Shown: positions 1 to 64,000 of the stretch, in pieces | Numbering within the stretch: the first letter of the stretch is position 1 | Layout of the letters: every line of letters starts with the position of its first letter | From: an uncultured delta proteobacterium | GTDB lineage: Bacteria > Desulfobacterota > Desulfobacteria > Desulfobacterales > UBA11574 | Length of the DNA: 64,000 nt | Assembly (NCBI GenBank): GCA_963778575.1 | Contig: CAVZUV010000008.1 | Location: 86,746-150,745 of the forward strand | Direction: 5' to 3' | Program-made: the position numbers and the translations under genes | Notes under the pieces: model-generated | The model's input: only the letters and a program-made list of their open reading frames with translations | Database searches by the model: none | What the model was told of the DNA's origin: nothing

Positions 1-465
1 AATTTGTTCATCAAAAAAAAGGGGACACTTTGTTCCCGTGTAGACGCAACCATAACGCTGTTGCCGAGACATTCCTGGCTTTATCTGCCCATTTCAAAAC
101 TGCTTAGAAAATATGATCGCCTTTTCATCACCCTCTACATGAAGAAACCGCCTTCGGAAGAAGCCCATCTGATTGAAAGCAAATACAGCAAATTCATGGG
201 TTCGAAGATCGAAAATGCGCACCTGATGCATCATGAAACCGTCAAATGGGAAACCCTCGATTTTCACCTCTACTACCACAGCTCGGAGATGCGCGAGAAG
301 ATGCGATCCTTTATGAGAACAAATCCTGCCCCGGGCATCATCCGGCACATCGCTCTCGTTCCTGAACAGAAAAAAGGATTTATCTTCATGATTCCAAAGA
401 AGGAGCAGGTCGCACGCTATTTCGCTCCGATTTATCACTGGCTACCCTCGGTTGTAAAAGGATAG
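1..465 (+). CDS. hypothetical protein, 5' end outside window; tandem paralog of 486..1154
   Basis: The frame is open from nt 1. The product aligns by eye to the C-terminal two thirds of the next ORF (TLLPRHSWLYLPISKLLRKYDRLFITLYM vs TLLPRQAPLYMPISKFLMKYDRLFISVYM; IRHIALVPEQKKGFIFM vs IRHIAIVPDQRKGFIFM). No family recognised. Confidence 0.6.
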   Translation, partial: NLFIKKKGTLCSRVDATITLLPRHSWLYLPISKLLRKYDRLFITLYMKKPPSEEAHLIESKYSKFMGSKIENAHLMHHETVKWETLDFHLYYHSSEMREKMRSFMRTNPAPGIIRHIALVPEQKKGFIFMIPKKEQVARYFAPIYHWLPSVVKG

Positions 466-485
466 GCGTCGAAGAAGGAAAGTCA

Positions 486-1154
486 ATGGGAACATTTGGA
501 AGCACCACAATGGTTTCCGTATTGCTCGTGATTATCGCGATCAGCGTTTTTATTGCCTTTTCTTTTCACTCCGGCAGACGAAAAAACAAAGAGATTTGCA
601 CCGTTGTTTTTAACGACCTCGTAAAGGTTTTTAAACCCGACGACCAGACCTTCACCAATATCGGAGGCGCTGTCGGACATCACGGTACTTTCACTTTCAA
701 AGAACGGGGCTCGGTCTCTCGAATCGACGTCACACTCACCCTGCTGCCGCGGCAGGCGCCTTTGTATATGCCCATCTCGAAGTTTTTAATGAAATATGAC
801 CGGCTGTTTATTTCCGTTTATATGAGGTATCCGCCACCCGGTGAAGGTCACATCATCGAAAGGGGATATTCCGGATTTCGAGGACCTGTCATCACCAACA
901 TTTCACGGCTTCGCCGAATGGAATTGAAGTGGGGCGATTTCGCTTTTTTCCTTTATTACGAACAAGACCGAATGCTTGACCATTTCAAGAAACTTGTCGA
1001 ATCCCTCCCGGACTCCGGACCCATCAGACACATTGCCATTGTTCCCGATCAACGAAAGGGATTTATTTTTATGGGGCTTCAACGAGAACCCATTGGAGCA
1101 TACCTGGCGCCGGTTTATGACTGGTTATATCGTGTTTTCGAACCATACGAATAA
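486..1154 (+). CDS. hypothetical membrane-anchored protein, paralog of the upstream ORF
   Basis: 222-aa ORF with an N-terminal hydrophobic helix (VSVLLVIIAISVFIAFSF). Clear paralogy to 1..465. No family recognised. Confidence 0.6.
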   Translation: MGTFGSTTMVSVLLVIIAISVFIAFSFHSGRRKNKEICTVVFNDLVKVFKPDDQTFTNIGGAVGHHGTFTFKERGSVSRIDVTLTLLPRQAPLYMPISKFLMKYDRLFISVYMRYPPPGEGHIIERGYSGFRGPVITNISRLRRMELKWGDFAFFLYYEQDRMLDHFKKLVESLPDSGPIRHIAIVPDQRKGFIFMGLQREPIGAYLAPVYDWLYRVFEPYE

Positions 1155-1209
1155 GACTTTTTTTCTATTCCCTGTCTTGTGCAAGATCCAGATGTCAATT
1201 CCAATCCCT

Positions 1210-1235
1210 TTTACATCCTGTAAAAAATTCTGACA
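1210..1235 (+). promoter_or_regulatory. 26-nt upstream element (putative enhancer/UAS), copy 1
   Basis: TTTACATCCTGTAAAAAATTCTGACA. It has a TTTACA/TGTAAA palindromic core and lies 122 nt upstream of the TGGCAT at 1332. The same element occurs at five other sigma-54 promoters. Confidence 0.7.
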
Positions 1236-1292
1236 CGAACTTTTTTCTTCGCCCAGTGAAGATGTTATCTATAGTTAAAAAAAATAAATATT

Positions 1293-1305
1293 TATCAGTC
1301 TGTTA
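1293..1305 (+). promoter_or_regulatory. IHF-like site at -39 relative to the -24 box
   Basis: TATCAGTCTGTTA compared with the IHF consensus WATCAANNNNTTR. Similar sites sit at the same offset at 14671, 31119 and 23662. Confidence 0.4.
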
Positions 1306-1331
1306 TTTCGAATTGCTCAAAAAATAATGGT

Positions 1332-1346
1332 TGGCATATCTTTTGC
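1332..1346 (+). promoter_or_regulatory. sigma-54 (-24/-12) promoter
   Basis: TGGCAT-ATCTT-TTGC matches TGGCAC-N5-TTGC. It lies 39 nt upstream of the ATG at 1385, which has a GGAGG RBS. Confidence 0.75.
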
Positions 1347-1384
1347 GTTCTTTATGTCAGCATATTCTTTCAAGGAGGTGAAAT

Positions 1385-1681
1385 ATGCCGAAAACCAATT
1401 CAAAACAAAACAATAAACGGAATAGCTGGACGTTTTCACTGGAAGCGTCAGAGGCCAAGGAAGTCTTCTTGATGGGAGATTTCAACAACTGGAGCCCGGG
1501 AAAGCATACCATGCGAAAAGATGAGAATGGAACATGGAAAAAACGGGTGATACTTTCCCCCGGGAACTATGAATACAAGTTTTTGGTAGACGGGCAGTGG
1601 AAGGAAGATCCTCGGAACAACCGGCGATGTCCCAATCGTTTCGGTACCTACAACAGTGTTATCCGTTTGCCCGAAGCTTAA
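1385..1681 (+). CDS. stand-alone glycogen-binding CBM48 (AMPK-beta-like) domain protein
   Basis: 98 aa with [50 protein letters not shown], the typical CBM48/E-set signature. Strong RBS. Paralog at 11238. Confidence 0.85.
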
Positions 1682-1698
1682 TGTTATGGAAGGAAGAA

Positions 1699-2163
1699 AT
1701 GAAAAGAATTCGAAAAATCATGGCGGCGTATGACTTTTCCGACTATTCGAAAGAAGCCTTGGTATTTGCTGTTGAGTTGGCCGATGAATTAAAAAGCGAT
1801 CTGATGATCGTCAATGTCATCAACCAAAGAGATTTAGAAGCAGTACGGAGAGCGGAAATAGAAAGCATTGGTTTCTCCGCAGACGAATTTATCAAAGACC
1901 GGAAAAAAGATCGATTGGAACAAATCAATCAAACCATCGAAGAAATCTCTGCCAAACACCGTCCTGTGGAGATAATCATCAAGACAGGCGTCCCGTTTCA
2001 TGAGCTGATACAGGCTGCCAAGGATAGCGGCGTCGATCTTGTGGTGATGGGGAGAAAGGGCCGCACCAATCTTGCAGGCATTCTTTTCGGCACAACAGCG
2101 GAAAAGATGTTCCGTCACTGCCCGGTTCCATTGTTAAGTTTGCGCGAGGATATGCACCGATGA
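1699..2163 (+). CDS. universal stress protein (UspA family)
   Basis: The ORF track gives 1597. ATG 1699 ([14 protein letters not shown]) avoids overlap with the CBM48 gene. The C-terminal motif [30 protein letters not shown] is typical of Usp ATP-binding proteins. Confidence 0.8.
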
Positions 2164-2193
2164 CTGATAATCCTTGTCCCATCGTTTATTTAG

Positions 2194-2337
2194 AAGCTAT
2201 CTCAAAATTAGGATTTTCGTTCGAAATCAAGGCGAGACCGAGGATCAACCCGCAGGCATACTCAAGTATGTCGAGGACTTGAGACGAGGGCTCAACGCTG
2301 ATATCGAGCGAAAAGACTTTTTTGAGATGGCTTATAG
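2194..2337. repeat. ~145-nt imperfect palindromic element, copy A (second copy at 14286..14433)
   Basis: The termini AGCTATCTCAAAA and TTTTGAGATGGCT are inverted. The central 60 nt are nearly identical to copy B (GAGGATCAACCCGCAGGCATACTCAAGTATGTCGAGGACTTGAGACGAGGGCTCAACG). It lies between two usp genes. Confidence 0.8.
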
Positions 2338-2373
2338 ATTAACCGGCGGATGTGTTCTTGAAAAGAGGCGAAT

Positions 2374-2820
2374 ATGTATAAAGTGATTTTAGTGCCGTTG
2401 GACGGATCAAAGCGGGCGGAACGGATATTGAAACATGTTGAGGAGTTGGCTCACTGCTTCAATGCCAAGGTCATTTTTCTGCAGGTGGTCACTGCTCCCA
2501 ATCTTGTGGGATATGACGAGAGCGCAATCTTGCTTTACCATCATAACCTGGAACAACTGGCCAAGCAGGCGAAATCTTATTTGGATTCTCTGAAAGGAGA
2601 ATTTCGTGAGAAAGGCATTGAAGCCAAAACTTGCGTTGTCGGCGGTCCGGTTGTGGAGCAGATTATTGACTGCGCTTTAAGAGAACATGCCGATCTCGTC
2701 GCAATGTCCAGCCACGGAAGAACCGGCTTGGCCCGGGCTTTTTACGGGAGCATAACCGCCGGTGTATTGAATCTGATCGATCGGCCGTTGCTCATTATCC
2801 GGTCACGAAGGGATAATTAG
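2374..2820 (+). CDS. universal stress protein (UspA family)
   Basis: MYKVILVPLDGSKRAE ... MSSHGRTGLARAFYGSITAGVLNLIDRPLLII. Close paralog of 17224..17673. Confidence 0.85.
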   Translation: MYKVILVPLDGSKRAERILKHVEELAHCFNAKVIFLQVVTAPNLVGYDESAILLYHHNLEQLAKQAKSYLDSLKGEFREKGIEAKTCVVGGPVVEQIIDCALREHADLVAMSSHGRTGLARAFYGSITAGVLNLIDRPLLIIRSRRDN

Positions 2821-2951
2821 GCAAAAAATGTGTCATTTCGGCCTGTGGCCGAAAATTCAAGCCATCCGCTTTGCGGGTGGTAATAGACTCCTTTATTTTA
2901 TCTTCTATAAAATATAGCTGATTTTCAAATCCGCAAAATTGGGAAATACCG

Positions 2952-5501
2952 GTGAAGCGCATTCTCACATACCAGATTTTTCCTTCTATCCCGAAATCAC
3001 TGGCCTTTTTGGAAGTTTTGTCTCGAAATCTCTGGTGGTGCTGGAAGCAGGATGCCATCACGCTGTTTCGGCGCATTGAACCGCAACTTTGGATAGAATC
3101 CAGAGGAAACCCGATTTACCTTTTGTCCCATGTCAGTCAGAAGCGCTTGGAGGAGCTGGCCGGGGATGACAGTTTTTTGAGCCATCTGCAACGGGTCGAG
3201 GATCGTTTTACAAAACGGGTTATCGATCATGCCGAACTATCCAATTCTCTTTACAAAAAAATGGGACCGGTGGCCTATTTTTCAATGGAATTTGGTGTCA
3301 ATGAAAATATTCCCTTTTTTGCCGGCGGACTGGGTGTCCTTGCCGGAGACCACTTAAAAGCTGCCTCCAACATGGCGTTGCCCCTCGTCGGGATCGGGTT
3401 GCTGTATCGAAAGGGCTATTTCCGTCAATATCTTGATCAAGAGGGATTGCAACAGGAAGAATATCCGGAAATAGAATTTTATTATCTTCCACTGGAGCGC
3501 GCCCGGGATCCCCAGGGCAATGAAATCACAATTTCAATTAATGGGCCTGAAAACGAGATTCACGCGTTTGTCTGGAAAATCCGAGTGGGCCGCACCCCTC
3601 TGTTTTTGCTCGATACCAATCTTCCTGAGAATACTCCGGAGGCCCGGGAAATTACGGCACGCCTTTATGTAGCTGAGCCCAAAATCAGGCTGGCCCAGGA
3701 AATACTGCTCGGCATCGGCGGCATGCGGGCATTGGCGGCTATGGATCTCTTTCCATCCGTTTGTCATATGAATGAAGGGCATTCGGCTTTCTCCGCTCTG
3801 GAACGTCTTGCACTGTTCATGGAGCGTTTTCACGTAGATTTAAAGACTGCCTTGCAAATTATTCCCCGTTGTACAATGTTTACCACTCATACCCCGGTTG
3901 CCGCCGGGCATGATTCTTTCCCCGTCGATTTGGTCAAGCCGTGGATTCGGCCGTTGAAAGATCGCCTGGGAGCCGGTGAAGAAGAAATTTTATCTTGGGG
4001 GCAAACTGAGGGTTTCAATAAAGACGCGCCGTTTTACATGTGTATTCTGGGTCTGCGAATGTCTCAGTATCGTAACGGCGTCAGCCGTCTTCACGACAGA
4101 ACCGCCAGAAAGATGTGGGCCCATCTTTGGCCGGGGTGGCCGGAAGACGAGATCCCGATTTCCCATGTCACCAACGGAATACATGTCTCGACGTTTATTT
4201 CCCAGGAAATCTGGCCGTTGTTTGAACGTTATCTGGGACCGGAATGGTACATGAGTTCACGGCGGCCCGAAAACATTGACCGTATTGACGAGATTTACGA
4301 CGACGAGCTCTGGCGGGCCCATGAGATGAGCCGTTCCCGGTTGATCCGCACCTGCCGAGGACTATTAAAACAACAATACGAAAGACGCAATGCACCCAAG
4401 AGCGTCATCGAAAAAATCGAAGCAGTCCTGAATCCTGAAGTGTTAACCATCGCCTTTGCCCGCAGGTTTGCTGCTTACAAACGGGCGCACCTGCTGCTTG
4501 AGGATCCTGATCGGCTGGCGGCGATTCTCAACAACGAAACCCGTCCGGTGCAGATCATTTTCGCTGGAAAAGCCCACCCCCAGGACAAAAAAGGAAAAGA
4601 AATCATCAAACGTCTGCTTGAATTTATCCGCCGGCCGGAAATTCGTCCGCACGCAGTATTTATTGAGGGTTACGATATGGCACTGGCAAGATCTCTGGTT
4701 CAGGGCGCCGATGTCTGGCTGAGTACTCCCCGCAGACCTTTAGAGGCCTGCGGCACATCCGGGATGAAAGCCGCCGTCAATGGTGTGCTCAATGTCAGTA
4801 TTTTGGATGGATGGTGGTGTGAAGGCTATTCCGAAGAACGGGGATGGCGAATCGGAGGCGGTGAAGAATATGTCGATCATGAATACCAGGATGCCACCGA
4901 GAGTCAGGCTCTGTATAACGTGTTGGAAAATGATGTAATCTCATGCTTTTACGAAGAGAACGAGGGAGAACTTCCAAAGCGCTGGATTCGAATGATGAAA
5001 GCCTCTATGAAAATGGCCATGAAGGATTTTTGCAGCTTGCGAATGGTTGGAGAATATGAACAACGCTTTTATAATCCCATCGTTCACCGGTTGAAAGCAT
5101 TGCTGAATAAAAATGGTCTGGAAGCCCGCAACCTTGCGCTCCAACAAGAACGGATTCAGAGCCTGTGGAAGGACATCCGCATTGGGCTGCCCGTCCAGAC
5201 CCGCAAGGGACCGTTTCGCGTTGGTGATCACTTCGAAGTTACGGTAGAAGTCGATCTGGGAAAACTAAATCCCGAAGAAGTCAGCGTGGAACTTTACAAT
5301 GGGCACATGAAAGCAGTGGATGCACTGGAGGGTATCAGTACGATTCCTATGACCGTCATTGAGCATTTCGGTAATGGAAATTATCGTTACGGTTGCAAGG
5401 TCCCCTGTGGATTGTCCGGACGGTATGGATTTACGGTCAGGGCCATACCCGCAGGTGACGATTTTTTAAAATTTTTGCCGCGATTGATCACCTGGTCTTA
5501 G
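2952..5501 (+). CDS. glgP: alpha-glucan (glycogen) phosphorylase, GT35, DUF3417-type N-terminus
   Basis: 849 aa. Motifs FSMEFGV..PFFAGGLGVLAGDHLKAAS, TTHTPVAAGHD and GTSGMKAAVNGVLNVSILDGWW (PLP-lysine region). GTG start. Confidence 0.9.
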   Translation: MKRILTYQIFPSIPKSLAFLEVLSRNLWWCWKQDAITLFRRIEPQLWIESRGNPIYLLSHVSQKRLEELAGDDSFLSHLQRVEDRFTKRVIDHAELSNSLYKKMGPVAYFSMEFGVNENIPFFAGGLGVLAGDHLKAASNMALPLVGIGLLYRKGYFRQYLDQEGLQQEEYPEIEFYYLPLERARDPQGNEITISINGPENEIHAFVWKIRVGRTPLFLLDTNLPENTPEAREITARLYVAEPKIRLAQEILLGIGGMRALAAMDLFPSVCHMNEGHSAFSALERLALFMERFHVDLKTALQIIPRCTMFTTHTPVAAGHDSFPVDLVKPWIRPLKDRLGAGEEEILSWGQTEGFNKDAPFYMCILGLRMSQYRNGVSRLHDRTARKMWAHLWPGWPEDEIPISHVTNGIHVSTFISQEIWPLFERYLGPEWYMSSRRPENIDRIDEIYDDELWRAHEMSRSRLIRTCRGLLKQQYERRNAPKSVIEKIEAVLNPEVLTIAFARRFAAYKRAHLLLEDPDRLAAILNNETRPVQIIFAGKAHPQDKKGKEIIKRLLEFIRRPEIRPHAVFIEGYDMALARSLVQGADVWLSTPRRPLEACGTSGMKAAVNGVLNVSILDGWWCEGYSEERGWRIGGGEEYVDHEYQDATESQALYNVLENDVISCFYEENEGELPKRWIRMMKASMKMAMKDFCSLRMVGEYEQRFYNPIVHRLKALLNKNGLEARNLALQQERIQSLWKDIRIGLPVQTRKGPFRVGDHFEVTVEVDLGKLNPEEVSVELYNGHMKAVDALEGISTIPMTVIEHFGNGNYRYGCKVPCGLSGRYGFTVRAIPAGDDFLKFLPRLITWS

Positions 5502-5544
5502 CGCAGATCTTTGATGAAGAATGGATCGGGCCGTTATGGTTATA

Positions 5545-5712
5545 TTTTTACATTAACCTTTGAGCCAAAAATAGGAGATAGGAAAGAGCAAAGAGGAAAG
5601 AGAGAAAAAGTTGTTTCAATGTATGGGGGAAATCCCTATCTGGGAGATTTTCCCAGAAAAAATGAATCTTTTCCCTATGGACAAAGCTGACCAGATCGAC
5701 AATAAATAATAG
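5545..5712. repeat. conserved intergenic module, copy 1 (copy 2 at 10783..10946)
   Basis: Shared blocks are TTTT(A)CATTAACCTTTG..CCAAA and TGTATGGGG..ATTTTC.CAGAAAAAATGAATC..CCCTATGGACAAA..TCGA.AATAAAT. Indels between the copies are not multiples of three. Confidence 0.65.
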
Positions 5713-5757
5713 GTTGTTCTAATCAAAATAAAAAAATGACGGATATCAGGGGGTAAA

Positions 5758-6330
5758 ATGGATAAGCTCTATTTTTTAGAGGATATTCTTCAACCCGACC
5801 GCATGGAATTTGCCGGCGAATTTTCTGAATTTGATCATAAATCGGAGGTTGCAAACCCGTCGCTGCTGCTGCAAATGATGGATACAAACACGGTAAAAAA
5901 TACTGAAAAGAGAGCGCACGAACGATTTTGGGCTAAAAAAGATGCTTTTGCGCTGATCCGGCCGGCTGCTGCCGGGCATTTGGACATTGCGGACAGGAGT
6001 ATGGGTCAAATTGCATGTGCCGTATATCGATCGAAACCGGTCAGGTTCGGCAGAATCGTTAACATCAGCATGGGCGGGCTTTTATTTCGTTATATTAACG
6101 GCGAGGAGCAATCCATCCGATTGCCGGTGCTGGACATATTGGTAGCTGATTCGGGCTTTTACCTTGAAAATTTGATGTTTAAAAACATTGACGATATAGA
6201 GATAAATGATGATTTCACGATCAATTCTTTTAAGATGCGGCAGAATCGGGTGAAGTTTGAAGAACTGGGACCTGCCGCAATGATGAAGCTGAAGTTTTTT
6301 GTTGAAAATTACACGGTATCCGGGTCTTAG
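5758..6330 (+). CDS. PilZ domain-containing protein (putative c-di-GMP receptor)
   Basis: RAHERF (RxxxR) followed by GRIVNISMGGLLF (D/NxSxxG), the bipartite PilZ signature. Confidence 0.6.
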   Translation: MDKLYFLEDILQPDRMEFAGEFSEFDHKSEVANPSLLLQMMDTNTVKNTEKRAHERFWAKKDAFALIRPAAAGHLDIADRSMGQIACAVYRSKPVRFGRIVNISMGGLLFRYINGEEQSIRLPVLDILVADSGFYLENLMFKNIDDIEINDDFTINSFKMRQNRVKFEELGPAAMMKLKFFVENYTVSGS

Positions 6331-6466
6331 AAGAAATGTCGCAACCTATCTTAACCATAACACTTCCCAAGGAAGAAAAGGTCAAGAAAAAACAGGTTAA
6401 GATTAACGTTGCGTAATCTGAATGTTATTTCTTTGCATTTACAAAAAAATATGGATATATGAAAAA

Positions 6467-6503
6467 GGCGAGAAATTGAAAATCAGGCATTCTCGCCTTT
6501 TTT
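6467..6503 (+). terminator. rho-independent terminator-like hairpin
   Basis: GGCGAGAA-15 nt loop-TTCTCGCC followed by TTTTTT. An A-run upstream could allow bidirectional use. Confidence 0.6.
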
Positions 6504-6522
6504 ACATGGATAAAATAATTTA

Positions 6523-8172
6523 ATGCACCATTTGAAAAAATTGTCCCCTCTTGTCGCGTTTTTGATTTTCGGCAGTATTGCGGTGTTGCTGTGGCAAAAT
6601 CAAAATAGCTACGAACGAGAGCTTGTCCTCCGGCATACGGAAACTTCTTCGAGGCAGATAAGGACTCGTATTGAAGGTTTGATGAATGCTCGCATGGCTT
6701 CACTGGAATTACTGGCGGAAAGATGGGTTGAGAGGGTTCCGCCGGATTTCAGCCAGACGCGTTTTATTGACTTTGCCCAGGTGTTTTATTCCCATCACCC
6801 CGGTTTTATGGGAATCAACTGGATTGATCCTGCGGGCGTCGTTCGATGGGTTTATCCTAGAAATAGCAATGAAAGCGTCATCGATAAGCCGATCTTTAAA
6901 CCTCAGGATCCCCATTTTGGCAAAAAATTTCAAATACTCCACTCCAGACAAAATATCGTAACCCCTTGTATGAAGTTGATTCAGGGAGGACTCGGTTACA
7001 ACACATTTTTGCCGCTCGTCTATTCCGGCAGGATTCAAGGTTATCTGAACGGTGTATTCCGGGTTAAAGGCATTGTGGATATCAGCCTGGCCAAGGACAT
7101 CTCCAACGAATTTTGGGTACGTCTGTACGAAGAGGATCGACTGATTTACACCAATGACATTCAAAGCGACGACAATCCGGAAAAAAATGGATTGCGAATG
7201 CTTCGGGAGATTCGGTTTCCCGGCAAAGTCTGGAAGCTGGATCTTGTTCCAAAGGCCCTCATTTATCCGTCCGGCGCGGGTTGGCATGTTTCCTTTCTCG
7301 TTTTTGGGCTTATAATCTCGGCATTGCTCTCATTGCTCCTTCATCTTCTTCTCGAGCGGATGCAAATGTACCGGCAAGCCAGGGATCAGGCGCTTCAAGA
7401 GATCAGTGAACGGAAACGCACGGAAACGGCATTAAAGGAAAATGAAAAAAAGTTGGAAACCGCGCTCGCCGAACTCGAAGACAAAAATACAGAACTGGAA
7501 ACCTTCGTGTATACGGTTTCCCACGATTTAAAAACCCCTATCGTCACCATCGAGGGATTTATTGGCGCCCTTCGGGAGGATTTTGGAGACCGGATCGATG
7601 AAAATGCTGAAAAATACCTGAATTACATGAGTGATGCTTCCCGGAACATGGAACTGCTGATCACCGACTTGCTGTATCTTTCCCGCATCGGGCGGTTGCC
7701 GGAAAGAAAAACGGAATTCGCCTTTGACGATCTCATGGAAAAAGTTCTAAATACGCTCCAACGTCAAATTAAGAAAAGCGGCGTCACATTAAATGTTGAA
7801 AAAGGTTTTCCCCTGATTTATGGTGAAATGGAACGATTGTGCCAGGTGATGGAGAACCTGTTGTCCAACGCCATTAAATACATCGGAAAGGAGAATCCTT
7901 CTCCCAGGATCGATGTGGGGGCAATGGATCAGAACGGCCGCAAGGTATTCTTTGTCCGGGACAACGGTATCGGTATTGAAAAAAGATATCATCAAAAGAT
8001 TTTCGAAATCTTTCAACGACTCCCGGCTGCAAAAAAATCCGCAGAGGGGACAGGCGTCGGGATGACCATCGTAAAGCGGATTATTGAACATCATGGCGGC
8101 GACATCTGGCTGGAATCCGAGCCGGGGAAAGGGACCGCGTTTTTTTTCACCCTCAAAGGGAAGGAGGCATGA
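6523..8172 (+). CDS. sensor histidine kinase with periplasmic sensor domain and coiled coil
   Basis: Two TM segments flank a ~230-aa extracytoplasmic region. H-box VSHDLKTPI. N and G boxes NLLSNAIKY, DNGIGI, GTGVGMTIVKRIIEHHGG. Confidence 0.9.
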   Translation: MHHLKKLSPLVAFLIFGSIAVLLWQNQNSYERELVLRHTETSSRQIRTRIEGLMNARMASLELLAERWVERVPPDFSQTRFIDFAQVFYSHHPGFMGINWIDPAGVVRWVYPRNSNESVIDKPIFKPQDPHFGKKFQILHSRQNIVTPCMKLIQGGLGYNTFLPLVYSGRIQGYLNGVFRVKGIVDISLAKDISNEFWVRLYEEDRLIYTNDIQSDDNPEKNGLRMLREIRFPGKVWKLDLVPKALIYPSGAGWHVSFLVFGLIISALLSLLLHLLLERMQMYRQARDQALQEISERKRTETALKENEKKLETALAELEDKNTELETFVYTVSHDLKTPIVTIEGFIGALREDFGDRIDENAEKYLNYMSDASRNMELLITDLLYLSRIGRLPERKTEFAFDDLMEKVLNTLQRQIKKSGVTLNVEKGFPLIYGEMERLCQVMENLLSNAIKYIGKENPSPRIDVGAMDQNGRKVFFVRDNGIGIEKRYHQKIFEIFQRLPAAKKSAEGTGVGMTIVKRIIEHHGGDIWLESEPGKGTAFFFTLKGKEA

Positions 8173-8176
8173 ATCC

Positions 8177-8626
8177 ATGGATTACGAACCCTTGGATATA
8201 TTGCTTGTGGAAGATGAGCCGGCCCATGCGGAACTTACCAGGCGCGCAATTCGAAAAGCCGGAAACGCCAACCGGGTCTTCACTGTATCTGATGGCGAGG
8301 AAGCCTTAGACTATCTTTACCATAGTGGGAAATATGAAGATAACGTCAAATATCCCTTGCCCGGGTTGATTTTATTGGATATCAAGCTGCCCGGTATCGA
8401 CGGCATTGAGATTTTAAAGACGATCAAGGAAGATGCATTGCTGAAACGAATTCCGGTGATCATGCTGACCACGTCGGAACGGGAAGAGGATATTGCCCGA
8501 TCCTATAATCATTATGCCAACAGCTACCTGACCAAACCTGTCGGGTTCAAGGAATTTGAGGAAAAAATCATGCAAATTGAGTTTTACTGGATGATTCTCA
8601 ATAAGCCGCCTGTCTTAACAGAATAA
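8177..8626 (+). CDS. single-domain response regulator (receiver)
   Basis: ATG 8177 lies 5 nt after the kinase stop and has a GGAGG RBS. ILLVEDE ... LILLDIKLPGIDG ... LTKP. Confidence 0.9.
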   Translation: MDYEPLDILLVEDEPAHAELTRRAIRKAGNANRVFTVSDGEEALDYLYHSGKYEDNVKYPLPGLILLDIKLPGIDGIEILKTIKEDALLKRIPVIMLTTSEREEDIARSYNHYANSYLTKPVGFKEFEEKIMQIEFYWMILNKPPVLTE

Positions 8627-8663
8627 ATTTGTTTTACGCGCCCGAAGGAAAATTTTAGGAGTT

Positions 8664-10136
8664 TTGACAGTGGAACCCTTGAAGCTCGTCATCATCGAGG
8701 ACGAGAAAGCCCATTTCAGCCTGATGAAGCGGGCCATCGCCAAAGAATTTCCAAACGCCTCGGTCTATCATTTTCAGGATGCCACCACATGCCTTGACCG
8801 CCTTGACAGCATCGTTCCCTCCGTCATCATCACGGATTACCTTCTGCCGGGTATGAACGGTATCGAGTTCTTGGAGACCCTAAGTCAAAAGGGCGGAGAT
8901 GTCCCGGTGATTATGATCACGGGCCAGGGAGACGAGAATATCGCTGTCCGCGCCATGAAATTGGGAGCTATCGATTATCTGGTCAAGTCCAGGAATTTTT
9001 TTACCCTGCTTCCCGCCGTCATTGAAAAAGTGATTCAAAAAAACAGACTTGAGCAATCTCTTTTAAAATTCGAAAAACGATTTCAGGACATGGCTGAAAA
9101 CACATCGGACTGGGTCTGGGAGATGGACGCCCAAGGCAGGTATATCTATTCAAACCCTCTTGTAGAAGACATCACCGGCTATCGCTGTGACGAGGTGATC
9201 GGTAGATACTTTTACGATTTTTTATCTTCAGAAAATAAAGAAGTCTTAAAAGCGACGATCTTTGATCTGATATCCCAATTAAAACCCATCAAGTCCCTTG
9301 ATAATATTCTGGTTCGAAAAGACGGATTTGAAGCGATCATGGAGACCAGTGGCGTTCCGTGTTTGGACAAAAAGGGAAACTTAACCTGCTACAGGGGCGT
9401 CAATCGAGACATTAGTGAACGAAAACGTGCCGAATCCCGTATTCGACGCCTATCTCAACAATTATTAAAAGCACAGGAAACCGAACGTCAGATGATTTCC
9501 TTTGAGCTCCACGACCGGGTGGCACAAGATCTTTCCGCTACAAAAATCGGGTTTGACATGCTTTTAAAGGCTCAGCCTTCATTGGATTTCGCAGTAAAAG
9601 AAAAATTGCTGGACATCTCAAATTGCCTTCAAAGGGCCATCAATGCCATCCGTGATCTCTCATATGATTTGCAACCTCCGGCCCTGGCGGAAATGGGCCT
9701 TGTGAAAGCGCTTGAAATATATTGTGAAGAATTTTATAGCCAATTGGGAATAAAAGTTGACTTCCAATCGGCGGGTTTAAATTTATTCGGACTGGATTCG
9801 AATACCGAAATCCATCTTTACCGTTTGGTTCAAGAAGGTCTAAACAATATCCGCAAACATGCCGATACCGACCAGGCCGTCGTCAGGCTTGTGGGCGTAT
9901 TCCCGAATATCATTCTTCGCATTGAAGACAGCGGAAAAGGTTTTGATATCAAGATACGGGAGATTGAATTGGGCGATGAAAAGCGGATGGGCCTTCGAAG
10001 CATGAGAGAAAGAACCGGCTTGCTGGGTGGTCAAATGATTGTTCAATCGCGTCCGATGCACGGCACCAGAATATTTATAAAAATACCTTGCCAGGAGCAA
10101 AACCGTGAGTCCAAAAAAACGCATATTGATTATTGA
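8664..10136 (+). CDS. hybrid receiver-PAS-histidine kinase (HisKA_3/NarL-type)
   Basis: N-terminal REC (VIITDYLLPGMNG), a PAS segment, H-box ELHDRVAQDLSA and a HATPase domain. The start is TTG 8664 or GTG 8670. Confidence 0.85.
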   Translation: MTVEPLKLVIIEDEKAHFSLMKRAIAKEFPNASVYHFQDATTCLDRLDSIVPSVIITDYLLPGMNGIEFLETLSQKGGDVPVIMITGQGDENIAVRAMKLGAIDYLVKSRNFFTLLPAVIEKVIQKNRLEQSLLKFEKRFQDMAENTSDWVWEMDAQGRYIYSNPLVEDITGYRCDEVIGRYFYDFLSSENKEVLKATIFDLISQLKPIKSLDNILVRKDGFEAIMETSGVPCLDKKGNLTCYRGVNRDISERKRAESRIRRLSQQLLKAQETERQMISFELHDRVAQDLSATKIGFDMLLKAQPSLDFAVKEKLLDISNCLQRAINAIRDLSYDLQPPALAEMGLVKALEIYCEEFYSQLGIKVDFQSAGLNLFGLDSNTEIHLYRLVQEGLNNIRKHADTDQAVVRLVGVFPNIILRIEDSGKGFDIKIREIELGDEKRMGLRSMRERTGLLGGQMIVQSRPMHGTRIFIKIPCQEQNRESKKTHIDY

Positions 10137-10782
10137 CGATCATCCCCTCTTTCGGGAAGGTATAAAGGCGATCATCGGACACAACCCCGGATATGAAATC
10201 GTCGGGGAAACAGGTACCGGCCGTCAAGGGCTTCAAATGGCCAAAGAGTGCAAGCCCGATCTGGTTTTGCTGGACGTGGGGCTGCCGGATGTCAGAGGAC
10301 TTGTTTTGATCGGAGATATTTTAAGGTGTTCTCCCAAAATCCGTGTCATGGTTGTCAGTATGCATTCCAAAATAGACTATATCGTAAAGGCATTTCAGTC
10401 CGGCGCCATGGGCTATTTGGTCAAAGAATCTGCCGCGGATTTGCTCTTGGGGGCTATTGATCATGTGTTAAAGGGCCATTACTTTATGGACACGTCGGTA
10501 TCCCATCAGGTGGTCAAAAAGCTTATCGGTTTGCCGGAAAAGCAGTTGGCGGTGGCAGGTTCCGGCTACGACTTGCTGACCGCCAGGGAACAGGAAGTCA
10601 TGGGTCTTTTAGCCGAAGGACTGTCAACAGAGCAGGTTTCGGAAAAACTCTTCATCAGCCGCAAAACCGTTGAAAACCATCGCCACAGCATCATGAAAAA
10701 GCTCGATCTGCATAGCACGATTGAGTTGACCCGTTATGCTGCAAAGCTCGGTCTCATCGACATCGATTTGTGGAAAGAATAA
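10105..10782 (+). CDS. LuxR/NarL-family response regulator
   Basis: GTG start after an AGGAG RBS. REC (LVLLDVGLPD) plus a C-terminal LuxR HTH (LTAREQEVMGLLAEGLSTEQVSEKLFISRKTVENHR). Confidence 0.9.
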   Translation: MSPKKRILIIDDHPLFREGIKAIIGHNPGYEIVGETGTGRQGLQMAKECKPDLVLLDVGLPDVRGLVLIGDILRCSPKIRVMVVSMHSKIDYIVKAFQSGAMGYLVKESAADLLLGAIDHVLKGHYFMDTSVSHQVVKKLIGLPEKQLAVAGSGYDLLTAREQEVMGLLAEGLSTEQVSEKLFISRKTVENHRHSIMKKLDLHSTIELTRYAAKLGLIDIDLWKE

Positions 10783-10946
10783 TTTTTCATTAACCTTTTG
10801 TCCAAATCGAACGAACCTCGATGAATCCGTATCCCGTCGATTCCCTTCCTTTGTATGGGGAAAATTTCCCCCCCTTAGGAAATTTTCTCAGAAAAAATGA
10901 ATCCGCCACCCTATGGACAAATCCAGTAAAGTCGATAATAAATGAA
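10783..10946. repeat. conserved intergenic module, copy 2
   Basis: See 5545..5712. Contains the perfect palindrome GGGGAAAATTTCCCC. Confidence 0.65.
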
Positions 10947-11023
10947 TCACAATTCCATTTGAGCTGTTTTTTTTCTTTTCATACTCTTGAAGCACAAAAT
11001 TGTTGTAATTTTGGGAGGTGTGC

Positions 11024-11194
11024 ATGGCAGACAATCTTGACAATCATCCAAAAGATCAATTCCCGGATCTAAAACATCTTATTCAAAGCATTCAGCATCT
11101 TGAAGGAAATCTGGATTGTTTCGGCAAATCAGATGGGAACTGCGACCGTGAAGATTGTCTTTGGCGTGAATACTGCCTGAAGGAAAAAGGATAA
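11024..11194 (+). CDS. small Cys-rich protein (56 aa), below the ORF-track cutoff
   Basis: GGGAGG RBS 6 nt before the ATG. MADNLDNHPKDQFPDLKHLIQSIQHLEGNLDCFGKSDGNCDREDCLWREYCLKEKG, with four Cys in C-x7-C-x4-C-x5-C spacing. Confidence 0.5.
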   Translation: MADNLDNHPKDQFPDLKHLIQSIQHLEGNLDCFGKSDGNCDREDCLWREYCLKEKG

Positions 11195-11237
11195 AAGATT
11201 TAAGATTGCAAGGGAGTTTATCTTTAGGAGGGGTGAC

Positions 11238-11534
11238 ATGTCAAAAGGAAAATCAAATCAGAAAACCAAACGAAAAAAATGGACATTCCTATTGGAAGCA
11301 AAAGATGCCCAAGAGGTTCTCTTGCTGGGAGATTTTAACAATTGGAGTTCGGGAAAACACCCCATGCAAAGAGATGAAAATGGGATATGGAATAAGACCG
11401 TGATGCTTTTTCCCGGAAATCACGAATATAAATTTCTGGTCGACGGGCAGTGGAGAGAAGACCCTTCGAACGACCGTCTGTGCCCGAACTGTTTCGGGAC
11501 ATACAATAGTGTCATTAACCTTTCTGGATCCTAA
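11238..11534 (+). CDS. stand-alone CBM48 glycogen-binding domain protein (paralog of 1385..1681)
   Basis: 98 aa with [59 protein letters not shown]. Confidence 0.85.
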   Translation: MSKGKSNQKTKRKKWTFLLEAKDAQEVLLLGDFNNWSSGKHPMQRDENGIWNKTVMLFPGNHEYKFLVDGQWREDPSNDRLCPNCFGTYNSVINLSGS

Positions 11535-11683
11535 TTCGGCCGATTCCGTTTCTTTAAACACTGATCGCATCAACTAAGTGTCAGAAAAGACAAACCGAAA
11601 AATATTTGCGAACCTTTCGCCGGACAATAAATTATCGACCCGAGCGAAGATATAAAGGTGCGCTAATAACAAAAGGTGAAGCA

Positions 11684-11971
11684 ATGGCATCCAATTTCAG
11701 AATTTATTGTCACCAAAACAGCGATAATCTTCATCTAAAACTCCTGGGAGACTTTGACGGTACATCCGCTTATGAGCTGATCCGTGCCTTGGAAAAATAT
11801 CAGGGAAACGGTGGAAAGGTTTTTATTCACACATGTGCGCTTTCTTCCGTTCATCCGTTCGGCCTGGAAGTATTTCAAAAAAATTGTTCGATCAAGAAGC
11901 TGTCCCAAACTCTGACCTTTACCGGAGAATATGGGACAGCGATTGCGCCGCAAGGGAGCAATGCACTCTGA
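11684..11971 (+). CDS. small hypothetical protein, possibly STAS/anti-sigma-antagonist-like
   Basis: ATG 11684 after an AAGGTGA RBS. The pattern LHLKLLGDFDGTSAYELIRAL resembles STAS proteins, but the assignment is tentative. Confidence 0.4.
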   Translation: MASNFRIYCHQNSDNLHLKLLGDFDGTSAYELIRALEKYQGNGGKVFIHTCALSSVHPFGLEVFQKNCSIKKLSQTLTFTGEYGTAIAPQGSNAL

Positions 11972-12132
11972 TGGCGACCAATTTGGATTGATGATTTATG
12001 ATTGTTGATTGATGATTGAAGGCATTGCTCGCGAAACGCCCGCATCGTTTCATATTTCATGTGTTGCAGTTCGACTTTTTGACTAAAAAACGGAGTGTTC
12101 ATTACACATTAGATACACAGGATCATTAGATC

Positions 12133-13833
12133 ATGATTAATTCTCCAGCCAATCCCCGGATACTGCTGGTGACACCTGAGGTTACCTATCTTCCCGATGG
12201 AATGGGGCAATTTGCCAATGGTTTAAATGCCAAAGCCGGGGGGCTTGCCGATGTGTCGGCAGCATTGATCAATGCACTGTACCGTCGAGGCGCCGATGTC
12301 CATGTCGCCTTGCCCGACTATCGGTCCATATTTAGCGGCAGTATGGCACCCATTGTAAAAAGAGAACTCGGTAAATTAAGAAACAGCGTTCCGGAAGAAA
12401 GAATCCATCTGGCTCAAGACAGGGCATTTTTCTATCTGAACCATATTTATTCCGAAAATGAGTTTGAAAACGTTAAAATATCGCTGGTCTTTCAGCGAGA
12501 CGTGATCAACAATATTATTCCCAGAGTGCAGCCTGATTTAATCCATTGCAATGACTGGATGACCGCTTTGATTCCGGCCGTGGCCAGACATTTGGGCATT
12601 CCCTGTCTGTTTACCATTCACAACATCCATACGGTTAAATGCACTCTTTCCGAAATCGAGGAAAGGGGCATTGACAGTGCTTTGTTCTGGCAGAACCTTT
12701 ATTATGAAAATTTCCCTTCCAATTATGAAAATACCAGAAACTCGATCCCTGTAGATTTTCTGGCCAGCGGTGTTTTTGCCGCTCATTTTGTCAACACGGT
12801 CAGCCCCGGATTTTTAGAAGAAATGGTCGAAGGCCGGCACGGATTTGTGAAAAATTGTATGCAACAAGAGCTGGCCAACAAAAATAACGCCGGATGTGCC
12901 ATGGGAATTTTAAATGCCCCCGACCCTTCTTATCACCCATCCAATGATGAGGTACAGCCCTGCAAGTATTCCGCAAGCAATCATGCTTTGGGAAAAAAGA
13001 CCAATAAGCGGATGTTTCAAAAAGATTTGGGTTTGATCCGGGACCCCCAAGCCCCCATCTTTTTTTGGCCTTCACGTCTGGATCCGGTTCAAAAAGGATG
13101 CCGATTATTAGCGGATATCCTTTATGAGGTCGTTTGCCGCTATCGGAAAGAGAATCTTGAAATTGTTTTTGTGGCGGACGGGGAGTTTCAAAGGCATTTT
13201 AAAGACATCGTTCGATATCACGATTTGTTCGATCGTGTGGCAATATGTGATTTTAATGAACGTTTGGCCCGGCTGGCTTACGGGGCGTCGGATTTTGTAT
13301 TCATGCCTTCAAGTTTAGAACCCTGCGGTCTTCCCCAGATGATCGGTCCGATATACGGCGTCCTCCCGGTGGCTCATGATACCGGCGGCATTCATGATAC
13401 GGTATTTCAATTGGATGTTTCTAAGGATACGGGCAACGGATTTTTGTTTAACACCTTCGATTCAGGCGGTTTGTCATGGGCCATTGATCAGGCCATGCAG
13501 TTTTATAGAATGTCCTCTGATATCAAAGATCGGCAGATCCGTCGAATAATGACGGAAAGCGCCGCAATATTTAATCATCAGGTCACCGCAAAACAATATA
13601 TCGATCTATATGAAAAGATGCTTCAGCGCCCACTCATTAACCGGGAAAATATTGATTCTCCTGATATCCGTAACATTTCAAGTCAGAAAGGATATCATAA
13701 ACCAAACAGAAAAGATCCGAAGACGCATCGGTTTCCATTAGAACATCCGGATGCACGAAATATTATCCGTTTTCCAAAAAGACACCGGGATGTTGAGAAA
13801 CAGCGACTCCAAAAATATCGGGTAAATTCATAG
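12133..13833 (+). CDS. glgA: glycogen synthase-like glycosyltransferase (GT5) with ~90-aa basic C-terminal extension
   Basis: N-terminal ILLVTPEVTYL...KAGGLADVSAAL (the K-x-GGL-x-DV hallmark). C-terminal PSSLEPCGLPQM. Confidence 0.8.
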   Translation: MINSPANPRILLVTPEVTYLPDGMGQFANGLNAKAGGLADVSAALINALYRRGADVHVALPDYRSIFSGSMAPIVKRELGKLRNSVPEERIHLAQDRAFFYLNHIYSENEFENVKISLVFQRDVINNIIPRVQPDLIHCNDWMTALIPAVARHLGIPCLFTIHNIHTVKCTLSEIEERGIDSALFWQNLYYENFPSNYENTRNSIPVDFLASGVFAAHFVNTVSPGFLEEMVEGRHGFVKNCMQQELANKNNAGCAMGILNAPDPSYHPSNDEVQPCKYSASNHALGKKTNKRMFQKDLGLIRDPQAPIFFWPSRLDPVQKGCRLLADILYEVVCRYRKENLEIVFVADGEFQRHFKDIVRYHDLFDRVAICDFNERLARLAYGASDFVFMPSSLEPCGLPQMIGPIYGVLPVAHDTGGIHDTVFQLDVSKDTGNGFLFNTFDSGGLSWAIDQAMQFYRMSSDIKDRQIRRIMTESAAIFNHQVTAKQYIDLYEKMLQRPLINRENIDSPDIRNISSQKGYHKPNRKDPKTHRFPLEHPDARNIIRFPKRHRDVEKQRLQKYRVNS

Positions 13834-13863
13834 AAAAGTCCTAATGATGAAAGCAAATGACTG

Positions 13864-14175
13864 ATGGAAGCATTATTGAGAACGATATTTGAGGCTTTTC
13901 CCGATAAATCGAAAATCATCTTTAAAGGCAAATGTTCCGACTGCGGCAACGATGTCGTCATTGATATTATTCCCACATCAGAAGGCTTCGGATTGTTAGG
14001 GGGTGGTTTTGTTGAATGGTCAACGGAAAAGTACGCCGCTAAATGCCAAAGTTGTTATAAGGTGAATTCTAAAATGCTTGAGCGGTATGAGGCAAATCCC
14101 AACGTTTTGCCGATATTTGATAAAAAAGGCCTTTTGAGTTCCATATTGTCATTAAAAAGCCGGATGGAGATATGA
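13864..14175 (+). CDS. hypothetical small protein with two CxxC pairs
   Basis: 103 aa with KCSDCGND and KCQSCYK. No clear RBS. Confidence 0.45.
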   Translation: MEALLRTIFEAFPDKSKIIFKGKCSDCGNDVVIDIIPTSEGFGLLGGGFVEWSTEKYAAKCQSCYKVNSKMLERYEANPNVLPIFDKKGLLSSILSLKSRMEI

Positions 14176-14177
14176 AT

Positions 14178-14276
14178 ATGAAAAAAATCCTTTCAGAATG
14201 GTTAATTCTGCTATTTCCCATCACGTGCATCATTGCAAGCATCACCTTCTCCGTATTAAACACTGTGGGAAAATAG
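14178..14276 (+). CDS. candidate 32-aa single-pass membrane peptide
   Basis: GGAG 8 nt upstream. MKKILSEWLILLFPITCIIASITFSVLNTVGK. It abuts the stop of 13864..14175, and an alternative ATG 14172 forms an ATGA overlap with that stop. Confidence 0.35.
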   Translation: MKKILSEWLILLFPITCIIASITFSVLNTVGK

Positions 14277-14285
14277 CGGTTTTAT

Positions 14286-14433
14286 CTATAAGCCATCTCA
14301 AAATGAGGATTTTCGGTCAAAATAAAGGCGAGGCCGAGGATCAACCCGCAGGCATACTCAAGTATGTCGAGGACTTGAGACGAGGGCTCAACGTCGATAT
14401 CGGACGAAAAGACCTTTTTGAGATGGCTTATAG
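14286..14433. repeat. ~145-nt imperfect palindromic element, copy B
   Basis: CTATAAGCCATCTCAAAA ... TTTTGAGATGGCTTATAG form 18-nt inverted termini. The core is nearly identical to 2194..2337. Confidence 0.8.
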
Positions 14434-14588
14434 TCTTTCCTGAGTGCCAGCCTTGCTTTTAAAATCACAAATTCCAAGCACCCAACACCAAATTAACCCA
14501 CCGCTGAGGATAACCAACGCCGGGTTCTCTATGCCAAAATTTTTACTTATTAACGCTTCATATTTTGCTTTTTGCCGCCCAACATCCC

Positions 14589-14614
14589 TTTACATCCTGT
14601 AAAAAATACTGACA
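14589..14614 (+). promoter_or_regulatory. 26-nt upstream element, copy 2
   Basis: TTTACATCCTGTAAAAAATACTGACA, 121 nt upstream of the TGGCAC at 14710. Confidence 0.7.
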
Positions 14615-14670
14615 TCAGTTTTTTTTCTTCCATGGAGAAACGTTAACGGGTCATTAAAAATTAGCGGATT

Positions 14671-14683
14671 TATCAAAGAGTTA
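14671..14683 (+). promoter_or_regulatory. IHF-like site at -39
   Basis: TATCAAAGAGTTA is a full match to WATCAANNNNTTR. Confidence 0.5.
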
Positions 14684-14709
14684 TTTAAACGCTTTTTAAA
14701 AGACGCCTT

Positions 14710-14724
14710 TGGCACACCTTTTGC
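14710..14724 (+). promoter_or_regulatory. sigma-54 (-24/-12) promoter
   Basis: TGGCAC-ACCTT-TTGC is a perfect consensus, 81 nt upstream of the ATG at 14805. Confidence 0.8.
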
Positions 14725-14804
14725 GATGTTAATAATCGAGGTTTTTACATTTATCCGCATGGTACGGATTTCAAATGGAATAGCAGAAGCAAGGGAGGTA
14801 CCAA

Positions 14805-16085
14805 ATGAAGGGAATGAGAAAGATATACGACATGCTCATGTGGGGGGCATATGCCCATGCAAAATGGGAATATGAAACAAGCATGTCCATTCTTAGAAAC
14901 AAAAAGAAAATGCTTTTTCTGCTGATACTGGCTGTTGTCCTGGTCTCCACGGCTACAGTCCTGGTCTATGCAAAAGGGGCTCTGACACTCGGAGGAAGTA
15001 AAGCGTATGCCCCCCCGATCGGTTTTGCCGCGGGCGCCTTTATCGTTGCAATATTAGTGGGTTTTGCAGCAGGATTGATGACGGGAGCCATCGGCGTCGG
15101 CGGCGGGGTCGTCGTCACCCCGGCCTTGATGAGCGCGGGAATTAGAGGCATCGTCGTGGTGGGTACCGATCTTTTACACATGTTTGCCAAAGCTATTATG
15201 GGAACCGCCGTCCACAAGAAATTGGGGAACGTGAACTATCGTCTTGCCATCGCATTTGTGGTCGGCTCTTGTATCGGTGTTACTTGCGGCGGATACATAA
15301 ACAGAACTGTTTATAACATAAATCCGGTGCTGAGCGATGCGTTCATCAGCATAATCTATGTTGCCTTGCTCGGGTTTCTCGGTTTCTATGCCATTCAGGA
15401 TTACTTTCGCCTTAGAAAGGCAGGGGATTTAGTACAAGAAAAACAAGATAAAAAGGTGGAAATATCAGGGACCGCCCGAAAACTGCAGTCGCTGAAAATT
15501 CCCCCTATGATAAAATTCGATGAAGATCTGGTGCCCGGCGGAAGAAAGATATCTTTCCTTTTGGTCACCATTGTCGGTTTTTTTGTGGGGACATTTGCCG
15601 CAATAATGGGCGTCGGCGGCGGATTTCTAACATTTCCCTCCTTTGTTTATCTGCTCGGGATATCCTCTTTTACGACCGTCGGAACAGATATCTTCCAGAT
15701 CGTCTTCACGACGGGTTATGCTTCCATCGCCCAATATGCCATATATGGATTCATTTTTGTTTCACTGGCAATGGGCCTCCTTTTGGGATCGCTCATCGGC
15801 GTTCAATTCGGAGCGCTCACCACCAAGGTCGTGAAAGGCATGCACATCAGGGCATTTTACGGCTTGGTCATGCTCGCGGGCTTTATGAACCGGCTGCTGG
15901 CCCTACCCTCTAAGTTATCGGATTTAGGATTCATTCACATCTCAAAATCTCTGGGGGGCAACCTGAAGCTGGCCGGAGTCGTCATACTGTTCGGAATCAT
16001 AACCTACTTTGCGCTGTGGGTTTTTTACCGCTTTATAACCAATGTTCAAACGTTTAGACAGGAAGCCCTGAAAATGGAGGGATAG
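14805..16085 (+). CDS. TauE/SafE (DUF81)-family anion permease-like membrane protein
   Basis: 426 aa and polytopic. Two internal repeats with TGAIGVGGGVVVTPALM and AAIMGVGGGFLTFPSFVYLLG. Paralog at 37504..38803. Confidence 0.75.
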   Translation: MKGMRKIYDMLMWGAYAHAKWEYETSMSILRNKKKMLFLLILAVVLVSTATVLVYAKGALTLGGSKAYAPPIGFAAGAFIVAILVGFAAGLMTGAIGVGGGVVVTPALMSAGIRGIVVVGTDLLHMFAKAIMGTAVHKKLGNVNYRLAIAFVVGSCIGVTCGGYINRTVYNINPVLSDAFISIIYVALLGFLGFYAIQDYFRLRKAGDLVQEKQDKKVEISGTARKLQSLKIPPMIKFDEDLVPGGRKISFLLVTIVGFFVGTFAAIMGVGGGFLTFPSFVYLLGISSFTTVGTDIFQIVFTTGYASIAQYAIYGFIFVSLAMGLLLGSLIGVQFGALTTKVVKGMHIRAFYGLVMLAGFMNRLLALPSKLSDLGFIHISKSLGGNLKLAGVVILFGIITYFALWVFYRFITNVQTFRQEALKMEG

Positions 16086-16088
16086 AAA

Positions 16089-16796
16089 ATGGAACTCGTT
16101 TTGAATAAAAAGGAATTCACACTGGGGGCGGTCCTCACGGTTGCCTTCTTTGTCTTTTTGTTTGCAATACATACCATCGCAGTCATCAGCATCAACGGAA
16201 AATCCCTGGTGCGTTACACCGATGAGATGTTTGTATCCGTATCCAAAGGCTCGGTTTACTTTATCCCGGAGCTTGTGAAATCGGCAGACAAACATGTTGG
16301 AAAAATTCTCGATGTCAAAATAAAGAAAAACGAAAAAGCGGCAATGCTCTTCAAAAAGGCGAACGCAAGCGTTATTTCGGAAAATGGAGATCTGAAGATA
16401 AAAGGGGATTTGGGCGAGATATTAAAAAGCGTCCTTGCAGATGCCGACGCCGTCTTCAAGGGTGAAGACAAGCCATTATACGAGAGATACGGATATGCCG
16501 GTAAGGAGGTTGTGCTTCAGTGGTGGTTGGCTTTTAAAGAAATAGAGGGCGTGTTTCAAAAAGCCAAAAAGTTTGCTGGAATAAAACCCTTGGAAACGGT
16601 AAGAATCAAGGCACTTGAGCCGGCATTTAACTTTTATGGGGTCGAAGCAACATCCGCCTCGCAACATGTTTGGGGCATAACCGGTATTATTGGATTCTAC
16701 GTGGTATACACGGTGTGGTGGGGATATGCCATATACTTTCTTTGCGAGGGCGTGGGACTGCTGATGAAAAAATCCAAGGAAAAAAAGGAAGCGTAA
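16089..16796 (+). CDS. conserved hypothetical membrane protein, partner of the TauE-like gene
   Basis: 235 aa with one N-terminal and two C-terminal TM helices. Homologous to 38800..39486 (GDLGEILKSVLADADAVF vs GDLAKILSNCLADADSMY). Starts 4 nt after the upstream stop. Confidence 0.7.
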   Translation: MELVLNKKEFTLGAVLTVAFFVFLFAIHTIAVISINGKSLVRYTDEMFVSVSKGSVYFIPELVKSADKHVGKILDVKIKKNEKAAMLFKKANASVISENGDLKIKGDLGEILKSVLADADAVFKGEDKPLYERYGYAGKEVVLQWWLAFKEIEGVFQKAKKFAGIKPLETVRIKALEPAFNFYGVEATSASQHVWGITGIIGFYVVYTVWWGYAIYFLCEGVGLLMKKSKEKKEA

Positions 16797-16856
16797 ACTT
16801 TTTAAAAATGAAGGTCGTTTTCCGTCATTCATTGGTTTTGTTCAAAGGTTTGAAAC

Positions 16857-17108
16857 ATGTTAAGCAATATGGGTAAAGCCGATCGGCTGATTCGCACGGC
16901 AGCGGTGTTTGTCATTGTCTTCGGCAGTATTTATTTTAATGGATTGTGGGCGATTTTGGGTGTTCTGATTCTTTTAACCGCCGTTATGGGTTGGTGTCCG
17001 ATTTATGCTCTCTTCCATTTGTCCACCACCAGAGAGCAAGCAGAAATACCTGCAAATACATCCGGTGAACATAAACCGCGGCGCGGACCGAAACGATTGT
17101 TAAAATAA
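16857..17108 (+). CDS. DUF2892 (YgaP-like) small membrane protein
   Basis: DRLIRTAAVFVIVFG ... LLTAVMGWCPIYALF, the characteristic GWCP-x-Y motif. Confidence 0.7.
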   Translation: MLSNMGKADRLIRTAAVFVIVFGSIYFNGLWAILGVLILLTAVMGWCPIYALFHLSTTREQAEIPANTSGEHKPRRGPKRLLK

Positions 17109-17223
17109 CCGAGTCCGGGGAAGTTTTCTTAAAAAAAAGCGCTGCATGGTGCGTCCTTGGAGCGATTTGAAAAATAAAAACGCCGCGACGCAGCATGTAA
17201 CTTCGTCATCAAAGGAGCCTGTC

Positions 17224-17673
17224 ATGTATAATAAAATACTGGTCCCCCTGGATGGCTCGAAACGAGCGGAAGCCATTTTACCCCATGCCGAGGAAATGGC
17301 GAATCGATACGGGGCCGAGATAATTTTTCTTCGCGTTGAAGAATTGTTTGTCATGCTGGAGTGGGATGAGGTCGTAAATCTGGAGAATTGTCGCGAAAAG
17401 TTCGATGCGCGAAAGAAAACGTCGGAAGCGTATCTGTCCCTGCTTAAAACCGAATTCCGGGATAAAGGCATTCGGGCAGACGCACGCGTCGTTCATGGAC
17501 CGGTGGTGAAGTCGATATTAACCGCTGCCGAAGATATGGACGTGGATATCCTGCTAATGGCCAGTCACGGTCTTGGCGGATTGCGCCGAACTTTTTATGG
17601 CAGCGTCACTGCCGGCGTCCTGCAAAAGATAGACCGTCCCTTGCTGATCATCAGAACCCGCAGAATGGAGTAG
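17224..17673 (+). CDS. universal stress protein (UspA family)
   Basis: ATG 17224 after an AAAGGAG RBS. MYNKILVPLDGSKRAEAIL ... MASHGLGGLRRTFYGSVTAGVLQKIDRPLLII. Confidence 0.85.
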   Translation: MYNKILVPLDGSKRAEAILPHAEEMANRYGAEIIFLRVEELFVMLEWDEVVNLENCREKFDARKKTSEAYLSLLKTEFRDKGIRADARVVHGPVVKSILTAAEDMDVDILLMASHGLGGLRRTFYGSVTAGVLQKIDRPLLIIRTRRME

Positions 17674-17741
17674 GACAAGCGGAGTGTACATATTCAGGGA
17701 GGCGTACCCCCTGAATATGTGCCGCGGAGCGATCAAGACAG

Positions 17742-19136
17742 ATGAGAGTATTTGGTTGCATGGCGGTCGGGACGATTTTTCTTTTCTTTTCCTTCCCTCT
17801 TGCCGATGCACTTGCCGGTGAATCCGGAAGTGTCGGACTCCTAGACTCCGGAACTGATTTTCTGTGGATCGCCATTATTATCCTGGGGGCCAAATTATCC
17901 AATCTGGTAGAACGATTCGGACAGCCTGGGGTCTTAGGCGAACTGCTGTTCGGAGTGGTATTGGGTAACATGGCGTTGACCGGTTTCAATTTCTTTGAGC
18001 CGATACGGAAAGATATCGTTATCCGTTTTTTGGCTGACATCGGTGTTGTCATTTTACTCTTCCAGGTCGGCCTTGAATCGAATATCCGGAAAATGCTGCA
18101 AGTGGGTCCCCGGGCCTTTCTCGTTGCCGTTGTCGGCGTTACTGTACCGTTTTTTCTGGGTACCGTTGTGGCCGGACCCATTCTTCTGCCTGAGCTATCT
18201 TTCAATGCACATCTTTTTATGGGAGCAATTCTGACGGCCACTTCGGTGGGCATCACGGCACGGATCTTCCATGATCTGGGTCAACTGAAAACCCCTGAGG
18301 CTCAAATCATTTTAGGAGCAGCGGTCATCGACGACGTCATGGGTTTGGCGATTCTGGCTGTTGTTAAAGCCATGGCGGAATCCGGGAAGGTCAGTTTCAT
18401 GGACATTGGCTGGATTGCTGCGAAGGCGGTTCTTTTTTTAGGTGGCGCTATTTTTTTAGGACAGCTTCTGGCGCCGAGGCTGGGGCGGTTCTTTTCAAAA
18501 ATAAACCCGGGAATCGGTATGAAACTTATTTTGGCAGTGGGTTTTGGGTTGATTTTTGCGTACGTTGCGGAATTGATCGGTCTGGCTGCCATTGTCGGCG
18601 CCTTTGCCGCCGGACTGGTTTTGGAACCGGTCCATTTTCGGCATTTTGATGTCCCCGGTGTTGTCTCCGACATCAATGAAAGCATCCGGCAGGCAAGCCC
18701 GGAAGTGAGAAAAAAAGTTTCGGGTGTGTTGGAAGCCCTTGCACGTAACCATATCAAAGAGCTCATCCAACCCTTGGGGTACTTCCTGGTCCCTATCTTT
18801 TTCGTTTTGACCGGCATGCAAGTGAGGATTGAAACGCTGTTTAATGTGCGTATCCTGATATTGGCCACGGCCATTTCCGTTGCAGCATTCGGCGGAAAGA
18901 TCGTTGCCGGGTTCGTTGCCGGAAGCGTTCGTAAATCGATTGTCGGCTGGGGCATGGTACCCAGAGGCGAAGTCGGATTGATTTTTGCTGCAACAGGAAA
19001 AGCCCTGGGTGTGTTGCCCGATGATATTTTTTCTATGATGGTGATTGTCATTATGATCACGACCATTTTGCCCCCACTCATCCTGAACGCCATGATAATG
19101 CGGCAGGATCCAGCCTTATATCCGGCAGATTCATAA
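17742..19136 (+). CDS. cation:proton antiporter (CPA2, Kef/NapA-like)
   Basis: 464 aa with about 12 TM segments. QPGVLGELLFGVVLG, LLFQVGLE and the other features are typical of the Na_H_Exchanger family. Confidence 0.8.
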   Translation: MRVFGCMAVGTIFLFFSFPLADALAGESGSVGLLDSGTDFLWIAIIILGAKLSNLVERFGQPGVLGELLFGVVLGNMALTGFNFFEPIRKDIVIRFLADIGVVILLFQVGLESNIRKMLQVGPRAFLVAVVGVTVPFFLGTVVAGPILLPELSFNAHLFMGAILTATSVGITARIFHDLGQLKTPEAQIILGAAVIDDVMGLAILAVVKAMAESGKVSFMDIGWIAAKAVLFLGGAIFLGQLLAPRLGRFFSKINPGIGMKLILAVGFGLIFAYVAELIGLAAIVGAFAAGLVLEPVHFRHFDVPGVVSDINESIRQASPEVRKKVSGVLEALARNHIKELIQPLGYFLVPIFFVLTGMQVRIETLFNVRILILATAISVAAFGGKIVAGFVAGSVRKSIVGWGMVPRGEVGLIFAATGKALGVLPDDIFSMMVIVIMITTILPPLILNAMIMRQDPALYPADS

Positions 19137-19270
19137 ATCAAAGAATATGATTTTCAGGTAAGCGCTCCCGATAATACTAAGAATAGTCATAATTTGGAAA
19201 ATAAGTTTTCGTGGTAAGTTTCTTCTCAATCTCAACAGGTTGACGTATTAAACCAAATGTGTTTAATTAA

Positions 19271-19285
19271 TGGCATATCTTTTGC
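19271..19285 (+). promoter_or_regulatory. sigma-54 (-24/-12) promoter
   Basis: TGGCAT-ATCTT-TTGC is identical to the 15-mer at 1332. It lies 117 nt upstream of the ATG at 19402. No convincing 26-nt element is present upstream. Confidence 0.65.
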
Positions 19286-19401
19286 ATAATTTGCATGATA
19301 AAATTCATCAACAGCATAAAACGGAATTTAATGAAATCGTTACCAATCTTCAATTTTGAATAAACATCATCGATAAAACGTGTTCTTATCACGGCCAATT
19401 T

Positions 19402-22400
19402 ATGAACGATAAAGTCTCCGGGATACTTTTTGACAAACACGACCATGAGTTGATCCGAATCGTCAACGATGTCCTTGAAGGGAAAAGCAGCTACAAGTAC
19501 GCCCGCCGAGTTTACTATCCGTACTTCCATTCCCACGGCATCAAAGAAATGACTGAAACCAGGGGATTGCGGATCGCCTATGCGGTGGTCCACCTGTTAA
19601 GTTCTCTGGAAGTCGGCGGGGTTGAGGAACGTATCAATGCGTTGCGCCTCTTGCGCAATGAAGTGATCGATACCGCCGAAGGCCCGATGCCGAAAAATAC
19701 CGCCAGGGTGTTACTGCAAATCATGAAGGATTTGGTGCGGGTTCGCGGCGATTATCGCAAGCAACTTCAACTGGCCCATGACTTCCGGATGGCGACATCC
19801 GGGAAACCGCGCATCATCCGGCGGCAACTCAAACGCTACCATCTCTTGGAGATGCCCGAAGATTGGAATCAAATTGCATTCGACGATCATGTTCACGATG
19901 TCAACACCAAAGGGCGCAAGTCTTCCACCCATCTTGTTATGGATGCATGGATAAAAGGTATCCAACGCCTGCGGGTGATCCACTACAACTTTATCGAGCC
20001 GCGTTTTGCGGCCGAACTTCTTGAAGCCGCCAAAATTCTGAAAATCGACATTCGAATCGGCATTGAGTTTTATACGCGATTCCATGACAAATACGTGCAA
20101 TTGATATGGGTCCCTCGCGGGTTTAACGATGCACAGGCATTCCTATGCTTTCTTGCCGAACCGGCAGTCATGAAGATCATGGAGGCCGGCCGAAGGGTTT
20201 CGATCTATCAACAAGAATATGTTCCGGCGCTTCTTAAGAAATTTAATGAAAGCCACCGTCCGGAGATCAACCGAATTTACGGAATCGAGTTGCCCTCCAT
20301 TGATGAAAAAGAATTTCTGGCGTACGTGGGGATCGGGCAGAAATCAAGATTGCATCTCGCGAAATTCATCCATGACCGGATGTTGAAAGTGTTGCAGGGG
20401 AAAACCGATCGGTTAAAGGAAGAGTTTCTCTTGGCAAGCCCCGAACGGCGAGATACCATCACCCAATGGATCGAATCCATGAACACACAGGATTTCGAAT
20501 CCGTCATCGACGGGTATCTGGCGCCTGAAAAAAACCGCGGGATCAGATATCCGGATATGGTGGACGATGGCCCGGATGTCCCGGAACTGTTGCAACTCGG
20601 TTCATTTGAAATTTTGAGACGACTCGCTCAACTCCATTCGGGATACCGGGTGACGCTGAATCTAACCAATTTGAACGCCGGGGATGTCCTGGAGCTGTTA
20701 TACGATTGCCAAGGGATGATTACCCGGCTCGAGATATTCAATCTTAAAGATCATGCCGCGGGCAAGACCGCCCATATTGCTGAAATCAGCCGTTTGCAGG
20801 AAGCGATTAACGAAGGAAGTCCGATTCATCTAAAGCAAATCATTCGTGAGATTATTGAAGATCTCAGGCAACCGGGAACTTCGGCCAATGCTCAACAAAT
20901 AGACAAATTGATTACGATTCTCTACGATATCGATATATTGAAGTCTTACTACGCCGGAAAGCCCCTTAAATCTAGGATCGGAAGTGATTCCACGGGCCGT
21001 TCTCCCAAGGTTCATGGAATGGGGCTGGCGATCAAGGAAACGCTTCCGAGACGGGCGCAACGGCAAATCGTACTGGATTGCCGGACGGGTGTTCGTGAGA
21101 CCATTCCCATTAAAATCAATGCATACAAATACACGATTGACATTCCACATGAATCCGCCAGGCCATTTGACAAGTTAATATCCGGATTGGCAACGATTCT
21201 CCCGGGTTTCAGCCGATTAAACGTCATACGCCGACAAGGCTGGCAGGTTCAGGCGACTTCTACCCGTATGGTTCGCTCGGGCAACATTGTGACTCTCGGT
21301 GGCGCTCAGAAAAATATTGTTAACGAACTTTATCTCAAGGCGCCGGAGTTGCCGAAAAGAAGGCGAGGGTTGCAGTGGTCCTATTTGAACTCAAAGCTGA
21401 AAAACGCTCTCAAGGTAATGATCGGATTTATTCCGGCTTTTCTAACCTTTGCCCTGACCAAGGATTGGTGGGTGTTGGCTTATTTGGGAGCCTTTATCTG
21501 GTTCGGAATTACCGGTCTGCGCAATATTCTTCAATCTGTTCTGGGCGGCGGCGGTTTTCGCCGCTCGCCGCTGTTGAATTGGAATGATTACGTCAGTTGG
21601 ACGCGTATTACGGATTCTCTGCTTTTCACCGGATTTTCCGTACCGCTTTTGGATTATGTGGTCAAAACCGTGATATTGGATCGGGGGTTTGGTATCACGA
21701 CCCAGACCAGCCCGGTTCTTTTGTATACATTTATGGCGTTGGCCAACGGTATTTATTTGTCCGGTCATAATATTTTCCGTGGTCTGCCCAAAGGCGCGGT
21801 TTATGGGAACTTCTTCCGCAGCATCCTGTCCATTCCCGTGGCCGTAATATTAAATGCCGGTATCGGCGGCATCCTCACCATGTCGCAAACAGCGGGTGTC
21901 AATGATATATTGCAAAAGTGGGCGGCGATTATATCAAAGGCCGCATCGGATTTTGTTGCCGGTTTCATTGAAGGGACCGCCGACCGGTACAAGAATATCC
22001 GGACGCGTTTGCGTGAGTACAAAAACAAGTTCAGAGAGCTTTTGGACATTTATGCACAATTGGAACTGCTCTATCCGGACGTAGAGTCTTTCAAAATCCT
22101 TGATTGTGCATCTGACATGAATCGGAAAACCAATGCAGAAGCCCGGGATCTCGAAAAAATTATCATGATCCACGCCCTGGACATGCTGTATTTTTGGATG
22201 TACCAGCCGCGTTCCCACGTGGCTTTTCCGCAATTCTTGCGCACGCTTTCAGTCGATGAACGCTATATTCTGGTCAGCTCGCAGTTCACACTTCAGCGTC
22301 ACCGTGAGATCAGTCAAATGTTTATTGACGGCATCTTGGGATTCAATTTTCCTCGGCCGCTTTCGTTTTATCTTTCACGCTACGAGGAATACCTTGAACA

Positions 22401-22470
22401 AATCAAACAATTGGTGCTCAGTGAAGAATTCGGAGAGGTGTATGCTGAAAACGCTGTGCCCCCTAATTGA
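19402..22470 (+). CDS. large (1022 aa) hypothetical protein: ~650-aa soluble N-terminal region plus C-terminal polytopic membrane domain
   Basis: Long uninterrupted ORF. TM segments run from about residue 665 (VMIGFIPAFLTFAL, WWVLAYLGAFIWFGITGL, LLYTFMALANGIYL, ILSIPVAVILNAGIGGIL). No family recognised by eye. Confidence 0.75.
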   Translation: MNDKVSGILFDKHDHELIRIVNDVLEGKSSYKYARRVYYPYFHSHGIKEMTETRGLRIAYAVVHLLSSLEVGGVEERINALRLLRNEVIDTAEGPMPKNTARVLLQIMKDLVRVRGDYRKQLQLAHDFRMATSGKPRIIRRQLKRYHLLEMPEDWNQIAFDDHVHDVNTKGRKSSTHLVMDAWIKGIQRLRVIHYNFIEPRFAAELLEAAKILKIDIRIGIEFYTRFHDKYVQLIWVPRGFNDAQAFLCFLAEPAVMKIMEAGRRVSIYQQEYVPALLKKFNESHRPEINRIYGIELPSIDEKEFLAYVGIGQKSRLHLAKFIHDRMLKVLQGKTDRLKEEFLLASPERRDTITQWIESMNTQDFESVIDGYLAPEKNRGIRYPDMVDDGPDVPELLQLGSFEILRRLAQLHSGYRVTLNLTNLNAGDVLELLYDCQGMITRLEIFNLKDHAAGKTAHIAEISRLQEAINEGSPIHLKQIIREIIEDLRQPGTSANAQQIDKLITILYDIDILKSYYAGKPLKSRIGSDSTGRSPKVHGMGLAIKETLPRRAQRQIVLDCRTGVRETIPIKINAYKYTIDIPHESARPFDKLISGLATILPGFSRLNVIRRQGWQVQATSTRMVRSGNIVTLGGAQKNIVNELYLKAPELPKRRRGLQWSYLNSKLKNALKVMIGFIPAFLTFALTKDWWVLAYLGAFIWFGITGLRNILQSVLGGGGFRRSPLLNWNDYVSWTRITDSLLFTGFSVPLLDYVVKTVILDRGFGITTQTSPVLLYTFMALANGIYLSGHNIFRGLPKGAVYGNFFRSILSIPVAVILNAGIGGILTMSQTAGVNDILQKWAAIISKAASDFVAGFIEGTADRYKNIRTRLREYKNKFRELLDIYAQLELLYPDVESFKILDCASDMNRKTNAEARDLEKIIMIHALDMLYFWMYQPRSHVAFPQFLRTLSVDERYILVSSQFTLQRHREISQMFIDGILGFNFPRPLSFYLSRYEEYLEQIKQLVLSEEFGEVYAENAVPPN

Positions 22471-22480
22471 CCATAAAAAA

Positions 22481-22511
22481 AGCACGAAATTTTATCTTTT
22501 TCGTGCTTTTT
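22481..22511. terminator. bidirectional rho-independent terminator between convergent genes
   Basis: AAAAAAA-AGCACGAAA-loop-TTTCGTGCT-TTTT. Confidence 0.7.
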
Positions 22512-22530
22512 CATTTGTGTGTGTTCGCGA

Positions 22531-23313
22531 CTAAGACGCTGTTGCTGTTTCAGCTATTCCGGAATATGAAAGTTCCTCGGCAAACTTTTTCTTAAAGGCC
22601 AGTTCAACAATCTCCGCCGCATCTCGTGTATTTTTGATATAGTCACAATTGATCACCAAATCAAACTCATATGGAACGGCCATTTTTTTGTCGAAAATCT
22701 TTTTAAAAAATTCACTTTGTTCCTTATCCAATTGCGGTAACTTTGAGGCGGCCTCTTTCTTTTCAACGTTGAGAATTCTGGACAATCGCTTAATCCGGTG
22801 CTCGTCCGAACAGATGCATCTGACCGCCAGCACCCGGTCCCGGGGAAGGATTAAATGGGTTCCCCTGCCGACAAAAATGGTGGGTTCCAAGCCGGCGATG
22901 GAAAGCACAACATTCGCAAGATGACGGCTATAGTCGCTTTTAATAAAGGATTTTTCACCGAAGAGAAGCTTGACGAATTCGTTTAAAACGCCGGGATACC
23001 GTTCATCGAAATAGGAGACTGTTTTTTCGCTGAGTTTCGCCTCCTGGGCGATATGCATCAGCAGTCCCCTGTCAACCACATTGTAGTTGATCTTTTTTGC
23101 CAGAATATCTGCAATCTCGAGAGCGCCGACGCCGATTTTTCGAGAAAAACAGATCGTAGGAAAAATCGCGGGTCTCTTTTCCTTTTTTTTCTTTTCAATC
23201 CATTTTTGATCCAGATCACGAAAATACTTATCAGCCAGTTGGGAACCGGTGGGTCTTTTTTTTTCGTACATCCCCGGAATGTATTTTACACCTCCGATTT
23301 GTATAGCCATCAT
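22531..23313 (-). CDS. cytidylate kinase-like family protein
   Basis: 260 aa with TICFSRKIGVGALEIADILAKKINYNVVDRGLL. Resembles 54910..55761 in its N-terminal half. Confidence 0.6.
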   Translation of the reverse strand: MMAIQIGGVKYIPGMYEKKRPTGSQLADKYFRDLDQKWIEKKKKEKRPAIFPTICFSRKIGVGALEIADILAKKINYNVVDRGLLMHIAQEAKLSEKTVSYFDERYPGVLNEFVKLLFGEKSFIKSDYSRHLANVVLSIAGLEPTIFVGRGTHLILPRDRVLAVRCICSDEHRIKRLSRILNVEKKEAASKLPQLDKEQSEFFKKIFDKKMAVPYEFDLVINCDYIKNTRDAAEIVELAFKKKFAEELSYSGIAETATAS

Positions 23314-23408
23314 ATACCTCCTTTTAGACTCATAATTCTATCTGAAGCGATCAATTTGCAAAGGCGAAGCACTCACCAAGTCCTCGGAACTATTTTATGA
23401 CTGTTTTT

Positions 23409-23423
23409 GCAACTATTATGCCA
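23409..23423 (-). promoter_or_regulatory. sigma-54 (-24/-12) promoter, minus strand
   Basis: The reverse complement reads TGGCAT-AATAG-TTGC. It lies about 96 nt upstream of the minus-strand ATG at 23313. Confidence 0.7.
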
Positions 23424-23519
23424 CGGGGAGATAAAAGAAAGGTATCTCTTATATAATTGAATTGTCAGTAAATATAATCTATACTTCCGAAAAATTGGAT
23501 TTGCTTCGGTCAGCAAATC

Positions 23520-23545
23520 TGTCCGTTTTTTTTACAAACTGTAAA
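23520..23545 (-). promoter_or_regulatory. 26-nt upstream element, minus-strand orientation
   Basis: The minus strand reads TTTACAGTTTGTAAAAAAAACGGACA, starting 122 nt upstream of the minus-strand TGGCAT at 23423. Confidence 0.7.
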
Positions 23546-23579
23546 AAGAAAAAAGCATTACCGTTCTAAAAAGATTCTC

Positions 23580-23605
23580 TTTACAGGTTGTAAAAATATC
23601 CGACA
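23580..23605 (+). promoter_or_regulatory. 26-nt upstream element, copy 4
   Basis: TTTACAGGTTGTAAAAATATCCGACA, 122 nt upstream of the TGGAAT at 23702. Confidence 0.7.
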
Positions 23606-23661
23606 GGTTATTTATCAATTCTCCTACCACATCTTCTTAAAATATATTTATAAAACAATTA

Positions 23662-23674
23662 TAACAATATGTTA
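23662..23674 (+). promoter_or_regulatory. IHF-like site at about -40
   Basis: TAACAATATGTTA, one mismatch to WATCAANNNNTTR. Confidence 0.35.
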
Positions 23675-23701
23675 ATGTAGTTCCCCCGGCATTTTTATTT
23701 C

Positions 23702-23716
23702 TGGAATAGTTATTGC
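23702..23716 (+). promoter_or_regulatory. sigma-54-type promoter with non-canonical -24 box
   Basis: TGGAAT-AGTTA-TTGC. It is accepted mainly because the 26-nt element and the IHF-like site sit at the canonical offsets. Confidence 0.55.
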
Positions 23717-23837
23717 TTCTTGTTTTGTTATGGACATCAAGGGGCTTATGCCATTTCTAGTTCGTTCGTTTCTCTCTATTGGAATGTTGGAATAATGTAC
23801 AGCATCTATCCCATGCAGCAGGAAAGGAAGGTTCATA

Positions 23838-24773
23838 ATGAAGAATCAATCTCAACAAAAAGTACTGTTGACTTTTGACGGATCCGAACATGCTTTTCAT
23901 GCGATAAATTATGTGAGCAAACTCACCCCTTTTCATAAAATGAAGATTGTGCTTTTTAATGTTTTCAGCAGCATACCCGAGGCGTATGCGGATCTTGAAA
24001 AAGATCCCCAATTCAGTCGATCCGCCCGGGAGGTCATGGCGTGGGAAATGCAGCAGAAAAAAGAGATTCAAAACGCCATGGAGAATGCAAAGCAAAAGCT
24101 TCTCCATTCAGGCTTTTCTTCAGACGCCGTCTCCATACGAATTCATAACAAGAAAGAAGGTATTGCCAGAGACATCGTCAAGGAAGCCCGGAACGGGTAC
24201 GATGCAGTGATTATCGGGCGAAGGGGCACGGGTACCTATAAAGAGGTCATTGTTGGAAGCGTTGCGAAAAAAATCGTTGAAAAAGTGATTTTCCTGCCGG
24301 TTTTAATGATCGGTGAAATACCCCCTGACAACAAATTTCTATTAGCCGTTGACAACTCAGAAAATGCCATTCGGGCTGTAGATTACATTGCTCGTGTACT
24401 GGGTGGTTTCGATTTCAAAATAACCTTGTTTCATGCCATTCGAGGTGCCCAATCGACTCATTCAGGTATTGCGCATCTATTTTTTCCCAAAGAAAGCTTA
24501 GAGGATGCAGAAGCCGGTGTAATGACTGCTTTCGACAACGCAAAACGACATTTGGAAGATGCCGGTATTACGTCCGGTCAAATATCTACCAAATTGGTTT
24601 CCGGCGTCCCCAGCCGCGCAGAAGCGATTATTAGAGAAGCGAGAGAGGGAGATTACGGCACCATCGTTTTAGGCCGAAGAGGCCTGTCCAAGGTTCAGGC
24701 ATTTTTGCTGGGCAGGGTGAGTAACAAAGTCATTAGCATTATCCGAAGAAGAGCGGTATGGATCGTGACCTAA
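23838..24773 (+). CDS. tandem-domain universal stress protein
   Basis: 311 aa with two Usp repeats (IIGRRGTGTYKEVIVGSVAKKIVEKVIFLPVLMI and VLGRRGLSKVQAFLLGRVSNKVISIIRRRAVWIV). Confidence 0.85.
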   Translation: MKNQSQQKVLLTFDGSEHAFHAINYVSKLTPFHKMKIVLFNVFSSIPEAYADLEKDPQFSRSAREVMAWEMQQKKEIQNAMENAKQKLLHSGFSSDAVSIRIHNKKEGIARDIVKEARNGYDAVIIGRRGTGTYKEVIVGSVAKKIVEKVIFLPVLMIGEIPPDNKFLLAVDNSENAIRAVDYIARVLGGFDFKITLFHAIRGAQSTHSGIAHLFFPKESLEDAEAGVMTAFDNAKRHLEDAGITSGQISTKLVSGVPSRAEAIIREAREGDYGTIVLGRRGLSKVQAFLLGRVSNKVISIIRRRAVWIVT

Positions 24774-24818
24774 TGGTTGCAAAATCGGTTAAACTACTTA
24801 AAAAAAAGGAGGTTCATT

Positions 24819-25301
24819 ATGAAGGCGATTATGGATTTCAAAAAGTTCGATTTCTTTCATGCGTTTTCGGAAGATCAGTTGGGAGAACTCATGAAAGTCA
24901 CGGAGAAAAAAACCTTCAAAAAAGGGACTCAAATCTACAAGGAGGGTGATCGGGCCAATCAAATTTTTATCGTTTCCAAAGGATGGGTGAAACTGCGAAA
25001 GATTGATCCGGGAAAAGATATTGACATTTCTTTTGAAAACAGGAGCAAAGGGGAGCTGTTCGGTGCGGCATGTTTTATGAAACCCCAGGAATATACATTG
25101 AATGCCATATGTATGGAAGACACTGAGGTTATGGCCATGAACGCGGATGACTTATTTGATCTCTTCCATAAAGATTATCAAATCGGATACCTTTTTCTAA
25201 AAGAAATCGCAAAGGTCTATTTCGAACGCTATAAAAACGTCAAAAAACAGCTTTATGGCATGTTCAAAGACCCTGCGACCATCACAGCACTGCCGGGATA
25301 A
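24819..25301 (+). CDS. cyclic-nucleotide-binding domain protein without a DNA-binding domain
   Basis: ATG 24819 after an AGGAGG RBS. FDFFHAFSEDQLGELMK..FKKGTQIYKEGDRANQIFIVSKGWVKL..GELFG. About 160 aa, too short to carry an HTH. Confidence 0.7.
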   Translation: MKAIMDFKKFDFFHAFSEDQLGELMKVTEKKTFKKGTQIYKEGDRANQIFIVSKGWVKLRKIDPGKDIDISFENRSKGELFGAACFMKPQEYTLNAICMEDTEVMAMNADDLFDLFHKDYQIGYLFLKEIAKVYFERYKNVKKQLYGMFKDPATITALPG

Positions 25302-25353
25302 AGACTCATAACCGCAAAAAGGTGGATTAAAAAACAATAAAAGGAGATTCGTT

Positions 25354-25566
25354 ATGGCAGAGAGCGTTTATAAAATCATTGAGTTGGTGGGGACCAGCCG
25401 TTCTTCATGGGAAGATGCCGCTAAAAATGCAGTGGAAACAGCTTCCGGCACGCTTAAAGAGCTTAGAATCGCGGAAATTACCAAGCTGGACTTGAAGATC
25501 GAAAATGGGAAAGTGGCGGCTTATCGCGCCCGGGTAAAGCTTTCCTTTAAATATGAAAAAGAATGA
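25354..25566 (+). CDS. dodecin-family flavin-binding protein
   Basis: 70 aa with VYKIIELVGTSRSSWEDAAKNAVETASGTLKELRIAEITKLDLKIENGKVAAYRARVKLSF, the typical dodecin sequence. Confidence 0.8.
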   Translation: MAESVYKIIELVGTSRSSWEDAAKNAVETASGTLKELRIAEITKLDLKIENGKVAAYRARVKLSFKYEKE

Positions 25567-25591
25567 GCCATGAAATGAAGATGGGTAACCT

Positions 25592-25636
25592 AAAAGAGGT
25601 GGCAGCCGATAAATCGTATGGCTTCCACCTCTTTTC
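25592..25636 (+). terminator. rho-independent terminator
   Basis: AAAGAGGTGGCAGCC-loop-GGCTTCCACCTCTTT followed by a T-rich tail. One mismatch in the stem. Confidence 0.65.
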
Positions 25637-25953
25637 GTATGGGAACCCATCTTGTCCGTTCAGAAAGGCGCCGTAAATTTCAAATGGTTGGAGATACTAC
25701 AAGGTTTCAATGGCTTCATAAGAACTGAGTATTCGATCTCGAAGCAACAAAACGAGCTGTTCCAATATGTTGATCCGGATTACTGAATCCTGGACCATTG
25801 TGTTTCTAAGATCCGAACAGCGTATTGAAACAATCCTCATTATAAAAATTAATGAGAATATTTAGTTTGCTTAAACAATACCATAGAGAGCAGCAAAAAT
25901 CGTACCATCTCCCGATAAGCCATAATATTTTTTAACCATCTGAAATTTAATCT

Positions 25954-25968
25954 TGGCATGAAAATTGT
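25954..25968 (+). promoter_or_regulatory. possible sigma-54 promoter (weak -12)
   Basis: TGGCAT-GAAAA-TTGT, with -12 GT instead of GC. It lies 88 nt upstream of the ATG at 26056. Confidence 0.4.
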
Positions 25969-26055
25969 AATTACCATTACAATTGATCATCGATTCGACA
26001 GCTTGAAATCAAATTAAGGAAATAGAGCCTGTCAAAACACAATAAGGAGATCTTT

Positions 26056-26436
26056 ATGCACCAGGTTCATATAAATCCCATAAAAAATAGAATGTATATC
26101 ATTTTAAAAGACGGGAATGTGAATGATATAACAGAATACGTGAACGCCATCGAAAATGCCTGTGGGGATCTGGCTGATAACTTTTCATGTGTTGCGGTTT
26201 TAGATAAAAAGGGATGCGTTCGTCAAAACGACCTTGATCTTTTGTTTAATACCGTGGATTTAATTTATGCGTATGGTGCGGGCCGAATCGTTCTTGTTGG
26301 AAAGAACAATGTCAACTCCGATTTCTTCCAAAAAAATCTTTTCAGTTTAAAAGCCTGTTTCACGGTAGAAAATGCCGGCGATATACAGGAAGCAGATGAC
26401 AGGCTCGATCAAAAACACCATGCTGTTGCTCATTAA
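26056..26436 (+). CDS. hypothetical protein (126 aa)
   Basis: AAGGAG RBS. No recognisable motif. Confidence 0.55.
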   Translation: MHQVHINPIKNRMYIILKDGNVNDITEYVNAIENACGDLADNFSCVAVLDKKGCVRQNDLDLLFNTVDLIYAYGAGRIVLVGKNNVNSDFFQKNLFSLKACFTVENAGDIQEADDRLDQKHHAVAH

Positions 26437-26536
26437 CGACAAGGGAGCAAACGTCTATTCACAGTGAAACTGTGCAAACAACTGTTCCAACCCGCCATTA
26501 TTCCATTGATCATTTTTTCCATTTCAATCAGTTTTT

Positions 26537-26562
26537 TTTACATTCTGAAAAAAATATCGACA
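26537..26562 (+). promoter_or_regulatory. 26-nt upstream element, copy 5 (variant)
   Basis: TTTACATTCTGAAAAAAATATCGACA. It lies 100 nt upstream of the TGGCAT at 26637, which is 22 nt shorter than at the other promoters. Confidence 0.6.
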
Positions 26563-26636
26563 CTGAACTGACTCCATCGGAAAGAGACATATAAAATAAC
26601 CCCTTGTAAAAGCGTATATTATCGAATTTGGCGCTA

Positions 26637-26651
26637 TGGCATGTTTTTTGC
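26637..26651 (+). promoter_or_regulatory. sigma-54 (-24/-12) promoter
   Basis: TGGCAT-GTTTT-TTGC, 70 nt upstream of the ATG at 26721. Confidence 0.7.
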
Positions 26652-26720
26652 GGAAGCTAAAAGGAAAACTTCGAGCATGTTCTTTTTAAATCCCTCATTC
26701 GAGCAGACGGGGAATTAAAT

Positions 26721-27095
26721 ATGCCCAAAATTCTAATCGTCGACGACAAAAAGGTGATTCTCAAGGCGCTATATCATGAGCTGAATATTGAGAACTTTCA
26801 AGTCGTAACTTTAAACACCATCGGATTGATCTGGGAATATATAAGCGATACGCGACCGGATTTAGTGCTTTTAGGACTTCATTCGGAAAGTTTTGACAGT
26901 TGGCAAATTTTAAATGATATTAAAAAGAGAATTCCGGATCTGCCGGTACTCATTTATATCATCGAGAGCCACCGTTCAATGAACAGCCTCAAACAGGCCA
27001 TCAGTGAAGTCCTTAAGAATGGCAGTATTTCATCGGCATTTATGTTCCATGCGTTAAGAAAACCGGAATCCGAGAAATCCGAGAAGATTGAATAA
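26721..27095 (+). CDS. receiver-like protein lacking the phospho-acceptor Asp (pseudo-receiver)
   Basis: KILIVDDKK ... PDLVLLGLHSES. A Gly sits where receivers carry the phosphorylated Asp (compare DLVLLDL). Confidence 0.65.
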   Translation: MPKILIVDDKKVILKALYHELNIENFQVVTLNTIGLIWEYISDTRPDLVLLGLHSESFDSWQILNDIKKRIPDLPVLIYIIESHRSMNSLKQAISEVLKNGSISSAFMFHALRKPESEKSEKIE

Positions 27096-27125
27096 CTTTT
27101 AAACAATAAGGCGAGGTTGCTTTCA

Positions 27126-28634
27126 ATGACTGTTACGTCGTATCCCATTTTAACACCGGATGAGGCCGCATCGTACATAAAGGACGGTGATACGGTTTCA
27201 TTTAGCGGGTTCAGCCCCGCCGGTGCGGCAAAAATCGTACCCAGAGCGATCGCCGCTCGTGCTCGGGATGAACACGAAAAAGGAAATCGTTTCAAAATGA
27301 GGGTGCTCACCGGCGCTTCCAGCGGACGTATCATCGATGATGAACTGGCTCAGGCGGAAGCGGTTTCATGGCGTGCTCCGTACCAGTCGGGTTCTGTTTT
27401 ACGCAAACAGATCAATCGCCAGGAGGTTGAATATGTGGACATGCACCTTTCCCATGTCCCGCAGGCCGTGGCCGAAGGTTTTTTCGGCCGGATCGACGTT
27501 GCGGTCGTGGAAGCCACAGAGATCACATCAGACGGAAGAGTATTTCTGACAACATCCATCGGCGCTTCTCCAACGTATCTTCGATACGCAGAAAAGGTCA
27601 TCATTGAAATCAACAGACATCAATCTCCGCGGCTCCGCGAGATGGCGGACATCGTGGTAATGCCCCCGCCGCCCAAGCGATATCCCATACCTATCTACGA
27701 ACCCCTGACGCGTATCGGTTTTCCCTATGCAGTGACTGATCCCAAAAAGGTCATCGGCCTTGTGGAAAGCGACGAGCCCGACCAGGTGATTGAATTAGCG
27801 GCACCGGATGGCAGCAGCCGCCAAATCGCCGAACATGTGGTCCGCTTTTTCTTGGAAGAGATACATAGAGGCCGGCTTCCCAAAGCATTATTGCCGATCC
27901 AGGCAGGTGTCGGCAACGTTGCCAACGGCGTGTTGGCTGCCTTGGGGAACCATCCGGATATTCCCCCTTTTAGCATGTATTCGGAAGTTTTTCAGGATGC
28001 CATGGTGGATCTCATGGCCCAGGAGAAGCTTCTGGGCGCCAGCGCTACGAGCTTGACCATCTCATCTCATAAATTAAAACAACTTGTGGCGGAGATAGAT
28101 TTTTTTGCTTGTCGCATTGTACTGCGGCCCCAGGAAATTTCTAACCACCCGGGCGTCATTCGAAGGCTGGGGATCATCGCTTTGAATACGGCGATCGAGA
28201 TGGATATTTACGGGAATGTGAATTCTTCGCACCTATACGGCATGGATATCATGAACGGCATCGGCGGCAGCGGCGAGTTTACGAGAAACAGCTATTTGTC
28301 AGTTTTCATGACACCCTCAATCGCCAAAGGCGGCAGGATATCTTCCATAGTACCCATGTGCCCGCATGTGGACAATAACGAGCACTCTGTTCAAATCGTC
28401 GTTACCGAACAGGGATTGGCGGATCTCAGAGGACTAGGGCCCATGCAAAGAGCAGAACTCATCATCGAAAAATGTGCTCATCCTGCGTACAGGGACTACC
28501 TTTATCGATACATACAAGATGCCAGGCTCGGGCACATTCGGCATGATCTGATACGATGCTTTGAACTGCATCGAAATTTGTTGGAACACGGCGCCATGCT
28601 TCCGGATTTAGCATATGAAGACATTTCTAATTAA
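27126..28634 (+). CDS. acetyl-CoA hydrolase/transferase family protein (succinyl-CoA:acetate CoA-transferase-like)
   Basis: About 500 aa. TVSFSGFSPAGAAK, IQAGVGNVANGV and EMDIYGNVNSSH..NGIGGSGEF are typical of the Cat1/AarC family. Confidence 0.8.
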   Translation: MTVTSYPILTPDEAASYIKDGDTVSFSGFSPAGAAKIVPRAIAARARDEHEKGNRFKMRVLTGASSGRIIDDELAQAEAVSWRAPYQSGSVLRKQINRQEVEYVDMHLSHVPQAVAEGFFGRIDVAVVEATEITSDGRVFLTTSIGASPTYLRYAEKVIIEINRHQSPRLREMADIVVMPPPPKRYPIPIYEPLTRIGFPYAVTDPKKVIGLVESDEPDQVIELAAPDGSSRQIAEHVVRFFLEEIHRGRLPKALLPIQAGVGNVANGVLAALGNHPDIPPFSMYSEVFQDAMVDLMAQEKLLGASATSLTISSHKLKQLVAEIDFFACRIVLRPQEISNHPGVIRRLGIIALNTAIEMDIYGNVNSSHLYGMDIMNGIGGSGEFTRNSYLSVFMTPSIAKGGRISSIVPMCPHVDNNEHSVQIVVTEQGLADLRGLGPMQRAELIIEKCAHPAYRDYLYRYIQDARLGHIRHDLIRCFELHRNLLEHGAMLPDLAYEDISN

Positions 28635-29034
28635 ATATCCCGACAAGATTCTTTCGATGGTGTTATGGGTGGTTGCCGTCCATTCCATTTTGATGGGACT
28701 GGCACTGATTTCGCAACCCACTATCCTAATGGAATGGTCAGGCTTCAACGCCGGGTATGAACGATTTTTTCCTGCCCAGGGCGGTGTTTTTCATTTACTC
28801 ATGGCTGTCGCATACTCACTGGGGGCCGTAAATCCTGAAAAGTATCAATTTTTGATTGTCTTTGCAGTGATTGTAAAGGCCGTGGCAACAGTGTTTTTGC
28901 TGATATACTGTTTTGCCGTTGAATTCAACTGGGTCATTTTGGTTTCCGGAATCAGTGACGGTGTAATGGGCATGGCGATTTTTATCGCTTTTCGTCGCTA
29001 TATTTATTTTCAAACAATAAACGGCAGAGTATGA
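28615..29034 (+). CDS. hypothetical 4-TM membrane protein
   Basis: 139 aa and hydrophobic. It overlaps the upstream gene by 20 nt and the downstream gene by 4 nt, consistent with an operon. Confidence 0.55.
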   Translation: MKTFLIKYPDKILSMVLWVVAVHSILMGLALISQPTILMEWSGFNAGYERFFPAQGGVFHLLMAVAYSLGAVNPEKYQFLIVFAVIVKAVATVFLLIYCFAVEFNWVILVSGISDGVMGMAIFIAFRRYIYFQTINGRV

Positions 29035-30728
29035 ATAACGCAGAGAACAAATTGCCTGGAATTCTGGTTACCGGGGCCTCAGGGTTCATCGGCAGACATT
29101 TTGTCATGGCCGTATCCGAAAAATTTCGCCTGTTCTGCATTGCACGCCGCAGTCAAAGAGAAGTCGGTATTCCCTTCTGTAATACCATACACTGGCTGCA
29201 GGCCGATATAACCAAGTGGAAAGAGTTGCTCAATATTTATGAATATATTAAAAGTCACGGCAACGTGGATTATGTTTTGCATTTGGCGGGATATTACGAT
29301 TTCACGCAACAGGAAAATCCGGTATATGAGCAGGTGAATGTCATTGCCACGCGCTATCTTCTTGAGTTGTCAAACATGCTGAAAGTGAAACGTTTTATTT
29401 TTTCCAGTTCAGTGGCTGCGTGCAATTTCCCGCCCAAAGGCAAAGCCATAACCGAAGAAAGTCCTGCCGACGGCGATTTTCCTTATGCTTGCAGCAAGCG
29501 GCGAGCGGAATTGCTCATCAAAGAGTATTCGGAATCCTTTCCGTGTTCCATCGTCCGTCTGGCCGCCGTATACAGCGACTGGTGCGAATATCCCATGTTA
29601 TATATGCTGTTAAAGCACTGGCTATCCAAAAACAAGATTATGTCGAGAGTTGTGGCCGGTCATGGCGAATCAGCCATACCCTATATCCATATCCGAGATC
29701 TTACTAAACTGTTTCTCAGAATTATCGACATCAGCGACACCCTTCCTCAACTGGGCCTTTATATTGCCGGTCCTACCGGGAGTGTTTCGCATAATGAGCT
29801 TTTTAAAACCGCCACGCGTTACTATTACGGACATGATGTGAAGTCGTTTAAAATTCCCAAATTTTTCGCGAGGATGGGATTTTATGTTCTTTCTTTTTCA
29901 GGATGGTTGATTGGAAAGGAAATGCTCGAAAAGCCGTGGATGGTCGAATACATTGATAAAAACCTGACCATTGATGCCTCGGCAACCTACACGGCTTTAG
30001 GCTGGAAGCCGATCCCCCGGTATCATATATTGCGGCGTCTTCTCTATTTAACCGAAAAAATGACCAGCCAGCCTAAAGAATGGATATATCGCAACGAAAT
30101 CCTTTTATATCGACCTGCTTACAGAAGAAGCACTCGAATCTATGATATTTTGATCCAATTGCGCGAACCCATCATTCAAAAAATTATTCAAGAAGCAAAA
30201 AAACCGGCCAATGCACGTCAATTCCCCAATTACCTGAAATTGGATCGCGAACTGATGAAGTGGCACATTACGCTGAATTATCAAATAATCGCCGCAACGG
30301 TAAGAAATAGAGAGCGGTCCATTATACCAGCGTTCGCTAAAGAGGTTGCCCGTAGACGGCATGCCGAGGGTTTCCCGGTAAAGGAAGTCAAAGCATTGAT
30401 GGTATTGATCGGGAAAACCATGGAGGCATTTCTGCTTAAACGGCCGGAATTAAAGGATTCGAAACAACGGGTGGATGACTATATTGTTTTGACGTCGCAG
30501 TTTGCCGCAGACGAATTTGAAGATGCATATGAGATTCTTGAATCGCAACCCACGGACCAAGCAGATGCCATAAAACCGATAGAATTACTGACAAGCTTTG
30601 AAAATATGAAGCTGATTGTCGCGCAACTTGAAGATATCGGTGCGGATCTGTTTTCATTTCATCCAAAAGGAGAAGTCATGTTCAAAAAATACGGTGCTTT
30701 GATAAAATTAAACGATCCAAATAAATGA
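29031..30728 (+). CDS. NAD-dependent epimerase/dehydratase (SDR) fused to ~230-aa C-terminal helical domain of unknown function
   Basis: ILVTGASGFIGRH Rossmann motif and YACSKRRAE (YxxxK). The C-terminal half is not recognisable. Confidence 0.7.
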   Translation: MNNAENKLPGILVTGASGFIGRHFVMAVSEKFRLFCIARRSQREVGIPFCNTIHWLQADITKWKELLNIYEYIKSHGNVDYVLHLAGYYDFTQQENPVYEQVNVIATRYLLELSNMLKVKRFIFSSSVAACNFPPKGKAITEESPADGDFPYACSKRRAELLIKEYSESFPCSIVRLAAVYSDWCEYPMLYMLLKHWLSKNKIMSRVVAGHGESAIPYIHIRDLTKLFLRIIDISDTLPQLGLYIAGPTGSVSHNELFKTATRYYYGHDVKSFKIPKFFARMGFYVLSFSGWLIGKEMLEKPWMVEYIDKNLTIDASATYTALGWKPIPRYHILRRLLYLTEKMTSQPKEWIYRNEILLYRPAYRRSTRIYDILIQLREPIIQKIIQEAKKPANARQFPNYLKLDRELMKWHITLNYQIIAATVRNRERSIIPAFAKEVARRRHAEGFPVKEVKALMVLIGKTMEAFLLKRPELKDSKQRVDDYIVLTSQFAADEFEDAYEILESQPTDQADAIKPIELLTSFENMKLIVAQLEDIGADLFSFHPKGEVMFKKYGALIKLNDPNK

Positions 30729-30759
30729 TGGGTCCGGGTGTTTTTCGAACCGGCGCTCC

Positions 30760-30959
30760 ATGGATAATCTTTTTTTTAAACCGCATGAACTCGCGGCAAG
30801 GGATCGTAAAGAAAGAACAGGAAACTATCTTTAAGATATCAATAGGTTTAATTCATTATTTTAAATTCTTTTAAAGATAAAATTTCGCAATGCGCCTGTT
30901 CTTTCTAACGATCCCTAAGCCACTCAAACAGCATCCGCTTTAAAAAAAAGATTATCCAT
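30760..30959. mobile_element. 200-bp MITE-like inverted-repeat element
   Basis: Perfect 21-bp terminal inverted repeats ATGGATAATCTTTTTTTTAAA / TTTAAAAAAAAGATTATCCAT. An inner 22-23 bp inverted repeat AGGGATCGTAAAGAAAGAACAGG / CCTGTTCTTTCTAACGATCCCT. AT-rich centre. A half copy lies at 60414..60455. Confidence 0.55.
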
Positions 30960-31035
30960 TCCGCTCTTTTTAAAGATGTAGAAGAAAAACTCCCCGAGGG
31001 CTCAAATAAATAAAAGCTGCGGTTGCCATTTCCTT

Positions 31036-31061
31036 TTTACACCTTGTAAAAAAAATCGACA
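31036..31061 (+). promoter_or_regulatory. 26-nt upstream element, copy 3
   Basis: TTTACACCTTGTAAAAAAAATCGACA, 122 nt upstream of the TGGCAT at 31158. Confidence 0.7.
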
Positions 31062-31118
31062 TCTATTTTCTTCATGATGTTTTCAAATATTGCCCTCCTG
31101 TCTTAAAAACACTTTTTA

Positions 31119-31131
31119 TTTCAATTAATTG
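31119..31131 (+). promoter_or_regulatory. IHF-like site at -39
   Basis: TTTCAATTAATTG, one mismatch to WATCAANNNNTTR. Confidence 0.35.
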
Positions 31132-31157
31132 ATGAAGTTTCAGACAACGATTTCATC

Positions 31158-31172
31158 TGGCATAGCGATTGC
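31158..31172 (+). promoter_or_regulatory. sigma-54 (-24/-12) promoter
   Basis: TGGCAT-AGCGA-TTGC, 53 nt upstream of the ATG at 31225. Confidence 0.75.
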
Positions 31173-31224
31173 TTCATGATATGGCAGTTTATTCTTTTCG
31201 TTTAAAAGGACAAGTTTTTGAGCC

Positions 31225-33705
31225 ATGAGTGCGATTCATCTGGATAAAATTTTTCACCCAAAGTCCATTGCCGTGATCGGTGATGATTCACCGGGAGGAC
31301 GGATTTTTACTACCCTGGTGCATAACCTGATTGAAGGCGAATATTCCGGAGGCATCTATCCGATTCATCATCGCCACAAAAAAATTTGGAAACAACCTGT
31401 TTATCCATGTCTTTCAGCGCTGAGTTGCGAAGTGGATCTGGCCGTCCTTGTGGGATCCGTGAATTCAGTACCTCGTGTTATCCAAGAGTGCATCGATGCA
31501 AAGGTGAAAGGCGTGGTCATGATTTCGGCCGGGGGTAAAGAGACCGGGAACAAAAACCAAGAGATGGTGGTATCCGCCGTCAATGCGGCGAAACGTCAAG
31601 GGCTTCGCGTAATCGGGCCGGATTGTCTCGGGATAATTTGCTCCGGTTCCAAGCTCAATCTCAGTTTTTCGAGTCATACCCCGCCTCCCGGAAAAATGGC
31701 ATTTGTCTCCCAGAGCGGCGCAATTTGCGTCTCGGTTCTCGATCTTTGCCTCAGAGAACATGTCGGCTTCAGCTATTTTGTGAGCCTTGGAGCCATGATG
31801 GATGTGGATTTCGGGGATATTATCGATTATCTCGGAGGAGATCATCACGCCGGCAGTATTGTCATATTTGTCGAAAGCATTCCGCGGATTCGAAATTTCA
31901 TGAGTGCAGCCCGGTCGGTATCTCGAATCAAACCGATCATCGCGCTTAAAGCCGGTCGAACCGCGGCGGGGGCGTTGGCGATTGCGTCTCATACCGGCAG
32001 GCTCGGCGGGGAAGATGCCGTATATGATGCGGCTTTCGAACGAGCCGGAATCGTTCGGGTTAAAACCTTTGAAGAACTTCTTGACTGCGTGGGGCTCTTG
32101 GCCAAGCAGCCGCGGCCTTTGAAGCCCGGATTGGCCATCGTCACCAATGCCGGCAGTCCGGGAGTTATGGCTGTTGATGCGCTTGCCGACCATGGTGTGG
32201 ATCCGGCGATTTTAGCTTCTGAAACCATTTCCAAATTAGATGAGTTTCTCCCTCCGGGCTGGAGCCGTACAAACCCGGTGGATATTCTGGGAGATGCTAC
32301 TCCAGAGCGGTATGAGAAAGCCGTGGACATCTGTCTAAAAGATCCCGCAGTGAACGGGCTTTTGATCATCCTCGCTCCCCAGGCTTTAACACGGCCGACC
32401 CAAGTGGCCGAATCTTTGGCCGGTGTTATAAAAAGGACCTCTTTTCCGATATTCGTTTCATGGATGGGTGGGAAACAAATGGAGATTGGTCGGGATATTT
32501 TTAATCGTAAGGGAATACCGACATTTGAGACACCGGAACGAGCGGTAAGGGCGTTTATGGATCTTTATCGTTACTCAAAAAACCTCGAAGTGCTTTTGGA
32601 GACGCCGCCAAAATTTGACCGAAAGATTGAATTTGATTTTAAAAGCGCGCAAATTCAGATCCAAAAAAAACTCTCACAAAAAGCGTTGTGTCTGATCTCA
32701 ACAGAAGCAAATGATTTGCTGAACGCCTACGGCATCCCTGTTTATCCGGCGAAAACATCACTCTCCGGCCAAGAGATTCAACAAAAAACACTGCAGTACG
32801 AACTGGCGATGGGTTCGAAAAAGGATCTGGATTTCGGACCGGTCATTTTTTTCGGTTTGGGGGGTGTTTTGGCTGAAGTGCTGAAAGATCGATCCGTTGC
32901 GCTGCCTCCGTTGAATCGTCTGTTGGCCAGAAAGCTCATGAAAAAAACAAAAATATATACGCTGCTGAACGGTTTCAAAAATTATCCCCCATGCAATCTG
33001 ACCCTGCTCGAAGAAATTTTAATTCGACTGGCTCAGATGGTAACGGATTTTCCCGAGATCGACGAAATCGACATCGATCCTCTGATCGTCACTGAAAACG
33101 ATATCTGTGTGAAAAATGCCCGGATCGTTTTAGGATCGTCCATGATAAAGACGCACGATCACCTGGTCATAAGCCCTTATCCCAACCAGTATGAAACGCG
33201 AATCAACCGTGAAGGTGTCGGGGAGCTGTTCATCCGGCCCATTCGGCCCGAGGATGCTCCGCTGCTGGTGCAGCTTTTTGAATCTCTTTCACAACAGAGC
33301 ATTTATTTTCGGTTTTTCAGTTCGTTAAAAAGGCTCCCTTCCCATATGCTCGCCCGGTTCACGCAGATTGACTACGACAGGGAAATTGCACTGGTTGCGC
33401 TTTTAGGAACCGAACCCAAGGAGAAAATGCTGGGCGTTGCCCGTGTGATTACCAATATTTACAATCGAAAAAACGCGGAATTCGCCGTCGTCGTAAGTGA
33501 TTCGTGGCACGGGAAAGGCATCGGCGCAGAACTTCTCAAACGGTGTCTTTTGATTTCAAAAGAACGCGGGATCGAAAACGTATGGGGACTCGTTTTGCCT
33601 GAAAATACCCAAATGCTGGCTTTGGGGAAAAAGCTGGGTTTTACGGCAAAAAAGATGGTTGGGGAAAGCGATTATGAATTGAATATAGATTTGACAAAGC
33701 TTTAA
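31225..33705 (+). CDS. Pat-like bifunctional protein: ADP-forming acyl-CoA synthetase-like region fused to C-terminal GNAT acetyltransferase
   Basis: 826 aa. N-terminal CoA-binding region (FHPKSIAVIG), a succinyl-CoA-synthetase-like region and an ATP-grasp region. C-terminal GNAT (FAVVVSDSWHGKGIGAELLKRCL). Confidence 0.8.
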   Translation: MSAIHLDKIFHPKSIAVIGDDSPGGRIFTTLVHNLIEGEYSGGIYPIHHRHKKIWKQPVYPCLSALSCEVDLAVLVGSVNSVPRVIQECIDAKVKGVVMISAGGKETGNKNQEMVVSAVNAAKRQGLRVIGPDCLGIICSGSKLNLSFSSHTPPPGKMAFVSQSGAICVSVLDLCLREHVGFSYFVSLGAMMDVDFGDIIDYLGGDHHAGSIVIFVESIPRIRNFMSAARSVSRIKPIIALKAGRTAAGALAIASHTGRLGGEDAVYDAAFERAGIVRVKTFEELLDCVGLLAKQPRPLKPGLAIVTNAGSPGVMAVDALADHGVDPAILASETISKLDEFLPPGWSRTNPVDILGDATPERYEKAVDICLKDPAVNGLLIILAPQALTRPTQVAESLAGVIKRTSFPIFVSWMGGKQMEIGRDIFNRKGIPTFETPERAVRAFMDLYRYSKNLEVLLETPPKFDRKIEFDFKSAQIQIQKKLSQKALCLISTEANDLLNAYGIPVYPAKTSLSGQEIQQKTLQYELAMGSKKDLDFGPVIFFGLGGVLAEVLKDRSVALPPLNRLLARKLMKKTKIYTLLNGFKNYPPCNLTLLEEILIRLAQMVTDFPEIDEIDIDPLIVTENDICVKNARIVLGSSMIKTHDHLVISPYPNQYETRINREGVGELFIRPIRPEDAPLLVQLFESLSQQSIYFRFFSSLKRLPSHMLARFTQIDYDREIALVALLGTEPKEKMLGVARVITNIYNRKNAEFAVVVSDSWHGKGIGAELLKRCLLISKERGIENVWGLVLPENTQMLALGKKLGFTAKKMVGESDYELNIDLTKL

Positions 33706-33789
33706 CACAAATCGAGGCTTAAAAACCGAATACGTGTTCACAGGGGTGTGCATCCCCTGTACACATACAAAACATAAAGGAGGGGTATC

Positions 33790-34467
33790 ATGTTGGTCAA
33801 AAATTGGATGAGCAAACCGGCTGTTACCATTGATGTGAACGAGTCCATGAATGATGCAATTAAGCTGCTTAAAAAACACAACATCAAAATGCTGCCAGTG
33901 ATGGAAAAAGGCAAACTCATTGGGATTATAACCGATCGGGATATCAAAAGGGCGTCTGCTTCCGATGCCACGACCCTGGAAATTCATGAACTGCTATATT
34001 TAATTTCAAAAATCAAAATTAAGGAGATCATGACCAAAAATCCCGTTACGGTTCCTCCCGACTATACCATTGAAGAAACGGCGGAAGTTCTTTTAAAGCA
34101 TAACATTTCGGGAGTGCCGGTGGTGGATCATTACGGGATGGTGGTGGGTGTGGTGACTCAGAATGACATTTTCAAAACCATTATTTCACTGACCGGTGCG
34201 GAAAAAAGAGGCATTCAATTCGGCATGGAGGTGGAGGATCGGCCGGGCGCCATAAAGGAAGTGACGGATATCATTCGGGGATACGGTGGACGCACGGCGA
34301 GCATCCTGACGTCCTACGACATGGTTCCGGAAGGATTTCGCCGGGTGTATATTCGCATGTATGGCATCGATCGGTTCAAAATCAATAGACTCAAGGAAGC
34401 GCTGAGAGCGAAAGCACGACTTTTATATATGGTGGACCGCCGTGAAGTCACCAGAGAAACTTTTTAG
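33790..34467 (+). CDS. CBS-pair plus ACT-like domain protein (AcuB-like)
   Basis: Two CBS motifs (MLPVMEKGKLIGIITDRDI and GVPVVDHYGMVVGVVTQNDI) followed by an ~80-aa ACT-like C-terminus. Confidence 0.75.
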   Translation: MLVKNWMSKPAVTIDVNESMNDAIKLLKKHNIKMLPVMEKGKLIGIITDRDIKRASASDATTLEIHELLYLISKIKIKEIMTKNPVTVPPDYTIEETAEVLLKHNISGVPVVDHYGMVVGVVTQNDIFKTIISLTGAEKRGIQFGMEVEDRPGAIKEVTDIIRGYGGRTASILTSYDMVPEGFRRVYIRMYGIDRFKINRLKEALRAKARLLYMVDRREVTRETF

Positions 34468-34484
34468 TTTATTCATAAGGGCTG

Positions 34485-34886
34485 ATGCAAAAAGCATTCA
34501 ATTTGCTGATTGTTGATCGCAATCCGCATATCAGAAATTTTTTGAAGCGAGAATTTCAATCCGAAGGGTACACTGTTCAACTCGCGAGAAACAGCAGGGA
34601 ATTGGTGGATATGATTTACAGTTCCGCATCCATCGATCTTGTTATTATTGATCCAAATATCCCTGATGTCAGTCAGCTGAATCTGTTCAAGAGCCTTGAA
34701 GATCGAGTTCCTCCGTTGCCCTTTGTGATTCACAGTGATCTAATTGATTATCTCGAATCCACTTCACATATCAGTAAAGCAGCCTTTGTTCCAAAACAAG
34801 GGAGCAGCAGCGAAACCTTGAAAGATGTGGTCTGGAACCTTTTGAAGGAATCAAGCCTGAAAAAGTTCAAGACGCCCGATGGTTAA
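34485..34886 (+). CDS. single-domain response regulator (divergent acidic pocket)
   Basis: LLIVDRNPH ... IDLVIIDPNIPD. Receiver fold with DR in place of the usual DD/DE pair. Confidence 0.7.
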   Translation: MQKAFNLLIVDRNPHIRNFLKREFQSEGYTVQLARNSRELVDMIYSSASIDLVIIDPNIPDVSQLNLFKSLEDRVPPLPFVIHSDLIDYLESTSHISKAAFVPKQGSSSETLKDVVWNLLKESSLKKFKTPDG

Positions 34887-34948
34887 GAAAAAGCACGTGC
34901 TCAGACCGCTTACTTTCCGAGCACGTTCGAAATAAAATCAGAGGCTTT

Positions 34949-36658
34949 TTGGAGATGAAGCAGAACGGATATCAAAAAAGCGACTATTACCGATCCTTAA
35001 CCCGGAAAATGATCCTGACCATCATCATTGTTTCAATTACTCCATTGATCCTGGTGGGAAGCATCATCCTCTATCGGTTCCACGGATCCTATCATGAAAA
35101 AGTGGAAGCTCATCTTCAAGAATTGGTGCTCAAGCATAAACAAACCATCGACAATTTTTTAAAGGAAAAGCTGGGAGATATCCGATTTCTGTCGGAAACC
35201 TTTAGTTTTGATGAGCTCAAAGACGCTTTTTTTCTACAAGACAGGCTGGATTCGCTGCAACAATCTTTCGGCCCTGTTTTTGTAGACATGGGTGTTGTCA
35301 ATTCGCGAGGACTCCAGGTGGCGTATGCCGGGCCTTTCAGACTCGGGGAAGCATTATATTACGAAGCCGACTGGTTTAAAAAGGCCATGAAAACACGGTA
35401 TTTTATCAGCGATGTGTTTTTGGGTCTTCGCGGACTCCCTCATTTTATTGTTGCAGTAAAAAACAACTGGAAGGACGAACCGTGGATCTTGCGGGCGACC
35501 ATTGATTTCGTGGCGTTTAACGATTTTGTAAAAAACATCCGTATCGGTGAAACCGGCTTTGCCTATATCCTTAACAGAGAAGGAAAATTTCAAACCAAAC
35601 CCTTTTTCAATGTTGCTCCCAAGAATGAACCCTATCGAGACTTTCTGAAGATCAAGGAAGATGATCCGCAAAAAGTCCATATCATAGAAAAAAAGGACGA
35701 CTTTGGTAAAAAAATGATCTACGTCACGTCCTTTTTAAAAGATGGGGATTGGCTGTTGGTTTATCAACAGAATCATCGTGATGCCTATTTAGATTTCTAC
35801 AAGGCGATTGTCGTCGCCGTCATGATTATGGCGTTCGGCGCTTTCGGAATTGTTTTTGCCGCGCTTATCCTTTCCAAGAGAATGGTCCGTCGTATTTCCG
35901 TGGCAGACAAAGAAAAGGAAATGATGGACAAACAGATCATAGAAACCGGTAAACTGGCATCCATCGGCGAACTGGCCGCAGGTATCGCCCATGAAATCAA
36001 CAACCCCGTGGCCATTATGGTGGAAGAGGCCGGCTGGATGAAAGATTTGCTGGAAGAAGAAGAATTCCGTAAAAGCGAGAACCTAAATGAATTTGAAAGG
36101 GCGTTGAATCAGATTAAAACCCAAGGGCGGCGGTGCAAGGAAATTACGCATAAGCTGCTGAGCTTTGCAAGAAAAACCGATTTCAGGGTTCAAAAAACCG
36201 ATATCAACGCGTTGATTGCGGAATTAGTCGCGCTTTCGGAACAAAGAGCAAAATACGCTAAAATAACGATTCATACGGATTTTCAAAATGATCTTCCCGC
36301 TATGGTTCTGGCTCAATCGGAAATGCAGCAGGTTCTTTTGAATCTGATCAACAACGCCATCGATGCCATGGAAAACCAGGGGGGTGAATTGAGAATATCC
36401 ACCCGGTTTGAATGTGAAGAAGGGATTATTGTTATTGAAGTTTCGGACAACGGGCCCGGAATTCCGGAAGCCAACCTTTCCAGGATATTCGAGCCGTTTT
36501 TCACCACAAAAGCGGTGGGAAAAGGAACCGGTCTCGGATTGTCCATTTGTTACGGCATCATTCAAAAAATGGGGGGCCGAATAGAGGTGAAAAGCCTCAT
36601 CGATTCGGGGACCACGTTTTACATTCGTCTGCCGGTGCAAGGCGCGCCTGAAGGCTGA
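34949..36658 (+). CDS. sensor histidine kinase with extracytoplasmic Cache-like domain
   Basis: Two TM segments flank a ~260-aa sensor region. H-box [27 protein letters not shown] and [18 protein letters not shown]. Confidence 0.9.
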
Positions 36659-36671
36659 GAGGTTACCATTC

Positions 36672-37058
36672 ATGTTTGAAGACAAAAAAAAGCCTATAAA
36701 GATCCTTTTTGTGGATGATGAAAAAGGGTTTGTGGACGTCATATCCAAAAGAATGTCCAAACGAAACATTGAAGTTACCAAAGCCTACAGCGGCAAAGAT
36801 GCGTTGCAGGCTTTGAGGAAGACGGATTTTGATGCGGTGGTTCTGGATCTGAAGATGGAAGATATGGACGGCATCGAAATTTTAAAAATCTTTAAAAAAA
36901 TCGTTCCGGATCTTCCCGTAATTATGCTCACAGGGCACGGGTCCGAAGAAGCGGCCAGAGACGGTTTACGGCTCGGGGCCTCGGATTACCTGACAAAACC
37001 ATGTGAATTTGAGGAACTCATTGTAAAAATAAAAGATGTTGTTTCATCCGGGAGGTGA
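36672..37058 (+). CDS. single-domain response regulator
   Basis: ILFVDDEKG ... AVVLDLKMEDMDG ... LTKP. Confidence 0.9.
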   Translation: MFEDKKKPIKILFVDDEKGFVDVISKRMSKRNIEVTKAYSGKDALQALRKTDFDAVVLDLKMEDMDGIEILKIFKKIVPDLPVIMLTGHGSEEAARDGLRLGASDYLTKPCEFEELIVKIKDVVSSGR

Positions 37059-37507
37059 CGAAATTGGAAGCCTTGAAAGTTCTTTTTGTAGATGACGAAA
37101 TCGATTTTTTGGAAACACTGATGAAGCGCATGAAAAAGCGCGGCGTGGATGTCGCAGGGGTCGGAAGCGGCGAAGAGGCACTCGATTATTTGAACATGCA
37201 TCGGGCAGATGTGGTTGTGCTGGATGTCAGAATGCGGGGTATCGGGGGAATAAATGCGTTAAAGGAGATAAAGAAAATAGATCCTTTGATGGAAGTCATT
37301 ATGTTAACCGGTCACGCCAGCATAGAAGCGGCCATAGAAGGCATGGAATCGGGTGCTTTTGATTATCTTATGAAACCGGCGGATTTTGATGAGCTTTTTT
37401 ACAAGATTCAGGACGCTTTTAAAAAAAGAACCATACAGAAACAAAAAATTGAAAAACTTGGAAATCTCAAACTGACGGATCAAAAGAAAGGAGCGATATC
37501 AACGTGA
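37055..37507 (+). CDS. single-domain response regulator
   Basis: GTG start overlapping the upstream stop by 4 nt. VLFVDDEID ... VVVLDVRMRGIGG ... LMKP. Confidence 0.85.
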   Translation: MTKLEALKVLFVDDEIDFLETLMKRMKKRGVDVAGVGSGEEALDYLNMHRADVVVLDVRMRGIGGINALKEIKKIDPLMEVIMLTGHASIEAAIEGMESGAFDYLMKPADFDELFYKIQDAFKKRTIQKQKIEKLGNLKLTDQKKGAIST

Positions 37508-38803
37508 ACTTTTTAAAACAATGGGGACAATTTATGATGATGGGTGCAAGGGCCCATGCGCGGTGGGAGATTAGTGTATCCAATACCATTTTTAGCGATA
37601 AAAAACGGCTGTTAATTTTAGGCTTGCTGACCATCCCCATTATCTTGGGAGGCATAGCGTTTGCAGACCAGATCGGCGGGGCGTTGCCAAAATTATTGGG
37701 CGGCAAAAAGGCTTACAGTCCTGCGTTTTACAGTACAGGCATATTTGTCGTCTCCATTCTTATCGGACTGGGCGCCGGGCTGATTACCGGATGCATCGGC
37801 GCCGGCGGCGGATTTATCATTGCACCGGCTTTGATGAGCGCCGGCGTTAAAGGCATTTTAGCGGTGGGAACCGACCTATTCCATATTTTTGCAAAGGCCA
37901 TCATGGGAAGCGTCATCCACCGGAAACTTGGGGAATATTTCCGTGGCACTGGCACTGGTCTTTTTAATCGGCGCCATTATAGGCGCTACCGTCGGCGGCG
38001 TCATTAACCGCCTATTATATGCCATCAATCCCGTGCTCAGTGACGCATTTATCACGACCGTTTACTCGGTTATGCTTGGATTCTTGGGAATTTATGCCAT
38101 GACTGATTTTCTCATGGCTAAAAGAGCAGAGCGCAAGGACTTTCATGGCAGGGAGACCCGTGGCAAAAAGGTTGAAGGCGCGGAAATGGGGGGCCTTCCC
38201 AAAAAGCTCCAGGCTGTCAATCTTCCTCCAAAAGTCAAATTCGATTATGATCTTACCCCCGAGGGGAGAAGTATTTCATGGGTCTTTTTGGTCTTAAGCG
38301 GCGGGATGGTCGGATTTGTGGCGGCCATCATGGGCGTTGGCGGCGGCTTTTTGACATTTCCGATTTTTGTTTATGTTCTGGGCGTTTCCTCCATGACTAC
38401 GGTAGGAACCGACATTTTCCAGATTGTGTTCACCGCCGGTTATGCCGCCATCAGCCAGTATGCGATTTACGGATTTATTTTCTACACGCTTGCCATGGGG
38501 ATGCTTTTGGGGTCTTTGGTGGGGATCCAGGTCGGGGCAATTGTGACTAAGGTCGTTCGCGGCATCACGATCCGCGGGTTCTACGCCATGGCGGTCCTCG
38601 CCGGTTTTGTTAACCGGGTCTTTGCACTGCCGGCCAAGCTGGGTGCCATGGATATCATTAAGATATCAAAAGGAACCGGAGCTCTACTGGAAAAAATTGG
38701 AATATGGGCATTTTTCGTCGTAATATTGGGATTCGCGATATGGGTAATCGGCACGTTTTTAATGAATATCCGAGTACTTAAAGGTGGGGAGGCTGAATCA
38801 TGA
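37504..38803 (+). pseudogene. TauE/SafE-like permease paralog interrupted by a 1-nt frameshift in a G4 run (37930..37933)
   Basis: ORFs 37504..38007 and 37889..38803 together align along the whole of 14805..16085. Frame A reads ..GSVIHRKLG and frame B continues NISVALALVFLIG, where the paralog has HKKLGNVNYRLAIAFVVG. Removing one G restores a single ORF. Confidence 0.7.
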
Positions 38804-39486
38804 TAGAAAAAAAGAAAGAATTTTTTGGCGGCCTGGCATTGTTAATCGGATTTGCAGTCATATTGATCATCATCTTTTCCCCGATCTTTGAGGGACAAAA
38901 CGGTCTGAAATATTTAGACAACTTATACAATTCCATCTCAAAGGGGTCGGCCTATTACATTCCAAAGGTAAAAAAGGAAATAAATACGTTTGCCGGTACA
39001 TCTGTCAATGTAACCATTGCAATGGCGGACGATGGCCAGGCCCAGCAAACAGCCGCTTTGTTAATGAAAGGCGACGCCCTGGTCAATGTGTCCGGAACCC
39101 AATTGAAGATCGAGGGAGATCTGGCAAAAATCTTATCAAACTGTCTTGCCGATGCCGACAGCATGTACATCAATGACGGGCAAACTGTTGCTGCCAAATA
39201 CGGCTATAACGAAAGGCAGGTCCTGTATAACTGGTGGCAGGCGCTCAAGGCCCTGAATAAGAATTTAACCAAGCAAAAACAGTTCAAAGCAGCCAGTGCC
39301 GTTGATACGGTTGCAACTAAAGCAGTGGAGACTTCTTACAACTACTACCGAATCGAGCCCCAGAAAATATCCGATCGCTTCTTTATTGTCTTCTTTTCTT
39401 TGGTATTTTATGTCATCTATACGCTCTGGTATGGTTTTGCAATTATGTTCATGTTTGAGGGATGGGGTCTGAAGCTGGAACATTAA
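38800..39486 (+). CDS. conserved hypothetical membrane protein, partner of the TauE-like gene (paralog of 16089..16796)
   Basis: 228 aa with the same TM topology and shared blocks (KYGYNERQVLYNWWQALK vs RYGYAGKEVVLQWWLAFK). 4-nt overlap with the upstream gene. Confidence 0.7.
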   Translation: MIEKKKEFFGGLALLIGFAVILIIIFSPIFEGQNGLKYLDNLYNSISKGSAYYIPKVKKEINTFAGTSVNVTIAMADDGQAQQTAALLMKGDALVNVSGTQLKIEGDLAKILSNCLADADSMYINDGQTVAAKYGYNERQVLYNWWQALKALNKNLTKQKQFKAASAVDTVATKAVETSYNYYRIEPQKISDRFFIVFFSLVFYVIYTLWYGFAIMFMFEGWGLKLEH

Positions 39487-39530
39487 CCCGAATATTTCAG
39501 AGTTAAGAGGATTGACGTTTGTCCGTTGAA

Positions 39531-39577
39531 AAGGCTGAAACCAAAAGGGACGTTGCCTTGCTTTCGGCCTTTTTTTC
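39531..39577 (+). terminator. rho-independent terminator
   Basis: AAGGCTGAAA-21 nt loop-TTTCGGCCTT followed by TTTTTTT. Confidence 0.65.
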
Positions 39578-39592
39578 AAGTAGTTTATAAAT

Positions 39593-39608
39593 TGCATGGT
39601 ACCATGCA
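39593..39608. promoter_or_regulatory. perfect 16-bp palindrome, candidate operator
   Basis: TGCATGGTACCATGCA lies 15 nt upstream of a TATAAT hexamer (39623..39628) and 72 nt upstream of the ATG at 39680. Confidence 0.4.
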
Positions 39609-39679
39609 GGGAGAATTCGTCTTATAATGCTTCTGAATAAAATTAGAAGTATCCATCTGAAACTCCGGAACTTGAAATT

Positions 39680-42280
39680 ATGGGCGTACTGTTAGACCAA
39701 TTTAAAAAGCTTTTTATTAAAAAGCCGGAACCTGCAGCAGGTGATGTCGAACAACTCCGCATTGAGTTCAAGGAGCGGTATCACAGTTTCAAGCTCCTGC
39801 TGAATGCCAATAACAGAGCGCTTGAGATTATGGCCGATATGGAGCGGGCGCTTGAGGGCGGACAACCCTTTGGCATGGCCTTTGTCCGGGCAAGTTGCAC
39901 GGCGATTTCCGTCAATATCTTTAATATGGTAAAAAATATGGAAAAGCTCGCCCAGGACAAATACGGGGAACTTGATGTCCGGTTTAACGATATTCAGCAA
40001 AAGATTGATAAGTTGCTTTCACAGAAGAAATCGATGAAAGATGAAAAGCTCGTAATACCCATGGATGCTGTGAATAAGGAGATGAGCGATTTTGTAGGGA
40101 ACAAGATGGCCAATCTCGGGGAAATAAAAAATAAACTTCAGATCAGGATTCCCACGGGATTTGTCATTACTTCGGCAGCCTATGAAAGGTTTATCAAAGA
40201 AAATGACTTGCAGGCGGAAATTGACCGGCGCATTCAATCCGCTGATGTGGATAATATAGAAAGGCTTTATACCCTGAGTTCAGAAATTCAGCAGCTTATT
40301 ATCCAATCCAGAGTGCCGGATGATCTGGCCGATGCCGTTAGGCAGGCCTATCAGAAACTCGAATCAGACACAAAAGGTAAAATAGCTTTGGCTTTAAGGA
40401 GCAGTGCTTTAGGAGAAGATACGCGGGACAGCTCATTTGCCGGCCAGTATCGGAGTGAACTGAACGTCGGTTTTGACAGCATATTCCAGGCATACAAGGA
40501 GATTCTGGCGAGCAAGTATTCATTTCAGGCCGTTACCTACCGGTTGAACAGGGGATTTAAGGATGAAGATATTTCCATGTGCGTGGGATGCATGTGCATG
40601 GTGGATGCCGTAGCAGGTGGTGTCATCTATACTCGCAACCCCGTTGACATGGCCGATGATTCGATTTTTATCAATTCCGCATGGGGGTTGCCCAAGTCGG
40701 TTGTCGACGGCAGTGATGCCTGCGATCTTTTTGTTGTTTCAAAAAAACCCCCCAGAGAGATTATCCGTAAAACTATAAACACCAAGGAGATAAAATTTGT
40801 CTGCCTGCCGGAAGAGGGGGTTTGCCGTATGGAGTTGACCGGAGATAAAAAGGATCTGGCCTCCATTGATGATAAGAAGGCATTGGATCTGTCGGAACTT
40901 GCGGCTAAAATTGAAGAATACTATGCAACACCCCAGGACATTGAATGGGCCGTTGCCGAGGATGGCTCTGATTATATCCTGCAATGCCGGCCTTTAAAGC
41001 AAACGGAGACGTTGGAGACGAATCTTTCTGAACCCGCATTTAAGACAGCACAAGATGCCATCATTGTCAAGGGAGGAATCACCGCAAGTCCGGGTACAGC
41101 CAGCGGGAAAGTCTATCTGGTGGACAAGGGGATAGATATCCTGCGGTTTCCTCAAGGGGCGATATTGGTTACCCGGCAGCCACTTCCAATATGGGCCTCA
41201 CTGTTAAATCGATCGGCTGCTGTTGTAACGGAGCAGGGCGGCTTTGCCGGGCATCTCGCCAGCGTGGCACGAGAGTTCGGTGTCCCTGCGCTCTTTGGAG
41301 TGGCCGGTGCTGTAAATCGATTGAATCATGGCGATCTGGTCACCGTTGATGCCGACACCCTGACCATTTATAAAGGAGAAATCGAGTCGTTACCGGTAAA
41401 ATCCGGGCCAAAGATAAACCTTATGCAAGGCAGCCCGGTTTATGAAACCTTGAAACAGGTGAGCAGCCTTATCATTCCTTTAAACTTGCTCGACCCGGAT
41501 TCTCCTTATTTTAGTGCGGCCAACTGCAAAACTTTCCATGATATGACCCGGTTTGTCCATGAAAAAGCAGTATATGAGATGTTCAATTTTGGTAAGGCGC
41601 ATAAATTTTCAGAAAAATCGAGCAAACAACTTTTTTATAATGTCCCCATGCAGTGGTGGATTTTGAATTTGGACGACGGATTCAAGGAAGATGCGGTCGG
41701 CAGGTATGTGAAGCTGGAAAATATCGCCTCGATCCCGATGCTGTCTTTCTGGAAAGGATTCAGCGCCGTTCCCTGGGAAGGCCCGCCGGCAATTGACGGC
41801 AAGGGTTTTGCGTCAGTTATATTTCAATCGACGGTAAATCGGAATTTAATCCCCGGTCTTCGTTCAGCCTATGCCGCCCGTAATTATTTTATGATCTCCA
41901 AAAATTATTGCAGCTTAAGTTCGAGGTTGGGGTATCATTTTTCCATCCTGGAGGCGCTGGTCAGTGAACGCGTAACGGAAAATTACATCAGTTTCCAATT
42001 TAAAGGGGGTGCGGCAGACCATCAGCGACGACTCGGAAGGGTTCATTTTATTGCAGGAACACTTAAAAAAGAGGGCTTCAGAGTAGATGTAAGAGAAGAC
42101 AATCTCATTGCGCGGGTGGAAGGCCATGACATGGCGTACATGAAAAAACGTCTCGAAATTCTGGGTTATCTGACGCTTCATACCCGGCAGCTCGATATGA
42201 TCATGAGTAACAGCGCCGCACTGAACCATTATCAGCAAAAAATCGAAAAAGACATCCGGAACATCCTCGATTCAGAATAA
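39680..42280 (+). CDS. PEP-utilising-enzyme family phosphotransferase (PPDK_N ATP-grasp plus mobile His domain) with non-canonical N- and C-terminal regions
   Basis: 866 aa. VGNKMANLGE and LALRSSALGEDT..SFAGQY (ATP-grasp). GTASGKVYLV...VVTEQGGFAGHLASVAREFGVPALFG (swivel His domain). The last ~300 aa do not look like a PEP/pyruvate TIM barrel. Confidence 0.7.
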   Translation: MGVLLDQFKKLFIKKPEPAAGDVEQLRIEFKERYHSFKLLLNANNRALEIMADMERALEGGQPFGMAFVRASCTAISVNIFNMVKNMEKLAQDKYGELDVRFNDIQQKIDKLLSQKKSMKDEKLVIPMDAVNKEMSDFVGNKMANLGEIKNKLQIRIPTGFVITSAAYERFIKENDLQAEIDRRIQSADVDNIERLYTLSSEIQQLIIQSRVPDDLADAVRQAYQKLESDTKGKIALALRSSALGEDTRDSSFAGQYRSELNVGFDSIFQAYKEILASKYSFQAVTYRLNRGFKDEDISMCVGCMCMVDAVAGGVIYTRNPVDMADDSIFINSAWGLPKSVVDGSDACDLFVVSKKPPREIIRKTINTKEIKFVCLPEEGVCRMELTGDKKDLASIDDKKALDLSELAAKIEEYYATPQDIEWAVAEDGSDYILQCRPLKQTETLETNLSEPAFKTAQDAIIVKGGITASPGTASGKVYLVDKGIDILRFPQGAILVTRQPLPIWASLLNRSAAVVTEQGGFAGHLASVAREFGVPALFGVAGAVNRLNHGDLVTVDADTLTIYKGEIESLPVKSGPKINLMQGSPVYETLKQVSSLIIPLNLLDPDSPYFSAANCKTFHDMTRFVHEKAVYEMFNFGKAHKFSEKSSKQLFYNVPMQWWILNLDDGFKEDAVGRYVKLENIASIPMLSFWKGFSAVPWEGPPAIDGKGFASVIFQSTVNRNLIPGLRSAYAARNYFMISKNYCSLSSRLGYHFSILEALVSERVTENYISFQFKGGAADHQRRLGRVHFIAGTLKKEGFRVDVREDNLIARVEGHDMAYMKKRLEILGYLTLHTRQLDMIMSNSAALNHYQQKIEKDIRNILDSE

Positions 42281-42321
42281 ACAAGTAGAAAACAGAGATT
42301 TTAAAACAGGAGGTGCATCAA

Positions 42322-43710
42322 ATGAGATGGTGCAATATATGTGCAACGTTGCTCACCGTGATCATGCTTTGTCTCCCTCAAATTTCGTTTGCCGCAATGA
42401 ATAATGAGGATATGTTGAACAAGCTCAATGAACTCAGCATCATTATTCAGAAACAGCAGCAGGAAATCGAAATGCTGAAACAGGAGCTGAAAAATCAAAA
42501 GGAATCCATCGACAAGGTAAAAGAAACGCAAAAGGAAGAAGTGACCAAAACCGTAAAGGCAGAACCCAAAGAAACATCCCAACAGTGGAGCGAGAAAATT
42601 CCCAAATGGATTAGAGATACCAAAGTGTCCGGCGACCTGAGACTTCGCTATGAAGGCATCTACAACCGTGAAGAGGAACAGACGGACGGATCCATTAAAG
42701 ATATTCCAAACCGCGACAGATTCCGAATCCGGGCAAGACTCTTTTTCGACAGCCATATCAGTGATGAAATAGCTACCCAGATCATGCTTTCCACCGACCA
42801 GGATACCAATCGGGAGGCACCGACCAGCAACCAGAGTCTTACCGATGATTTCAATGACAAGGGCATTTATCTTGCCCGGGCGTTTGCGGTCTATACGCCC
42901 AATTGGTTGAAGAAACTTGCACTTGCCGGCGGTAAATTCAAAAATACGTTTTTGCACACCGACATTATGTGGGATCCTGATGTAAATCCCGAAGGTGCCT
43001 ATGAATATTACCAGTATCCGGGCTGGGCGGATTTCAAACCGTTTGTACAGTTGGGCCAGATGGTGGTCAACGAGGTCGCGGACCAAACAGACGACGCGGC
43101 TCTTTTTATTTATCAAGCCGGATTCGACTGGACCATAGGGAAGTTAGAATGGATCCTGGCCGGCAGCTATTATGATTGGACCAACCTTGAAAATTCAAAA
43201 TACCTCCATGATGCGAACTATAAAACCGGGGGGGGCAACTCGTTTGTTCTCGATGCCAATGGGAATTTGCAGTATGCTTATGACTACAATCTATGGGAAG
43301 GTATCTCATACGTTAATTTCAAACTGGGAGCCATTCCTACAACACTGATTTTCGACTATATCGTCAACACCGCCGATAATGTTCCCAGCGGCCAGGATAC
43401 CGCCTACTATATTGGATTTGATCTGGGTGAGTCAAAAACAAAAGGGGACTGGTCAATCGGGTATAAATACGCCCGAATTGAAAGAGACGCTGTTATCGGC
43501 TCGATGAATGACCAGGATTTTTACGGCGCAAACCGAAAAGGGCATAAAGTGAAACTTAAATATATGGTGCTGGACCGGTTGAGATTCGATGTCGCCTACT
43601 TTTATACCGATCCTGTCACTGACTGGGATCCTTCCGACGTTACCTTCAGCAAAAACAAACAAAGGGAGCATGAAGACCGGGTCCAGACGGATTTAATTTT
43701 TAATTTTTAA
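42322..43710 (+). CDS. outer-membrane porin-like beta-barrel with N-terminal coiled coil
   Basis: Signal peptide (LLTVIMLCLPQISFAA), a coiled coil (QQQEIEMLKQELKNQKESIDKVKE) and alternating beta-strand patterns ending ..VQTDLIFNF. ATG 42322 is preferred over GTG 42313 because of its spacing from the GGAGG RBS. Confidence 0.65.
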   Translation: MRWCNICATLLTVIMLCLPQISFAAMNNEDMLNKLNELSIIIQKQQQEIEMLKQELKNQKESIDKVKETQKEEVTKTVKAEPKETSQQWSEKIPKWIRDTKVSGDLRLRYEGIYNREEEQTDGSIKDIPNRDRFRIRARLFFDSHISDEIATQIMLSTDQDTNREAPTSNQSLTDDFNDKGIYLARAFAVYTPNWLKKLALAGGKFKNTFLHTDIMWDPDVNPEGAYEYYQYPGWADFKPFVQLGQMVVNEVADQTDDAALFIYQAGFDWTIGKLEWILAGSYYDWTNLENSKYLHDANYKTGGGNSFVLDANGNLQYAYDYNLWEGISYVNFKLGAIPTTLIFDYIVNTADNVPSGQDTAYYIGFDLGESKTKGDWSIGYKYARIERDAVIGSMNDQDFYGANRKGHKVKLKYMVLDRLRFDVAYFYTDPVTDWDPSDVTFSKNKQREHEDRVQTDLIFNF

Positions 43711-43776
43711 CGAAGGTTTCGATATCCGGTTTTAAAACAAGATCCCAAAAATAGATCTTTCGGCACTGGCTAAAAA

Positions 43777-44268
43777 ATGAAAATCAAAATCATAGATAAT
43801 TTAAAGGAAGGGACACAGCCGCTGGGTGATTCCGAAGCCGGTAAAGTTGCGGCGTTGATCCGGCAAAATACTCAGGATATCCATCAAGGCGAGTATCGTC
43901 CGGAAGATCTTGAAAGACTGGTGGCTTTTGCAACGCCCGAAAAAATACAGGAAGAGATGGACAGAGGTTATCTCGCCATGCTGTTCAACGAAGAGGAAGA
44001 TCTCATCGGCTGTGCGTTTGTGGTTCGAAGAGGAATGAAACTTGTCATAAAAACACTGCATATCAAAAGGATTTACTCCAGAAAAGGCTATGGGTCGCTT
44101 CTGTATGAGCAGTGTGAAAATTTGTTCAGACACATGGGAATGAAGGAGGTAGAAGTAGAAGTCCCCAAATTTCCTTCATCGGAAGCTTTCTATCAAAGCC
44201 GCGGATTTGTAAAAACCGGAAATCCGACCCAGAAAGATCTGCGGTTTGCCATGTTCAAATATATTTGA
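43777..44268 (+). CDS. GNAT-family N-acetyltransferase
   Basis: 163 aa with LHIKRIYSRKGYGSLLYEQCENLFRHMG, the acetyl-CoA binding motif A region. Confidence 0.7.
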   Translation: MKIKIIDNLKEGTQPLGDSEAGKVAALIRQNTQDIHQGEYRPEDLERLVAFATPEKIQEEMDRGYLAMLFNEEEDLIGCAFVVRRGMKLVIKTLHIKRIYSRKGYGSLLYEQCENLFRHMGMKEVEVEVPKFPSSEAFYQSRGFVKTGNPTQKDLRFAMFKYI

Positions 44269-44279
44269 TACATCTTCTT

Positions 44280-46283
44280 CTAATTCAACACCAAATCGAT
44301 GACCTCTTCCAATTCATTGATTTCGATGATCTGAATATCTTTTTTAATATCCTCGGAGATATCCTTGATGTCCGAATTGTTTCTGGCCGGGAAAACCACG
44401 GATTTGACACCGGCCCGGTGCGCGGCCAGGACCTTTTCCTTGACGCCGCCCACAGGCAGAATCCTTCCGCTTAACGTCAACTCGCCGGTCAGCGCGACGT
44501 TCCTTTTGCAGGAACGGTTCGTTATCAGGCTGATGAGCGCTACGGCGATGGTCACGCCGGCGGACGGACCGTCTTTAGGGATCGCGCCGGCAGGCACATG
44601 GATGTGAATGTCATGGGTTTCGAATAGGCTGTCCGGGATATTGAAAGCATCAGCGTGGCTTCGAATATAACTCATCGCCGCGTGAGCCGATTCCTTCATC
44701 ACGTCTCCCAATGACCCGGTGAGAATAAGATTGCCTTTTCCTTTCATTTTGGCGGCTTCAATAAAGATGATCTGGCCTCCGGCTTCCGTCCATGCCAGTC
44801 CGGTGGCCACGCCCACCCTTTCTCTGGCTTCTGCAATCTCGAAATAAAACTTTTGAGGGCCTAAAAAATCTTCCACCATTTCCGGCGTTAGATGGGTCGC
44901 TCCGTCTTTATACGCCCCGCGCAATGTTTCACGGGCGATTTTACGGCAAATGGATGCAATCTGACGTTTGAGATTTCTCAAACCCGCTTCCCGGGTGTAC
45001 TCCCGGATGATCTTATGGATGGTCTCCGGCGTGAAAACCGGCGGGTTTTCGGTGAGCCCCGCTTCTTCGATTTCTCTGGGGATTAAATATCGGGTTGCGA
45101 TTTTTGCTTTTTCTTCTTCCGTATACCCCAACAGGGTAATCACCTCCAGGCGGTCCAGCAGGGGGCCCGGAATAAGATCCAGGGCATTTGCAGTGGCGAT
45201 GAACATCACACGAGACAGGTCAAAGGGAACATCCAGGTAATGATCCGTAAAATGCGTATTCTGTTCGGGATCAAGAACCTCCAGCAAGGCCGCGGCCGGA
45301 TCCCCTTTAAAATCACCGCCGATTTTGTCGATTTCATCGAGCATAATCACGGGATTCTTTGTTTCCGCACGGCGTATTTCCTGAATAATTCTTCCCGGCA
45401 ACGCACCGACATAGCTTTTACGGTGCCCTCTTATTTCAGCCTCATCCTTCATGCCGGCCAGAGATATGCGAACAAATTTTCGTTCCAAACTCCTGGCAAT
45501 CGACATGCCCAGCGATGTTTTTCCGGTGCCGGGAGGGCCGGCAAAACAGAGTACCGGTCCTTTGGGCTCTAAACGAACTTTTTTCTTATACAATGCTTTT
45601 TGGATGGTTGAACGGATTTCATCGAGCCTTAACGGTTTGGTCAGATAATGGTATGATCCTTTTTTCATCGCCTCAATGGCCGTTGATACGGTGGCATACC
45701 CTGTGATGATAATCACTTCGGTACTTGGGTTGACCGCTTTGGCTTTTTCCAGAACCGTCATGCCGTCGACTTTTCCCATTTTGAGATCCGTGACGATAAC
45801 ATCAAAGGCACTTTTTTCCAGAAAATCCAACGCCTCTACACCATCGGAAGCGGTATTGACGTGATAGCCGTCTTTTTTAAAAACATGTTCCAGATTCTGG
45901 CGGGTAATTTTTTCATCATCCACCACCAGTATCTTGTGTTGGCCCGACATCTTGAGAATCCTGACGGAAAGATGCTCCAAAATGCGGTCTTTTATGTTGG
46001 CCAGTCCAAAATGATCTTCATCGAGGATGGATTCGGCCCGTTTAATATCGAGGTTGTCATTGGTCATTTTGTTCCAGGGCAGACTCAACAGATAATCGAT
46101 ATAGTTGATGCCGATGGTATATTCAGTGCTTGAAGGGGAGGTTTTGGTCAGCCGCTCGAGTTCTTTGTGGACGACTTTTTCTACCGGTTCGGGCATTTTG
46201 GCCCTTTGTACGTCTTCTTTAAGTTCATTGAGTTCCGACGGCAGTTCCTTCATTTGTCCTTTTTCCTTCTTAAATATTCGCAT
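44280..46283 (-). CDS. lon: Lon-type ATP-dependent protease lacking the N-terminal substrate domain and carrying an inserted receiver (REC) domain
   Basis: 667 aa. Lon linker LDEDHFGLANIKDRILEHLSV, then REC (ILVVDDEKITRQNLE...VIVTDLKMGKVDG...LTKP), then Walker A GPPGTGKTS, and the protease motif PKDGPSAGVTIAVAL. Confidence 0.85.
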   Translation of the reverse strand: MRIFKKEKGQMKELPSELNELKEDVQRAKMPEPVEKVVHKELERLTKTSPSSTEYTIGINYIDYLLSLPWNKMTNDNLDIKRAESILDEDHFGLANIKDRILEHLSVRILKMSGQHKILVVDDEKITRQNLEHVFKKDGYHVNTASDGVEALDFLEKSAFDVIVTDLKMGKVDGMTVLEKAKAVNPSTEVIIITGYATVSTAIEAMKKGSYHYLTKPLRLDEIRSTIQKALYKKKVRLEPKGPVLCFAGPPGTGKTSLGMSIARSLERKFVRISLAGMKDEAEIRGHRKSYVGALPGRIIQEIRRAETKNPVIMLDEIDKIGGDFKGDPAAALLEVLDPEQNTHFTDHYLDVPFDLSRVMFIATANALDLIPGPLLDRLEVITLLGYTEEEKAKIATRYLIPREIEEAGLTENPPVFTPETIHKIIREYTREAGLRNLKRQIASICRKIARETLRGAYKDGATHLTPEMVEDFLGPQKFYFEIAEARERVGVATGLAWTEAGGQIIFIEAAKMKGKGNLILTGSLGDVMKESAHAAMSYIRSHADAFNIPDSLFETHDIHIHVPAGAIPKDGPSAGVTIAVALISLITNRSCKRNVALTGELTLSGRILPVGGVKEKVLAAHRAGVKSVVFPARNNSDIKDISEDIKKDIQIIEINELEEVIDLVLN

Positions 46284-46553
46284 GATAGGATTCCTCTATT
46301 TTCCGTATACAATCAGATTCAACTGCCCCGCGCAATAATTTTTTGCTGTGGGTCTGCCCGCCAATAATAGGCGTTACAATACGCAACGAGACCTTCTTTT
46401 TTTGCAATATTGAATAACTTTCTAATATTAAAAGAGATATTTTCATCATCCAAAGAACCATTGCAGATTGCAACGTTTTTATAGGAGGTGATTATAATGT
46501 TAATATCGATATAAATATAATGTTATCAATTAGATATATATTTTCGGCGGCAT

Positions 46554-46568
46554 TGGCACAAGAGTTGC
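46554..46568 (+). promoter_or_regulatory. sigma-54 (-24/-12) promoter
   Basis: TGGCAC-AAGAG-TTGC is a perfect consensus. The predicted start near 46580 excludes the track start at 46576. Confidence 0.7.
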
Positions 46569-46620
46569 TCTACCAATGAACAACAGCGAAAAAAAACATT
46601 GCACAATGGAGGATTCACCC

Positions 46621-46797
46621 ATGTTTAAATTCAAAGAGACTTTCGACAGATTGATGGCGGCAATTACCTTTGCCCAGGCCAATGAGCATGAGATGGCGCT
46701 TGATATCATGCATGACCGTCCGGAAAGCGAATCCCGGAAAAAGGCCGAAGACCGTGTTCGGCGCAGTGAAGAAACCCGTCCGGAGATGCGTATTTAA
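46621..46797 (+). CDS. small protein (58 aa) with TFA(E/Q)A(G/N)E motif
   Basis: GGAGGA RBS 8 nt before ATG 46621. MFKFKETFDRLMAAITFAQANEHEMALDIMHDRPESE... Confidence 0.55.
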   Translation: MFKFKETFDRLMAAITFAQANEHEMALDIMHDRPESESRKKAEDRVRRSEETRPEMRI

Positions 46798-46834
46798 CCG
46801 GACGCCAAGGATCAGCGGGAAAAAAAGGATAACG

Positions 46835-47335
46835 ATGAAAAGCGTATTGTTAACCATAGACGGCATGACCCCCGACCAAAAGGCATTCGAGTATGCGGTG
46901 TCTCTTTGCAAGCGGATACAGGCGGAGCTGAGCATATTCCAGATCATCAGACCCCGGTACTATCGCAAGTATATGAAAAAGATTCGAAAAAATGCCTTGC
47001 TTGCCAAAAAGCTCGTTGAAAGCGCCATAATAGCGGCAACCTTTGCGGAAGCCGGTGAGCACGAGACGGCTTTGGATATAATGACTGAGGCCTCGAAGCA
47101 GATTGAACATCTCATTCAGGAATCGGAAAAAGCAGGTGTTCATTGTCGCTTTTCGATTACGTCGGGGAATCCGGAAAAAGAGATCGTCGAATATGTCAAC
47201 GACCATCGGGACGTTATTTTGACCATCTACGATGTTTTCGGTGGCAGCGGAACCGTCGAAAGCTTTGAAAAGAAAAATACCCTTGCGAAGATTAAAAGAA
47301 ATTTATCGGTTCCCCTGGTTACGGTTCACGGTTAG
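46835..47335 (+). CDS. Usp-like protein with an internal TFAEAGE motif insert
   Basis: ATG 46835 after an AAGGA RBS. MKSVLLTIDGMTPDQKAFEYAVSL (Usp-like N-terminus), then AATFAEAGEHETALDIM, then Usp-like C-terminal strands. Confidence 0.65.
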   Translation: MKSVLLTIDGMTPDQKAFEYAVSLCKRIQAELSIFQIIRPRYYRKYMKKIRKNALLAKKLVESAIIAATFAEAGEHETALDIMTEASKQIEHLIQESEKAGVHCRFSITSGNPEKEIVEYVNDHRDVILTIYDVFGGSGTVESFEKKNTLAKIKRNLSVPLVTVHG

Positions 47336-47383
47336 ACATCAAACAAAATGAAAAAACATATATGATTTAAGGAGGAGGTAAAA

Positions 47384-47941
47384 ATGGCTGGGATTTTTGG
47401 AAGAATCAAACGAAAATTGAGCAAAACCGGCAATAAAATGGAGAAATATCATGAAGCGATTACCTTTGCCGAAGCCGGCGAATCCGAATATGCCGTAACG
47501 TCAATGGCTGAAAAAAAAGAGGCTCAGGCGCCCACAAAACTGCTGGTTATGGGCAGAGAAAGCGATTTTTCAAAAGAGATTATCGATTATGCCCTGGAAA
47601 TGGCGAAGCGGATGTCTTATGACATTCTGGCCTTAAATACGGCGCCGCTGTCCTGCGAAACATTTAAGCTATTTTCATCTTCTCGCAACCAGGTCTGTGA
47701 AGAGTTTTCGGCCATGTCCAAAAAAAATGCCGGGTTGTTTCAGGAAGCGGCTGCCGAAAAAGGAATTGCTTTTCATCACATTGTAATGTTCAGCGAGCCT
47801 GAAGAAGCGCTGGAATCCATCACCAGAGAGCATAAAGAAATCGCTTTTGTAGTGTCGGAAAGCGTGGAAGACCGAGGGGAAAGCAGGGTCGAAGAGGGTG
47901 AGCGTCTACGCCGAAATCTTTATGTTTATTCCATGGTCTAA
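47384..47941 (+). CDS. Usp-like protein with an N-terminal TFAEAGE motif
   Basis: AAGGAGGAGG RBS. HEAITFAEAGESEYAVTSM, then KLLVMGRESDFSKEIIDYALEMAKRMSYDILALN (Usp-like fold without an obvious ATP motif). Confidence 0.65.
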   Translation: MAGIFGRIKRKLSKTGNKMEKYHEAITFAEAGESEYAVTSMAEKKEAQAPTKLLVMGRESDFSKEIIDYALEMAKRMSYDILALNTAPLSCETFKLFSSSRNQVCEEFSAMSKKNAGLFQEAAAEKGIAFHHIVMFSEPEEALESITREHKEIAFVVSESVEDRGESRVEEGERLRRNLYVYSMV

Positions 47942-48053
47942 CCGGGTATCGAGTGACGGTGTTTTTCGAATAACGAGCAACGAACAACCCATAACTTCAA
48001 TTGAGCATTTTTTGCGCCATCGAGATTAAATAATATTGACTGCATAAAATCTT

Positions 48054-48090
48054 AAAATCCGGCCTTTTTTTGAAAGGCCGGATTTTCTTT
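48054..48090. terminator. bidirectional terminator between convergent genes
   Basis: AAAATCCGGCC-11 nt loop-GGCCGGATTTT. Confidence 0.65.
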
Positions 48091-48145
48091 GACCTCAATA
48101 TCGTCACACCGGAGAGCATACCGCCTAAATCCCCGGGACAGGCAA

Positions 48146-48685
48146 TTATCCGATGATCATAATGACTTCGCCGGTGGCGACCTCCGAATCTTTTTGAACC
48201 CGAATCATCTGAACAAAACCATCCATGCTACTGGTAATATTATTTTCCATTTTCATGGCTTCCATGGTCGCTACGGTTTGGCCCTTGACCACCGGGTCTC
48301 CAACTTTCACCTTGATATCCATGATGCGTCCGGGAATCGGTGCCACAATTTCACCCGCGGTCTGCACTTTTTTGGGAGACCGCACCTCGATTCGGCCCAT
48401 TGTCGGTGACGATACCCTGGGAGGTATTGGCGCCGGCTTCGGGGACGGTGCCGGTTTCGCGGATGTCGCCGGTTTCGGAGTTGCGGTAGTCACCGGTACA
48501 GCAGCATATGGCGACGCAGGAGCCGAAGGCAAAGATCCGGTTGCGACGTCCTCGTAGTTTTCAATCAGAATGTCAAAGGGTTGGCCATCGACGGTTACCT
48601 GGGCAATGCCTTCTTTGATGTCATTGATTTCAATCTCAAATTTTCGGTCGTTGACTGCAATTTTGTATTTCATAAAATGCCTCAT
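48146..48685 (-). CDS. biotin carboxyl carrier subunit of Na+-translocating decarboxylase
   Basis: Ala/Pro-rich linker and the C-terminal biotinyl motif VATMEAMKMEN. ATGA overlap with the upstream gene. Confidence 0.85.
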   Translation of the reverse strand: MRHFMKYKIAVNDRKFEIEINDIKEGIAQVTVDGQPFDILIENYEDVATGSLPSAPASPYAAVPVTTATPKPATSAKPAPSPKPAPIPPRVSSPTMGRIEVRSPKKVQTAGEIVAPIPGRIMDIKVKVGDPVVKGQTVATMEAMKMENNITSSMDGFVQMIRVQKDSEVATGEVIMIIG

Positions 48686-49614
48686 CGATTCTGCAAGCGA
48701 TTACTGCGGTTCGTAAGTATGGATCGAGCATTCATGATCCGTTCACGGCCTTGCCGGACCCAGGGCGAAATCTCCGGCTTAATAAAATGGGGGGTTGTCG
48801 TGGGTCGATGTGCTGAAAAATGCAAATGCAAGGCCGCACAGACAGCTGCGGCCAGTTCCGGTTCAACGGACTCGGCCGGTTGAATATCGGGTGCCGGGGC
48901 TTTTGGCTGCGATAGAATCTCTTTTGCTTTTTTCTTGTCTAACATCTGAAAGACCCTTCCCGAAATGATCAGGCCGATCATTAGGATGGACAGGACCAAA
49001 AAAATACCGAAGAACCGGATAAAAAGGGTACCCAAGGCATATCCCCAAAAAGAGTCCTTGGGTCCTCCCTCAAGCGTAATCCGGCCGTTGACCGCGCCGT
49101 CACTGTCAAATGGTCCGCCGTCCTTTACGGAAATCGTCAGTTTTTGGACCAGGTCGGGAAGGCTTAGATTCTGCGCGTCAGCGTTTACCCAGGGTTCTTT
49201 TGACGTTGGGTTGAATACCCAGTACTCGGTCGAGCTGGTGAAAAAATTCGACGTTATGGCTACCTTGGCCTCTCCGCCCGGAGAAACTTTGTCGATCTTG
49301 ATCACAAAAAGTTCGGACTTGAAATCCTTATTGTCGACGCCGGGACCGGCAGCCTCTTTAAAATCCATACCTTCAACATCGATGAGGTCGCCGCCTGAAA
49401 CCTGGAACTGAATAGAAACGCTGGTGCTTTTTGCACGAGGAATGAGCTTGGCCGTGATGATATCTCCCGCACGGGTGAATTCGGGTTTGGGCTTTTCCAG
49501 ATCTTCACCAAAAGCCGCCCAAACCTGGGTCCGTGGCGCCAAGACAATCAACATTAATGCCAAAATGAACCACGTCCAAATTCTTTTGAAAAATTCATCA
49601 GGTAAACTCGTCAT
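48682..49614 (-). CDS. OadG/MmdD-like small-subunit homolog fused to a ~190-aa N-terminal extracytoplasmic domain
   Basis: C-terminal part: TM helix FIRFFGIFLVLSILMIGLIISG plus PELAAAVCAALHLH, as in decarboxylase gamma/delta subunits. N-terminal part: a signal anchor and a beta-rich domain with DGGPFDSDGAVNGRITLEGGP. Confidence 0.6.
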   Translation of the reverse strand: MTSLPDEFFKRIWTWFILALMLIVLAPRTQVWAAFGEDLEKPKPEFTRAGDIITAKLIPRAKSTSVSIQFQVSGGDLIDVEGMDFKEAAGPGVDNKDFKSELFVIKIDKVSPGGEAKVAITSNFFTSSTEYWVFNPTSKEPWVNADAQNLSLPDLVQKLTISVKDGGPFDSDGAVNGRITLEGGPKDSFWGYALGTLFIRFFGIFLVLSILMIGLIISGRVFQMLDKKKAKEILSQPKAPAPDIQPAESVEPELAAAVCAALHLHFSAHRPTTTPHFIKPEISPWVRQGRERIMNARSILTNRSNRLQNR

Positions 49615-49623
49615 AATGCTCTC

Positions 49624-50772
49624 CTACTTGAACATGGCGATGAACATTCCTGCCGCGGAGGCAGAACCGATAACGCCGGCAAGGTTGGGGCCCATGGCAT
49701 GCATGATGAGCCAGTTATCGGGGTCGGCTTTCTGGCCTTCCACTTGAGAAACCCGGGCGGCCATGGGTACTGCGGAAACCCCTGCGGAGCCGATAAGAGG
49801 GTTCATCTTTTCTTTTAAAAACAGATTCATGATGTGGACGGTCAGGATACCGCCGAAGGTACATATAATAAAATCCAAAAGCCCAAAGCCGAAAATCAGC
49901 ATCGGTTTCCAGCTCAAAAAGACATTGGCCTGCATGGTCGCTCCTACCGAAAGCCCCAACAGTATCGTGACAATGTTCATCATGGCGTTTTGAGCTGTTT
50001 CGCTCAGGCGCTTCACCACACCGCATTCGCGCATAAAATTTCCGAACATGAACATGCCCATCAACGGCGCTACGGCAGGAATCAGAAGAATAATGAAAAT
50101 CGTCGCAATGAGCGGAAAGAGCAGCTTTTCTTTTGCGGAAACGGGCCTGAGCTGCCGCATTTTGATCCGGCGTTGTTCGGGGGTGGTCATCAGACGCATG
50201 ATGGGCGGCTGTATGAGGGGAACCATGGCCATGTAAGAATAAGCGGCCAACGCATTGGGGCCTAACAGCTGCGGTGCGAGCATGGCGGTCAGGTAAATCG
50301 TGGTGGGGCCGTCCGCGCCGCCGATGATTCCCACCGACGCAGCTTCTTTTAATGTAAAACCGAAAAAGAGGGTCCCGCAATACGTGATGAACACCCCGAG
50401 CTGTGCCCCGGCACCCACGATCAGCGTTTTCGGATTGGCGATCAGTGGTCCGAAATCGGTCATTGCTCCCAGCCCCAAGAAGATCAGGCATGGGATGATT
50501 TCCCACTGCACACCGTATTTATAAAAGGCTCTGATGAGTTCGGGGTCGCCGTGTTCGGTAAAGCCCATGAGCGGTGCCAGGGGAAAGTTCACCAAAAATA
50601 TTCCAAAGCCGATGGGAACGAGCAGCAGCGGTTCATATTCTTTGGCGACGGCGAGGTAAAGGAAAAAAAAGGAAATGAGGATCATGATCACCTGGCCCAC
50701 CTCCAGGTTCGGTATGCCTGTCTGCGTTAGAAGGATGCTCTTAATCAGTTCAAATACTTGATCCCAGCTCAT
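49624..50772 (-). CDS. Na+-translocating decarboxylase beta subunit (OadB/MmdB/GcdB family)
   Basis: 382 aa and polytopic. GAMTDFGPLIANP and IGGADGPT motifs. Confidence 0.9.
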   Translation of the reverse strand: MSWDQVFELIKSILLTQTGIPNLEVGQVIMILISFFFLYLAVAKEYEPLLLVPIGFGIFLVNFPLAPLMGFTEHGDPELIRAFYKYGVQWEIIPCLIFLGLGAMTDFGPLIANPKTLIVGAGAQLGVFITYCGTLFFGFTLKEAASVGIIGGADGPTTIYLTAMLAPQLLGPNALAAYSYMAMVPLIQPPIMRLMTTPEQRRIKMRQLRPVSAKEKLLFPLIATIFIILLIPAVAPLMGMFMFGNFMRECGVVKRLSETAQNAMMNIVTILLGLSVGATMQANVFLSWKPMLIFGFGLLDFIICTFGGILTVHIMNLFLKEKMNPLIGSAGVSAVPMAARVSQVEGQKADPDNWLIMHAMGPNLAGVIGSASAAGMFIAMFK

Positions 50773-50795
50773 ATAACGGTCTCCTGTTTAAAGGT

Positions 50796-52346
50796 TTAAA
50801 GGGGAATGTTTCCGTGTTTCTTTGGAGGGTTGGTATCTCGTTTATTGCTGAGCATCCTTAACGCCTGGATGATTTTCCACCGGGTATCCGCCGGATCGAT
50901 GACCTCATCGATATAACCGTGTTCCGCAGCCCTGTATGGATTCGAAAATTTATCCCGATAGTCGTCGATCAGTCGCTGTCTTTCCGTTTCAGGATCTTCG
51001 GCTTTTTTAATCTGACTGCGGCAAATGATATTCACGGCGCCGTCAGCGCCCATGACCGCAATCTCTGCATTGGGATACGCCAAGATGATATCACCCCTAA
51101 GATGTTTCGAGCTCATGACAATATAGGCGCCGCCGTAAGCCTTGCGGGTAATGACGGTCACGCGCGGCACGGTGGATTCGGCAAATGCATAGATCAACTT
51201 GGCGCCGTGCTTGATAATTCCGCCGTGTTCCTGGTGGGTACCGGGCATGAATCCCGGGACATCCTCAAAAATAACCAGCGGGATATTAAAACAGTCGCAA
51301 AAACGGACAAACCGGGCGCCTTTATTGGAGGCATTGATGTCGAGGACTCCGGCCATTGCAGCGGGTTGGTTGGCGACAACTCCCACCGGCATACCGTCAA
51401 ATCTGCCGAAACCGACAACGATGCTGGGTGCCCAGTGTTCATGCACTTCAAAAAAATAATTGTCATCCAGGCAGGCCCTAATGACATTGCGCATGTCATA
51501 GGGCTTGTTGGAGTCCGAAGGGACGATTTCGCGAATGCTCTCCTCGCGACGCATGGGGTCGTCAACCGGCGATCGCCGGGGTGGATCTTCCATGTTGTTC
51601 TGGGGCAGAAAAGACATGAGTTCCCGAATTTTTTCGATGCACGTTTCATCGTTGGGACAGGGAAAGTGCGCCACACCGCTTTTGGCACTGTGTGCCATTG
51701 CGCCGCCGAGTTCTTCCATGGTGACATCTTCCCGGGTAACGGCCTTGACGACTTCGGGGCCGGTTATAAACATATAACTGGTATTTTCAACCATAAAAAC
51801 CCAGTCGGTCAACGCCGGGGAATAGACGGCCCCTCCGGCAGAAGGGCCCATAATGGCGCTAATCTGGGGGATGACCCCGGATGCCATAACATTCAAAAGA
51901 AATATATCACCGTATCCGGCCAGGCTCATAACCCCTTCCTGGATTCTCGCACCGCCGGAGTCATTGAGCCCGATGACCGGCGCGCCGACGCGCATGGCAT
52001 GCTGGAGAACTTTGCAGATTTTTTCAGCATGGGCCAGAGAAAGAGAACCGCCGTGTGCAGTGAAATCTTGTGCAAATACAAATATTTGTCTTCCATGCAT
52101 CAGCCCATGCCCCGTAACGACGCCGTCGCCCGGGATCTTTTTATTCTCCATTCCGAAATCGGTACAGCGGTGCACTTTAAATCGATCGAACTCGACAAAC
52201 GTTCCTTCATCCAAAAGCTTGTCGATTCGCTCACGGGCGGTGAGTTTTCCTGAATCGTGCTGTTTTTGGATTCGGTCGGGACCACCGCCTTCCATGGCTT
52301 TCCGGTTCTTTCCATCGAGTTTTTCGAGTATTTCTTTTGAGTCCAT
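50796..52346 (-). CDS. acyl-CoA carboxyltransferase (decarboxylase alpha subunit, methylmalonyl-CoA decarboxylase/PccB-like)
   Basis: 516 aa with GGGPDRIQKQHDSGKLTARERIDKLLDEGTFVEFD and DSGGARIQEG. The substrate cannot be assigned from sequence alone. Confidence 0.85.
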   Translation of the reverse strand: MDSKEILEKLDGKNRKAMEGGGPDRIQKQHDSGKLTARERIDKLLDEGTFVEFDRFKVHRCTDFGMENKKIPGDGVVTGHGLMHGRQIFVFAQDFTAHGGSLSLAHAEKICKVLQHAMRVGAPVIGLNDSGGARIQEGVMSLAGYGDIFLLNVMASGVIPQISAIMGPSAGGAVYSPALTDWVFMVENTSYMFITGPEVVKAVTREDVTMEELGGAMAHSAKSGVAHFPCPNDETCIEKIRELMSFLPQNNMEDPPRRSPVDDPMRREESIREIVPSDSNKPYDMRNVIRACLDDNYFFEVHEHWAPSIVVGFGRFDGMPVGVVANQPAAMAGVLDINASNKGARFVRFCDCFNIPLVIFEDVPGFMPGTHQEHGGIIKHGAKLIYAFAESTVPRVTVITRKAYGGAYIVMSSKHLRGDIILAYPNAEIAVMGADGAVNIICRSQIKKAEDPETERQRLIDDYRDKFSNPYRAAEHGYIDEVIDPADTRWKIIQALRMLSNKRDTNPPKKHGNIPL

Positions 52347-52915
52347 GCAGTCTCCTTTGTTCGATCCACAGGGTGAAGCGGGAATGCATACCCGGTGAAC
52401 TTTTATTTAAAACAGTCATTATGTTGGCGTACGGTCAACTGAGTCCATGCGGCAACAGTTATTTTTAAACGGTCATTGGTGAATGGATTGCTCAACTGCC
52501 CTTAGCAAAAATTATGAAAGGATTCAATCGAAAAAACTGAAATAATTCTCAAATCAACATCGTTATGGGCAAAACAAAGCCTTTATGCCGGATCCGTCAT
52601 CACGGGATCGCATTAAAAATTGTCGCGACTTCCTAAATTGTTCGTCATCGCTGAAATTTAGGGTTGCGCCGGTTGAGATAGATAGTTGTTTCAATATGAA
52701 ACTTTAGGGGAAAACCGCGACAATTTGTGCCTGAAGAAAACGTGTTATAACCGTATCGAGCCCCTTTAAACATCCGTGTCGTTGAAACAGAAGATTCTGA
52801 TTTTATGTAGATTTCGGATTTTGTGTTTTTTTTGGCGGAAACCATATTCCATATTGCAAAAAATTTAAATGTATGCATTATATAACTCTTTTTAAAATCA
52901 AAAAAGGAGGTTGGA

Positions 52916-52996
52916 GTGGATACGCATTTCCTTTTTGGCCTTGTGCTTATCGGTTTTGCTTTCTGGCTGTGTTTTAAGTTCAGAAAAAAGAAATGA
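52916..52996 (+). CDS. candidate 26-aa hydrophobic leader peptide upstream of the DASS permease
   Basis: AGGAGG RBS 5 nt before GTG. (M)DTHFLFGLVLIGFAFWLCFKFRKKK. An overlapping alternative frame from TTG 52911 would give a lipobox-like LLSGC but has no RBS spacing. Confidence 0.3.
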   Translation: MDTHFLFGLVLIGFAFWLCFKFRKKK

Positions 52997-53057
52997 TCGG
53001 AGATGTCATATAGATGTCGAAATTCACACATGATGATGCAGGAAGGGATATTTAGCG

Positions 53058-54872
53058 ATGACACCTGAGATGATCTTGACAATGATTGTACTTGGTTTTG
53101 CCGTCGTTCTGTTTATTTTTGAATGGGTAAGGGTCGATGTCGTGGGAATTATCATGATGGCGTTGCTCCCGCTTATCGGCCTGATATCGCCGAAAGAAGC
53201 ATTTGTCGGCTTGAGCAGTAACGCCGTTGTCTCCATCATGGCGGTCATCATTATCGGCGCCGGTCTTGACAAGACAGGGGTCATGAACAAAGTGGCCGGC
53301 CCCATCATCAAGATGGCCGGCAACAGCGAAAAAAAAGTAATTATGCTGGTATCCGGTACTGTTGGCATCATATCGAGCATGATGCAGAATATCGGTGCCG
53401 CAGCCCTGTTTCTTCCGGCGACCCAGCGAATTTCCAAAAGAATGGGGGTACCGATATCTCGACTCCTGATGCCCATGGGATTCTGTGCCATCATCGGCGG
53501 AACCATCACGCTGGTAGGAGCCAGTCCCACCATTCTCTTGAATGATCTCATGGTTCTCGGCGGGAAAAAGCTGCAACCCTTCGGCCTTTTCACCCAAACC
53601 CCCATCGGCATCTGCTTGCTTTCCAGTGCCATCATCTATTTTATTCTTTTCGGAAAATTTATCCTGCCGGCGGCGGAAGGCGAAGCGGAAAAGGGGGTTA
53701 CGGCGCTGTTGATGGAAGCCTACCAGGGACTCGAAAATACGTTTGAAATCCATATCCCGGATACCTTTGTCGGCCCCAAGACGTTGGAGGAACTGGCCAT
53801 CAGGCCGAAATTTCTGGTGACCGTGGTGGCCGTCAGTTTTACGGCGGAAAACGAAAAAACTTTTGTGCCGAAAAGCAGTGATGTTATTTCTCCGGGAGAT
53901 AACATTGCCGTTATCGGCAAGGAAAAAATGGTTAAAATGCTTGCCGACGAATACGGATGGAAGATCAAGGGCGGGCTGGATGTTTTTGGAGAGAGCCTGG
54001 CGGTGATTAATGCCGGGATGGCGGAAACAGTGGTGTCTCCCCGGTCGGAACTGATCGGCAAAACCATGAGTCAGGTTAATTTTAAGGAAATGTACGGTGT
54101 AAACCCGGTGGCGCTGTTTACCGGCAATAAGATTATTTACAGCAACTTAACCCATGTTCGGCTGCAAATGGGCGATACGCTGTTGCTCCAGGCGCCCTGG
54201 GAGAAATTTCACATTCTAAGAAATCAGCCGCAGCCCCGGGCACTGACCTTTGCCACAGCCCTTGAAGGTGAAATCATGCGTCCGGAAAAGGCCAAACTGG
54301 CGATAACTTGGCTAGCCGTGGCCCTGGCGCAAATTATTTTTTTTAAAATTCAGCTTTCCGTGGCGCTCATGTCCGGAGCGCTGGGCATGATCATCACCGG
54401 CGTGCTCTCGGTGGATGAAGCCTATCGCGCCGTGGACTGGATGACCGTGTTTCTCCTGGCCGGCCTGATCCCCTTAGGTATTGCTTTTGAAAAAACCGGC
54501 ACGGCTGCGTTTATTGCAAAATTCGTTCTCGGGATGCTGGGTAATCCCTCACCCATCGTCTTGCTGGGGGCGGTGGGCATCATGACCTCTTTTTTCACCC
54601 TGGTGATTTCCAATGTCGGCGCAACAGTGCTTCTGGTTCCGCTGTGCATGAACATGGCGGTCATGGCCGGCGGAGATCCCCGAATGGCGGCGCTGGTCGT
54701 GGGATTGTCGGCATCCAATACATTCGTTCTTCCGACGCATCAGGTCAACGCCCTTGTTATGAGACCCGGGGGCTATCGTACCGTGGACTATGCCAAGGCG
54801 GGGGCAATTATGACGGTCATCTTTTTAACCGTGGAATTGACCATTCTCTATTTCTTTTATGGCATTCAGTGA
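53058..54872 (+). CDS. DASS/SLC13-family anion permease with two central TrkA-C domains
   Basis: 604 aa. N- and C-terminal transporter halves flank two TrkA_C-like segments (GDNIAVIGKEKMVKML and GDTLLLQAPWEKF). Confidence 0.8.
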   Translation: MTPEMILTMIVLGFAVVLFIFEWVRVDVVGIIMMALLPLIGLISPKEAFVGLSSNAVVSIMAVIIIGAGLDKTGVMNKVAGPIIKMAGNSEKKVIMLVSGTVGIISSMMQNIGAAALFLPATQRISKRMGVPISRLLMPMGFCAIIGGTITLVGASPTILLNDLMVLGGKKLQPFGLFTQTPIGICLLSSAIIYFILFGKFILPAAEGEAEKGVTALLMEAYQGLENTFEIHIPDTFVGPKTLEELAIRPKFLVTVVAVSFTAENEKTFVPKSSDVISPGDNIAVIGKEKMVKMLADEYGWKIKGGLDVFGESLAVINAGMAETVVSPRSELIGKTMSQVNFKEMYGVNPVALFTGNKIIYSNLTHVRLQMGDTLLLQAPWEKFHILRNQPQPRALTFATALEGEIMRPEKAKLAITWLAVALAQIIFFKIQLSVALMSGALGMIITGVLSVDEAYRAVDWMTVFLLAGLIPLGIAFEKTGTAAFIAKFVLGMLGNPSPIVLLGAVGIMTSFFTLVISNVGATVLLVPLCMNMAVMAGGDPRMAALVVGLSASNTFVLPTHQVNALVMRPGGYRTVDYAKAGAIMTVIFLTVELTILYFFYGIQ

Positions 54873-54909
54873 TTTTTTGGAAAAGGCGCTATTCAGGAGG
54901 TAATGGGTA

Positions 54910-55761
54910 ATGGCAATAATCACCATTTCTCGAGGGAGTTTCAGCCACGGTCAGGAGATTGCTGAAAAGACGGCTGAAATGCTGGGGTACGAATGTGTGA
55001 GCAGAGAGATTCTGGTGGAGGCCGCGCAGCTTTTTAATGTTTCGGAAAAAAAACTGATTCGATCCCTCAATGACGCGCCCAACATTCTCGAACGGATAGT
55101 CCGCGGCAAAGAACGGTATCTCGAATTTATCAAGGCCGCACTTTTGGAATATGCCAGGAAAGGGAATGTGATCTATCACGGCCATGCCGGCCATCTTTTG
55201 CTGACCGAGATCCCCCAGGTCCTCAAAATAAGGATCATCGCCGATAAAGACGACCGGATCAAATTGTTGCAAAAACGGGAAAGCGTCACAAAAGAAACGG
55301 CAGCCGAGATCATTGAAAATGAGGATAAAAATCGAATCCACTGGACCCGGTATCTATACAAGACCGATATCCATGATCCCAAACTTTATGATATTGTAAT
55401 TAATATCGGAAACTTGACAATTGAAGACGCCTGTGAAATTATTTGTCTTGCGGCACGGAGCAAGACCTACCGAACGACCGATGAATCGAAACAAATCGTG
55501 GAAGATTTTGCCGTTGCGAGTCGGCTGCGGGCGGCCCTGCAACCGGTATGTGACGTCGACATTTTTGTAAAAAACGGGGATGTTCATGTTACGGTCGCGG
55601 CACAGAAAAGAAAAAAATCCGGCTATATCAGTCCGGCATTGCAGCGACATCTCGGCGAAGCCTATCAGGAGGATTTAACCCGGCAGATTACCGAAATTGC
55701 GCGCAACATCCCCGGCGTCAACAATGTATTCTGCCAAATCGCAATGCCCTACTATACCTGA
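54910..55761 (+). CDS. cytidylate kinase-like protein with a C-terminal BON-like domain
   Basis: MAIITISRGSFSHGQEIAEKTAEMLGYECVSREIL is cmk-like. The C-terminus has DVDIFVKNGDVHVTVAA...NIPGVNNV. Confidence 0.6.
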   Translation: MAIITISRGSFSHGQEIAEKTAEMLGYECVSREILVEAAQLFNVSEKKLIRSLNDAPNILERIVRGKERYLEFIKAALLEYARKGNVIYHGHAGHLLLTEIPQVLKIRIIADKDDRIKLLQKRESVTKETAAEIIENEDKNRIHWTRYLYKTDIHDPKLYDIVINIGNLTIEDACEIICLAARSKTYRTTDESKQIVEDFAVASRLRAALQPVCDVDIFVKNGDVHVTVAAQKRKKSGYISPALQRHLGEAYQEDLTRQITEIARNIPGVNNVFCQIAMPYYT

Positions 55762-55808
55762 TAACCTCTGTTCCCGGCATCAGATCCGGCACCCCATCAT
55801 ATGCGAAG

Positions 55809-57236
55809 ATGAAAATCAGCATCAGAGGGAAAATTTTTTTAGCTTTTGTCATCTTTATCTCCATCAGTGGCTTGATATGGGCACGCAGTTATTACAGCCA
55901 GTATATTCTAAATCAGAAGATCCAGATTATCGAAAGAAAGTACGACCTTTTAAACGCCATTCTTGAAGCCCGCCGGTACGAGAAAAACTACTTTCTATCC
56001 TTTGATAAAAAGAACATCATCGAAACGCTGAACTATGTCCGCCGTGCAGAGGATATCCTTCGCGATATATTGACCCGATACTCAAAATACACTCTGGCCC
56101 AAAACCTCGATGAAAGAATCGCCGAACTGGTGACCTACAAGAATTCCCTCGCCAATCTTTTGAAACTCCAAGAACAAGGGCAATTAATGGTCTCCCCGAA
56201 TACCATTGAACGCATCCGTACCCAGGGTAGAATTCTGACCAGCGAGCTGGAAAAAATCGTTACAAAAGAGAGCCAATTCATCCGAAACCTGATCGGAAAA
56301 TCACAGACGATCCATCTTTTGGCGCTGATCCCCGTGTTTATCCTTTCTGTTTTAATTGCCCTCTTTTTGATTTTCAATGTCAACCGTCCGCTGAAAACCA
56401 TTGAAAACGCCATTACCAAGATTGCCAGAGGAGATTTTAATAATATCCCGGAAATCAAAACCGGGGATGAATTTGAATCTCTGGTGACCAGTCTCAACAA
56501 TATGATCGATGAGCTGAACCAGCGGAGCAAGCAGCTCGTACAGGCTCAGAAGCTGGCTTCCCTGGGAAGACTGACGTCAGGTGTGGCGCATGAACTGAAC
56601 AATCCTCTCAACAATATTTCCACCTCCCTTCAAATCCTTATCGAGGAACTGGCGGAAAACGATCTGGAATATAAAAAAGAACTGCTGGTCGGCGCTGAAA
56701 AAGAGGTGGAACGGGGTAAAGAAATCGTTCGATCGTTGTTAGAGTTCGCCAGGGAGCGGTCTTTGAGCTTGAAACAGGTGGCTTTTAAGGATTTGGTGGA
56801 CAGCGCCATTTCTCAAGTTCGATCACAAATACCGGATAATATACATTTTAATATCGATGTGCCCGAAGATATCCGGGCCACTTTGGGGCCGCAGCGAATA
56901 GAACGGGTGTTGATCAATCTTATCGTCAATGCCGTGCACGCCATGAAAAACGGAGGAGATATTGCTATCAGGGCCAAAAATGAACGGGACAAAAATGGAT
57001 TTTCTTTCCAGGTGATCGACACGGGCGAAGGCATTGATGAAAAAATCATTTCAAAAATTTTCGATCCTTTTTTTACCACAAAAGGCGTCGGCAAGGGCTC
57101 GGGACTGGGGCTTTCCATTGTTTACGGCATCATAGAGCAGCATGACGGCAAGATATCCGTTTCCAGCGAAATCGGCAAAGGAACGACATTTACCTGTTTT
57201 CTGCCGTATCATCAACCCGGACAGCGGCGATTGTAA
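55809..57236 (+). CDS. sensor histidine kinase (TM - helical sensor - HAMP - HisKA - HATPase)
   Basis: H-box AHELNNPLNNIS, HAMP (NRPLKTIENAITKIARGDF) and GSGLGLSIVYGIIEQHDG. Confidence 0.9.
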   Translation: MKISIRGKIFLAFVIFISISGLIWARSYYSQYILNQKIQIIERKYDLLNAILEARRYEKNYFLSFDKKNIIETLNYVRRAEDILRDILTRYSKYTLAQNLDERIAELVTYKNSLANLLKLQEQGQLMVSPNTIERIRTQGRILTSELEKIVTKESQFIRNLIGKSQTIHLLALIPVFILSVLIALFLIFNVNRPLKTIENAITKIARGDFNNIPEIKTGDEFESLVTSLNNMIDELNQRSKQLVQAQKLASLGRLTSGVAHELNNPLNNISTSLQILIEELAENDLEYKKELLVGAEKEVERGKEIVRSLLEFARERSLSLKQVAFKDLVDSAISQVRSQIPDNIHFNIDVPEDIRATLGPQRIERVLINLIVNAVHAMKNGGDIAIRAKNERDKNGFSFQVIDTGEGIDEKIISKIFDPFFTTKGVGKGSGLGLSIVYGIIEQHDGKISVSSEIGKGTTFTCFLPYHQPGQRRL

Positions 57237-57246
57237 AAGGATAAGT

Positions 57247-58617
57247 GTGGATAAAAACAAAGCGATAATTCTGGTTGTTGAAGACGAAGATATTGCAAGA
57301 AAGAACCTCGAACATATTCTGATCAAAGCCGGCTACGATGTCGTTGCCGTAAACAACGGCCAAAAGGCGATGGACTTGCTTCAGTCACAAAATTTCGATC
57401 TTGTGATTACCGATCTGAAAATGGACAAAGTGGACGGCATGCAGGTGCTGCATAAAACAAAGGAACTTCAGCCTTACACCGAAGTTATCATGATCACCGG
57501 CTTTGCCACCATTGAAACCTCGGTTCAGGCCATGCATGACGGCGCTTATTATTATATCGCCAAACCCTATAACATCGGAGAAGTTCGCCAAATTACCAAA
57601 GAGGCGCTGTTAAAGCGGCGGCTTCGTCTGGAAAACATTGAACTCAAAGAAATACTCAAAAAACAGCAAAAGATTTCATCCATTGTCGGTCAAAGCAAGA
57701 TCATGATGGAAGTTCAGAAAACCCTTCAACAGATCGCCCCTTCGGATATCAATGTGTTGATACTTGGCGAAAGCGGCACCGGCAAGGAACTGGTCGCCCG
57801 ATCCATCCACCGGTTCAGTCCCCGTTCAGAGAAGGAATTCGTTGCATTTAACTGCGGTTCGTTTACGGAAGAACTCATGGCCAATGAGCTGTTCGGTCAT
57901 GAAAAGGATGCGTTCACCGGCGCTTCAAAGGCAAAGGCGGGGTTGATCAAGACAGCCGACGGCGGGACCGTCTTTCTGGATGAGATCGGAGATATGCCGC
58001 TGAGCATGCAGGTGAAGCTATTGCGCGTCATTCAGGAAAAAGAGATCTTACCGGTGGGCGGCGAAACACCGGTTCCAGTGGATGTTCGCTTTATTGCGGC
58101 CACCCATCGCGAGCTCAAGGAGGATGTGGAAAAGGGGCATTTTCGACAGGATTTGTTTTACCGGTTGAATGTCATCACCATAAAACTTCCTTCCCTCACG
58201 GAGCGGAACGGCGATATTCCGCTTCTGGCGTATCACTTTTTGTTTCAAAAGAACAAGGACATGAACAAAGATGTTCAATTGATTCAAAAAGATTGTATGG
58301 AATTACTTTGCCAGTACGGCTGGCCGGGAAATATCAGAGAGCTGGAGAATGTCATCGAACGAGCGGTCGCGCTGGCGAACGGTCCGGAAATAACCGTCAA
58401 CGAACTGCCGGAATACATCAGCAATCTTTCCATTGAAACCTATCGCCGGCATGATCAAGAGGTGCCGACCCTTGAGGAACAGGAGAAAAATTACATTAAA
58501 TGGGTCCTCGATAAATGCGAGGGAAATAAAACCAGAGCGGCGAAAATAATGGGCATCGACCGGGTTTCCCTGTGGCGCAAAATAAAAAGATTCGGCCTGG
58601 AACCTGAAGGCGACTGA
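57247..58617 (+). CDS. NtrC-family sigma-54-dependent response regulator (REC - AAA+ - Fis-type HTH)
   Basis: GTG 57247 after an AAAGGA RBS, 11 nt past the kinase stop. LVITDLKMDKVDG, GESGTGKE, the sigma-54 contact loop GHEKDAFTGA, and the HTH TRAAKIMGIDRVSLWRKIKRFGL. Confidence 0.9.
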   Translation: MDKNKAIILVVEDEDIARKNLEHILIKAGYDVVAVNNGQKAMDLLQSQNFDLVITDLKMDKVDGMQVLHKTKELQPYTEVIMITGFATIETSVQAMHDGAYYYIAKPYNIGEVRQITKEALLKRRLRLENIELKEILKKQQKISSIVGQSKIMMEVQKTLQQIAPSDINVLILGESGTGKELVARSIHRFSPRSEKEFVAFNCGSFTEELMANELFGHEKDAFTGASKAKAGLIKTADGGTVFLDEIGDMPLSMQVKLLRVIQEKEILPVGGETPVPVDVRFIAATHRELKEDVEKGHFRQDLFYRLNVITIKLPSLTERNGDIPLLAYHFLFQKNKDMNKDVQLIQKDCMELLCQYGWPGNIRELENVIERAVALANGPEITVNELPEYISNLSIETYRRHDQEVPTLEEQEKNYIKWVLDKCEGNKTRAAKIMGIDRVSLWRKIKRFGLEPEGD

Positions 58618-58940
58618 CGCCATTATTTTTTACATTGAAAACATAGTCTTCCGGTCCGGGTCAGAGAGTTATGGCTCTGCCTGGAGAATCGATGGAAGAG
58701 TTTGAAGTGAACTAAAGTTTAAAGTGAGTCCCGCCTCGGCGGGATTAAGGAATTCTTCCGGTTATATAAAACCAGTGGAGCGACACGCGGCGCAAGCGCC
58801 TGCGCTGCGCGAGCGACTCAATAATTTTAGGCACTTTTAACTTGTACGCTTTAAGCAAAACAGACCTTTTTAGGGGTTATATCAAAGACTGATCATCTGT
58901 GCCGAGATTTTTACACCATACGGGATCCGGAGGCGACCAT

Positions 58941-60362
58941 ATGAAACAGCTTGGAAATTTGTTTGATAGGATTATCGGCCGCATTAATGTCAACCTGCGT
59001 GATTTCGGATTTGATGCCGCTGCTTTTATTCGAGGCATCATCCCCTTGAAACGGCTGCTTCAATTAAATGCATTTTTAGGCATGACACACCAGCACCCGA
59101 TTCATTTTCGTTTTCGCAGTTCAAGCCTTGCCGGAAGTTATTTTTTAGGAAAATGCTTGGTGGATCACGCCGTACTCTACAAGAGCGATGTCCGAGGAGA
59201 TGAACTGAAAGGCAAAGGAGATCAATTTAAGATTCAGGGGCTTGAAATTCCTGTTCATGACGATGAAGTCATTCGGATCAAAGACGCCATTTTGGTTAAA
59301 ACGTTGGTTCACTGTTATTCTCATGATCCTGAATTTTTAGAAGAGTTATGCATCCAAAATACGGCATCCATGCCGTATGCCAATATTCACGGTTCTTCCA
59401 TAGAAGGATGTTTTCTGGGACCATTTAGCACCGTGGATCTGACCACACTCCATGACTCCGTTATCGGGGCATTCTCATATGTGCAGGTCGGCGAACTTTC
59501 TCATTATCGTGTGAAACCCGGTACCGTCTGGATCAAATCAGGGGATGATTTTGAATTTCATTACGCTTTTTCCCGAAAAACGCTAAAGAAATATATCGCC
59601 GAAGAATCGGACATTATACCCGGGGGGCTGTTCATGGATTTCATGGATACCCGAAAAAACGATTTTCAAAAACTTTTTGACCTTCTTCCCTATAAGGCGC
59701 CGCTTTCAGTTCCTCGAAACGCATCTTTGAATCGTTATGCCCTGGTTAATGGGCAAAACCATATCGGTGAAAACGTCCTGGTGGTTCAAAGGGCGCATCT
59801 GGGGAATGCCTGGCTGGGCAAAGGATCAAATGTTCAGGAAAACTGTTACATCATCAATTCCCGGCTTGAAGGCAATAATGTGACGGCCCATGGTGCCAAA
59901 ATTATCCATGCAAAACTGGGGAGAAATGTTTTTGTCGGGTTTAACTCCTTTTTAAGGGGGAAATCGGAATCTTCACTCGAAATCGGTGAAGCGTGTATTG
60001 TTATGCCCCATACCATCATTGATCTTGATGAACCTTTAATCATTCCGGCGCAACATCTGGTGTGGGGGCATATCAAAAATGCAAAGGATCTTCAAGAAAA
60101 CACCGTTTCCATCGGGGAACTTTCAAAAGTCAAAGAAAAATTGACGCTGAAAGCCATGACGTTTCAGGGTTCCGGTTCCAAATTTATTCAGGCTTTTAAA
60201 CATCGGATCGAGCATATTCTGGAAACCAACGGCGCTTTTTATGACGGCAGGAATAACAAGGGGCATGCCCAGAAAAAACAGTATATCTCATATCATATCG
60301 TCCAACCTTACCGTAAAGGACCGAAAAAGGGGTTTTATCCTTCCATAGAAATTCGGTCTTAA
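58941..60362 (+). CDS. hypothetical protein with left-handed beta-helix (hexapeptide-repeat-like) segments
   Basis: ATG 58941 after a GGAGG RBS. Repetitive segments such as IGENVLVVQRAHLGNAWLGKGSNVQENCYIINSRLEGNNVTAHGAKIIHAKLGRNVFVGFNSFL. Confidence 0.5.
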   Translation: MKQLGNLFDRIIGRINVNLRDFGFDAAAFIRGIIPLKRLLQLNAFLGMTHQHPIHFRFRSSSLAGSYFLGKCLVDHAVLYKSDVRGDELKGKGDQFKIQGLEIPVHDDEVIRIKDAILVKTLVHCYSHDPEFLEELCIQNTASMPYANIHGSSIEGCFLGPFSTVDLTTLHDSVIGAFSYVQVGELSHYRVKPGTVWIKSGDDFEFHYAFSRKTLKKYIAEESDIIPGGLFMDFMDTRKNDFQKLFDLLPYKAPLSVPRNASLNRYALVNGQNHIGENVLVVQRAHLGNAWLGKGSNVQENCYIINSRLEGNNVTAHGAKIIHAKLGRNVFVGFNSFLRGKSESSLEIGEACIVMPHTIIDLDEPLIIPAQHLVWGHIKNAKDLQENTVSIGELSKVKEKLTLKAMTFQGSGSKFIQAFKHRIEHILETNGAFYDGRNNKGHAQKKQYISYHIVQPYRKGPKKGFYPSIEIRS

Positions 60363-60413
60363 AACAGTAGGGGGGGAAAATAATTGAGGGATGTTTTTCC
60401 AAACAGCCGCTTC

Positions 60414-60455
60414 ATGGATAATCTTTTTTTAAACCGCATGATCTCGCGGCAAGGG
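60414..60455. repeat. solo half-copy of the 30760 element
   Basis: ATGGATAATCTTTTTTTAAACCGCATGATCTCGCGGCAAGGG compared with 30760..30802, differing by one T in the T-run and one substitution. Both loci continue with CTCAAATAA. Confidence 0.6.
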
Positions 60456-60464
60456 CTCAAATAA

Positions 60465-61466
60465 CTAGCTTTTGATGAGTAAATAAAGAATATACCCGAC
60501 ATAGCAGAAAAGAAGCAACACGCCGTCCCGGCGCGACACGATGGTTGTTTTTCTCATCATCAGCCACGGCAAAAAGCTGACAAACATCATGAAAAGATAA
60601 TCGATCAACAGGCCGCTTTGAACAAAACCGCCGGGAATGGATATGGGTTTTACCATGGAGGCGGCCCCGAGAACGCTGAGGATGTTGAAGACATTGCTTC
60701 CCACAAGATTGCCGATGCTGATGTCCGATTCTTTTTTCATGGCGGCGATGGCGGAAGTGGCAAGTTCAGGAAGGGACGTCCCCAGTGCTACGATGGTCAG
60801 GCCGATAAATTTTTCACTGACGCCGAATGCCTTCATGATGGCCACCGCTGAATCAATGAGAATCTCGGCACCGATAACGACAGCGACGATTCCAGTTATG
60901 ATACACGCCACTTGCCGGGTTCGGGAAGCGATATATTCGATGCCATCGGCAACATGCACGAATGCAACACTTTCATCATGGATTTTATGTCGGGTTTCCT
61001 TGACGGCGATATAATAATTGAAACCGGTATACAAGACGATACCCGCCAAAAGGGAGGCGCCTTCAAGCCTTCCGATTTTCGAATTCAGCGAAATCAGCAA
61101 AAGATATAACGATACGCCGAGCATTATCGGTATATCCCGCCTGAATACGGACCGGTTGCCCCTGATCGGTTGTATCAATGCCGAAATGCCGAGCACCAGC
61201 GTAATGTTGCAAATGTTGCTCCCGATGACATTTCCAACGGCGATCATGCTTTTGCCTTTAATCGAAGAAACGACACTCACCACCAGTTCCGGAGCGGAAG
61301 TCCCGAATGCCACGACGGTCAGGCCGATAACAAGGGGGGTCAAACCCATACTTCGCGCCAGACTCGACGATCCTTTGACCAGCCAGCCGGCGCCGAAATA
61401 GAGCATTAAAAATCCGACAATAAATAAGAGCAACTGAAGTATCATAGGGCACGCTTCGCAGTCCAT
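60465..61466 (-). CDS. Ca2+/Na+ antiporter (CaCA family, YrbG-like)
   Basis: Two alpha-repeats, GNVIGSNICNITLVLG and GNLVGSNVFNILSVLG. The start may be the internal Met at 61445. Confidence 0.85.
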   Translation of the reverse strand: MDCEACPMILQLLLFIVGFLMLYFGAGWLVKGSSSLARSMGLTPLVIGLTVVAFGTSAPELVVSVVSSIKGKSMIAVGNVIGSNICNITLVLGISALIQPIRGNRSVFRRDIPIMLGVSLYLLLISLNSKIGRLEGASLLAGIVLYTGFNYYIAVKETRHKIHDESVAFVHVADGIEYIASRTRQVACIITGIVAVVIGAEILIDSAVAIMKAFGVSEKFIGLTIVALGTSLPELATSAIAAMKKESDISIGNLVGSNVFNILSVLGAASMVKPISIPGGFVQSGLLIDYLFMMFVSFLPWLMMRKTTIVSRRDGVLLLFCYVGYILYLLIKS

Positions 61467-61615
61467 TCTTCAAATGTTTTCAACCGTATCAAACTTATAT
61501 GACAAATGTAAACGCTATTTCTTTAAGATGAATCGGCTTGTGAAAAAAGGTTGCATAAAAGTATTAAATTTAGTTAAAATCTTTTCGATTTTATTCGTTT
61601 GGGAGAACCATTCAT

Positions 61616-62485
61616 ATGCACTATGAAGGAAATATCATTCGACCGCCCAGTGAAGCCAACAGTATTCTTCTGCAGGTTACCGTGGGGTGCTCCCGGAACA
61701 AATGCACATTCTGCGGTGCGTACAAAGGAGAACGGTTTCGCATAAAAGCGGATGCGGTCATCATGGACGATATCGCTTTTGCGGCGGCTCATTGCCAAAG
61801 ACAGCGTCGCCTGTTTTTATGCGACGGAGATGCCCTCATCGTTCCCCAAAAAAGGCTTCTGAGTATCCTGCAGGAAATCAAACGGCAGCTTCCCTGGGTC
61901 ACCCGCGTGGGTGCATACGCCAATTGCAAAAGCCTGAAAATGAAAACCCTGGAAGAGCTTCAAACACTTAAAGCGCACGGCCTTGGCATCCTCTATATGG
62001 GCCTTGAAACCGGAGACGACATTACTTTGAAACAGATCAACAAAGGCGCTACATCCCAAGAAATGATCCAAATGGGCAAAAAAGTAAAGACCTCAGGGAT
62101 CAAGCTTTCCATTACCGTACTTCTGGGGATTGCCGGTCCTTTGCGGTCGAATATTCATGCCCGTGAAACCGGACGGGTCCTTACCGCCATCGATCCGGAT
62201 TATATCGGCGCGCTGACCCTGATGCTCATTCCGGGCACACCATTATACCGGGACTTTAAAAATGGAGAATTTCCCGTGCTGAAAGCGGATGAAATGCTAA
62301 AGGAACTCAAGGCCATGATTGATGCCACGGAACTTTCAAGTGGGCTTTTCCATGCCAACCATGCATCAAATTATCTTCCCATTAAGGCAAGACTGCCCAA
62401 AGACAAACAAAAGACATTACGTCTTATTGATGAGGCCCTGACGGGCAAGATAGCCCTGAAGCCTGAATTTTTGCGAGCGTTGTAA
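61616..62485 (+). CDS. radical SAM protein
   Basis: CSRNKCTFCGAY, the CxxxCxxC cluster motif, near the N-terminus. 289 aa. Confidence 0.75.
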   Translation: MHYEGNIIRPPSEANSILLQVTVGCSRNKCTFCGAYKGERFRIKADAVIMDDIAFAAAHCQRQRRLFLCDGDALIVPQKRLLSILQEIKRQLPWVTRVGAYANCKSLKMKTLEELQTLKAHGLGILYMGLETGDDITLKQINKGATSQEMIQMGKKVKTSGIKLSITVLLGIAGPLRSNIHARETGRVLTAIDPDYIGALTLMLIPGTPLYRDFKNGEFPVLKADEMLKELKAMIDATELSSGLFHANHASNYLPIKARLPKDKQKTLRLIDEALTGKIALKPEFLRAL

Positions 62486-62529
62486 TTCGAATATACCACT
62501 CACCATATGTTAAAAAAAGGAGAAATGAA

Positions 62530-64000
62530 TGAGGACTGAAGGTCTGGCAGAAAACTTGATAAGCGTCGACGATTTGTGTATCAATACCATCCGCGGCCTT
62601 TCAATGGATGCGGTTCAAAAAGCCAATTCCGGTCATCCAGGCGCGCCCATGGGGCTCGCGCCAGCCGCCTATGTCCTATGGACACGGATAATGAAACATA
62701 ATCCTTTAAATCCCGGATGGCTCGACAGGGATCGGTTCATACTTTCGGCCGGACATGCCTCCATGCTCCTTTACAGCCTGCTTCATCTTTCAGGATATGC
62801 CGTTAGTCTCGATGATATTAAAAATTTTCGTCAATGGGGCAGTAACACGCCCGGCCACCCCGAATTCGGGCATACACCGGGGGTGGAAACCACCACCGGA
62901 CCGCTGGGGCAGGGCTTTGCCAATGCCGTGGGCATGGCCATGGCGGAACGCCACCTTGCCGCACGGTTTAACCGTCCCGGACACGAGATCGTCGACCATT
63001 ACACGTACATGATCTGCGGCGACGGCGATATGATGGAGGGCATTTCTTCAGAGGCGGCGTCCCTTGCCGGCCATTTGGGACTCGGTAAATTGATCTGCAT
63101 CTACGACGACAACCGTATCTCCATCGAAGGTCCTACGGCGATCACCTTTTCGGAAGATGTCGCCCTTCGATTCAAGGCGTATCAATGGCACGTTATAAGC
63201 GTTGACGACGGCAACGATATCCAGGCCGTTTATAACGCCGTCCAGACCGCCAAAGCGCACACGCAGCAGCCGTCTTTGATCGTTCTTCGCACATATATCG
63301 CCTGCGGAAGTCCCAACATGCAAAATACCGCCGGCGCCCACGGAGCACCGTTGGGTGAAGAAGAGGTCCGTCTGACCAAAAAATGTCTCGGCATGCCTGA
63401 AGATGCCTTTTTTCACGTTCCTGAAGCGGTATCGAATCATTTCAGACAGTGTATTGACGACGGAAGCAACGCCGAAGACAGATGGCAGGAAAAATTCAAG
63501 GCTTATAGTAAAAAATATCCGGAGATGACCCAAAAATGGGTGGATGCCATGAGTGGTTTTCTTACCACCGGATGGGATAAAGACATCCCGGTATTTAGCG
63601 TTTCCGATGGACCTGTGGCTACGCGGGCGGCATCCGGAAAAGTCTTAAATGCCATTGCCCCGAATCTTCCCACATTGATCGGCGGCAGCGCGGATCTGGC
63701 TCCTTCGAACAAAACCTATTTGAATGAATCCCGTGAATTTCAAAAAGATACCTACGACGGGCGCAACATCCGTTTCGGTGTTCGGGAACACGCCATGGGA
63801 GGCATCATGTCCGGCATGTTTCTTCACCACGGGCTCCGGCCTTACGGTGGAACATTTCTCGTTTTTTCGGACTATCTACGGCCGTCCCTGCGCGTGGCCG
63901 CCATTATGAAGATTCCATTGATATACGTCTTCACCCACGACTCCATCGCAGTTGGCGAAGACGGTCCCACGCACCAGCCCGTAGAACATCTGGCCGGTTT
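62530..64000 (+). CDS. tkt: transketolase, 3' end outside window (absent from the ORF track because no stop lies in the window)
   Basis: [50 protein letters not shown]...[12 protein letters not shown]...CGDGDMMEG...[14 protein letters not shown]. Confidence 0.9.

Follow-up and report, generated by a model that had tools for sequence, protein, structure and literature searches.

Which regulator acts on a 26-nt element that stands six times, always in one orientation, upstream of sigma-54-type promoters in the sulfate-reducer-like genome of an uncultured delta proteobacterium, and what set of genes does it control? In the stretch of DNA analysed here (64,000 nt, hereafter the window), the pattern TTTACANNNTGWAAAAANNNNNGACA has exactly six matches, as the initial annotation had claimed for the element TTTACA-N3-TG(T/A)AAAAA-N5-GACA. 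They were scored with a weight matrix made from independent metagenome sites only. Site 1 (TTTACATCCTGTAAAAAATTCTGACA, 1210..1235, plus strand) is an exact pattern match of 38.6 bits, followed by site 2 (TTTACATCCTGTAAAAAATACTGACA, 14589..14614, plus strand, 36.7 bits), site 3 (TTTACAGTTTGTAAAAAAAACGGACA, 23520..23545, minus strand, 35.3 bits) with its divergent partner site 4 (TTTACAGGTTGTAAAAATATCCGACA, 23580..23605, plus strand, 36.2 bits), the TGA variant at site 5 (TTTACATTCTGAAAAAAATATCGACA, 26537..26562, plus strand, 34.5 bits) and site 6 (TTTACACCTTGTAAAAAAAATCGACA, 31036..31061, plus strand, 36.9 bits). The six copies thus span 34.5-38.6 bits, while the next-best position in the window reaches 15.9 bits and the top score in 20 shuffles is 16.1 bits. 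No pattern match occurs in 100 dinucleotide-preserving shuffles of the window (0 expected, 6 found), and all six copies lie between open reading frames, which agrees with the intergenic placement described before. Outside the element, an IHF-like block and the -24/-12 boxes, the six promoter regions do not align, indicating that they are not recent duplicates.

Each copy is followed on the same strand by a box of the form TGGCAY-N5-TTGC (TGGAAT in one case), and the six boxes sit 39-122 nt upstream of start codons. Measured from first base to first base, the box lies 122 nt from the element at promoter 1 (TGGCATATCTTTTGC, 1332..1346, plus strand), 121 nt at promoter 2 (TGGCACACCTTTTGC, 14710..14724, plus strand), and 122 nt at promoter 3 (TGGCATAATAGTTGC, 23409..23423, minus strand), promoter 4 (TGGAATAGTTATTGC, 23702..23716, plus strand) and promoter 6 (TGGCATAGCGATTGC, 31158..31172, plus strand). 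At promoter 5 (TGGCATGTTTTTTGC, 26637..26651, plus strand) the distance is 100 nt, that is, 22 nt or roughly two helical turns shorter. These values reproduce the earlier measurements exactly. Promoter 5 has the same 100-nt spacing in a relative, L098, in which the box of promoter 4 is also identical. The earlier claim of four IHF-like WATCAANNNNTTR sites about 39 nt upstream of the -24 box needs some softening: the match is exact at promoter 2 (TATCAAAGAGTTA, 14671..14683, plus strand, -39), and has one mismatch at promoter 1 (TATCAGTCTGTTA, 1293..1305, plus strand, -39), promoter 4 (TAACAATATGTTA, 23662..23674, plus strand, -40, conserved in L098) and promoter 6 (TTTCAATTAATTG, 31119..31131, plus strand, -39), leaving two promoters without such a site. 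The consensus -24/-12 boxes at 19271 and 46554, also within the window, lack even a degenerate copy of the 26-nt element.

The genes downstream were classified with Pfam, which agrees with the gene content proposed initially. Operon 1 (1385..5501, plus strand) encodes a CBM48/AMPK-type glycogen-binding module, two Usp proteins and an alpha-glucan phosphorylase (NCBIfam TIGR02094, 788 bits). Operon 2 (14805..19136, plus strand) encodes a TauE/TSUP permease as its first protein (PF01925), a 235-aa protein without an assigned family, a YgaP-like membrane protein, a Usp and a Na/H exchanger; TSUP is a name that we take to be equivalent to the Pfam TauE family. Gene 3 (22531..23313, minus strand) encodes a cytidylate-kinase-like protein (PF13189), and operon 4 (23838..25301, plus strand) a tandem-Usp protein and a cNMP-binding protein. 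Operon 5 (26721..30728, plus strand) comprises a single receiver domain, an acetyl-CoA hydrolase/transferase, a 139-aa protein without an assigned family and an NAD-dependent epimerase/SDR. Operon 6 (31225..36658, plus strand) comprises a Pat-like fusion of an ADP-forming acyl-CoA synthetase with a GNAT domain, a 225-aa CBS-pair protein, a receiver domain and a dCache histidine kinase. The CBS protein and the receiver and Cache-kinase pair of operon 6 are hallmark targets in other genomes, where the recurrent downstream families are Usp, CBS, TauE/TSUP, receiver with Cache kinase, and GlgP; TauE accounts for 11 of 108 downstream proteins there. Given this recurrence, the earlier reading of the set as a stress or energy-reserve regulon is a fair one; the stress or starvation physiology as such, read from domain names, is guesswork.

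The element is not specific to the window. Reference genomes were scanned with the motif, and a second, separate scan started from an activator protein; together the two yielded 124 distinct sites, mostly in genomes labelled Desulfobacterota. Strain NaphS2 and Desulfocicer vacuolatum are among the reference genomes with the motif, as are the species Desulforapulum autotrophicum and Desulfosudis oleivorans. In the reference-genome scan, a -24/-12 box is present at +95 to +160 in 66 of 91 sites of the non-Bacteroidota type. An unrelated conserved 26-mer, which occurs in Bacteroidota and other phyla, has such a box at 0 of its 33 copies. An Rfam search around this unrelated Bacteroidota 26-mer gave no match. 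Across the 124 sites, the GACA end always faces the promoter. Measured to the -24 box, 92 sites (74%) lie at 119-125 nt, 16 at 111-114 nt and 4 at 99-100 nt, with a few at 133-135, 146 and 153-159 nt; where a site is off the main mode, its offset from 122 nt mostly amounts to about one helical turn or more. In 41 of the 124, an IHF consensus is found at -40/-39 when up to one mismatch is allowed, against a background of 0.76 per offset (an enrichment of about 25-fold). The orientation, the phased distances and the IHF enrichment in other genomes support the architecture proposed at the outset, namely an enhancer-binding protein site, an IHF bend and a sigma-54 promoter. In the 45 protein-seeded sites, positions 16-18 are A-rich and GACA is kept in 44, even though that search did not require positions 16-26. 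A fourth half-site was sought as TGT at -10 to -8 and as a right half at +30 to +35 after GACA, and neither is conserved. In L098, with about 80% nucleotide identity, the two divergent sites (3 and 4) are some 85 nt further apart, yet each keeps 121-122 nt to its own promoter. Taken across genomes, a conserved dyad-symmetric site upstream of the -24 box co-occurs with the promoter. Searches of the literature turned up no account of the motif or of a Usp/sigma-54 regulon in Desulfobacteraceae.

A candidate for the protein that reads the element is found beside the sites. At ten loci in different genomes, an orthologous activator of about 478 aa is encoded directly upstream of the site on the same strand, and these activators are 65-89% identical to each other. 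In a reciprocal test, loci were fetched solely by the C-terminal domain of this co-localised regulator, and 37 of these 71 loci have a site within 600 nt downstream of the regulator stop codon, the closest ones beginning 12-30 nt past the matched C-terminal region of the gene. The other 34 of the 71, including one whole sub-lineage, have no adjacent site. Even among the 120 best-scoring database matches, no homologue falls below 73% identity to the query. The architecture of the sites, its conservation and its co-localisation with this gene can be read directly from the DNA. The regulator is an NtrC-family response regulator (receiver-AAA-Fis), and its partner kinase has a 4HB_MCP_1/CHASE3-like sensor. 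Sulfate-reducing Desulfobacterota have dozens of sigma-54 activators, mostly without known function. The names 'NR(I)' carried by co-localised regulators in source records are automatic. An identity with NtrC itself was rejected, as the protein scores 493.6 bits against the TIGR01818 cutoff of 558.6, even though the NtrC model is its best NCBIfam match; an identity of the kinase with NtrB was rejected on account of its membrane sensor, 4HB_MCP_1. No gln or amt family is present among the domain families listed for the targets (in one set, the 25 most frequent of 47). The regulator family is absent from the 64 kb of the window, and we assume that the cognate regulator is present in this organism and encoded outside the window.

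The closest described system is that of Desulfovibrio DVU0110. The site TGTAAAAAAAGCTGACA is listed for the DVU0110 and DVUA0057 regulons, upstream of the Desulfovibrio TSUP operon DVU0132-0133 (PMC4641369, Additional file 4), and the upstream region of DVU0132 is both the top DAP-chip peak and the only EMSA shift of DVU0110 (PMC3333781 supplements). The published regulon is listed with two target operons, DVU0132-0133 and DVU1152, and is labelled exopolysaccharide/biofilm and transport (PMC4641369). Positions 10-26 of the element match TGTAAAAAAAGCTGACA (e.g., TGTAAAAAATTCTGACA), with two to three differences at sites 1, 2 and 6, all in the spacer. The initial remark that the motif was not recognised as a described activator site needs correcting for the 3' 17 nt, which are the DVU0110/DVUA0057 site. 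In the DNA-binding-domain table of PMC4641369, 23 two-component rows are shifted by one, as judged from two rows checked against the pDV1 plasmid sequence and from the DVU0539/DVU0946 paralogue pair, and they were corrected before comparison. After correction, the DNA-binding domain of the co-localised regulator is nearest that of DVU0110 (23 of 42 residues identical, best of 36 D. vulgaris activators, the next having 19). A putative orthology of the two proteins draws on this comparison, which spans the 42-aa domain only (55% identity) and relies on our own correction of the rotated table. With labels as printed, the nearest would have been DVU0118, which was dropped once the shift was corrected, and a protein search with the 42-aa string from the row labelled DVU0110, which is really that of DVUA0057, gave no match. 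None of the motifs of DVU3305, DVU0946/0539, DVU0804, DVU0118 and DVU3381, nor the TyrR box, fits the whole element.

Common to the two systems are the 17-mer in front of a sigma-54 promoter, the targeting of a TSUP/TauE permease operon, and a response regulator of the receiver-AAA-Fis type, that of Desulfovibrio having the nearest DNA-binding domain among D. vulgaris activators; the TauE/TSUP gene of operon 2 is the counterpart of the DVU0132 target. However, the element described here is 26-27 nt in length and includes a third, equally conserved half-site, TTTACA-N3, outside the published motif. The D. vulgaris site lies about 210 nt from its promoter, while here the 17-mer lies 113 nt and the element about 122 nt away, with an IHF site, and beyond the genomes scanned in this work the rigid spacing therefore breaks down. 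In place of two operons there are six in 30 kb, with recurrent Usp, CBS, GlgP and receiver-kinase targets, and in place of exopolysaccharide and biofilm the gene content points to stress and energy reserve. In combination, these observations lead us to propose, with a probability of roughly 0.7, that a two-component, NtrC-family, DVU0110-type enhancer-binding protein, encoded outside the window, has the 26-nt element as its upstream activator sequence.

Other explanations have to be weighed against this one. The most skeptical is that the 26-mer and its promoter are a dispersed repeat or duplicated cassette without regulatory meaning, or chance similarity in AT-rich intergenic DNA, and the presence of six copies within 30 kb of an AT-rich region with many A-tracts could be taken that way. 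It is already contradicted by the observations, and we give it a negligible share of probability: shuffled sequence yields no match, the six copies have 96-nt spacers that cannot be aligned, and the element is kept in distant lineages, always with a sigma-54 box and in the same orientation and phase, whereas the AT-rich Bacteroidota matches never have a -24/-12 box. In L098, moreover, the sites are conserved islands amid diverged intergenic DNA. A second candidate is the enhancer-binding protein encoded in the window itself (57142-58617), along with its kinase (55809-57236). No other sigma-54 activator is found there, in line with the earlier report of a single one (then given as 57247..58617 and not claimed to be the cognate activator), and its operon has a cytidylate-kinase-like gene and a CitMHS transporter, families that occur downstream of sites elsewhere. 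Yet this protein belongs to a different family, being 36-39% identical to the regulators that flank sites in other genomes, its recognition helix is IDRVSLWRKIKRF in place of LSRPTLHSKIEKY in the co-localised regulator, and no 26-mer is found near its own operon. Its DNA-binding domain best matches the corrected DVU3305 (23 of 42), whose site is GTTGC-N5-GCAAC, and two such sites, at 46373 and 46460, adjoin a Lon-receiver gene like DVU3303. As the cognate activator it was thus rejected, and we consider it very improbable in that role.

The alternative with the greatest claim to attention, which we nevertheless judge unlikely, is that a PrsR-type activator (DVUA0057-like, a regulator of PEP-CTERM/exosortase genes) binds the element, or that two activators share a composite site, one on the TTTACA-N3-TGTAAA palindrome and the other on the TGTAAA-N6-CGACA dyad. 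As the 17-mer is assigned jointly to DVU0110 and DVUA0057 (PrsR), a PrsR-like protein could bind instead or as well. DVUA0057 also has a DAP-chip target at DVU0132 (PMC4641369, PMC3333781), its sites are TGT-N11-ACA dyads, including TGTAAGGTTTCTCGACA and TGTAAGTTTTTTCGACA, that come near element positions 10-26, and its tandem sites on pDV1, 19 bp apart (...CTTACA-GG-TGTCGG...), resemble the TTTACA-N3-TGTAAA arrangement. PrsR motif 1 spans 17 nt, has TTTACA as its last six bases and precedes a sigma-54 box (Haft 2006, PMC1569441). The likeness to PrsR/PrsK and DVUA0057 thus extends to the 17-nt TGT-N11-ACA dyad, the TTTACA half-site upstream of a sigma-54 box, tandem copies 19-20 bp apart and an NtrC-family response regulator. 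The half-sites are, however, arranged differently and face the promoter in another orientation, and the spacer to the -24 box is longer and far less variable here (about 96 nt with little variation, in comparison to 63 +/- 11 nt for PrsR sites; PMC1569441). No PrsR-like activator is encoded near any site, and the only two other activators found close to sites have unrelated DNA-binding domains. The co-localised regulator scores 442.5 bits against the TIGR02915 cutoff of 502.6, and its partner kinase 90 bits against the TIGR02916 (PrsK) cutoff of 300, matching in the catalytic domain only. No exosortase or PEP-CTERM family appears among the target families listed, with PEP-CTERM sought across 176 downstream proteins (in one set, the 25 most frequent of 47 families), and the operons of the window contain no PEP-CTERM family. 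Additionally, beside the DVU0110-like regulator gene the three half-sites show equal conservation.

For the DVU0110-type activator, a mechanism can be suggested by reading the sequence evidence in the light of what is established for NtrC-family activators. The signal would reach a membrane histidine kinase whose sensor is a four-helix bundle (4HB_MCP/CHASE3-like); this kinase would phosphorylate the regulator, which would then assemble on three half-sites, TTTACA (positions 1-6), TGTAAA (10-15) and yCGACA (21-26). The latter two would form a TGT-N11-ACA dyad, and TTTACA resembles the half that remains of another dyad, located 20 bp upstream on the same helix face. The centre of the palindrome would lie about 141 nt upstream of the expected transcription start, and an IHF-type bend centred roughly 60 nt upstream of that start would bring the ATPase ring to the sigma-54 holoenzyme at TGGCAY-N5-TTGC, the element being used in one orientation and one helical phase. 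We infer regulator binding, activation, signal and physiology, along with the transcription starts and their sigma-54 dependence, from these sequence features. The products of the six operons driven in this way would sense nucleotides and act in stress (Usp, CBS, cNMP-binding), mobilise glycogen (CBM48, alpha-glucan phosphorylase), serve acyl-CoA metabolism and protein acetylation, and transport anions and cations (TauE/TSUP, Na/H exchanger), with a receiver-kinase pair as a second tier; this set reads as a starvation or stress programme.

A wider proposal, tentative and in our view rather doubtful, is that a single, highly conserved DVU0110-family activator governs a general starvation and energy-charge regulon across Desulfobacterota through an unusually rigid, IHF-positioned enhancer of three half-sites in one orientation and one phase. 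It would act on genes for nucleotide sensors (Usp, CBS, cNMP), for glycogen phosphorylase and an AMPK-like glycogen-binding module, for anion transporters and for an acetyltransferase of the Pat type. If so, this activator would take the role of RpoS-type general stress sigma factors in sulfate reducers, and the published 'exopolysaccharide/biofilm' label of DVU0110 would be a misnomer. As the architecture is a textbook one and the core motif was already catalogued, the present findings are an extension rather than a surprise; what is new is the extended three-half-site element with its rigid spacing, and a much enlarged regulon of a known type, in which the two operons listed for Desulfovibrio would become a multi-operon regulon elsewhere in the phylum. 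One of the most conserved sigma-54 activators of sulfate-reducing Desulfobacterota would be tied to a defined DNA element and a recurrent target set, providing a handle on the switching of stress and energy-reserve functions in mostly uncultured sediment bacteria. The strict orientation and spacing also make this a clean natural model in which to study how geometry limits enhancer-dependent transcription.

Several other known systems resemble parts of this arrangement. The NtrC enhancer of E. coli glnAp2 is a palindrome with a 3-bp centre, TGCACCA-N3-TGGTGCA, and NtrC sites tolerate variable distance and orientation. The element shares with it the xCA-N3-TGx palindrome, centred about 140 nt upstream of the expected start, and would likewise be read by a phosphorylated receiver-AAA-Fis activator; unlike NtrC sites, those described here are oriented and phased with IHF, and no nitrogen-metabolism targets are among the families listed. 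The TyrR box (TGTAAA-N6-TTTACA) and the DVU0804 site (TGTAAA-N7-TTTACA) share the hexamers TGTAAA and TTTACA, but the hexamer orientation is opposite (TTTACA comes first here) and the spacing different, making the likeness superficial. The DVU3303-3305 'general stress' three-component system of D. vulgaris is also sigma-54 dependent and controls UspA-domain and anion-transporter genes, though through the site GTTGC-N5-GCAAC rather than the 26-mer. A counterpart of this system appears to be present in the window, made up of the Lon-receiver gene at 44280-46283 and the activator at 57142-58617, and it seems to control a different promoter, at 46554.

Exactly six matches to the pattern TTTACANNNTGWAAAAANNNNNGACA occur in the 64-kb window, at the positions proposed in the initial annotation (1210, 14589, 23545 on the minus strand, 23580, 26537 and 31036), and none were found in 100 dinucleotide-preserving shuffles. 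When the whole window was scored with a weight matrix from the protein-seeded metagenome set described below, these sites reached 34.5-38.6 bits and no other position exceeded 15.9 bits. All six copies are intergenic, and each is followed on the same strand by a predicted sigma-54 box (TGGCAY-N5-TTGC in five, TGGAAT in one) that lies 39-122 nt 5' of a start codon, with copy-to-box distances of 122, 121, 122, 122, 100 and 122 nt, as had been annotated. The earlier assignment of an IHF-like WATCAANNNNTTR to four promoters holds loosely: at -39/-40 the site is exact in one promoter, carries one mismatch in three and is absent from the other two. Since the six regions, once aligned, share only the element, the -24/-12 boxes and a short stretch around -40, they are not recent copies of a single cassette.

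An exact-pattern scan of one genome per prokaryotic species matched at least 120 stretches. Among the matches listed, 33 are copies of a single unrelated 26-mer, TTTACARGGTGTAAAAATYRAYGACA (L008, L015, L016, L018, L023, L025, L030 and other loci), which is almost invariant in mainly Bacteroidota-labelled genomes, turns up as well in records labelled Legionella, Comamonas and Piscirickettsiaceae, matches nothing in Rfam and probably belongs to a highly conserved gene. Apart from these, 91 sites were listed, most of them in genomes labelled Desulfobacterales, Desulfobacteraceae, Syntrophobacterales, Desulfomonile, Desulfobaccales, Desulfohalobiaceae or 'delta proteobacterium'. A box is present at +95 to +160 in 66 of the 91 listed sites, in comparison to none of the 33 TTTACARGGTGTAAAAATYRAYGACA copies, which served only as a negative control.

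Pooling the listed matches with those of an independent protein-seeded scan gave 124 distinct site-promoter pairs, in every one of which the GACA end faces the promoter. The site-to-box distance is 119-125 nt in 92 pairs, 111-114 nt in 16, 99-100 nt in four, 133-135 nt in three, 146 nt in one and 153-159 nt in four, with four further pairs at 117, 118, 126 and 127 nt. Most distances outside the main class are offset from 122 nt by roughly one or several helical turns, and the 100-nt promoter of the window fits the 99-100 nt class, a spacing also seen in a relative. In addition, the IHF consensus (at most one mismatch) starts at -40/-39 from TGG in 41 of the 124 pairs, against 0.76 per offset elsewhere. 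In the related metagenome-assembled genome L098 (about 80% nucleotide identity), the gap between the two divergent sites is about 85 nt wider than in the window, yet both sites remain 121-122 nt from their own promoters, indicating that site, bend and promoter form a conserved unit. Orientation, phased distance and IHF enrichment across genomes uphold the annotated architecture of enhancer site, IHF bend and sigma-54 promoter.

The window encodes a single sigma-54 activator (57142-58617). In ten of the listed loci, from different genomes, the gene of a different activator lies directly 5' of a site on the same strand. This co-localised regulator is a receiver-AAA-Fis protein of about 478 aa with 65-89% mutual identity, and its gene is preceded by that of a histidine kinase with a 4HB_MCP_1/CHASE3-like sensor. 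In a reciprocal test, metagenome contigs were searched with the regulator's C-terminal DNA-binding region alone, taking in 71 loci whose sequence extends at least 300 nt 3' of the gene. At 37 of these, TTTACANNNTGTAAA (at most one mismatch) occurs on the same strand within 600 nt 3' of the gene, starting in the closest cases 12-30 nt past the matched C-terminal region, and in nearly all 37 cases GACA comes next, with a sigma-54 box at +111 to +126. Because nothing beyond the 15-nt palindrome (at most one mismatch) and a downstream box was demanded in the protein-seeded site search, positions 16-26 were not pre-selected; the resulting logo is yTTTACA-N3-TGTAAAAaw-N-yCGACA, with GACA present in 44 of 45 sites. 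The helix-turn-helix GNRSxAAKLLGLSRPTLHSKIEKY is nearly invariant across 80 regulator loci. Database names for the family are limited to 'NR(I)' and 'sigma-54 dependent Fis family regulator'; the protein scores under the curated cutoffs for NtrC, AtoC and PrsR, and its kinase is not PrsK. At least one locus (L158, 496-521) has a site and box 5' of the kinase-regulator operon, suggesting autoregulation, and at another (L039, 707-2814) CBS and CitMHS genes lie 5' of the kinase gene.

Part of the element has been described previously. TGTAAAAAAAGCTGACA, which corresponds to positions 10-26, is listed as the DVU0110 site in D. vulgaris, D. piger, D. magneticus and D. vulgaris Miyazaki, adjoining the regulator gene in D. 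magneticus (Kazakov et al., 2015; PMC4641369, Additional file 4). The DVU0110 target DVU0132-0133 encodes a TSUP-family permease with a sigma-54 promoter (PMC4641369), and the DVU0130/DVU0132 intergenic region was the top DAP-chip peak for DVU0110 and, alone among nearby sigma-54 promoter regions, was shifted by it in EMSA (Rajeev et al., 2011; PMC3333781). The initial view that the motif was unrecognised therefore holds for the extended element and not for positions 10-26: the regulon is probably a new and much enlarged case of the DVU0110 type, rather than a new kind of element. The literature searched yielded no description of the extended element with its three half-sites, of rigid, phased spacing at 122 nt together with a positioned IHF site, of a regulon that spans Desulfobacterota lineages and includes Usp, CBS and glycogen genes, or of its assignment to one highly conserved two-component system.

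The DNA-binding-domain table of D. vulgaris activators in PMC4641369 (Additional file 2), as labelled, made DVU0118 the nearest relative of the co-localised regulator. Two of its rows were checked against the pDV1 plasmid sequence (L203, 9690-11242; L204, 2688-4118). The row labelled DVU0110 is encoded at pDV1 68687-70117, beside exosortase and EpsI genes, and is by position DVUA0057, and the domain given under DVUA0057 comes from the split gene at 29689-31241, the DVUA0024 pseudogene. Shifting by one row raised the identity between DVU0539 and DVU0946, two paralogues with a common binding site, from 13/42 to 24/42. We infer that the 23 two-component rows are off by one from their labels; pairing domains with motifs from the uncorrected table would give mismatches. 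With the rows shifted in this way, the co-localised regulator has its best DNA-binding-domain match in DVU0110 (23/42, the runner-up reaching 19/42), and the window activator in DVU3305 (23/42).

The comparative data exclude a repeat or chance pattern. It is very unlikely that the window activator itself binds the 26-mer, given its 36-39% identity to the regulators flanking sites elsewhere. A PrsR-like protein could conceivably bind the 17-mer, or the element could be a composite site for two activators. The TGTAAAAAAAGCTGACA motif is credited jointly to DVU0110 and DVUA0057, the PEP-CTERM regulator PrsR, whose remaining sites are dyads of the form TGTCGG-N5-yTTACA or CCGACA, frequently present as tandem copies spaced 19-20 bp apart (PMC4641369), and the PrsR motif of Haft et al. 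(2006; PMC1569441) is a 17-mer with a TTTACA end about 63 nt from the sigma-54 box. However, co-localisation lends this alternative no support, and the domain families listed for the target genes include no PEP-CTERM family. The observation itself is real, and its original interpretation stands.

The element reads as three half-sites, TTTACA (1-6), TGTAAA (10-15) and yCGACA (21-26). Together the latter two make up a TGT-N11-ACA dyad, as is typical of this regulator group, and TTTACA sits where the 3' half of a further dyad, 20 bp upstream and on the same face of the helix, would lie, resembling tandem PrsR sites; its upstream partner half is not conserved among the sites compared. Assuming a transcription start about 12 nt beyond the -12 GC, the palindrome would be centred near -141 and the IHF core would lie at about -65 to -53. 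Following the established mechanism of NtrC-family activators, the phosphorylated regulator would most likely oligomerise on the element, IHF would bend the intervening DNA, and the ATPase ring would remodel sigma-54 holoenzyme at the -24/-12 box. The orientation and phasing, both fixed, point to a nucleoprotein complex of rigid geometry. We infer binding, activation, signal and physiological role alike.

Pfam agrees with the initial gene calls: CBM48, two Usp and alpha-glucan phosphorylase (operon 1); TauE, an unknown, YgaP-like, Usp and Na-H exchanger (operon 2); a cytidylate-kinase-like protein (gene 3); tandem Usp and a cNMP-binding protein (operon 4); receiver, acetyl-CoA transferase, an unknown and epimerase (operon 5); and acyl-CoA synthetase-GNAT, CBS, receiver and Cache kinase (operon 6). 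The same families recur 3' of sites elsewhere, in a first set of 108 proteins and a second of 68: receiver domain (23 and 15), Usp (12 and 13), CBS (2 and 16), histidine kinase/dCache (9-10 and 4-5), PPDK_N (3 and 1) and Cytidylate_kin2 (2 and 1). TauE (11) and Na-sulfate symporter/CitMHS (6) are listed for the first set only; PstS-like binding proteins (3), counted in the second only, are joined there by CstA and the phosphorylase N-terminal domain. TSUP corresponds to the Pfam TauE family, to which the first gene of operon 2 belongs. The second set repeatedly includes a CBS protein whose length is exactly 225 aa, as well as a receiver with a Cache kinase after it; operon 6 has both. This gene content suggests a starvation or stress programme, given the adenine-nucleotide-binding Usp/CBS proteins, cNMP-binding protein, AMPK-type glycogen-binding module, glycogen phosphorylase, Pat-like acetyltransferase and anion transporters.

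Glycogen genes cluster among these operons, comprising two CBM48/AMPK-type paralogues (1385-1681 and 11238-11534), a GT5 glycogen synthase (12133-13833) and alpha-glucan phosphorylase (2952-5501), of which only operon 1385-5501 has the element. A perfect box, TGGCATATCTTTTGC (19271-19285), with the same sequence as in promoter 1, lies 117 nt 5' of a 1022-aa ORF (19402-22470) without a Pfam match; as no 26-mer copy precedes it, a different activator must serve this box if it is functional.

The long intergenic region 5' of the CitMHS/cytidylate-kinase-like/kinase/activator operon has no canonical -24/-12 box, and contains an inverted repeat, TTGTCGCG ... CGCGACAA (52620-52627 and 52716-52723), with arms about 90 nt apart. 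A second sigma-54 module in the window resembles the D. vulgaris DVU3303-3305 'general stress' three-component system. It includes a receiver-AAA-Lon protease gene (44280-46283, minus strand), a consensus box TGGCACAAGAGTTGC (46554-46568) with two GTTGC-N5-GCAAC-like sites of one mismatch each (46373-46387 and 46460-46474) 181 and 94 nt upstream, and, about 10 kb away, the kinase and activator pair (55809-58617), in which the activator's DNA-binding domain is closest to the corrected DVU3305 sequence.

Follow-up and report, generated by a model that had tools for sequence, protein, structure and literature searches.

The 1022-residue protein described here is a member of a large, strongly conserved and uncharacterised bacterial family, in which a cryptic barrel of the PHP superfamily precedes a six-helix membrane domain. 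The gene lies within the window, the 64,000-nucleotide stretch of DNA from an uncultured delta proteobacterium that was analysed as a whole. Judged from sequence and predicted structure, the protein could be an integral inner-membrane, cytoplasm-facing, metal-dependent phosphoesterase that acts on a membrane-associated phosphoester, an explanation to which we give an even chance of being correct. An earlier note on this DNA had called the protein an orphan, whereas searches recovered more than 2,200 homologues, many of them 66-97% identical over their full length. At least 585 species genomes and about 640 clusters at 50% identity contain full-length relatives; most belong to Thermodesulfobacteriota, and others to Riflebacteria, Myxococcota, Bradymonadales and Ca. 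Vecturithrix. Nearly all members are annotated as hypothetical and none carries a Pfam domain; some distant members already bear PHP or TrpH labels (NCBI, JGI).

The open reading frame of 1022 codons was as the earlier note had given it, as was the general plan, in which hydrophobic helices and then a helical tail come after about 650 residues of mixed alpha/beta sequence, the helices being six in number rather than five (Table 1). The gene was intact in all 7 orthologues compared, and comparison with these orthologues gave a dN/dS of approximately 0.10 for the protein overall, with the PHP core and the membrane domain as its two most constrained modules. Invariant residues of the N-terminal helical domain were G46, R77, N99, T100, R102 and K109, and Foldseek searches of the PDB and of a viral library returned no structural match for this domain (residues 1-150). 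The 167-residue helical insertion within the barrel was poorly conserved (17% identity with the distant subfamily), while in the C-terminal helical domain D927 was invariant and W932 conserved.

Table 1. Coordinates of the gene, its signals and its predicted protein modules in the window
Feature	Position	Strand	Basis
Sigma-54 (-24/-12) promoter, TGGCAT-N5-TTGCA	19271..19286	+	Exact consensus match, kept in close orthologues
Second TTTGCAT copy, recent duplication of the -12 element	19290..19296	+	Alignment of relatives
Predicted 5' leader, ~105 nt	19297..19401	+	11 aligned upstream regions
CDS, 1022 aa	19402..22470	+	DVU_2747 family member
N-terminal all-helical domain, residues 1-150	19402..19851	+	AF2 model, conservation
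PHP-fold barrel, residues ~151-548	19852..21045	+	Foldseek, profile match to 3e0f, NCBIfam, ligand map
Helical insertion, residues 244-410, between barrel strands 4 and 5	20131..20631	+	AF2 secondary structure
Beta-rich module and basic linker, residues 549-660, poorly conserved	21046..21381	+	
Six-helix membrane domain, residues 661-862, N-in/C-in	21382..21987	+	Hydropathy, AF2 helices, K+R counts
Cytoplasmic stalk helix (extends TM6) and C-terminal helical domain, residues 863-1022	21988..22467	+	
Bidirectional intrinsic terminator, a 12-bp GC-containing stem between an A-tract and a U-tract	22474..22515	.	Folding

An orthologue, annotated as hypothetical, was identified in Nitratidesulfovibrio (Desulfovibrio) vulgaris Hildenborough as DVU_2747 (UniProt Q727V7, WP_010940013.1). 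The two proteins are collinear, with 49% identity over 999 residues, 2 gaps, the same motifs and the same membrane domain. They differ at position 233, where DVU_2747 has Asp and the window protein Gln, and their genes differ in setting, that of DVU_2747 being preceded by a sigma-70-like TTGACG-N17-TAACAAT sequence instead of a sigma-54 promoter and flanked by cobalamin and ABC-transporter genes. DVU_2747 was non-essential in three transposon data sets, with insertion densities of 1.25x and 0.90x the median, the Fels data adding 195 central insertion positions. The gene was named in no main text of the literature searched.

The nature of the soluble portion was evident from a confident AlphaFold model (pLDDT 85.7, pTM 0.86). 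Although the earlier note had found no assignable motif, residues ~151-548 matched a PHP barrel of the TrpH/RNase AM type, and the best Foldseek matches were all TrpH-type PHP structures (9etk, E=3e-6; 3o0f and 3e0f, E=5e-6 and 9e-6; 2yb1, E=3e-4), each with a probability of 1.0 and with target TM-scores of 0.59-0.69. Structures of this type also headed the Foldseek results for an earlier weak model and those from the viral library, and the distorted (beta/alpha)7-barrel that characterises the superfamily was apparent both from Foldseek and from the strand order of the model. In agreement with these results, the top PDB sequence match of the family profile was 3e0f, in register across DxHxH...GxE...H (E=0.059 and 0.02), and all six distant members examined matched three TrpH-type NCBIfam models (NF047791, NF041577 and NF041661) with E values from 4e-6 to 5e-3. 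The latter scores were 11-26.5 bits against cut-offs of 375-500 and covered only model positions 1 to ~75. The window protein itself gave no Pfam or NCBIfam match at E<=1, PF02811 and the NCBIfam PHP models included, and divergent members likewise gave no Pfam match.

The PHP motifs of the window protein are D161-x-H163-x-H165-D166, G220-x-E222 and G527-S528-D529, and the full set of motif residues in the barrel comprises D161, H163, H165, D166, K170, K173, H194, E222, Q233, N420, E444, N447, D529 and T531. Among 111 sequences that ranged from 24 to 88% identity, D161, D166 and K173 were invariant and H163, H165 and E222 at least 90% conserved. The H-x-H of motif I, at the end of strand 1, was present almost throughout (H163 in 109/111, H165 in 110/111), as was the bridging Glu of GxE on strand 3 (E222 in 108/111), which aligned with the Glu of 3e0f. 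In motif IV, which in PHP proteins reads GSDAH after the last strand, G527-S528-D529 was present, with D529 invariant in the window's branch and the His replaced by Thr (T531) throughout the family. The alpha metal site (H163, H165, E222 and D529) is predicted to be intact. The beta-site histidines of strands 4 and 5 ('xHxL' and 'AHP') are absent from the window protein, which has Q233 and N420 in their place, whereas the distant subfamily keeps them in 67/69 sequences at position 233 and in 51/69 at position 420. The beta site of the window's branch is remodelled, with N at position 420 where the distant branch has H. Of the gamma-site ligands, the acidic one after motif I (the Asp of 'SDG') corresponds to position 170, at which the window's branch has Lys but the distant branch Glu. 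The His at the end of strand 2 corresponds to position 194, where His is confined to the window's clade and all others have Tyr, the alignment with the canonical 'DHD' being ambiguous between 194 and 195. With K170 and T531 in the window protein, the gamma site is predicted to be lost in the whole family. In all, the window protein retains only 4 or 5 of the 9 canonical metal ligands.

The loss of 4-5 of 9 canonical ligands would also accord with a protein that is a transporter or channel for an ion or small anion, with the PHP barrel as a non-catalytic cytoplasmic ligand-binding or gating module, by analogy with the PHP domain of E. coli Pol III alpha, which has a structural role only. Ligand loss of this kind goes with inactive PHP domains, and inactivity is assumed for heavily substituted domains such as that of proteobacterial DnaE1 (PMC3919608). 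However, PHP sites that have truly decayed are hardly conserved at the ligand positions, if at all (PMC3919608), whereas here position 233 is always Q, D or H, all of which are able to bind metal, and the alpha-site tetrad, together with D161 and D166, is kept in sequences of 24-88% identity. Within each subfamily, the substituted positions too are fixed.

The membrane domain follows the barrel with an N-in/C-in topology, indicated by 18 K+R in the cytoplasmic segments versus 1 in the periplasmic loops, and no hydrophobic segment was found in residues 1-640. Conserved polar and loop residues of the domain were R707, N708, G715-G718, S739-P748, N782, H789, N790, R793, N803, R806, K846, D850 and E857, and the invariant Arg, Asn and His residues and a Gly-rich loop lie at the cytoplasmic helix ends of the bundle. 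The domain had the lowest dN/dS of the protein (0.03), with 19% of columns at least 90% conserved. This constraint and the conserved charged or polar residues within membrane helices (N782, K846, D850 and R806) would suit a transporter, as would the Na+/H+ exchanger and TauE-type exporter genes that adjoin the gene in the window, but these transporter neighbours are not conserved. Moreover, no internal repeat or inverted symmetry, as is typical of transporters, was found in the domain (hhalign probability 0.2), and no transporter family or structure was matched in Pfam, NCBIfam or Foldseek searches; we consider a transporter or channel with a non-catalytic barrel quite unlikely. Searches of Pfam, NCBIfam, the PDB and BFVD detected no relative of the six-helix domain, and it may represent a new membrane fold.

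Another possibility is a membrane-tethered nucleotide or nano-RNA phosphoesterase, in which the membrane domain merely localises the enzyme or gates it allosterically and the chemistry would be removal of the 3'-phosphate of pAp, 5'-to-3' decay of pGpG or short 5'-phosphorylated oligonucleotides, or opening of a ribose cyclic phosphate. Enzymes of the TrpH family possess a conserved base-stacking Phe (F154 of Cv1693) and hydrolyse pAp or short oligonucleotides, and the insertion at residues 244-410, after strand 4, occupies a position at which TrpH-type enzymes presumably also carry a helical insertion (between strands 4 and 5). Every confident structural neighbour of the barrel is RNase AM, Cv1693 or BAD_1165, the weak NCBIfam matches are to pAp phosphatase, cyclic phosphate dihydrolase and RNase AM models, and the invariant Arg and Lys residues (R77, R102, K109, R172 and K173) would suit a nucleotide or oligonucleotide, while the non-essential orthologue fits a redundant salvage enzyme. 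On the other hand, enzymes of the RNase AM type use three metals, held by strictly conserved ligand residues (PMC11528712), whereas the gamma site is absent here family-wide and the beta site altered in the window's branch, and the NCBIfam scores (at most 26.5 bits) lie far below the cut-offs. The membrane domain, as the most constrained part of the protein and with invariant polar residues, also exceeds the needs of an anchor. An enzyme of this kind is therefore judged unlikely.

Under the explanation that we prefer, a phosphoesterase of membrane-associated substrates, the PHP and membrane modules would work jointly. At the cytoplasmic face, the membrane domain would hold an anionic substrate that bears phosphate, a phosphoester either linked to a lipid or associated with the membrane in some other way, and the PHP site would hydrolyse it using one or two divalent cations, with K170, R172 and K173 perhaps stabilising the phosphate in place of a third metal. 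The PHP pocket is putatively turned toward the ring of conserved residues on the cytoplasmic side of the membrane domain. The role would be accessory rather than housekeeping, as suggested by the non-essential DVU_2747. Counting against this explanation are the small number of canonical metal ligands kept, the failure of the Pfam and NCBIfam PHP models to match the window protein, the finding of no gene neighbour in support of a pathway, and the substrates of all characterised structural neighbours, which are soluble nucleotides or short RNA rather than lipids (PMC11528712). A bolder proposal, put forward tentatively and with more doubt than belief, is that of a new class of integral-membrane enzyme in which a PHP barrel reduced to one or two metals would form a rigid unit with a six-helix fold not seen before. 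Such an enzyme would hydrolyse a lipid-linked or membrane-bound phosphoester at the cytoplasmic leaflet, or couple the hydrolysis to translocation of the product across the membrane.

The gene is monocistronic, as the earlier note had supposed, being bounded by its own sigma-54 promoter and a terminator, beyond which the next gene (22531..23313, - strand) is convergent. The promoter claim likewise held. Thus, the sequence at 19271-19286, TGGCATATCTTTTGCA, fits TGGCAC-N5-TTGCW with GG at -24, GC at -12 and exact spacing; the identical 15-mer is also present at 1332-1346, and exact consensus matches in the window number 4 against 0.18 expected. The -24/-12 elements are also kept upstream of relatives, which strengthens this reading: TGGCAT-N5-TTTGC, with a varying spacer, preceded 10/11 orthologues of at least 86% protein identity (9 exact and 1 near, with TGGTAT). 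No such promoter was found upstream of orthologues of 83% identity or less or upstream of the D. vulgaris orthologue. As far as can be read from these upstream regions, the promoter is conserved only within the window's own clade, where transcription would proceed via sigma-54 and an activator. No Sigma54_activat ORF was present among the window ORFs scanned, and a search for a shared upstream site for the 19271 promoter found none.

The direct repeat that had been noted in the 5' untranslated region, TTTGCAT, does exist (19281-19287 and 19290-19296) but is located outside that region, since the -12 element itself makes up the first copy, and the second falls between that element and the predicted start site. 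The second copy was seen only in the three closest genomes, those of the window and of two relatives (L004 and L005), the other 8 aligned relatives having an 8-bp gap. A leader of about 105 nt, as also proposed earlier, remains the prediction; its last ~58 nt (19344-19401) were conserved in the 11 upstream regions aligned, it showed no clear Shine-Dalgarno sequence and no Rfam match, and its fold was not significant (z = +0.48). The strong bidirectional terminator was confirmed by folding (dG -18.4 kcal/mol, z = -6.0, with 0/200 shuffles folding as well) and consists of a hairpin just past the stop codon with a 12-bp core stem and a 9-nt loop, which escaped a pattern scan restricted to loops of 3-8 nt.

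The stretch of the window around the gene is rich in sigma-54 promoters and Usp genes, and conditional expression in the window's lineage is therefore plausible. The Usp, antiporter and TauE-type neighbours from which a stress role had been suggested are indeed present in the window but were not conserved beyond the closest relatives, and no conserved gene neighbour was found at 83 + 84 loci; the case for a stress function from neighbours is thus weak. In D. limicola, the gene directly follows GAF-PtsP and EIIA genes with a 12-nt gap, and at a Bradymonadales locus a sigma-54 activator gene is divergent from the family gene.

The sigma-54 control and Usp-rich setting of the window's lineage, these two arrangements, and the joining of a cytoplasmic phosphoesterase domain to a polytopic membrane domain would each fit a membrane-embedded signalling phosphodiesterase, similar to PgpH or GdpP, that degrades a second messenger upon a membrane-sensed signal. 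However, the PtsP and activator links occurred once each among the eight loci listed with called genes, and neither family was prominent in ORF clustering of 84 loci. With periplasmic loops of just 3, 8 and 7 residues, the protein has no external sensor domain, and domain searches revealed neither PAS, GAF or HAMP nor any other signalling domain. The membrane domain is also more conserved than the catalytic one, the reverse of what is usual for sensor membrane domains. We regard a signalling role of this kind as very improbable.

These results concern a protein of some 1000 very strongly conserved residues, shared by hundreds of sulfate-reducing, syntrophic and related anaerobic species and annotated as hypothetical without a domain. 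With recognition of the cryptic PHP barrel, the family gains a testable chemistry, metal-dependent phosphoester hydrolysis, and candidate functional residues are singled out (H163, H165, E222, D529, K170, K173 and the ring R707/H789/R793/R806). Since DVU_2747 is non-essential and present in a tractable host for which barcoded transposon mutants exist, the function of the family is directly approachable. If the bolder proposal of a new enzyme class is true, PHP chemistry would extend to membrane substrates, and the sulfate reducers and related anaerobes would possess an accessory envelope or lipid-remodelling pathway.

Among known systems, PgpH (7TM-HD) and GdpP share the plan of a polytopic membrane domain with a cytoplasmic metal-dependent phosphoesterase domain, the catalytic fold being HD or DHH rather than PHP and the domain order of PgpH opposite to that of the window protein. 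The window protein also differs in having no extracytoplasmic domain, and no similarity to PgpH or GdpP was detected at the level of sequence (Pfam) or structure (Foldseek). The PHP domains of C-family polymerases (DnaE/PolC) have the PHP fold in common with the window protein, which is without polymerase domains and which, like proteobacterial DnaE1, has lost some of the nine canonical metal ligands (PMC3919608). In degenerate DnaE PHP domains, including the non-catalytic one of E. coli Pol III alpha, the nine positions are barely conserved, whereas in the window family they are fixed per subfamily and the alpha site is apparently intact. Closest are the TrpH/YciV-type PHP proteins (COG0613), represented by RNase AM (9etk, 7ug9), the pAp phosphatase Cv1693 of C. 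violaceum (2yb1) and BAD_1165 of B. adolescentis (3e0f/3o0f). Both have the distorted barrel and the same order of motifs, with DxHxH, [DE]G...P, GxE and the strand-4 ligand in register with 3e0f, and ExxN and GSD further on, although the window protein reaches the threshold of no family HMM. The known enzymes are soluble proteins of about 280 residues with three metals (PMC11528712), whereas the window protein is a predicted membrane-integral protein of 1022 residues in which the alpha site alone appears unchanged and to which a 167-residue insertion and N-terminal, beta-rich, membrane and C-terminal modules have been added.

Gene calling returned the 1022-aa ORF described in the earlier note, which had placed a sigma-54 promoter ahead of the gene and a strong bidirectional terminator behind it. 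An exact sigma-54 consensus, TGGCATATCTTTTGCA, was located at 19271-19286, the same 15-mer recurred at 1332 as previously noted, and exact matches to TGGCAY-N5-TTGCW in the window numbered 4 as opposed to 0.18 expected. The GC at 19284-19285 puts the predicted start site at about 19297 and thus the leader at about 105 nt, in agreement with the proposed length. A hairpin whose core stem has 12 bp (dG -18.4 kcal/mol, z = -6.0), preceded by an A-tract and followed by a U-tract, lies 3' of the stop codon and, since the next gene is convergent, this terminator is common to both genes and the studied gene is monocistronic, as claimed. The direct repeat TTTGCAT exists but was misplaced in the 5' UTR. 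The first copy is the -12 element while the second is upstream of the predicted start and was confined, in an upstream alignment, to the three closest genomes, indicating a recent promoter duplication rather than a UTR feature. A block of about 58 nt abutting the ATG, which contained no recognisable Shine-Dalgarno sequence, was kept in 11 related genomes while the mid-leader varied by indels. A leader RNA element was rejected, there being no Rfam match and no significant fold.

The protein, formerly taken for an orphan, belongs to a large, unstudied family in which a remodelled PHP domain is carried on a membrane domain without detectable structural relative. More than 2,200 homologues were found in a large protein database search, the best 120 of which shared 66-97% identity along their full length and contained no Pfam domain. 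When one genome per species was scanned, relatives occurred in at least 585 genomes, with hosts that included Desulfobacterales, Desulfatiglandales, Syntrophales and the cultured Desulfatitalea alkaliphila, and 640 family proteins were recovered when 1.84 billion cluster representatives were searched exhaustively by profile. Among the 150 of these 640 matches listed, most were about 920-1170 aa long or were shorter with a partial profile match, the latter being read as fragments. One 1168-aa member (P0167) has an extra segment at residues ~592-665 that resembles the PriA C-terminal domain weakly and below threshold (E=2.8e-4; 22 bits, cut-off 26.9). A distant branch, collinear and about 26% identical, was present in Riflebacteria/Ozemobacteraceae, Desulfonema, Desulfococcus, Myxococcota and Bradymonadales, and an intermediate branch included Ca. 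Vecturithrix and Nitratidesulfovibrio vulgaris, whose orthologue, DVU_2747, was 49% identical to the window protein over 999 residues with two gaps only. Pseudogenisation in relatives, named earlier as an argument against function, was not seen among the orthologues checked, all eight of which were intact; dN/dS was about 0.10 for the seven with unsaturated dS, and together these results indicate that the gene is functional. A mobile-element or defence origin was rejected, as there was no plasmid or PADLOC match and the viral structure matches were to phage DnaE PHP domains only.

The statement that the protein has no motif gave way to recognition of the PHP domain, both by AF2 and Foldseek and by sequence profiles. 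Single-sequence and first-profile searches gave no match in Pfam, NCBIfam, PADLOC or PDB sequences, and the PHP link emerged only through structure prediction and the distant subfamily. A first AF2 run with 44 close homologues gave a model that was poor (pLDDT 58.5) although its top Foldseek matches were already PHP phosphoesterases; it was superseded by a run with 111 sequences of 24-88% identity, from which a confident model (pLDDT 85.7, pTM 0.86) was obtained. Listed PDB matches of the second model, all with Foldseek probability 1.0 and target TM-scores of 0.59-0.69, were the TrpH-type phosphoesterases RNase AM (9etk, E=3e-6), BAD_1165 (3o0f and 3e0f, E=5e-6 and 9e-6) and Cv1693 (2yb1, E=3e-4), with Pol III alpha PHP domains lower in the list. 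The best PDB sequence match of the family profile was 3e0f (E=0.059 and 0.02), aligned in register through DxHxH, [DE]G...P, GxE and the strand-4 ligand, and six of six distant members tested matched three TrpH-type NCBIfam models over their first ~75 positions (E 4e-6 to 5e-3). Automatic labels, either 'PHP domain-containing' or 'TrpH', were already attached to a few distant members. The profile and NCBIfam sequence matches agree independently with the fold assigned by Foldseek. A match of the distant-subfamily profile (positions 483-598) to the helix-hairpin-helix of RuvA domain II (E=0.005), resting on the invariant G-M-G that follows the GSD motif (residues 538-541, nt ~21013-21024), was rejected because the AF2 model has coil and a strand instead of two helices and only one hairpin was aligned; judged against the model, this match is probably due to chance.

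Positions of features in the window (nucleotides) and of modules in the protein (residues)
Feature	Position	Remark
1022-aa ORF	19402-22470 (+)	studied gene
Second TTTGCAT copy	19290-19296	
Conserved leader block	19344-19401	abuts ATG
Helical N-terminal domain	residues 1-150	AF2 model
PHP barrel	residues ~151-548	AF2 model; helical insertion of 167 residues follows strand 4
Beta-rich module and basic linker	residues 549-660	AF2 model; poorly conserved
Six long helices	residues 664-890	AF2 model; last reaches into cytoplasm
Helical C-terminal domain	residues 896-1010	AF2 model
Sigma-54-type promoter	1332-1346	
Sigma-54-type promoter	14710-14724	
Sigma-54-type promoter	19271-19285	
Sigma-54-type promoter	23409-23423 (-)	
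Sigma-54-type promoter	23702-23716	
Sigma-54-type promoter	26637-26651	
Sigma-54-type promoter	31158-31172	
Sigma-54-type promoter	46554-46568	
Glycogen-type genes	2952-5501; 12133-13833	DUF3417 + carbohydrate phosphorylase ORF; starch-synthase-like GT5 ORF
235-aa ORF	16089-16796 (+)	directly 3' of TauE gene
667-aa ORF	44280-46283 (-)	Response_reg + AAA + Lon_lid + Lon_C

The anatomy proposed earlier, a soluble part followed by membrane helices, was largely right. No hydrophobic segment was present in residues 1-640, predicted cytoplasmic segments carried 18 K+R compared with 1 in the three periplasmic loops, and these loops were 3, 8 and 7 residues long. Thus, both soluble parts are cytoplasmic and an external sensor is lacking. 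A second-messenger phosphodiesterase is a very improbable alternative. The PHP core and the membrane domain were the best-conserved modules, and the lowest dN/dS (0.03) was that of the membrane domain. Conserved polar residues were noted mid-membrane (S739-P748, N782, K846, D850) and at cytoplasmic helix ends (R707/N708, H789/N790/R793, N803/R806, E857), forming a cluster of which the G715-G718 loop is a further part. Structural relatives of the membrane, N-terminal and C-terminal domains were not found in PDB or BFVD, and internal duplication of the membrane domain was rejected (hhalign probability 0.2). The reading we favour, with an even chance of being correct, is that of a membrane-integrated, cytoplasm-facing PHP phosphoesterase whose six-helix domain would help to bind an anionic phospho-substrate associated with the membrane. 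In this reading the fold, family membership, topology, promoter and terminator are established, and catalysis, joint action of the domains and the substrate class are inferred.

The D. vulgaris Hildenborough orthologue, DVU2747, was unnamed in the main texts of the literature searched and absent from the sigma-54 regulome supplements. In the essentiality table of the preprint of the RB-TnSeq study of this strain, the gene was non-essential in three data sets, i.e., wild type (867 insertion positions, density 1.25x median), JW710 (1650 insertion positions, density 0.90x median) and Fels et al. 2013 (195 insertion positions, central part of gene). Thus, an essential housekeeping role is unlikely, at least in D. 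vulgaris, and DVU2747 is excluded, for example, as sole enzyme at a core lipid or rRNA maturation step. A membrane-tethered nucleotide hydrolase comparable to RNase AM or pAp phosphatase, to which the structural match with RNase AM is relevant, is a doubtful alternative to a phosphoesterase for membrane-associated substrates. The occurrence of a non-essential orthologue in a tractable organism raises the interest of the family.

Sigma-54 elements, with spacers that varied, were kept upstream of 10 of the 11 orthologues at 86% identity or more and were absent upstream of orthologues at 83% or less, while the D. vulgaris gene had a sigma-70-like promoter in their place, so that sigma-54 control is lineage-specific. 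The window contained at least eight well-placed sigma-54-type promoters just upstream of same-strand genes, and matches with no more than one mismatch numbered 15 compared with 6.5 expected. Genes predicted to be driven by these promoters include three Usp genes, a TauE exporter, a cytidylate-kinase-like gene, a single-domain response regulator and a Pat-like acyl-CoA synthetase-GNAT fusion. This sigma-54/Usp-rich stretch fits conditional expression of the studied gene and is silent on its biochemical function. The 9-mer TGTAAAAAA or its complement was present in the 260 nt preceding six of these eight promoters (1332, 14710, 23423/23702, 26637 and 31158) and could be a shared activator site, an IHF-type site or mere AT-rich intergenic sequence; its absence upstream of 19271 led to rejection of an activator site common to the studied gene and the other promoters. 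The two glycogen-type genes share this region with the Usp and sigma-54 genes. The 235-aa ORF, which overlaps the TauE stop codon by 1 nt and was without a Pfam match, is followed by a gene for a YgaP-like small membrane protein. The 667-aa ORF combines a response-regulator receiver with a Lon-type AAA+ protease, which suggests proteolysis under phosphorylation control.

No conserved neighbour was evident in 83 window-branch loci, in 84 metagenomic distant-branch loci or in the individually inspected genomes, and the recurrence of GlmM-like, CYTH and ABC genes, at 17 loci or fewer, is presumed to reflect synteny within lineages. Two candidate partners, a PtsP/EIIA pair and a sigma-54 activator, were rejected, each being seen once among eight loci with called genes listed. 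The former was at the Desulfonema limicola locus (L085, 4140-9796), where a GAF-PtsP (enzyme I-Ntr type) gene, itself preceded by PTS EIIA-man, is followed at a distance of 12 nt by the distant-subfamily gene dnl_61210, an arrangement not found in the three other distant-branch genomes inspected. The latter was in a Bradymonadales MAG (L088), where a gene for an FHA + Sigma54_activat enhancer-binding protein (4384-5718, -) is divergent from the family member (6001-8859). A possible near-consensus CGGCAC-N5-TTGCT was noted at about -151 from the start codon in D. ishimotonii (L086). With this locus and that of the Bradymonadales MAG in view, the family may have acquired sigma-54 control repeatedly.

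Positions of the PHP domain were assigned to alpha, beta and gamma sites according to what we take to be the general pattern of PHP enzymes. The alpha site (H163, H165, E222 and D529) was conserved throughout the family, D529 in 49 of 69 distant-branch sequences, and D161 and D166 were invariant. At the beta site, position 233 was Q in the window's branch, where some members, that of D. vulgaris Hildenborough among them, have D or H instead, and it was H in the distant branch, and position 420 was N in the former and H, inside an 'IHP' motif, in the latter. At the gamma site, position 170 was K but E in the distant branch, position 194 was H in the window's clade only and Y elsewhere, and position 531 was T in all. 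This pattern suggests that the ancestral enzyme was probably two-metal and that departure from the canonical site has gone further in the window's branch. PHP domains have nine positions for metal binding (PMC3919608), and RNase AM holds three cations by strictly conserved residues (PMC11528712). A transporter with a pseudo-enzymatic PHP module is quite unlikely, and a PHP phosphoesterase remains the favoured reading. Each substituted metal position of the family is fixed within its own subfamily, a constancy that the decayed PHP domains in proteobacterial DnaE do not show (PMC3919608) and that suggests a pocket that works.

Follow-up and report, generated by a model that had tools for sequence, protein, structure and literature searches.

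In a stretch of DNA from an uncultured delta proteobacterium, two copies of a 26-nt element lie back-to-back between a cytidylate-kinase-like (cmk-like) gene and an operon that starts with a tandem universal stress protein (Usp), and each copy quite probably serves its own sigma-54 promoter as an upstream activating sequence, acting through an activator of the bEBP type and an IHF-type bend. As judged from its sequence, the unit made up of element, IHF box and promoter is a genuine sigma-54 control module of classical architecture, and it is set apart from known control regions by a near-perfect orientation rule and a fixed distance. Across several bacterial orders, the distance between element and promoter is locked at 122 nt, plus or minus about 3 nt. 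Below, "the window" denotes the whole stretch of 64,000 nucleotides that was analysed, and L-numbers denote individual loci or contigs from other genomes.

The element pair and its two promoters

The genes on both sides of the intergenic region were assigned by Pfam as they had been named in the initial annotation, i.e. Cytidylate_kin2 leftward, and tandem Usp, cNMP-binding protein and dodecin rightward. Protein names in public sources put the organism among uncultured Desulfobacterales. The features of the region are as follows:

22531-23313, minus strand: cytidylate-kinase-like gene (PF13189, by Pfam), leftward target
23409-23423, minus strand: sigma-54 -24/-12 promoter of the cmk-like gene, TGGCATAATAGTTGC
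23450-23462, minus strand: weak IHF-like AT-rich box, ATTCAATTATATA, two mismatches, centre 33 nt upstream of TGG
23520-23545, minus strand: element A, predicted upstream activating element, TTTACAGTTTGTAAAAAAAACGGACA, GACA tail facing left, towards the cmk-like gene
23580-23605, plus strand: element B, predicted upstream activating element, TTTACAGGTTGTAAAAATATCCGACA, GACA tail facing right, towards the Usp operon
23662-23674, plus strand: IHF-like box, TAACAATATGTTA, one mismatch to WATCARNNNNTTR, centre 34 nt upstream of TGG
23702-23716, plus strand: sigma-54 -24/-12 promoter of the Usp/cNMP/dodecin operon, TGGAATAGTTATTGC
23838-24773, plus strand: tandem universal stress protein of 311 aa (by Pfam), with which the rightward operon begins
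24819-25301, plus strand: cNMP-binding protein, 160 aa as called in metagenome contigs
25354-25566, plus strand: dodecin

The geometry proposed at the outset holds to the base: the two copies occupy opposite strands at the above coordinates, their 5' ends are 35 nt apart (34 intervening bases), and the distance from the start of the element to the start of TGG on the same strand is exactly 122 nt on both sides. In both promoter boxes GG and GC are exactly 10 nt apart, as in the sigma-54 consensus TGGCAC-N5-TTGCW, and the position of the boxes is conserved in orthologs. The leftward box, TGGCATAATAGTTGC, has one mismatch to this consensus and is found also at 122 nt in L007 and L009; transcription from it would start near 23398. 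The rightward box, TGGAATAGTTATTGC, has two mismatches, with TGGAAT off consensus at the C of TGGCAC and with GG and GC retained, and its transcription start is expected near 23727. That this non-canonical box is a real promoter had been proposed from the dependence on orientation, and comparison bears it out: an identical box stands at 122 nt in L007 and L122, and the canonical TGGCACAACTGTTGC takes its place in L009.

Element A is kept in L007, L122 and L009, and element B is near-identical in L007 and L122. The rightward IHF-like box is conserved in the alignment of the orthologous regions between the cmk-like and Usp genes; the leftward one is a poor match and only partly conserved there. 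Strain-level SNPs (contigs L001-L006) affect 13 positions of the intergenic region, all of them outside the elements and the promoter boxes, and a generic sigma-70 scan of the element region gave background-level scores. A hairpin with a 10-bp stem, TGGATTTGCTTCGGTCAGCAAATCTG, at 23496-23521 adjoins the tail of element A and scores as a bidirectional, terminator-like structure; as a part of the module it was rejected, because it is conserved neither in L007 nor in L122.

Six modules in the window

The core TTTACA-N3-TGTAAA, with at most one mismatch, occurs six times in the window compared with 0.16 expected, a number reached in 0 of 100 shuffles, and a weight-matrix scan, for which 70 related sites supplied the matrix, retrieves the same six copies and no others. 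The consensus of the element is YTTTACA-N2-C-TGTAAAAAW-N2-YYGACA, with GACA at element positions 23-26 in all six copies, and a sigma-54-type box is present on the GACA side of every copy, at 122, 121, 122, 122, 122 and 100 nt. The chance of finding TGG-N8-TTGC 120-124 nt from a given element is ~3e-4, and it was seen for five of the six elements, the sixth box being at 100 nt. Besides the divergent pair, the window comprises the following modules:

1210-1346, plus strand: element 1210-1235, exact IHF box 1293-1305, promoter 1332-1346; followed by genes for CBM48, two Usp and glycogen phosphorylase
14589-14724, plus strand, spacing 121 nt: element 14589-14614, exact IHF box 14671-14683, promoter 14710-14724; followed by a TauE-family permease gene
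26537-26651, plus strand, spacing 100 nt, i.e. two helical turns shorter: element 26537-26562, promoter 26637-26651; followed by genes for a stand-alone receiver and an acetyl-CoA hydrolase/transferase
31036-31172, plus strand: element 31036-31061, IHF-like box 31119-31131, promoter 31158-31172; followed by genes for an ADP-forming acyl-CoA synthetase/GNAT protein, a CBS protein, a receiver and a dCache histidine kinase

The 100-nt spacing of the module at 26537 recurs in L122. Positions 1-39500 of the window, which contain all six modules, have the character of a stress island with Usp, CBS, receiver, TauE, acyl-CoA/GNAT and glycogen genes, the latter coding for CBM48, phosphorylase and starch-synthase-like proteins. 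Two overlapping ORFs of this island (37504-38007 and 37889-38803, plus strand) match positions 2-59 and 59-233 of the TauE profile, which points to a TauE gene that is frameshifted or split, or else to an error of assembly.

Other sigma-54-like boxes occur in the window as well. One of them, TGGCATATCTTTTGC at 19271-19285 (plus strand), is identical to the box at 1332, has no TTTACA element upstream and precedes a 1022-aa ORF (19402-22470, plus strand) without Pfam or NCBIfam match, while a perfect box, TGGCACAAGAGTTGC at 46554-46568 (plus strand), precedes another Usp gene (46670-47335). A search for an alternative palindrome upstream of these two element-less promoters gave nothing significant; a palindrome TTGCA-N3-TGCAA at 46461-46473, 93 nt upstream of the box at 46554, occurs once, is not significant alone, and may be the site of another bEBP. 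A search of the whole window for Rfam families, i.e. for RNA elements in the 5' leaders, returned none at threshold.

Conservation of the divergent arrangement

Related loci were chosen by the identity of the cmk-like protein (83, 80, 67 and 60%), and L122 was added from a genome scan. The initial annotation had named conservation of both elements and of the 122-nt spacing in related genomes as the point to check, and both are indeed kept: four loci contain five back-to-back pairs (six counting the window) with elements 120-122 nt from their own promoters. L007 and L122 retain the divergent pair of cmk-like and Usp genes with two outward-facing elements, at 121-122 nt each, L009 contains two such divergent regions, with the canonical Usp promoter at 122 nt, and the remaining pair is in L111. 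The centres of the paired palindromes and the gaps between them are:

Window: 23538 and 23587, gap 49 nt
L009, first region: 1203 and 1273, gap 70 nt
L009, second region: 3666 and 3737, gap 71 nt
L111: 2803 and 2842, gap 39 nt
L122: 4495 and 4635, gap 140 nt
L007: 3586 and 3772, gap 186 nt

In the alignment of the regions between the cmk-like and Usp genes, conservation forms islands at both promoters, both elements and both AT-rich boxes, and the length of the inter-element segment is free. The distance of an element to its own promoter stays fixed at 120-122 nt (in L007, L122, both regions of L009, and L111) while the gap between the elements ranges over 39-186 nt. This is what one would expect if every element served the promoter on its own strand, and it supports the assignment that had been made from the window. 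The centre gaps amount to whole turns plus ~0.7 turn (at 10.5 bp/turn) in five of the six pairs, a sample too small to judge.

The same comparison bears on a different reading, according to which both palindromes constitute one composite enhancer, with dimers 49 bp apart that co-assemble and fire both promoters, the elements being shared. Tandem activator sites are usual at classical NtrC and DctD enhancers, and L013 (CP070700.1, Desulfobacteraceae, 3766-3927) contains one element between two divergent promoters, that of CBS-Usp at 124 nt on the tail side and that of a cmk-like gene at 133 nt on the side without a tail, with an IHF-like box at each; this single element may be a shared enhancer. 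However, pairs spaced 39-186 nt apart around a fixed own-promoter distance are not what co-assembly would lead one to expect, and the four other promoters of the window have a single element each, which makes a composite enhancer rather unlikely.

Spacing and the IHF box across species

An exact-pattern scan that covered 185,579 genomes, each standing for one species, gave at least 120 loci. At least 74 of the matches listed have TGG-N9-TGC downstream, and, among the matches listed, a box at ~100-155 nt is seen only in Thermodesulfobacteriota and in unclassified MAGs of Deltaproteobacteria or Proteobacteria. The carriers among the matches listed are Desulfobacterales, Desulfobaccales, Desulfomonile, Syntrophobacterales and Desulfohalobiaceae, and also NaphS2, Desulfatitalea, Desulfosudis and Desulfocicer; cultured strains among them include Desulfatitalea alkaliphila M08but, Desulfosudis oleivorans, strain NaphS2 and Desulfocicer vacuolatum. 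At least 31 matches, with no promoter, belong to a coding sequence, GTATAYCGTTTACARGGTGTAAAAATYAAYGACAARCA, that is conserved in Bacteroidota, Legionella and others; these matches (L020, L026, L027, L029, L036 and 26 others) have no relation to the element and were used as a negative control.

Relatives yielded more than 80 modules, in which the distance is most often 121-123 nt. When distances of 95-160 nt are counted among the matches listed, 52 of 67 fall at 118-125 nt, and the others are single distances of 99, 114, 116, 117, 153 and 155 nt, together with 111 nt in five cases and 112 and 135 nt in two cases each. These outliers lie approximately one, two or three helical turns from 122 nt and are in phase at 10.5-11 bp/turn (p ~0.01-0.03 for the outliers alone). 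The arrangement matches that of bacterial enhancers, in which an inverted repeat precedes the -24 boxes of several co-regulated promoters by 80-150 nt.

The exact IHF consensus, WATCARNNNNTTR, is present in 18 of 83 modules, compared with ~1 in shuffles, and always in the forward orientation. The exact boxes are centred 23-34 nt upstream of TGG (16 of 18 at 30-34 nt), roughly at -59 from the start site. Family-wide, a candidate IHF or bending site is therefore found between the activator site and the promoter; the two boxes of the focal region carry one and two mismatches.

Asymmetry of the tail and orientation

The initial annotation had claimed that the asymmetric 3' half of the element is functional besides the palindrome, and that the dependence on orientation is strict. 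Orientation was assessed in a search by the symmetric palindrome alone, with the seeded sites left out: 21 of 23 palindromes have a GACA tail on one side only and the sigma-54 promoter on the same side, and the other two have neither GACA nor a promoter. In the seeded palindromes the tail side is the promoter side in 61 of 62 cases. Both counts agree with the claim that the asymmetric half matters. Strictness is upheld by them only in part: L013 has a promoter on its tail-less side too, and orientation may therefore be a strong preference and not an absolute rule.

A part of the "AAAA" of the tail is a mere extension of the palindrome, and the A-run, although in part a mirror image of the pyrimidine run to the left, is much stronger than the latter; past GACA no conservation was seen. 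The first half-site and the tail each contain ACA, and the two ACA triplets are 20 bp, exactly two helical turns, apart. On this ground we read the tail as a putative third half-site, a weak one, that faces the same side of the helix.

It could be argued instead that the palindrome is the whole activator site and that the A-tract with GACA is a separate bend or protein site, or a sigma-70 -35 element comparable with that of glnAp1. In agreement with such a division, the tail hexamer is often CTGACA or TTGACA, and the tail-less side of L013 still has its promoter and IHF-like box. On the other hand, a -10-like hexamer at the right spacing is present in just 2 of 87 modules vs 14 of 87 at a control offset, and a -35 role of the xxGACA tail was rejected for this want of a -10 box; conservation ends with GACA, and the tail is placed exactly two turns from the first half-site. 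We therefore regard this division of the site as quite improbable.

A further interpretation of the preferred reading, in which each element activates its own promoter, is that the element is a directional and distance-locked enhancer, whose promoter-proximal half-site would make the hexamer act on one side only. The independence of orientation and distance that characterizes classical enhancers is not seen in the above counts (21/23, 61/62, and 52/67 among the matches listed), which are correlative. We put forward directionality tentatively, as a possibility that is open to considerable doubt but worth an experiment. If true, divergent sigma-54 promoters could not share one site and each would need its own oriented copy, and such an enhancer would contradict the textbook orientation-insensitivity of sigma-54 enhancers.

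Candidate regulator

Genomic linkage points to one group of NtrC-like response regulators as the likely activator. The 8-kb loci around the elements include 16 bEBP genes, of which 12 form a single orthologous group (65-88% identity within the group) with a GAFTGA loop and a near-invariant HTH, NRSQAAKLLGLSRPTLHSKIEKY. A four-helix-bundle sensor kinase is encoded ahead of every member of the group, and an element often follows the end of the bEBP gene at 9-200 nt; in a search that started from the protein, the element begins 9 nt (L134) and 23 nt (L137) past the stop codon of the bEBP gene. No element was found within 5 kb of the bEBP orthologs in L135 (Desulfatiglans anilini) and L136, and the pairing of regulator and site accordingly rests on adjacency in only some of the genomes. 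The linked bEBP L134:6014-7450 has its best NCBIfam match to ntrC, with 493.2 bits, which is under the NtrC/NR(I) equivalog cutoff (TIGR01818, 558.6 bits), and the closest solved structures are those of Aquifex NtrC1 and NtrC4.

The window itself contains neither a gene of this group nor an rpoN gene. L134, a relative with 88-91% nucleotide identity, aligns to the window from coordinate 1162 and has its kinase/bEBP pair just upstream, and so the corresponding pair is probably located ~5 kb past the left edge of the window.

The sole sigma-54 activator gene in the 64 kb, 57142-58617, with a kinase gene at 55809-57236, might be proposed as the regulator for being at hand. However, its product is only 36-39% identical to the element-linked bEBP group (12 species), its recognition helix is different (DRVSLWRKIKRF vs SRPTLHSKIEKY), and there is no element nearby; it was rejected on account of the low identity and the different helix, and we find it very unlikely as the activator of these modules. 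In this resident protein of the NtrC type (plus strand) the sigma-54 contact loop, canonically GAFTGA, reads DAFTGA, and its kinase (55809-57236) comprises HAMP and HisKA domains.

Proposed mechanism

According to the mechanism that we favor, an NtrC-family response regulator with receiver, AAA+ and Fis-type HTH domains would, upon an activating signal, bind as a dimer to the palindrome YTTTACA-N3-TGTAAAA, whose centre is placed ~141 nt upstream of the predicted transcription start. The promoter-proximal YYGACA, 20 bp from the first half-site, resembles an ACA-bearing half-site and may act as a weak third half-site that helps to nucleate and orient the active hexamer, and an IHF-type bend near -59 would then bring the hexamer onto the sigma-54 holoenzyme at TGG-N8-TTGC. 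Such a rigid geometry would fix both distance and orientation, for which reason the cmk-like gene and the Usp/cNMP/dodecin operon would each have their own back-to-back copy.

That the six copies merely represent a recently duplicated promoter cassette or small mobile repeat, without independent selection, as their number in one 64-kb stretch could suggest, is scarcely credible and was rejected: in the alignment of the six upstream regions only the element, the AT-rich/IHF box and the -24/-12 columns are conserved, similarity does not extend over the whole unit and its flanks (~50% column identity elsewhere), and the same bare motifs are found in several orders.

The modules would control a stress-type regulon of Usp, CBS, stand-alone receiver, transporter and glycogen genes. 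Among the first genes behind 63 modules, the commonest are those for Usp (14), stand-alone receivers (10), CBS proteins (5), Na/sulfate-type or CitMHS transporters (4), TauE (4), Cytidylate_kin2 (4) and dCache kinases (3).

Relation to known systems

To our knowledge, a motif of the TTTACA-N3-TGTAAA type has not been described, with the comparison covering known motifs other than that of DVU3305. In the enterobacterial glnAp2 control region, bound by NtrC (NR-I), the promoter is TGGCAC-N5-TTGC, and ~140 nt upstream of it is the centre of a 7-3-7 inverted repeat whose core is CA-N3-TG. The modules described here resemble it in having a 7-3-7 repeat with the same core ~140 nt upstream of a sigma-54 promoter, and the candidate regulator is likewise an activator with receiver, AAA+ and Fis-type HTH domains. 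However, the linked bEBP is below the ntrC equivalog cutoff (493 vs 558.6 bits), its presumed targets are Usp, CBS, receiver and transporter genes and not nitrogen genes, and one full site with a half-site takes the place of the two full sites three helical turns apart at glnAp2. Besides, the classical NtrC enhancer is active at varied distance and in either orientation, whereas orientation and distance are fixed here.

At the rhizobial dctA promoter DctD binds to a strong distal and a weak proximal site in tandem, and NifA recognizes TGT-N10-ACA in conjunction with IHF. Similarities to these systems include a strong site accompanied by a weaker promoter-proximal site, a (predicted) IHF bend between the site and the promoter, and dependence on the face of the helix, a property of the DctD and NifA systems that is indicated here by the phasing of distances. 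The motif differs, though, the weak site of the present element is just a half-site 20 bp away, and the constraint on distance is far tighter, over many promoters and genomes.

Among the published systems compared, the functionally closest is DVU3305 of Desulfovibrio vulgaris, a three-component system described by Rajeev 2011 (PMC3333781) as a general stress system that acts on Usp-domain and membrane or transport genes under several stresses. Like the bEBP group studied here, it combines a sigma-54 response regulator with a kinase encoded beside it, and its targets are of the Usp type. In contrast, its contact loop is GAFSGA (Kazakov 2015, PMC4641369) and not GAFTGA, and it has an obligatory Lon-receiver neighbour, which the bEBP group is without (a Lon-receiver gene is beside 0 of 12 linked bEBP genes). 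The orthologue list of DVU3305 in PMC3333781 includes no Desulfobacterales or Syntrophobacter genome, though these were in the species set. Orthology to DVU3305 is disfavoured because of the GAFSGA loop, the Lon-receiver neighbour and this list. The window encodes a receiver-Lon protease fusion (REC, AAA, Lon_C) at 44280-46283 (minus strand), an unusual architecture that is that of DVU3303 in the general-stress system.

Divergently transcribed sigma-54 operons whose activator sites occupy a shared upstream region are on record, e.g. the DVUA0100 type III secretion operons (Kazakov 2015, PMC4641369). There, as here, two divergent sigma-54 promoters are governed from one intergenic region; the motif is shared between them, unlike the present case, in which each promoter has its own oriented copy at 122 nt.

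Biological significance

The modules define the cis-code of a stress-type sigma-54 regulon, i.e. the site, the IHF box, the promoter and their fixed geometry, and indicate a two-component system as its likely regulator. Desulfobacterales, Syntrophobacterales, Desulfomonile and related lineages, for the most part sulfate reducers that have not been cultured, share this widespread regulon, and its members (Usp, CBS, receiver, transporter, glycogen and cytidylate-kinase-like genes) can be predicted from metagenome sequence. The orientation rule provides a clean natural system for testing enhancer directionality in bacteria.
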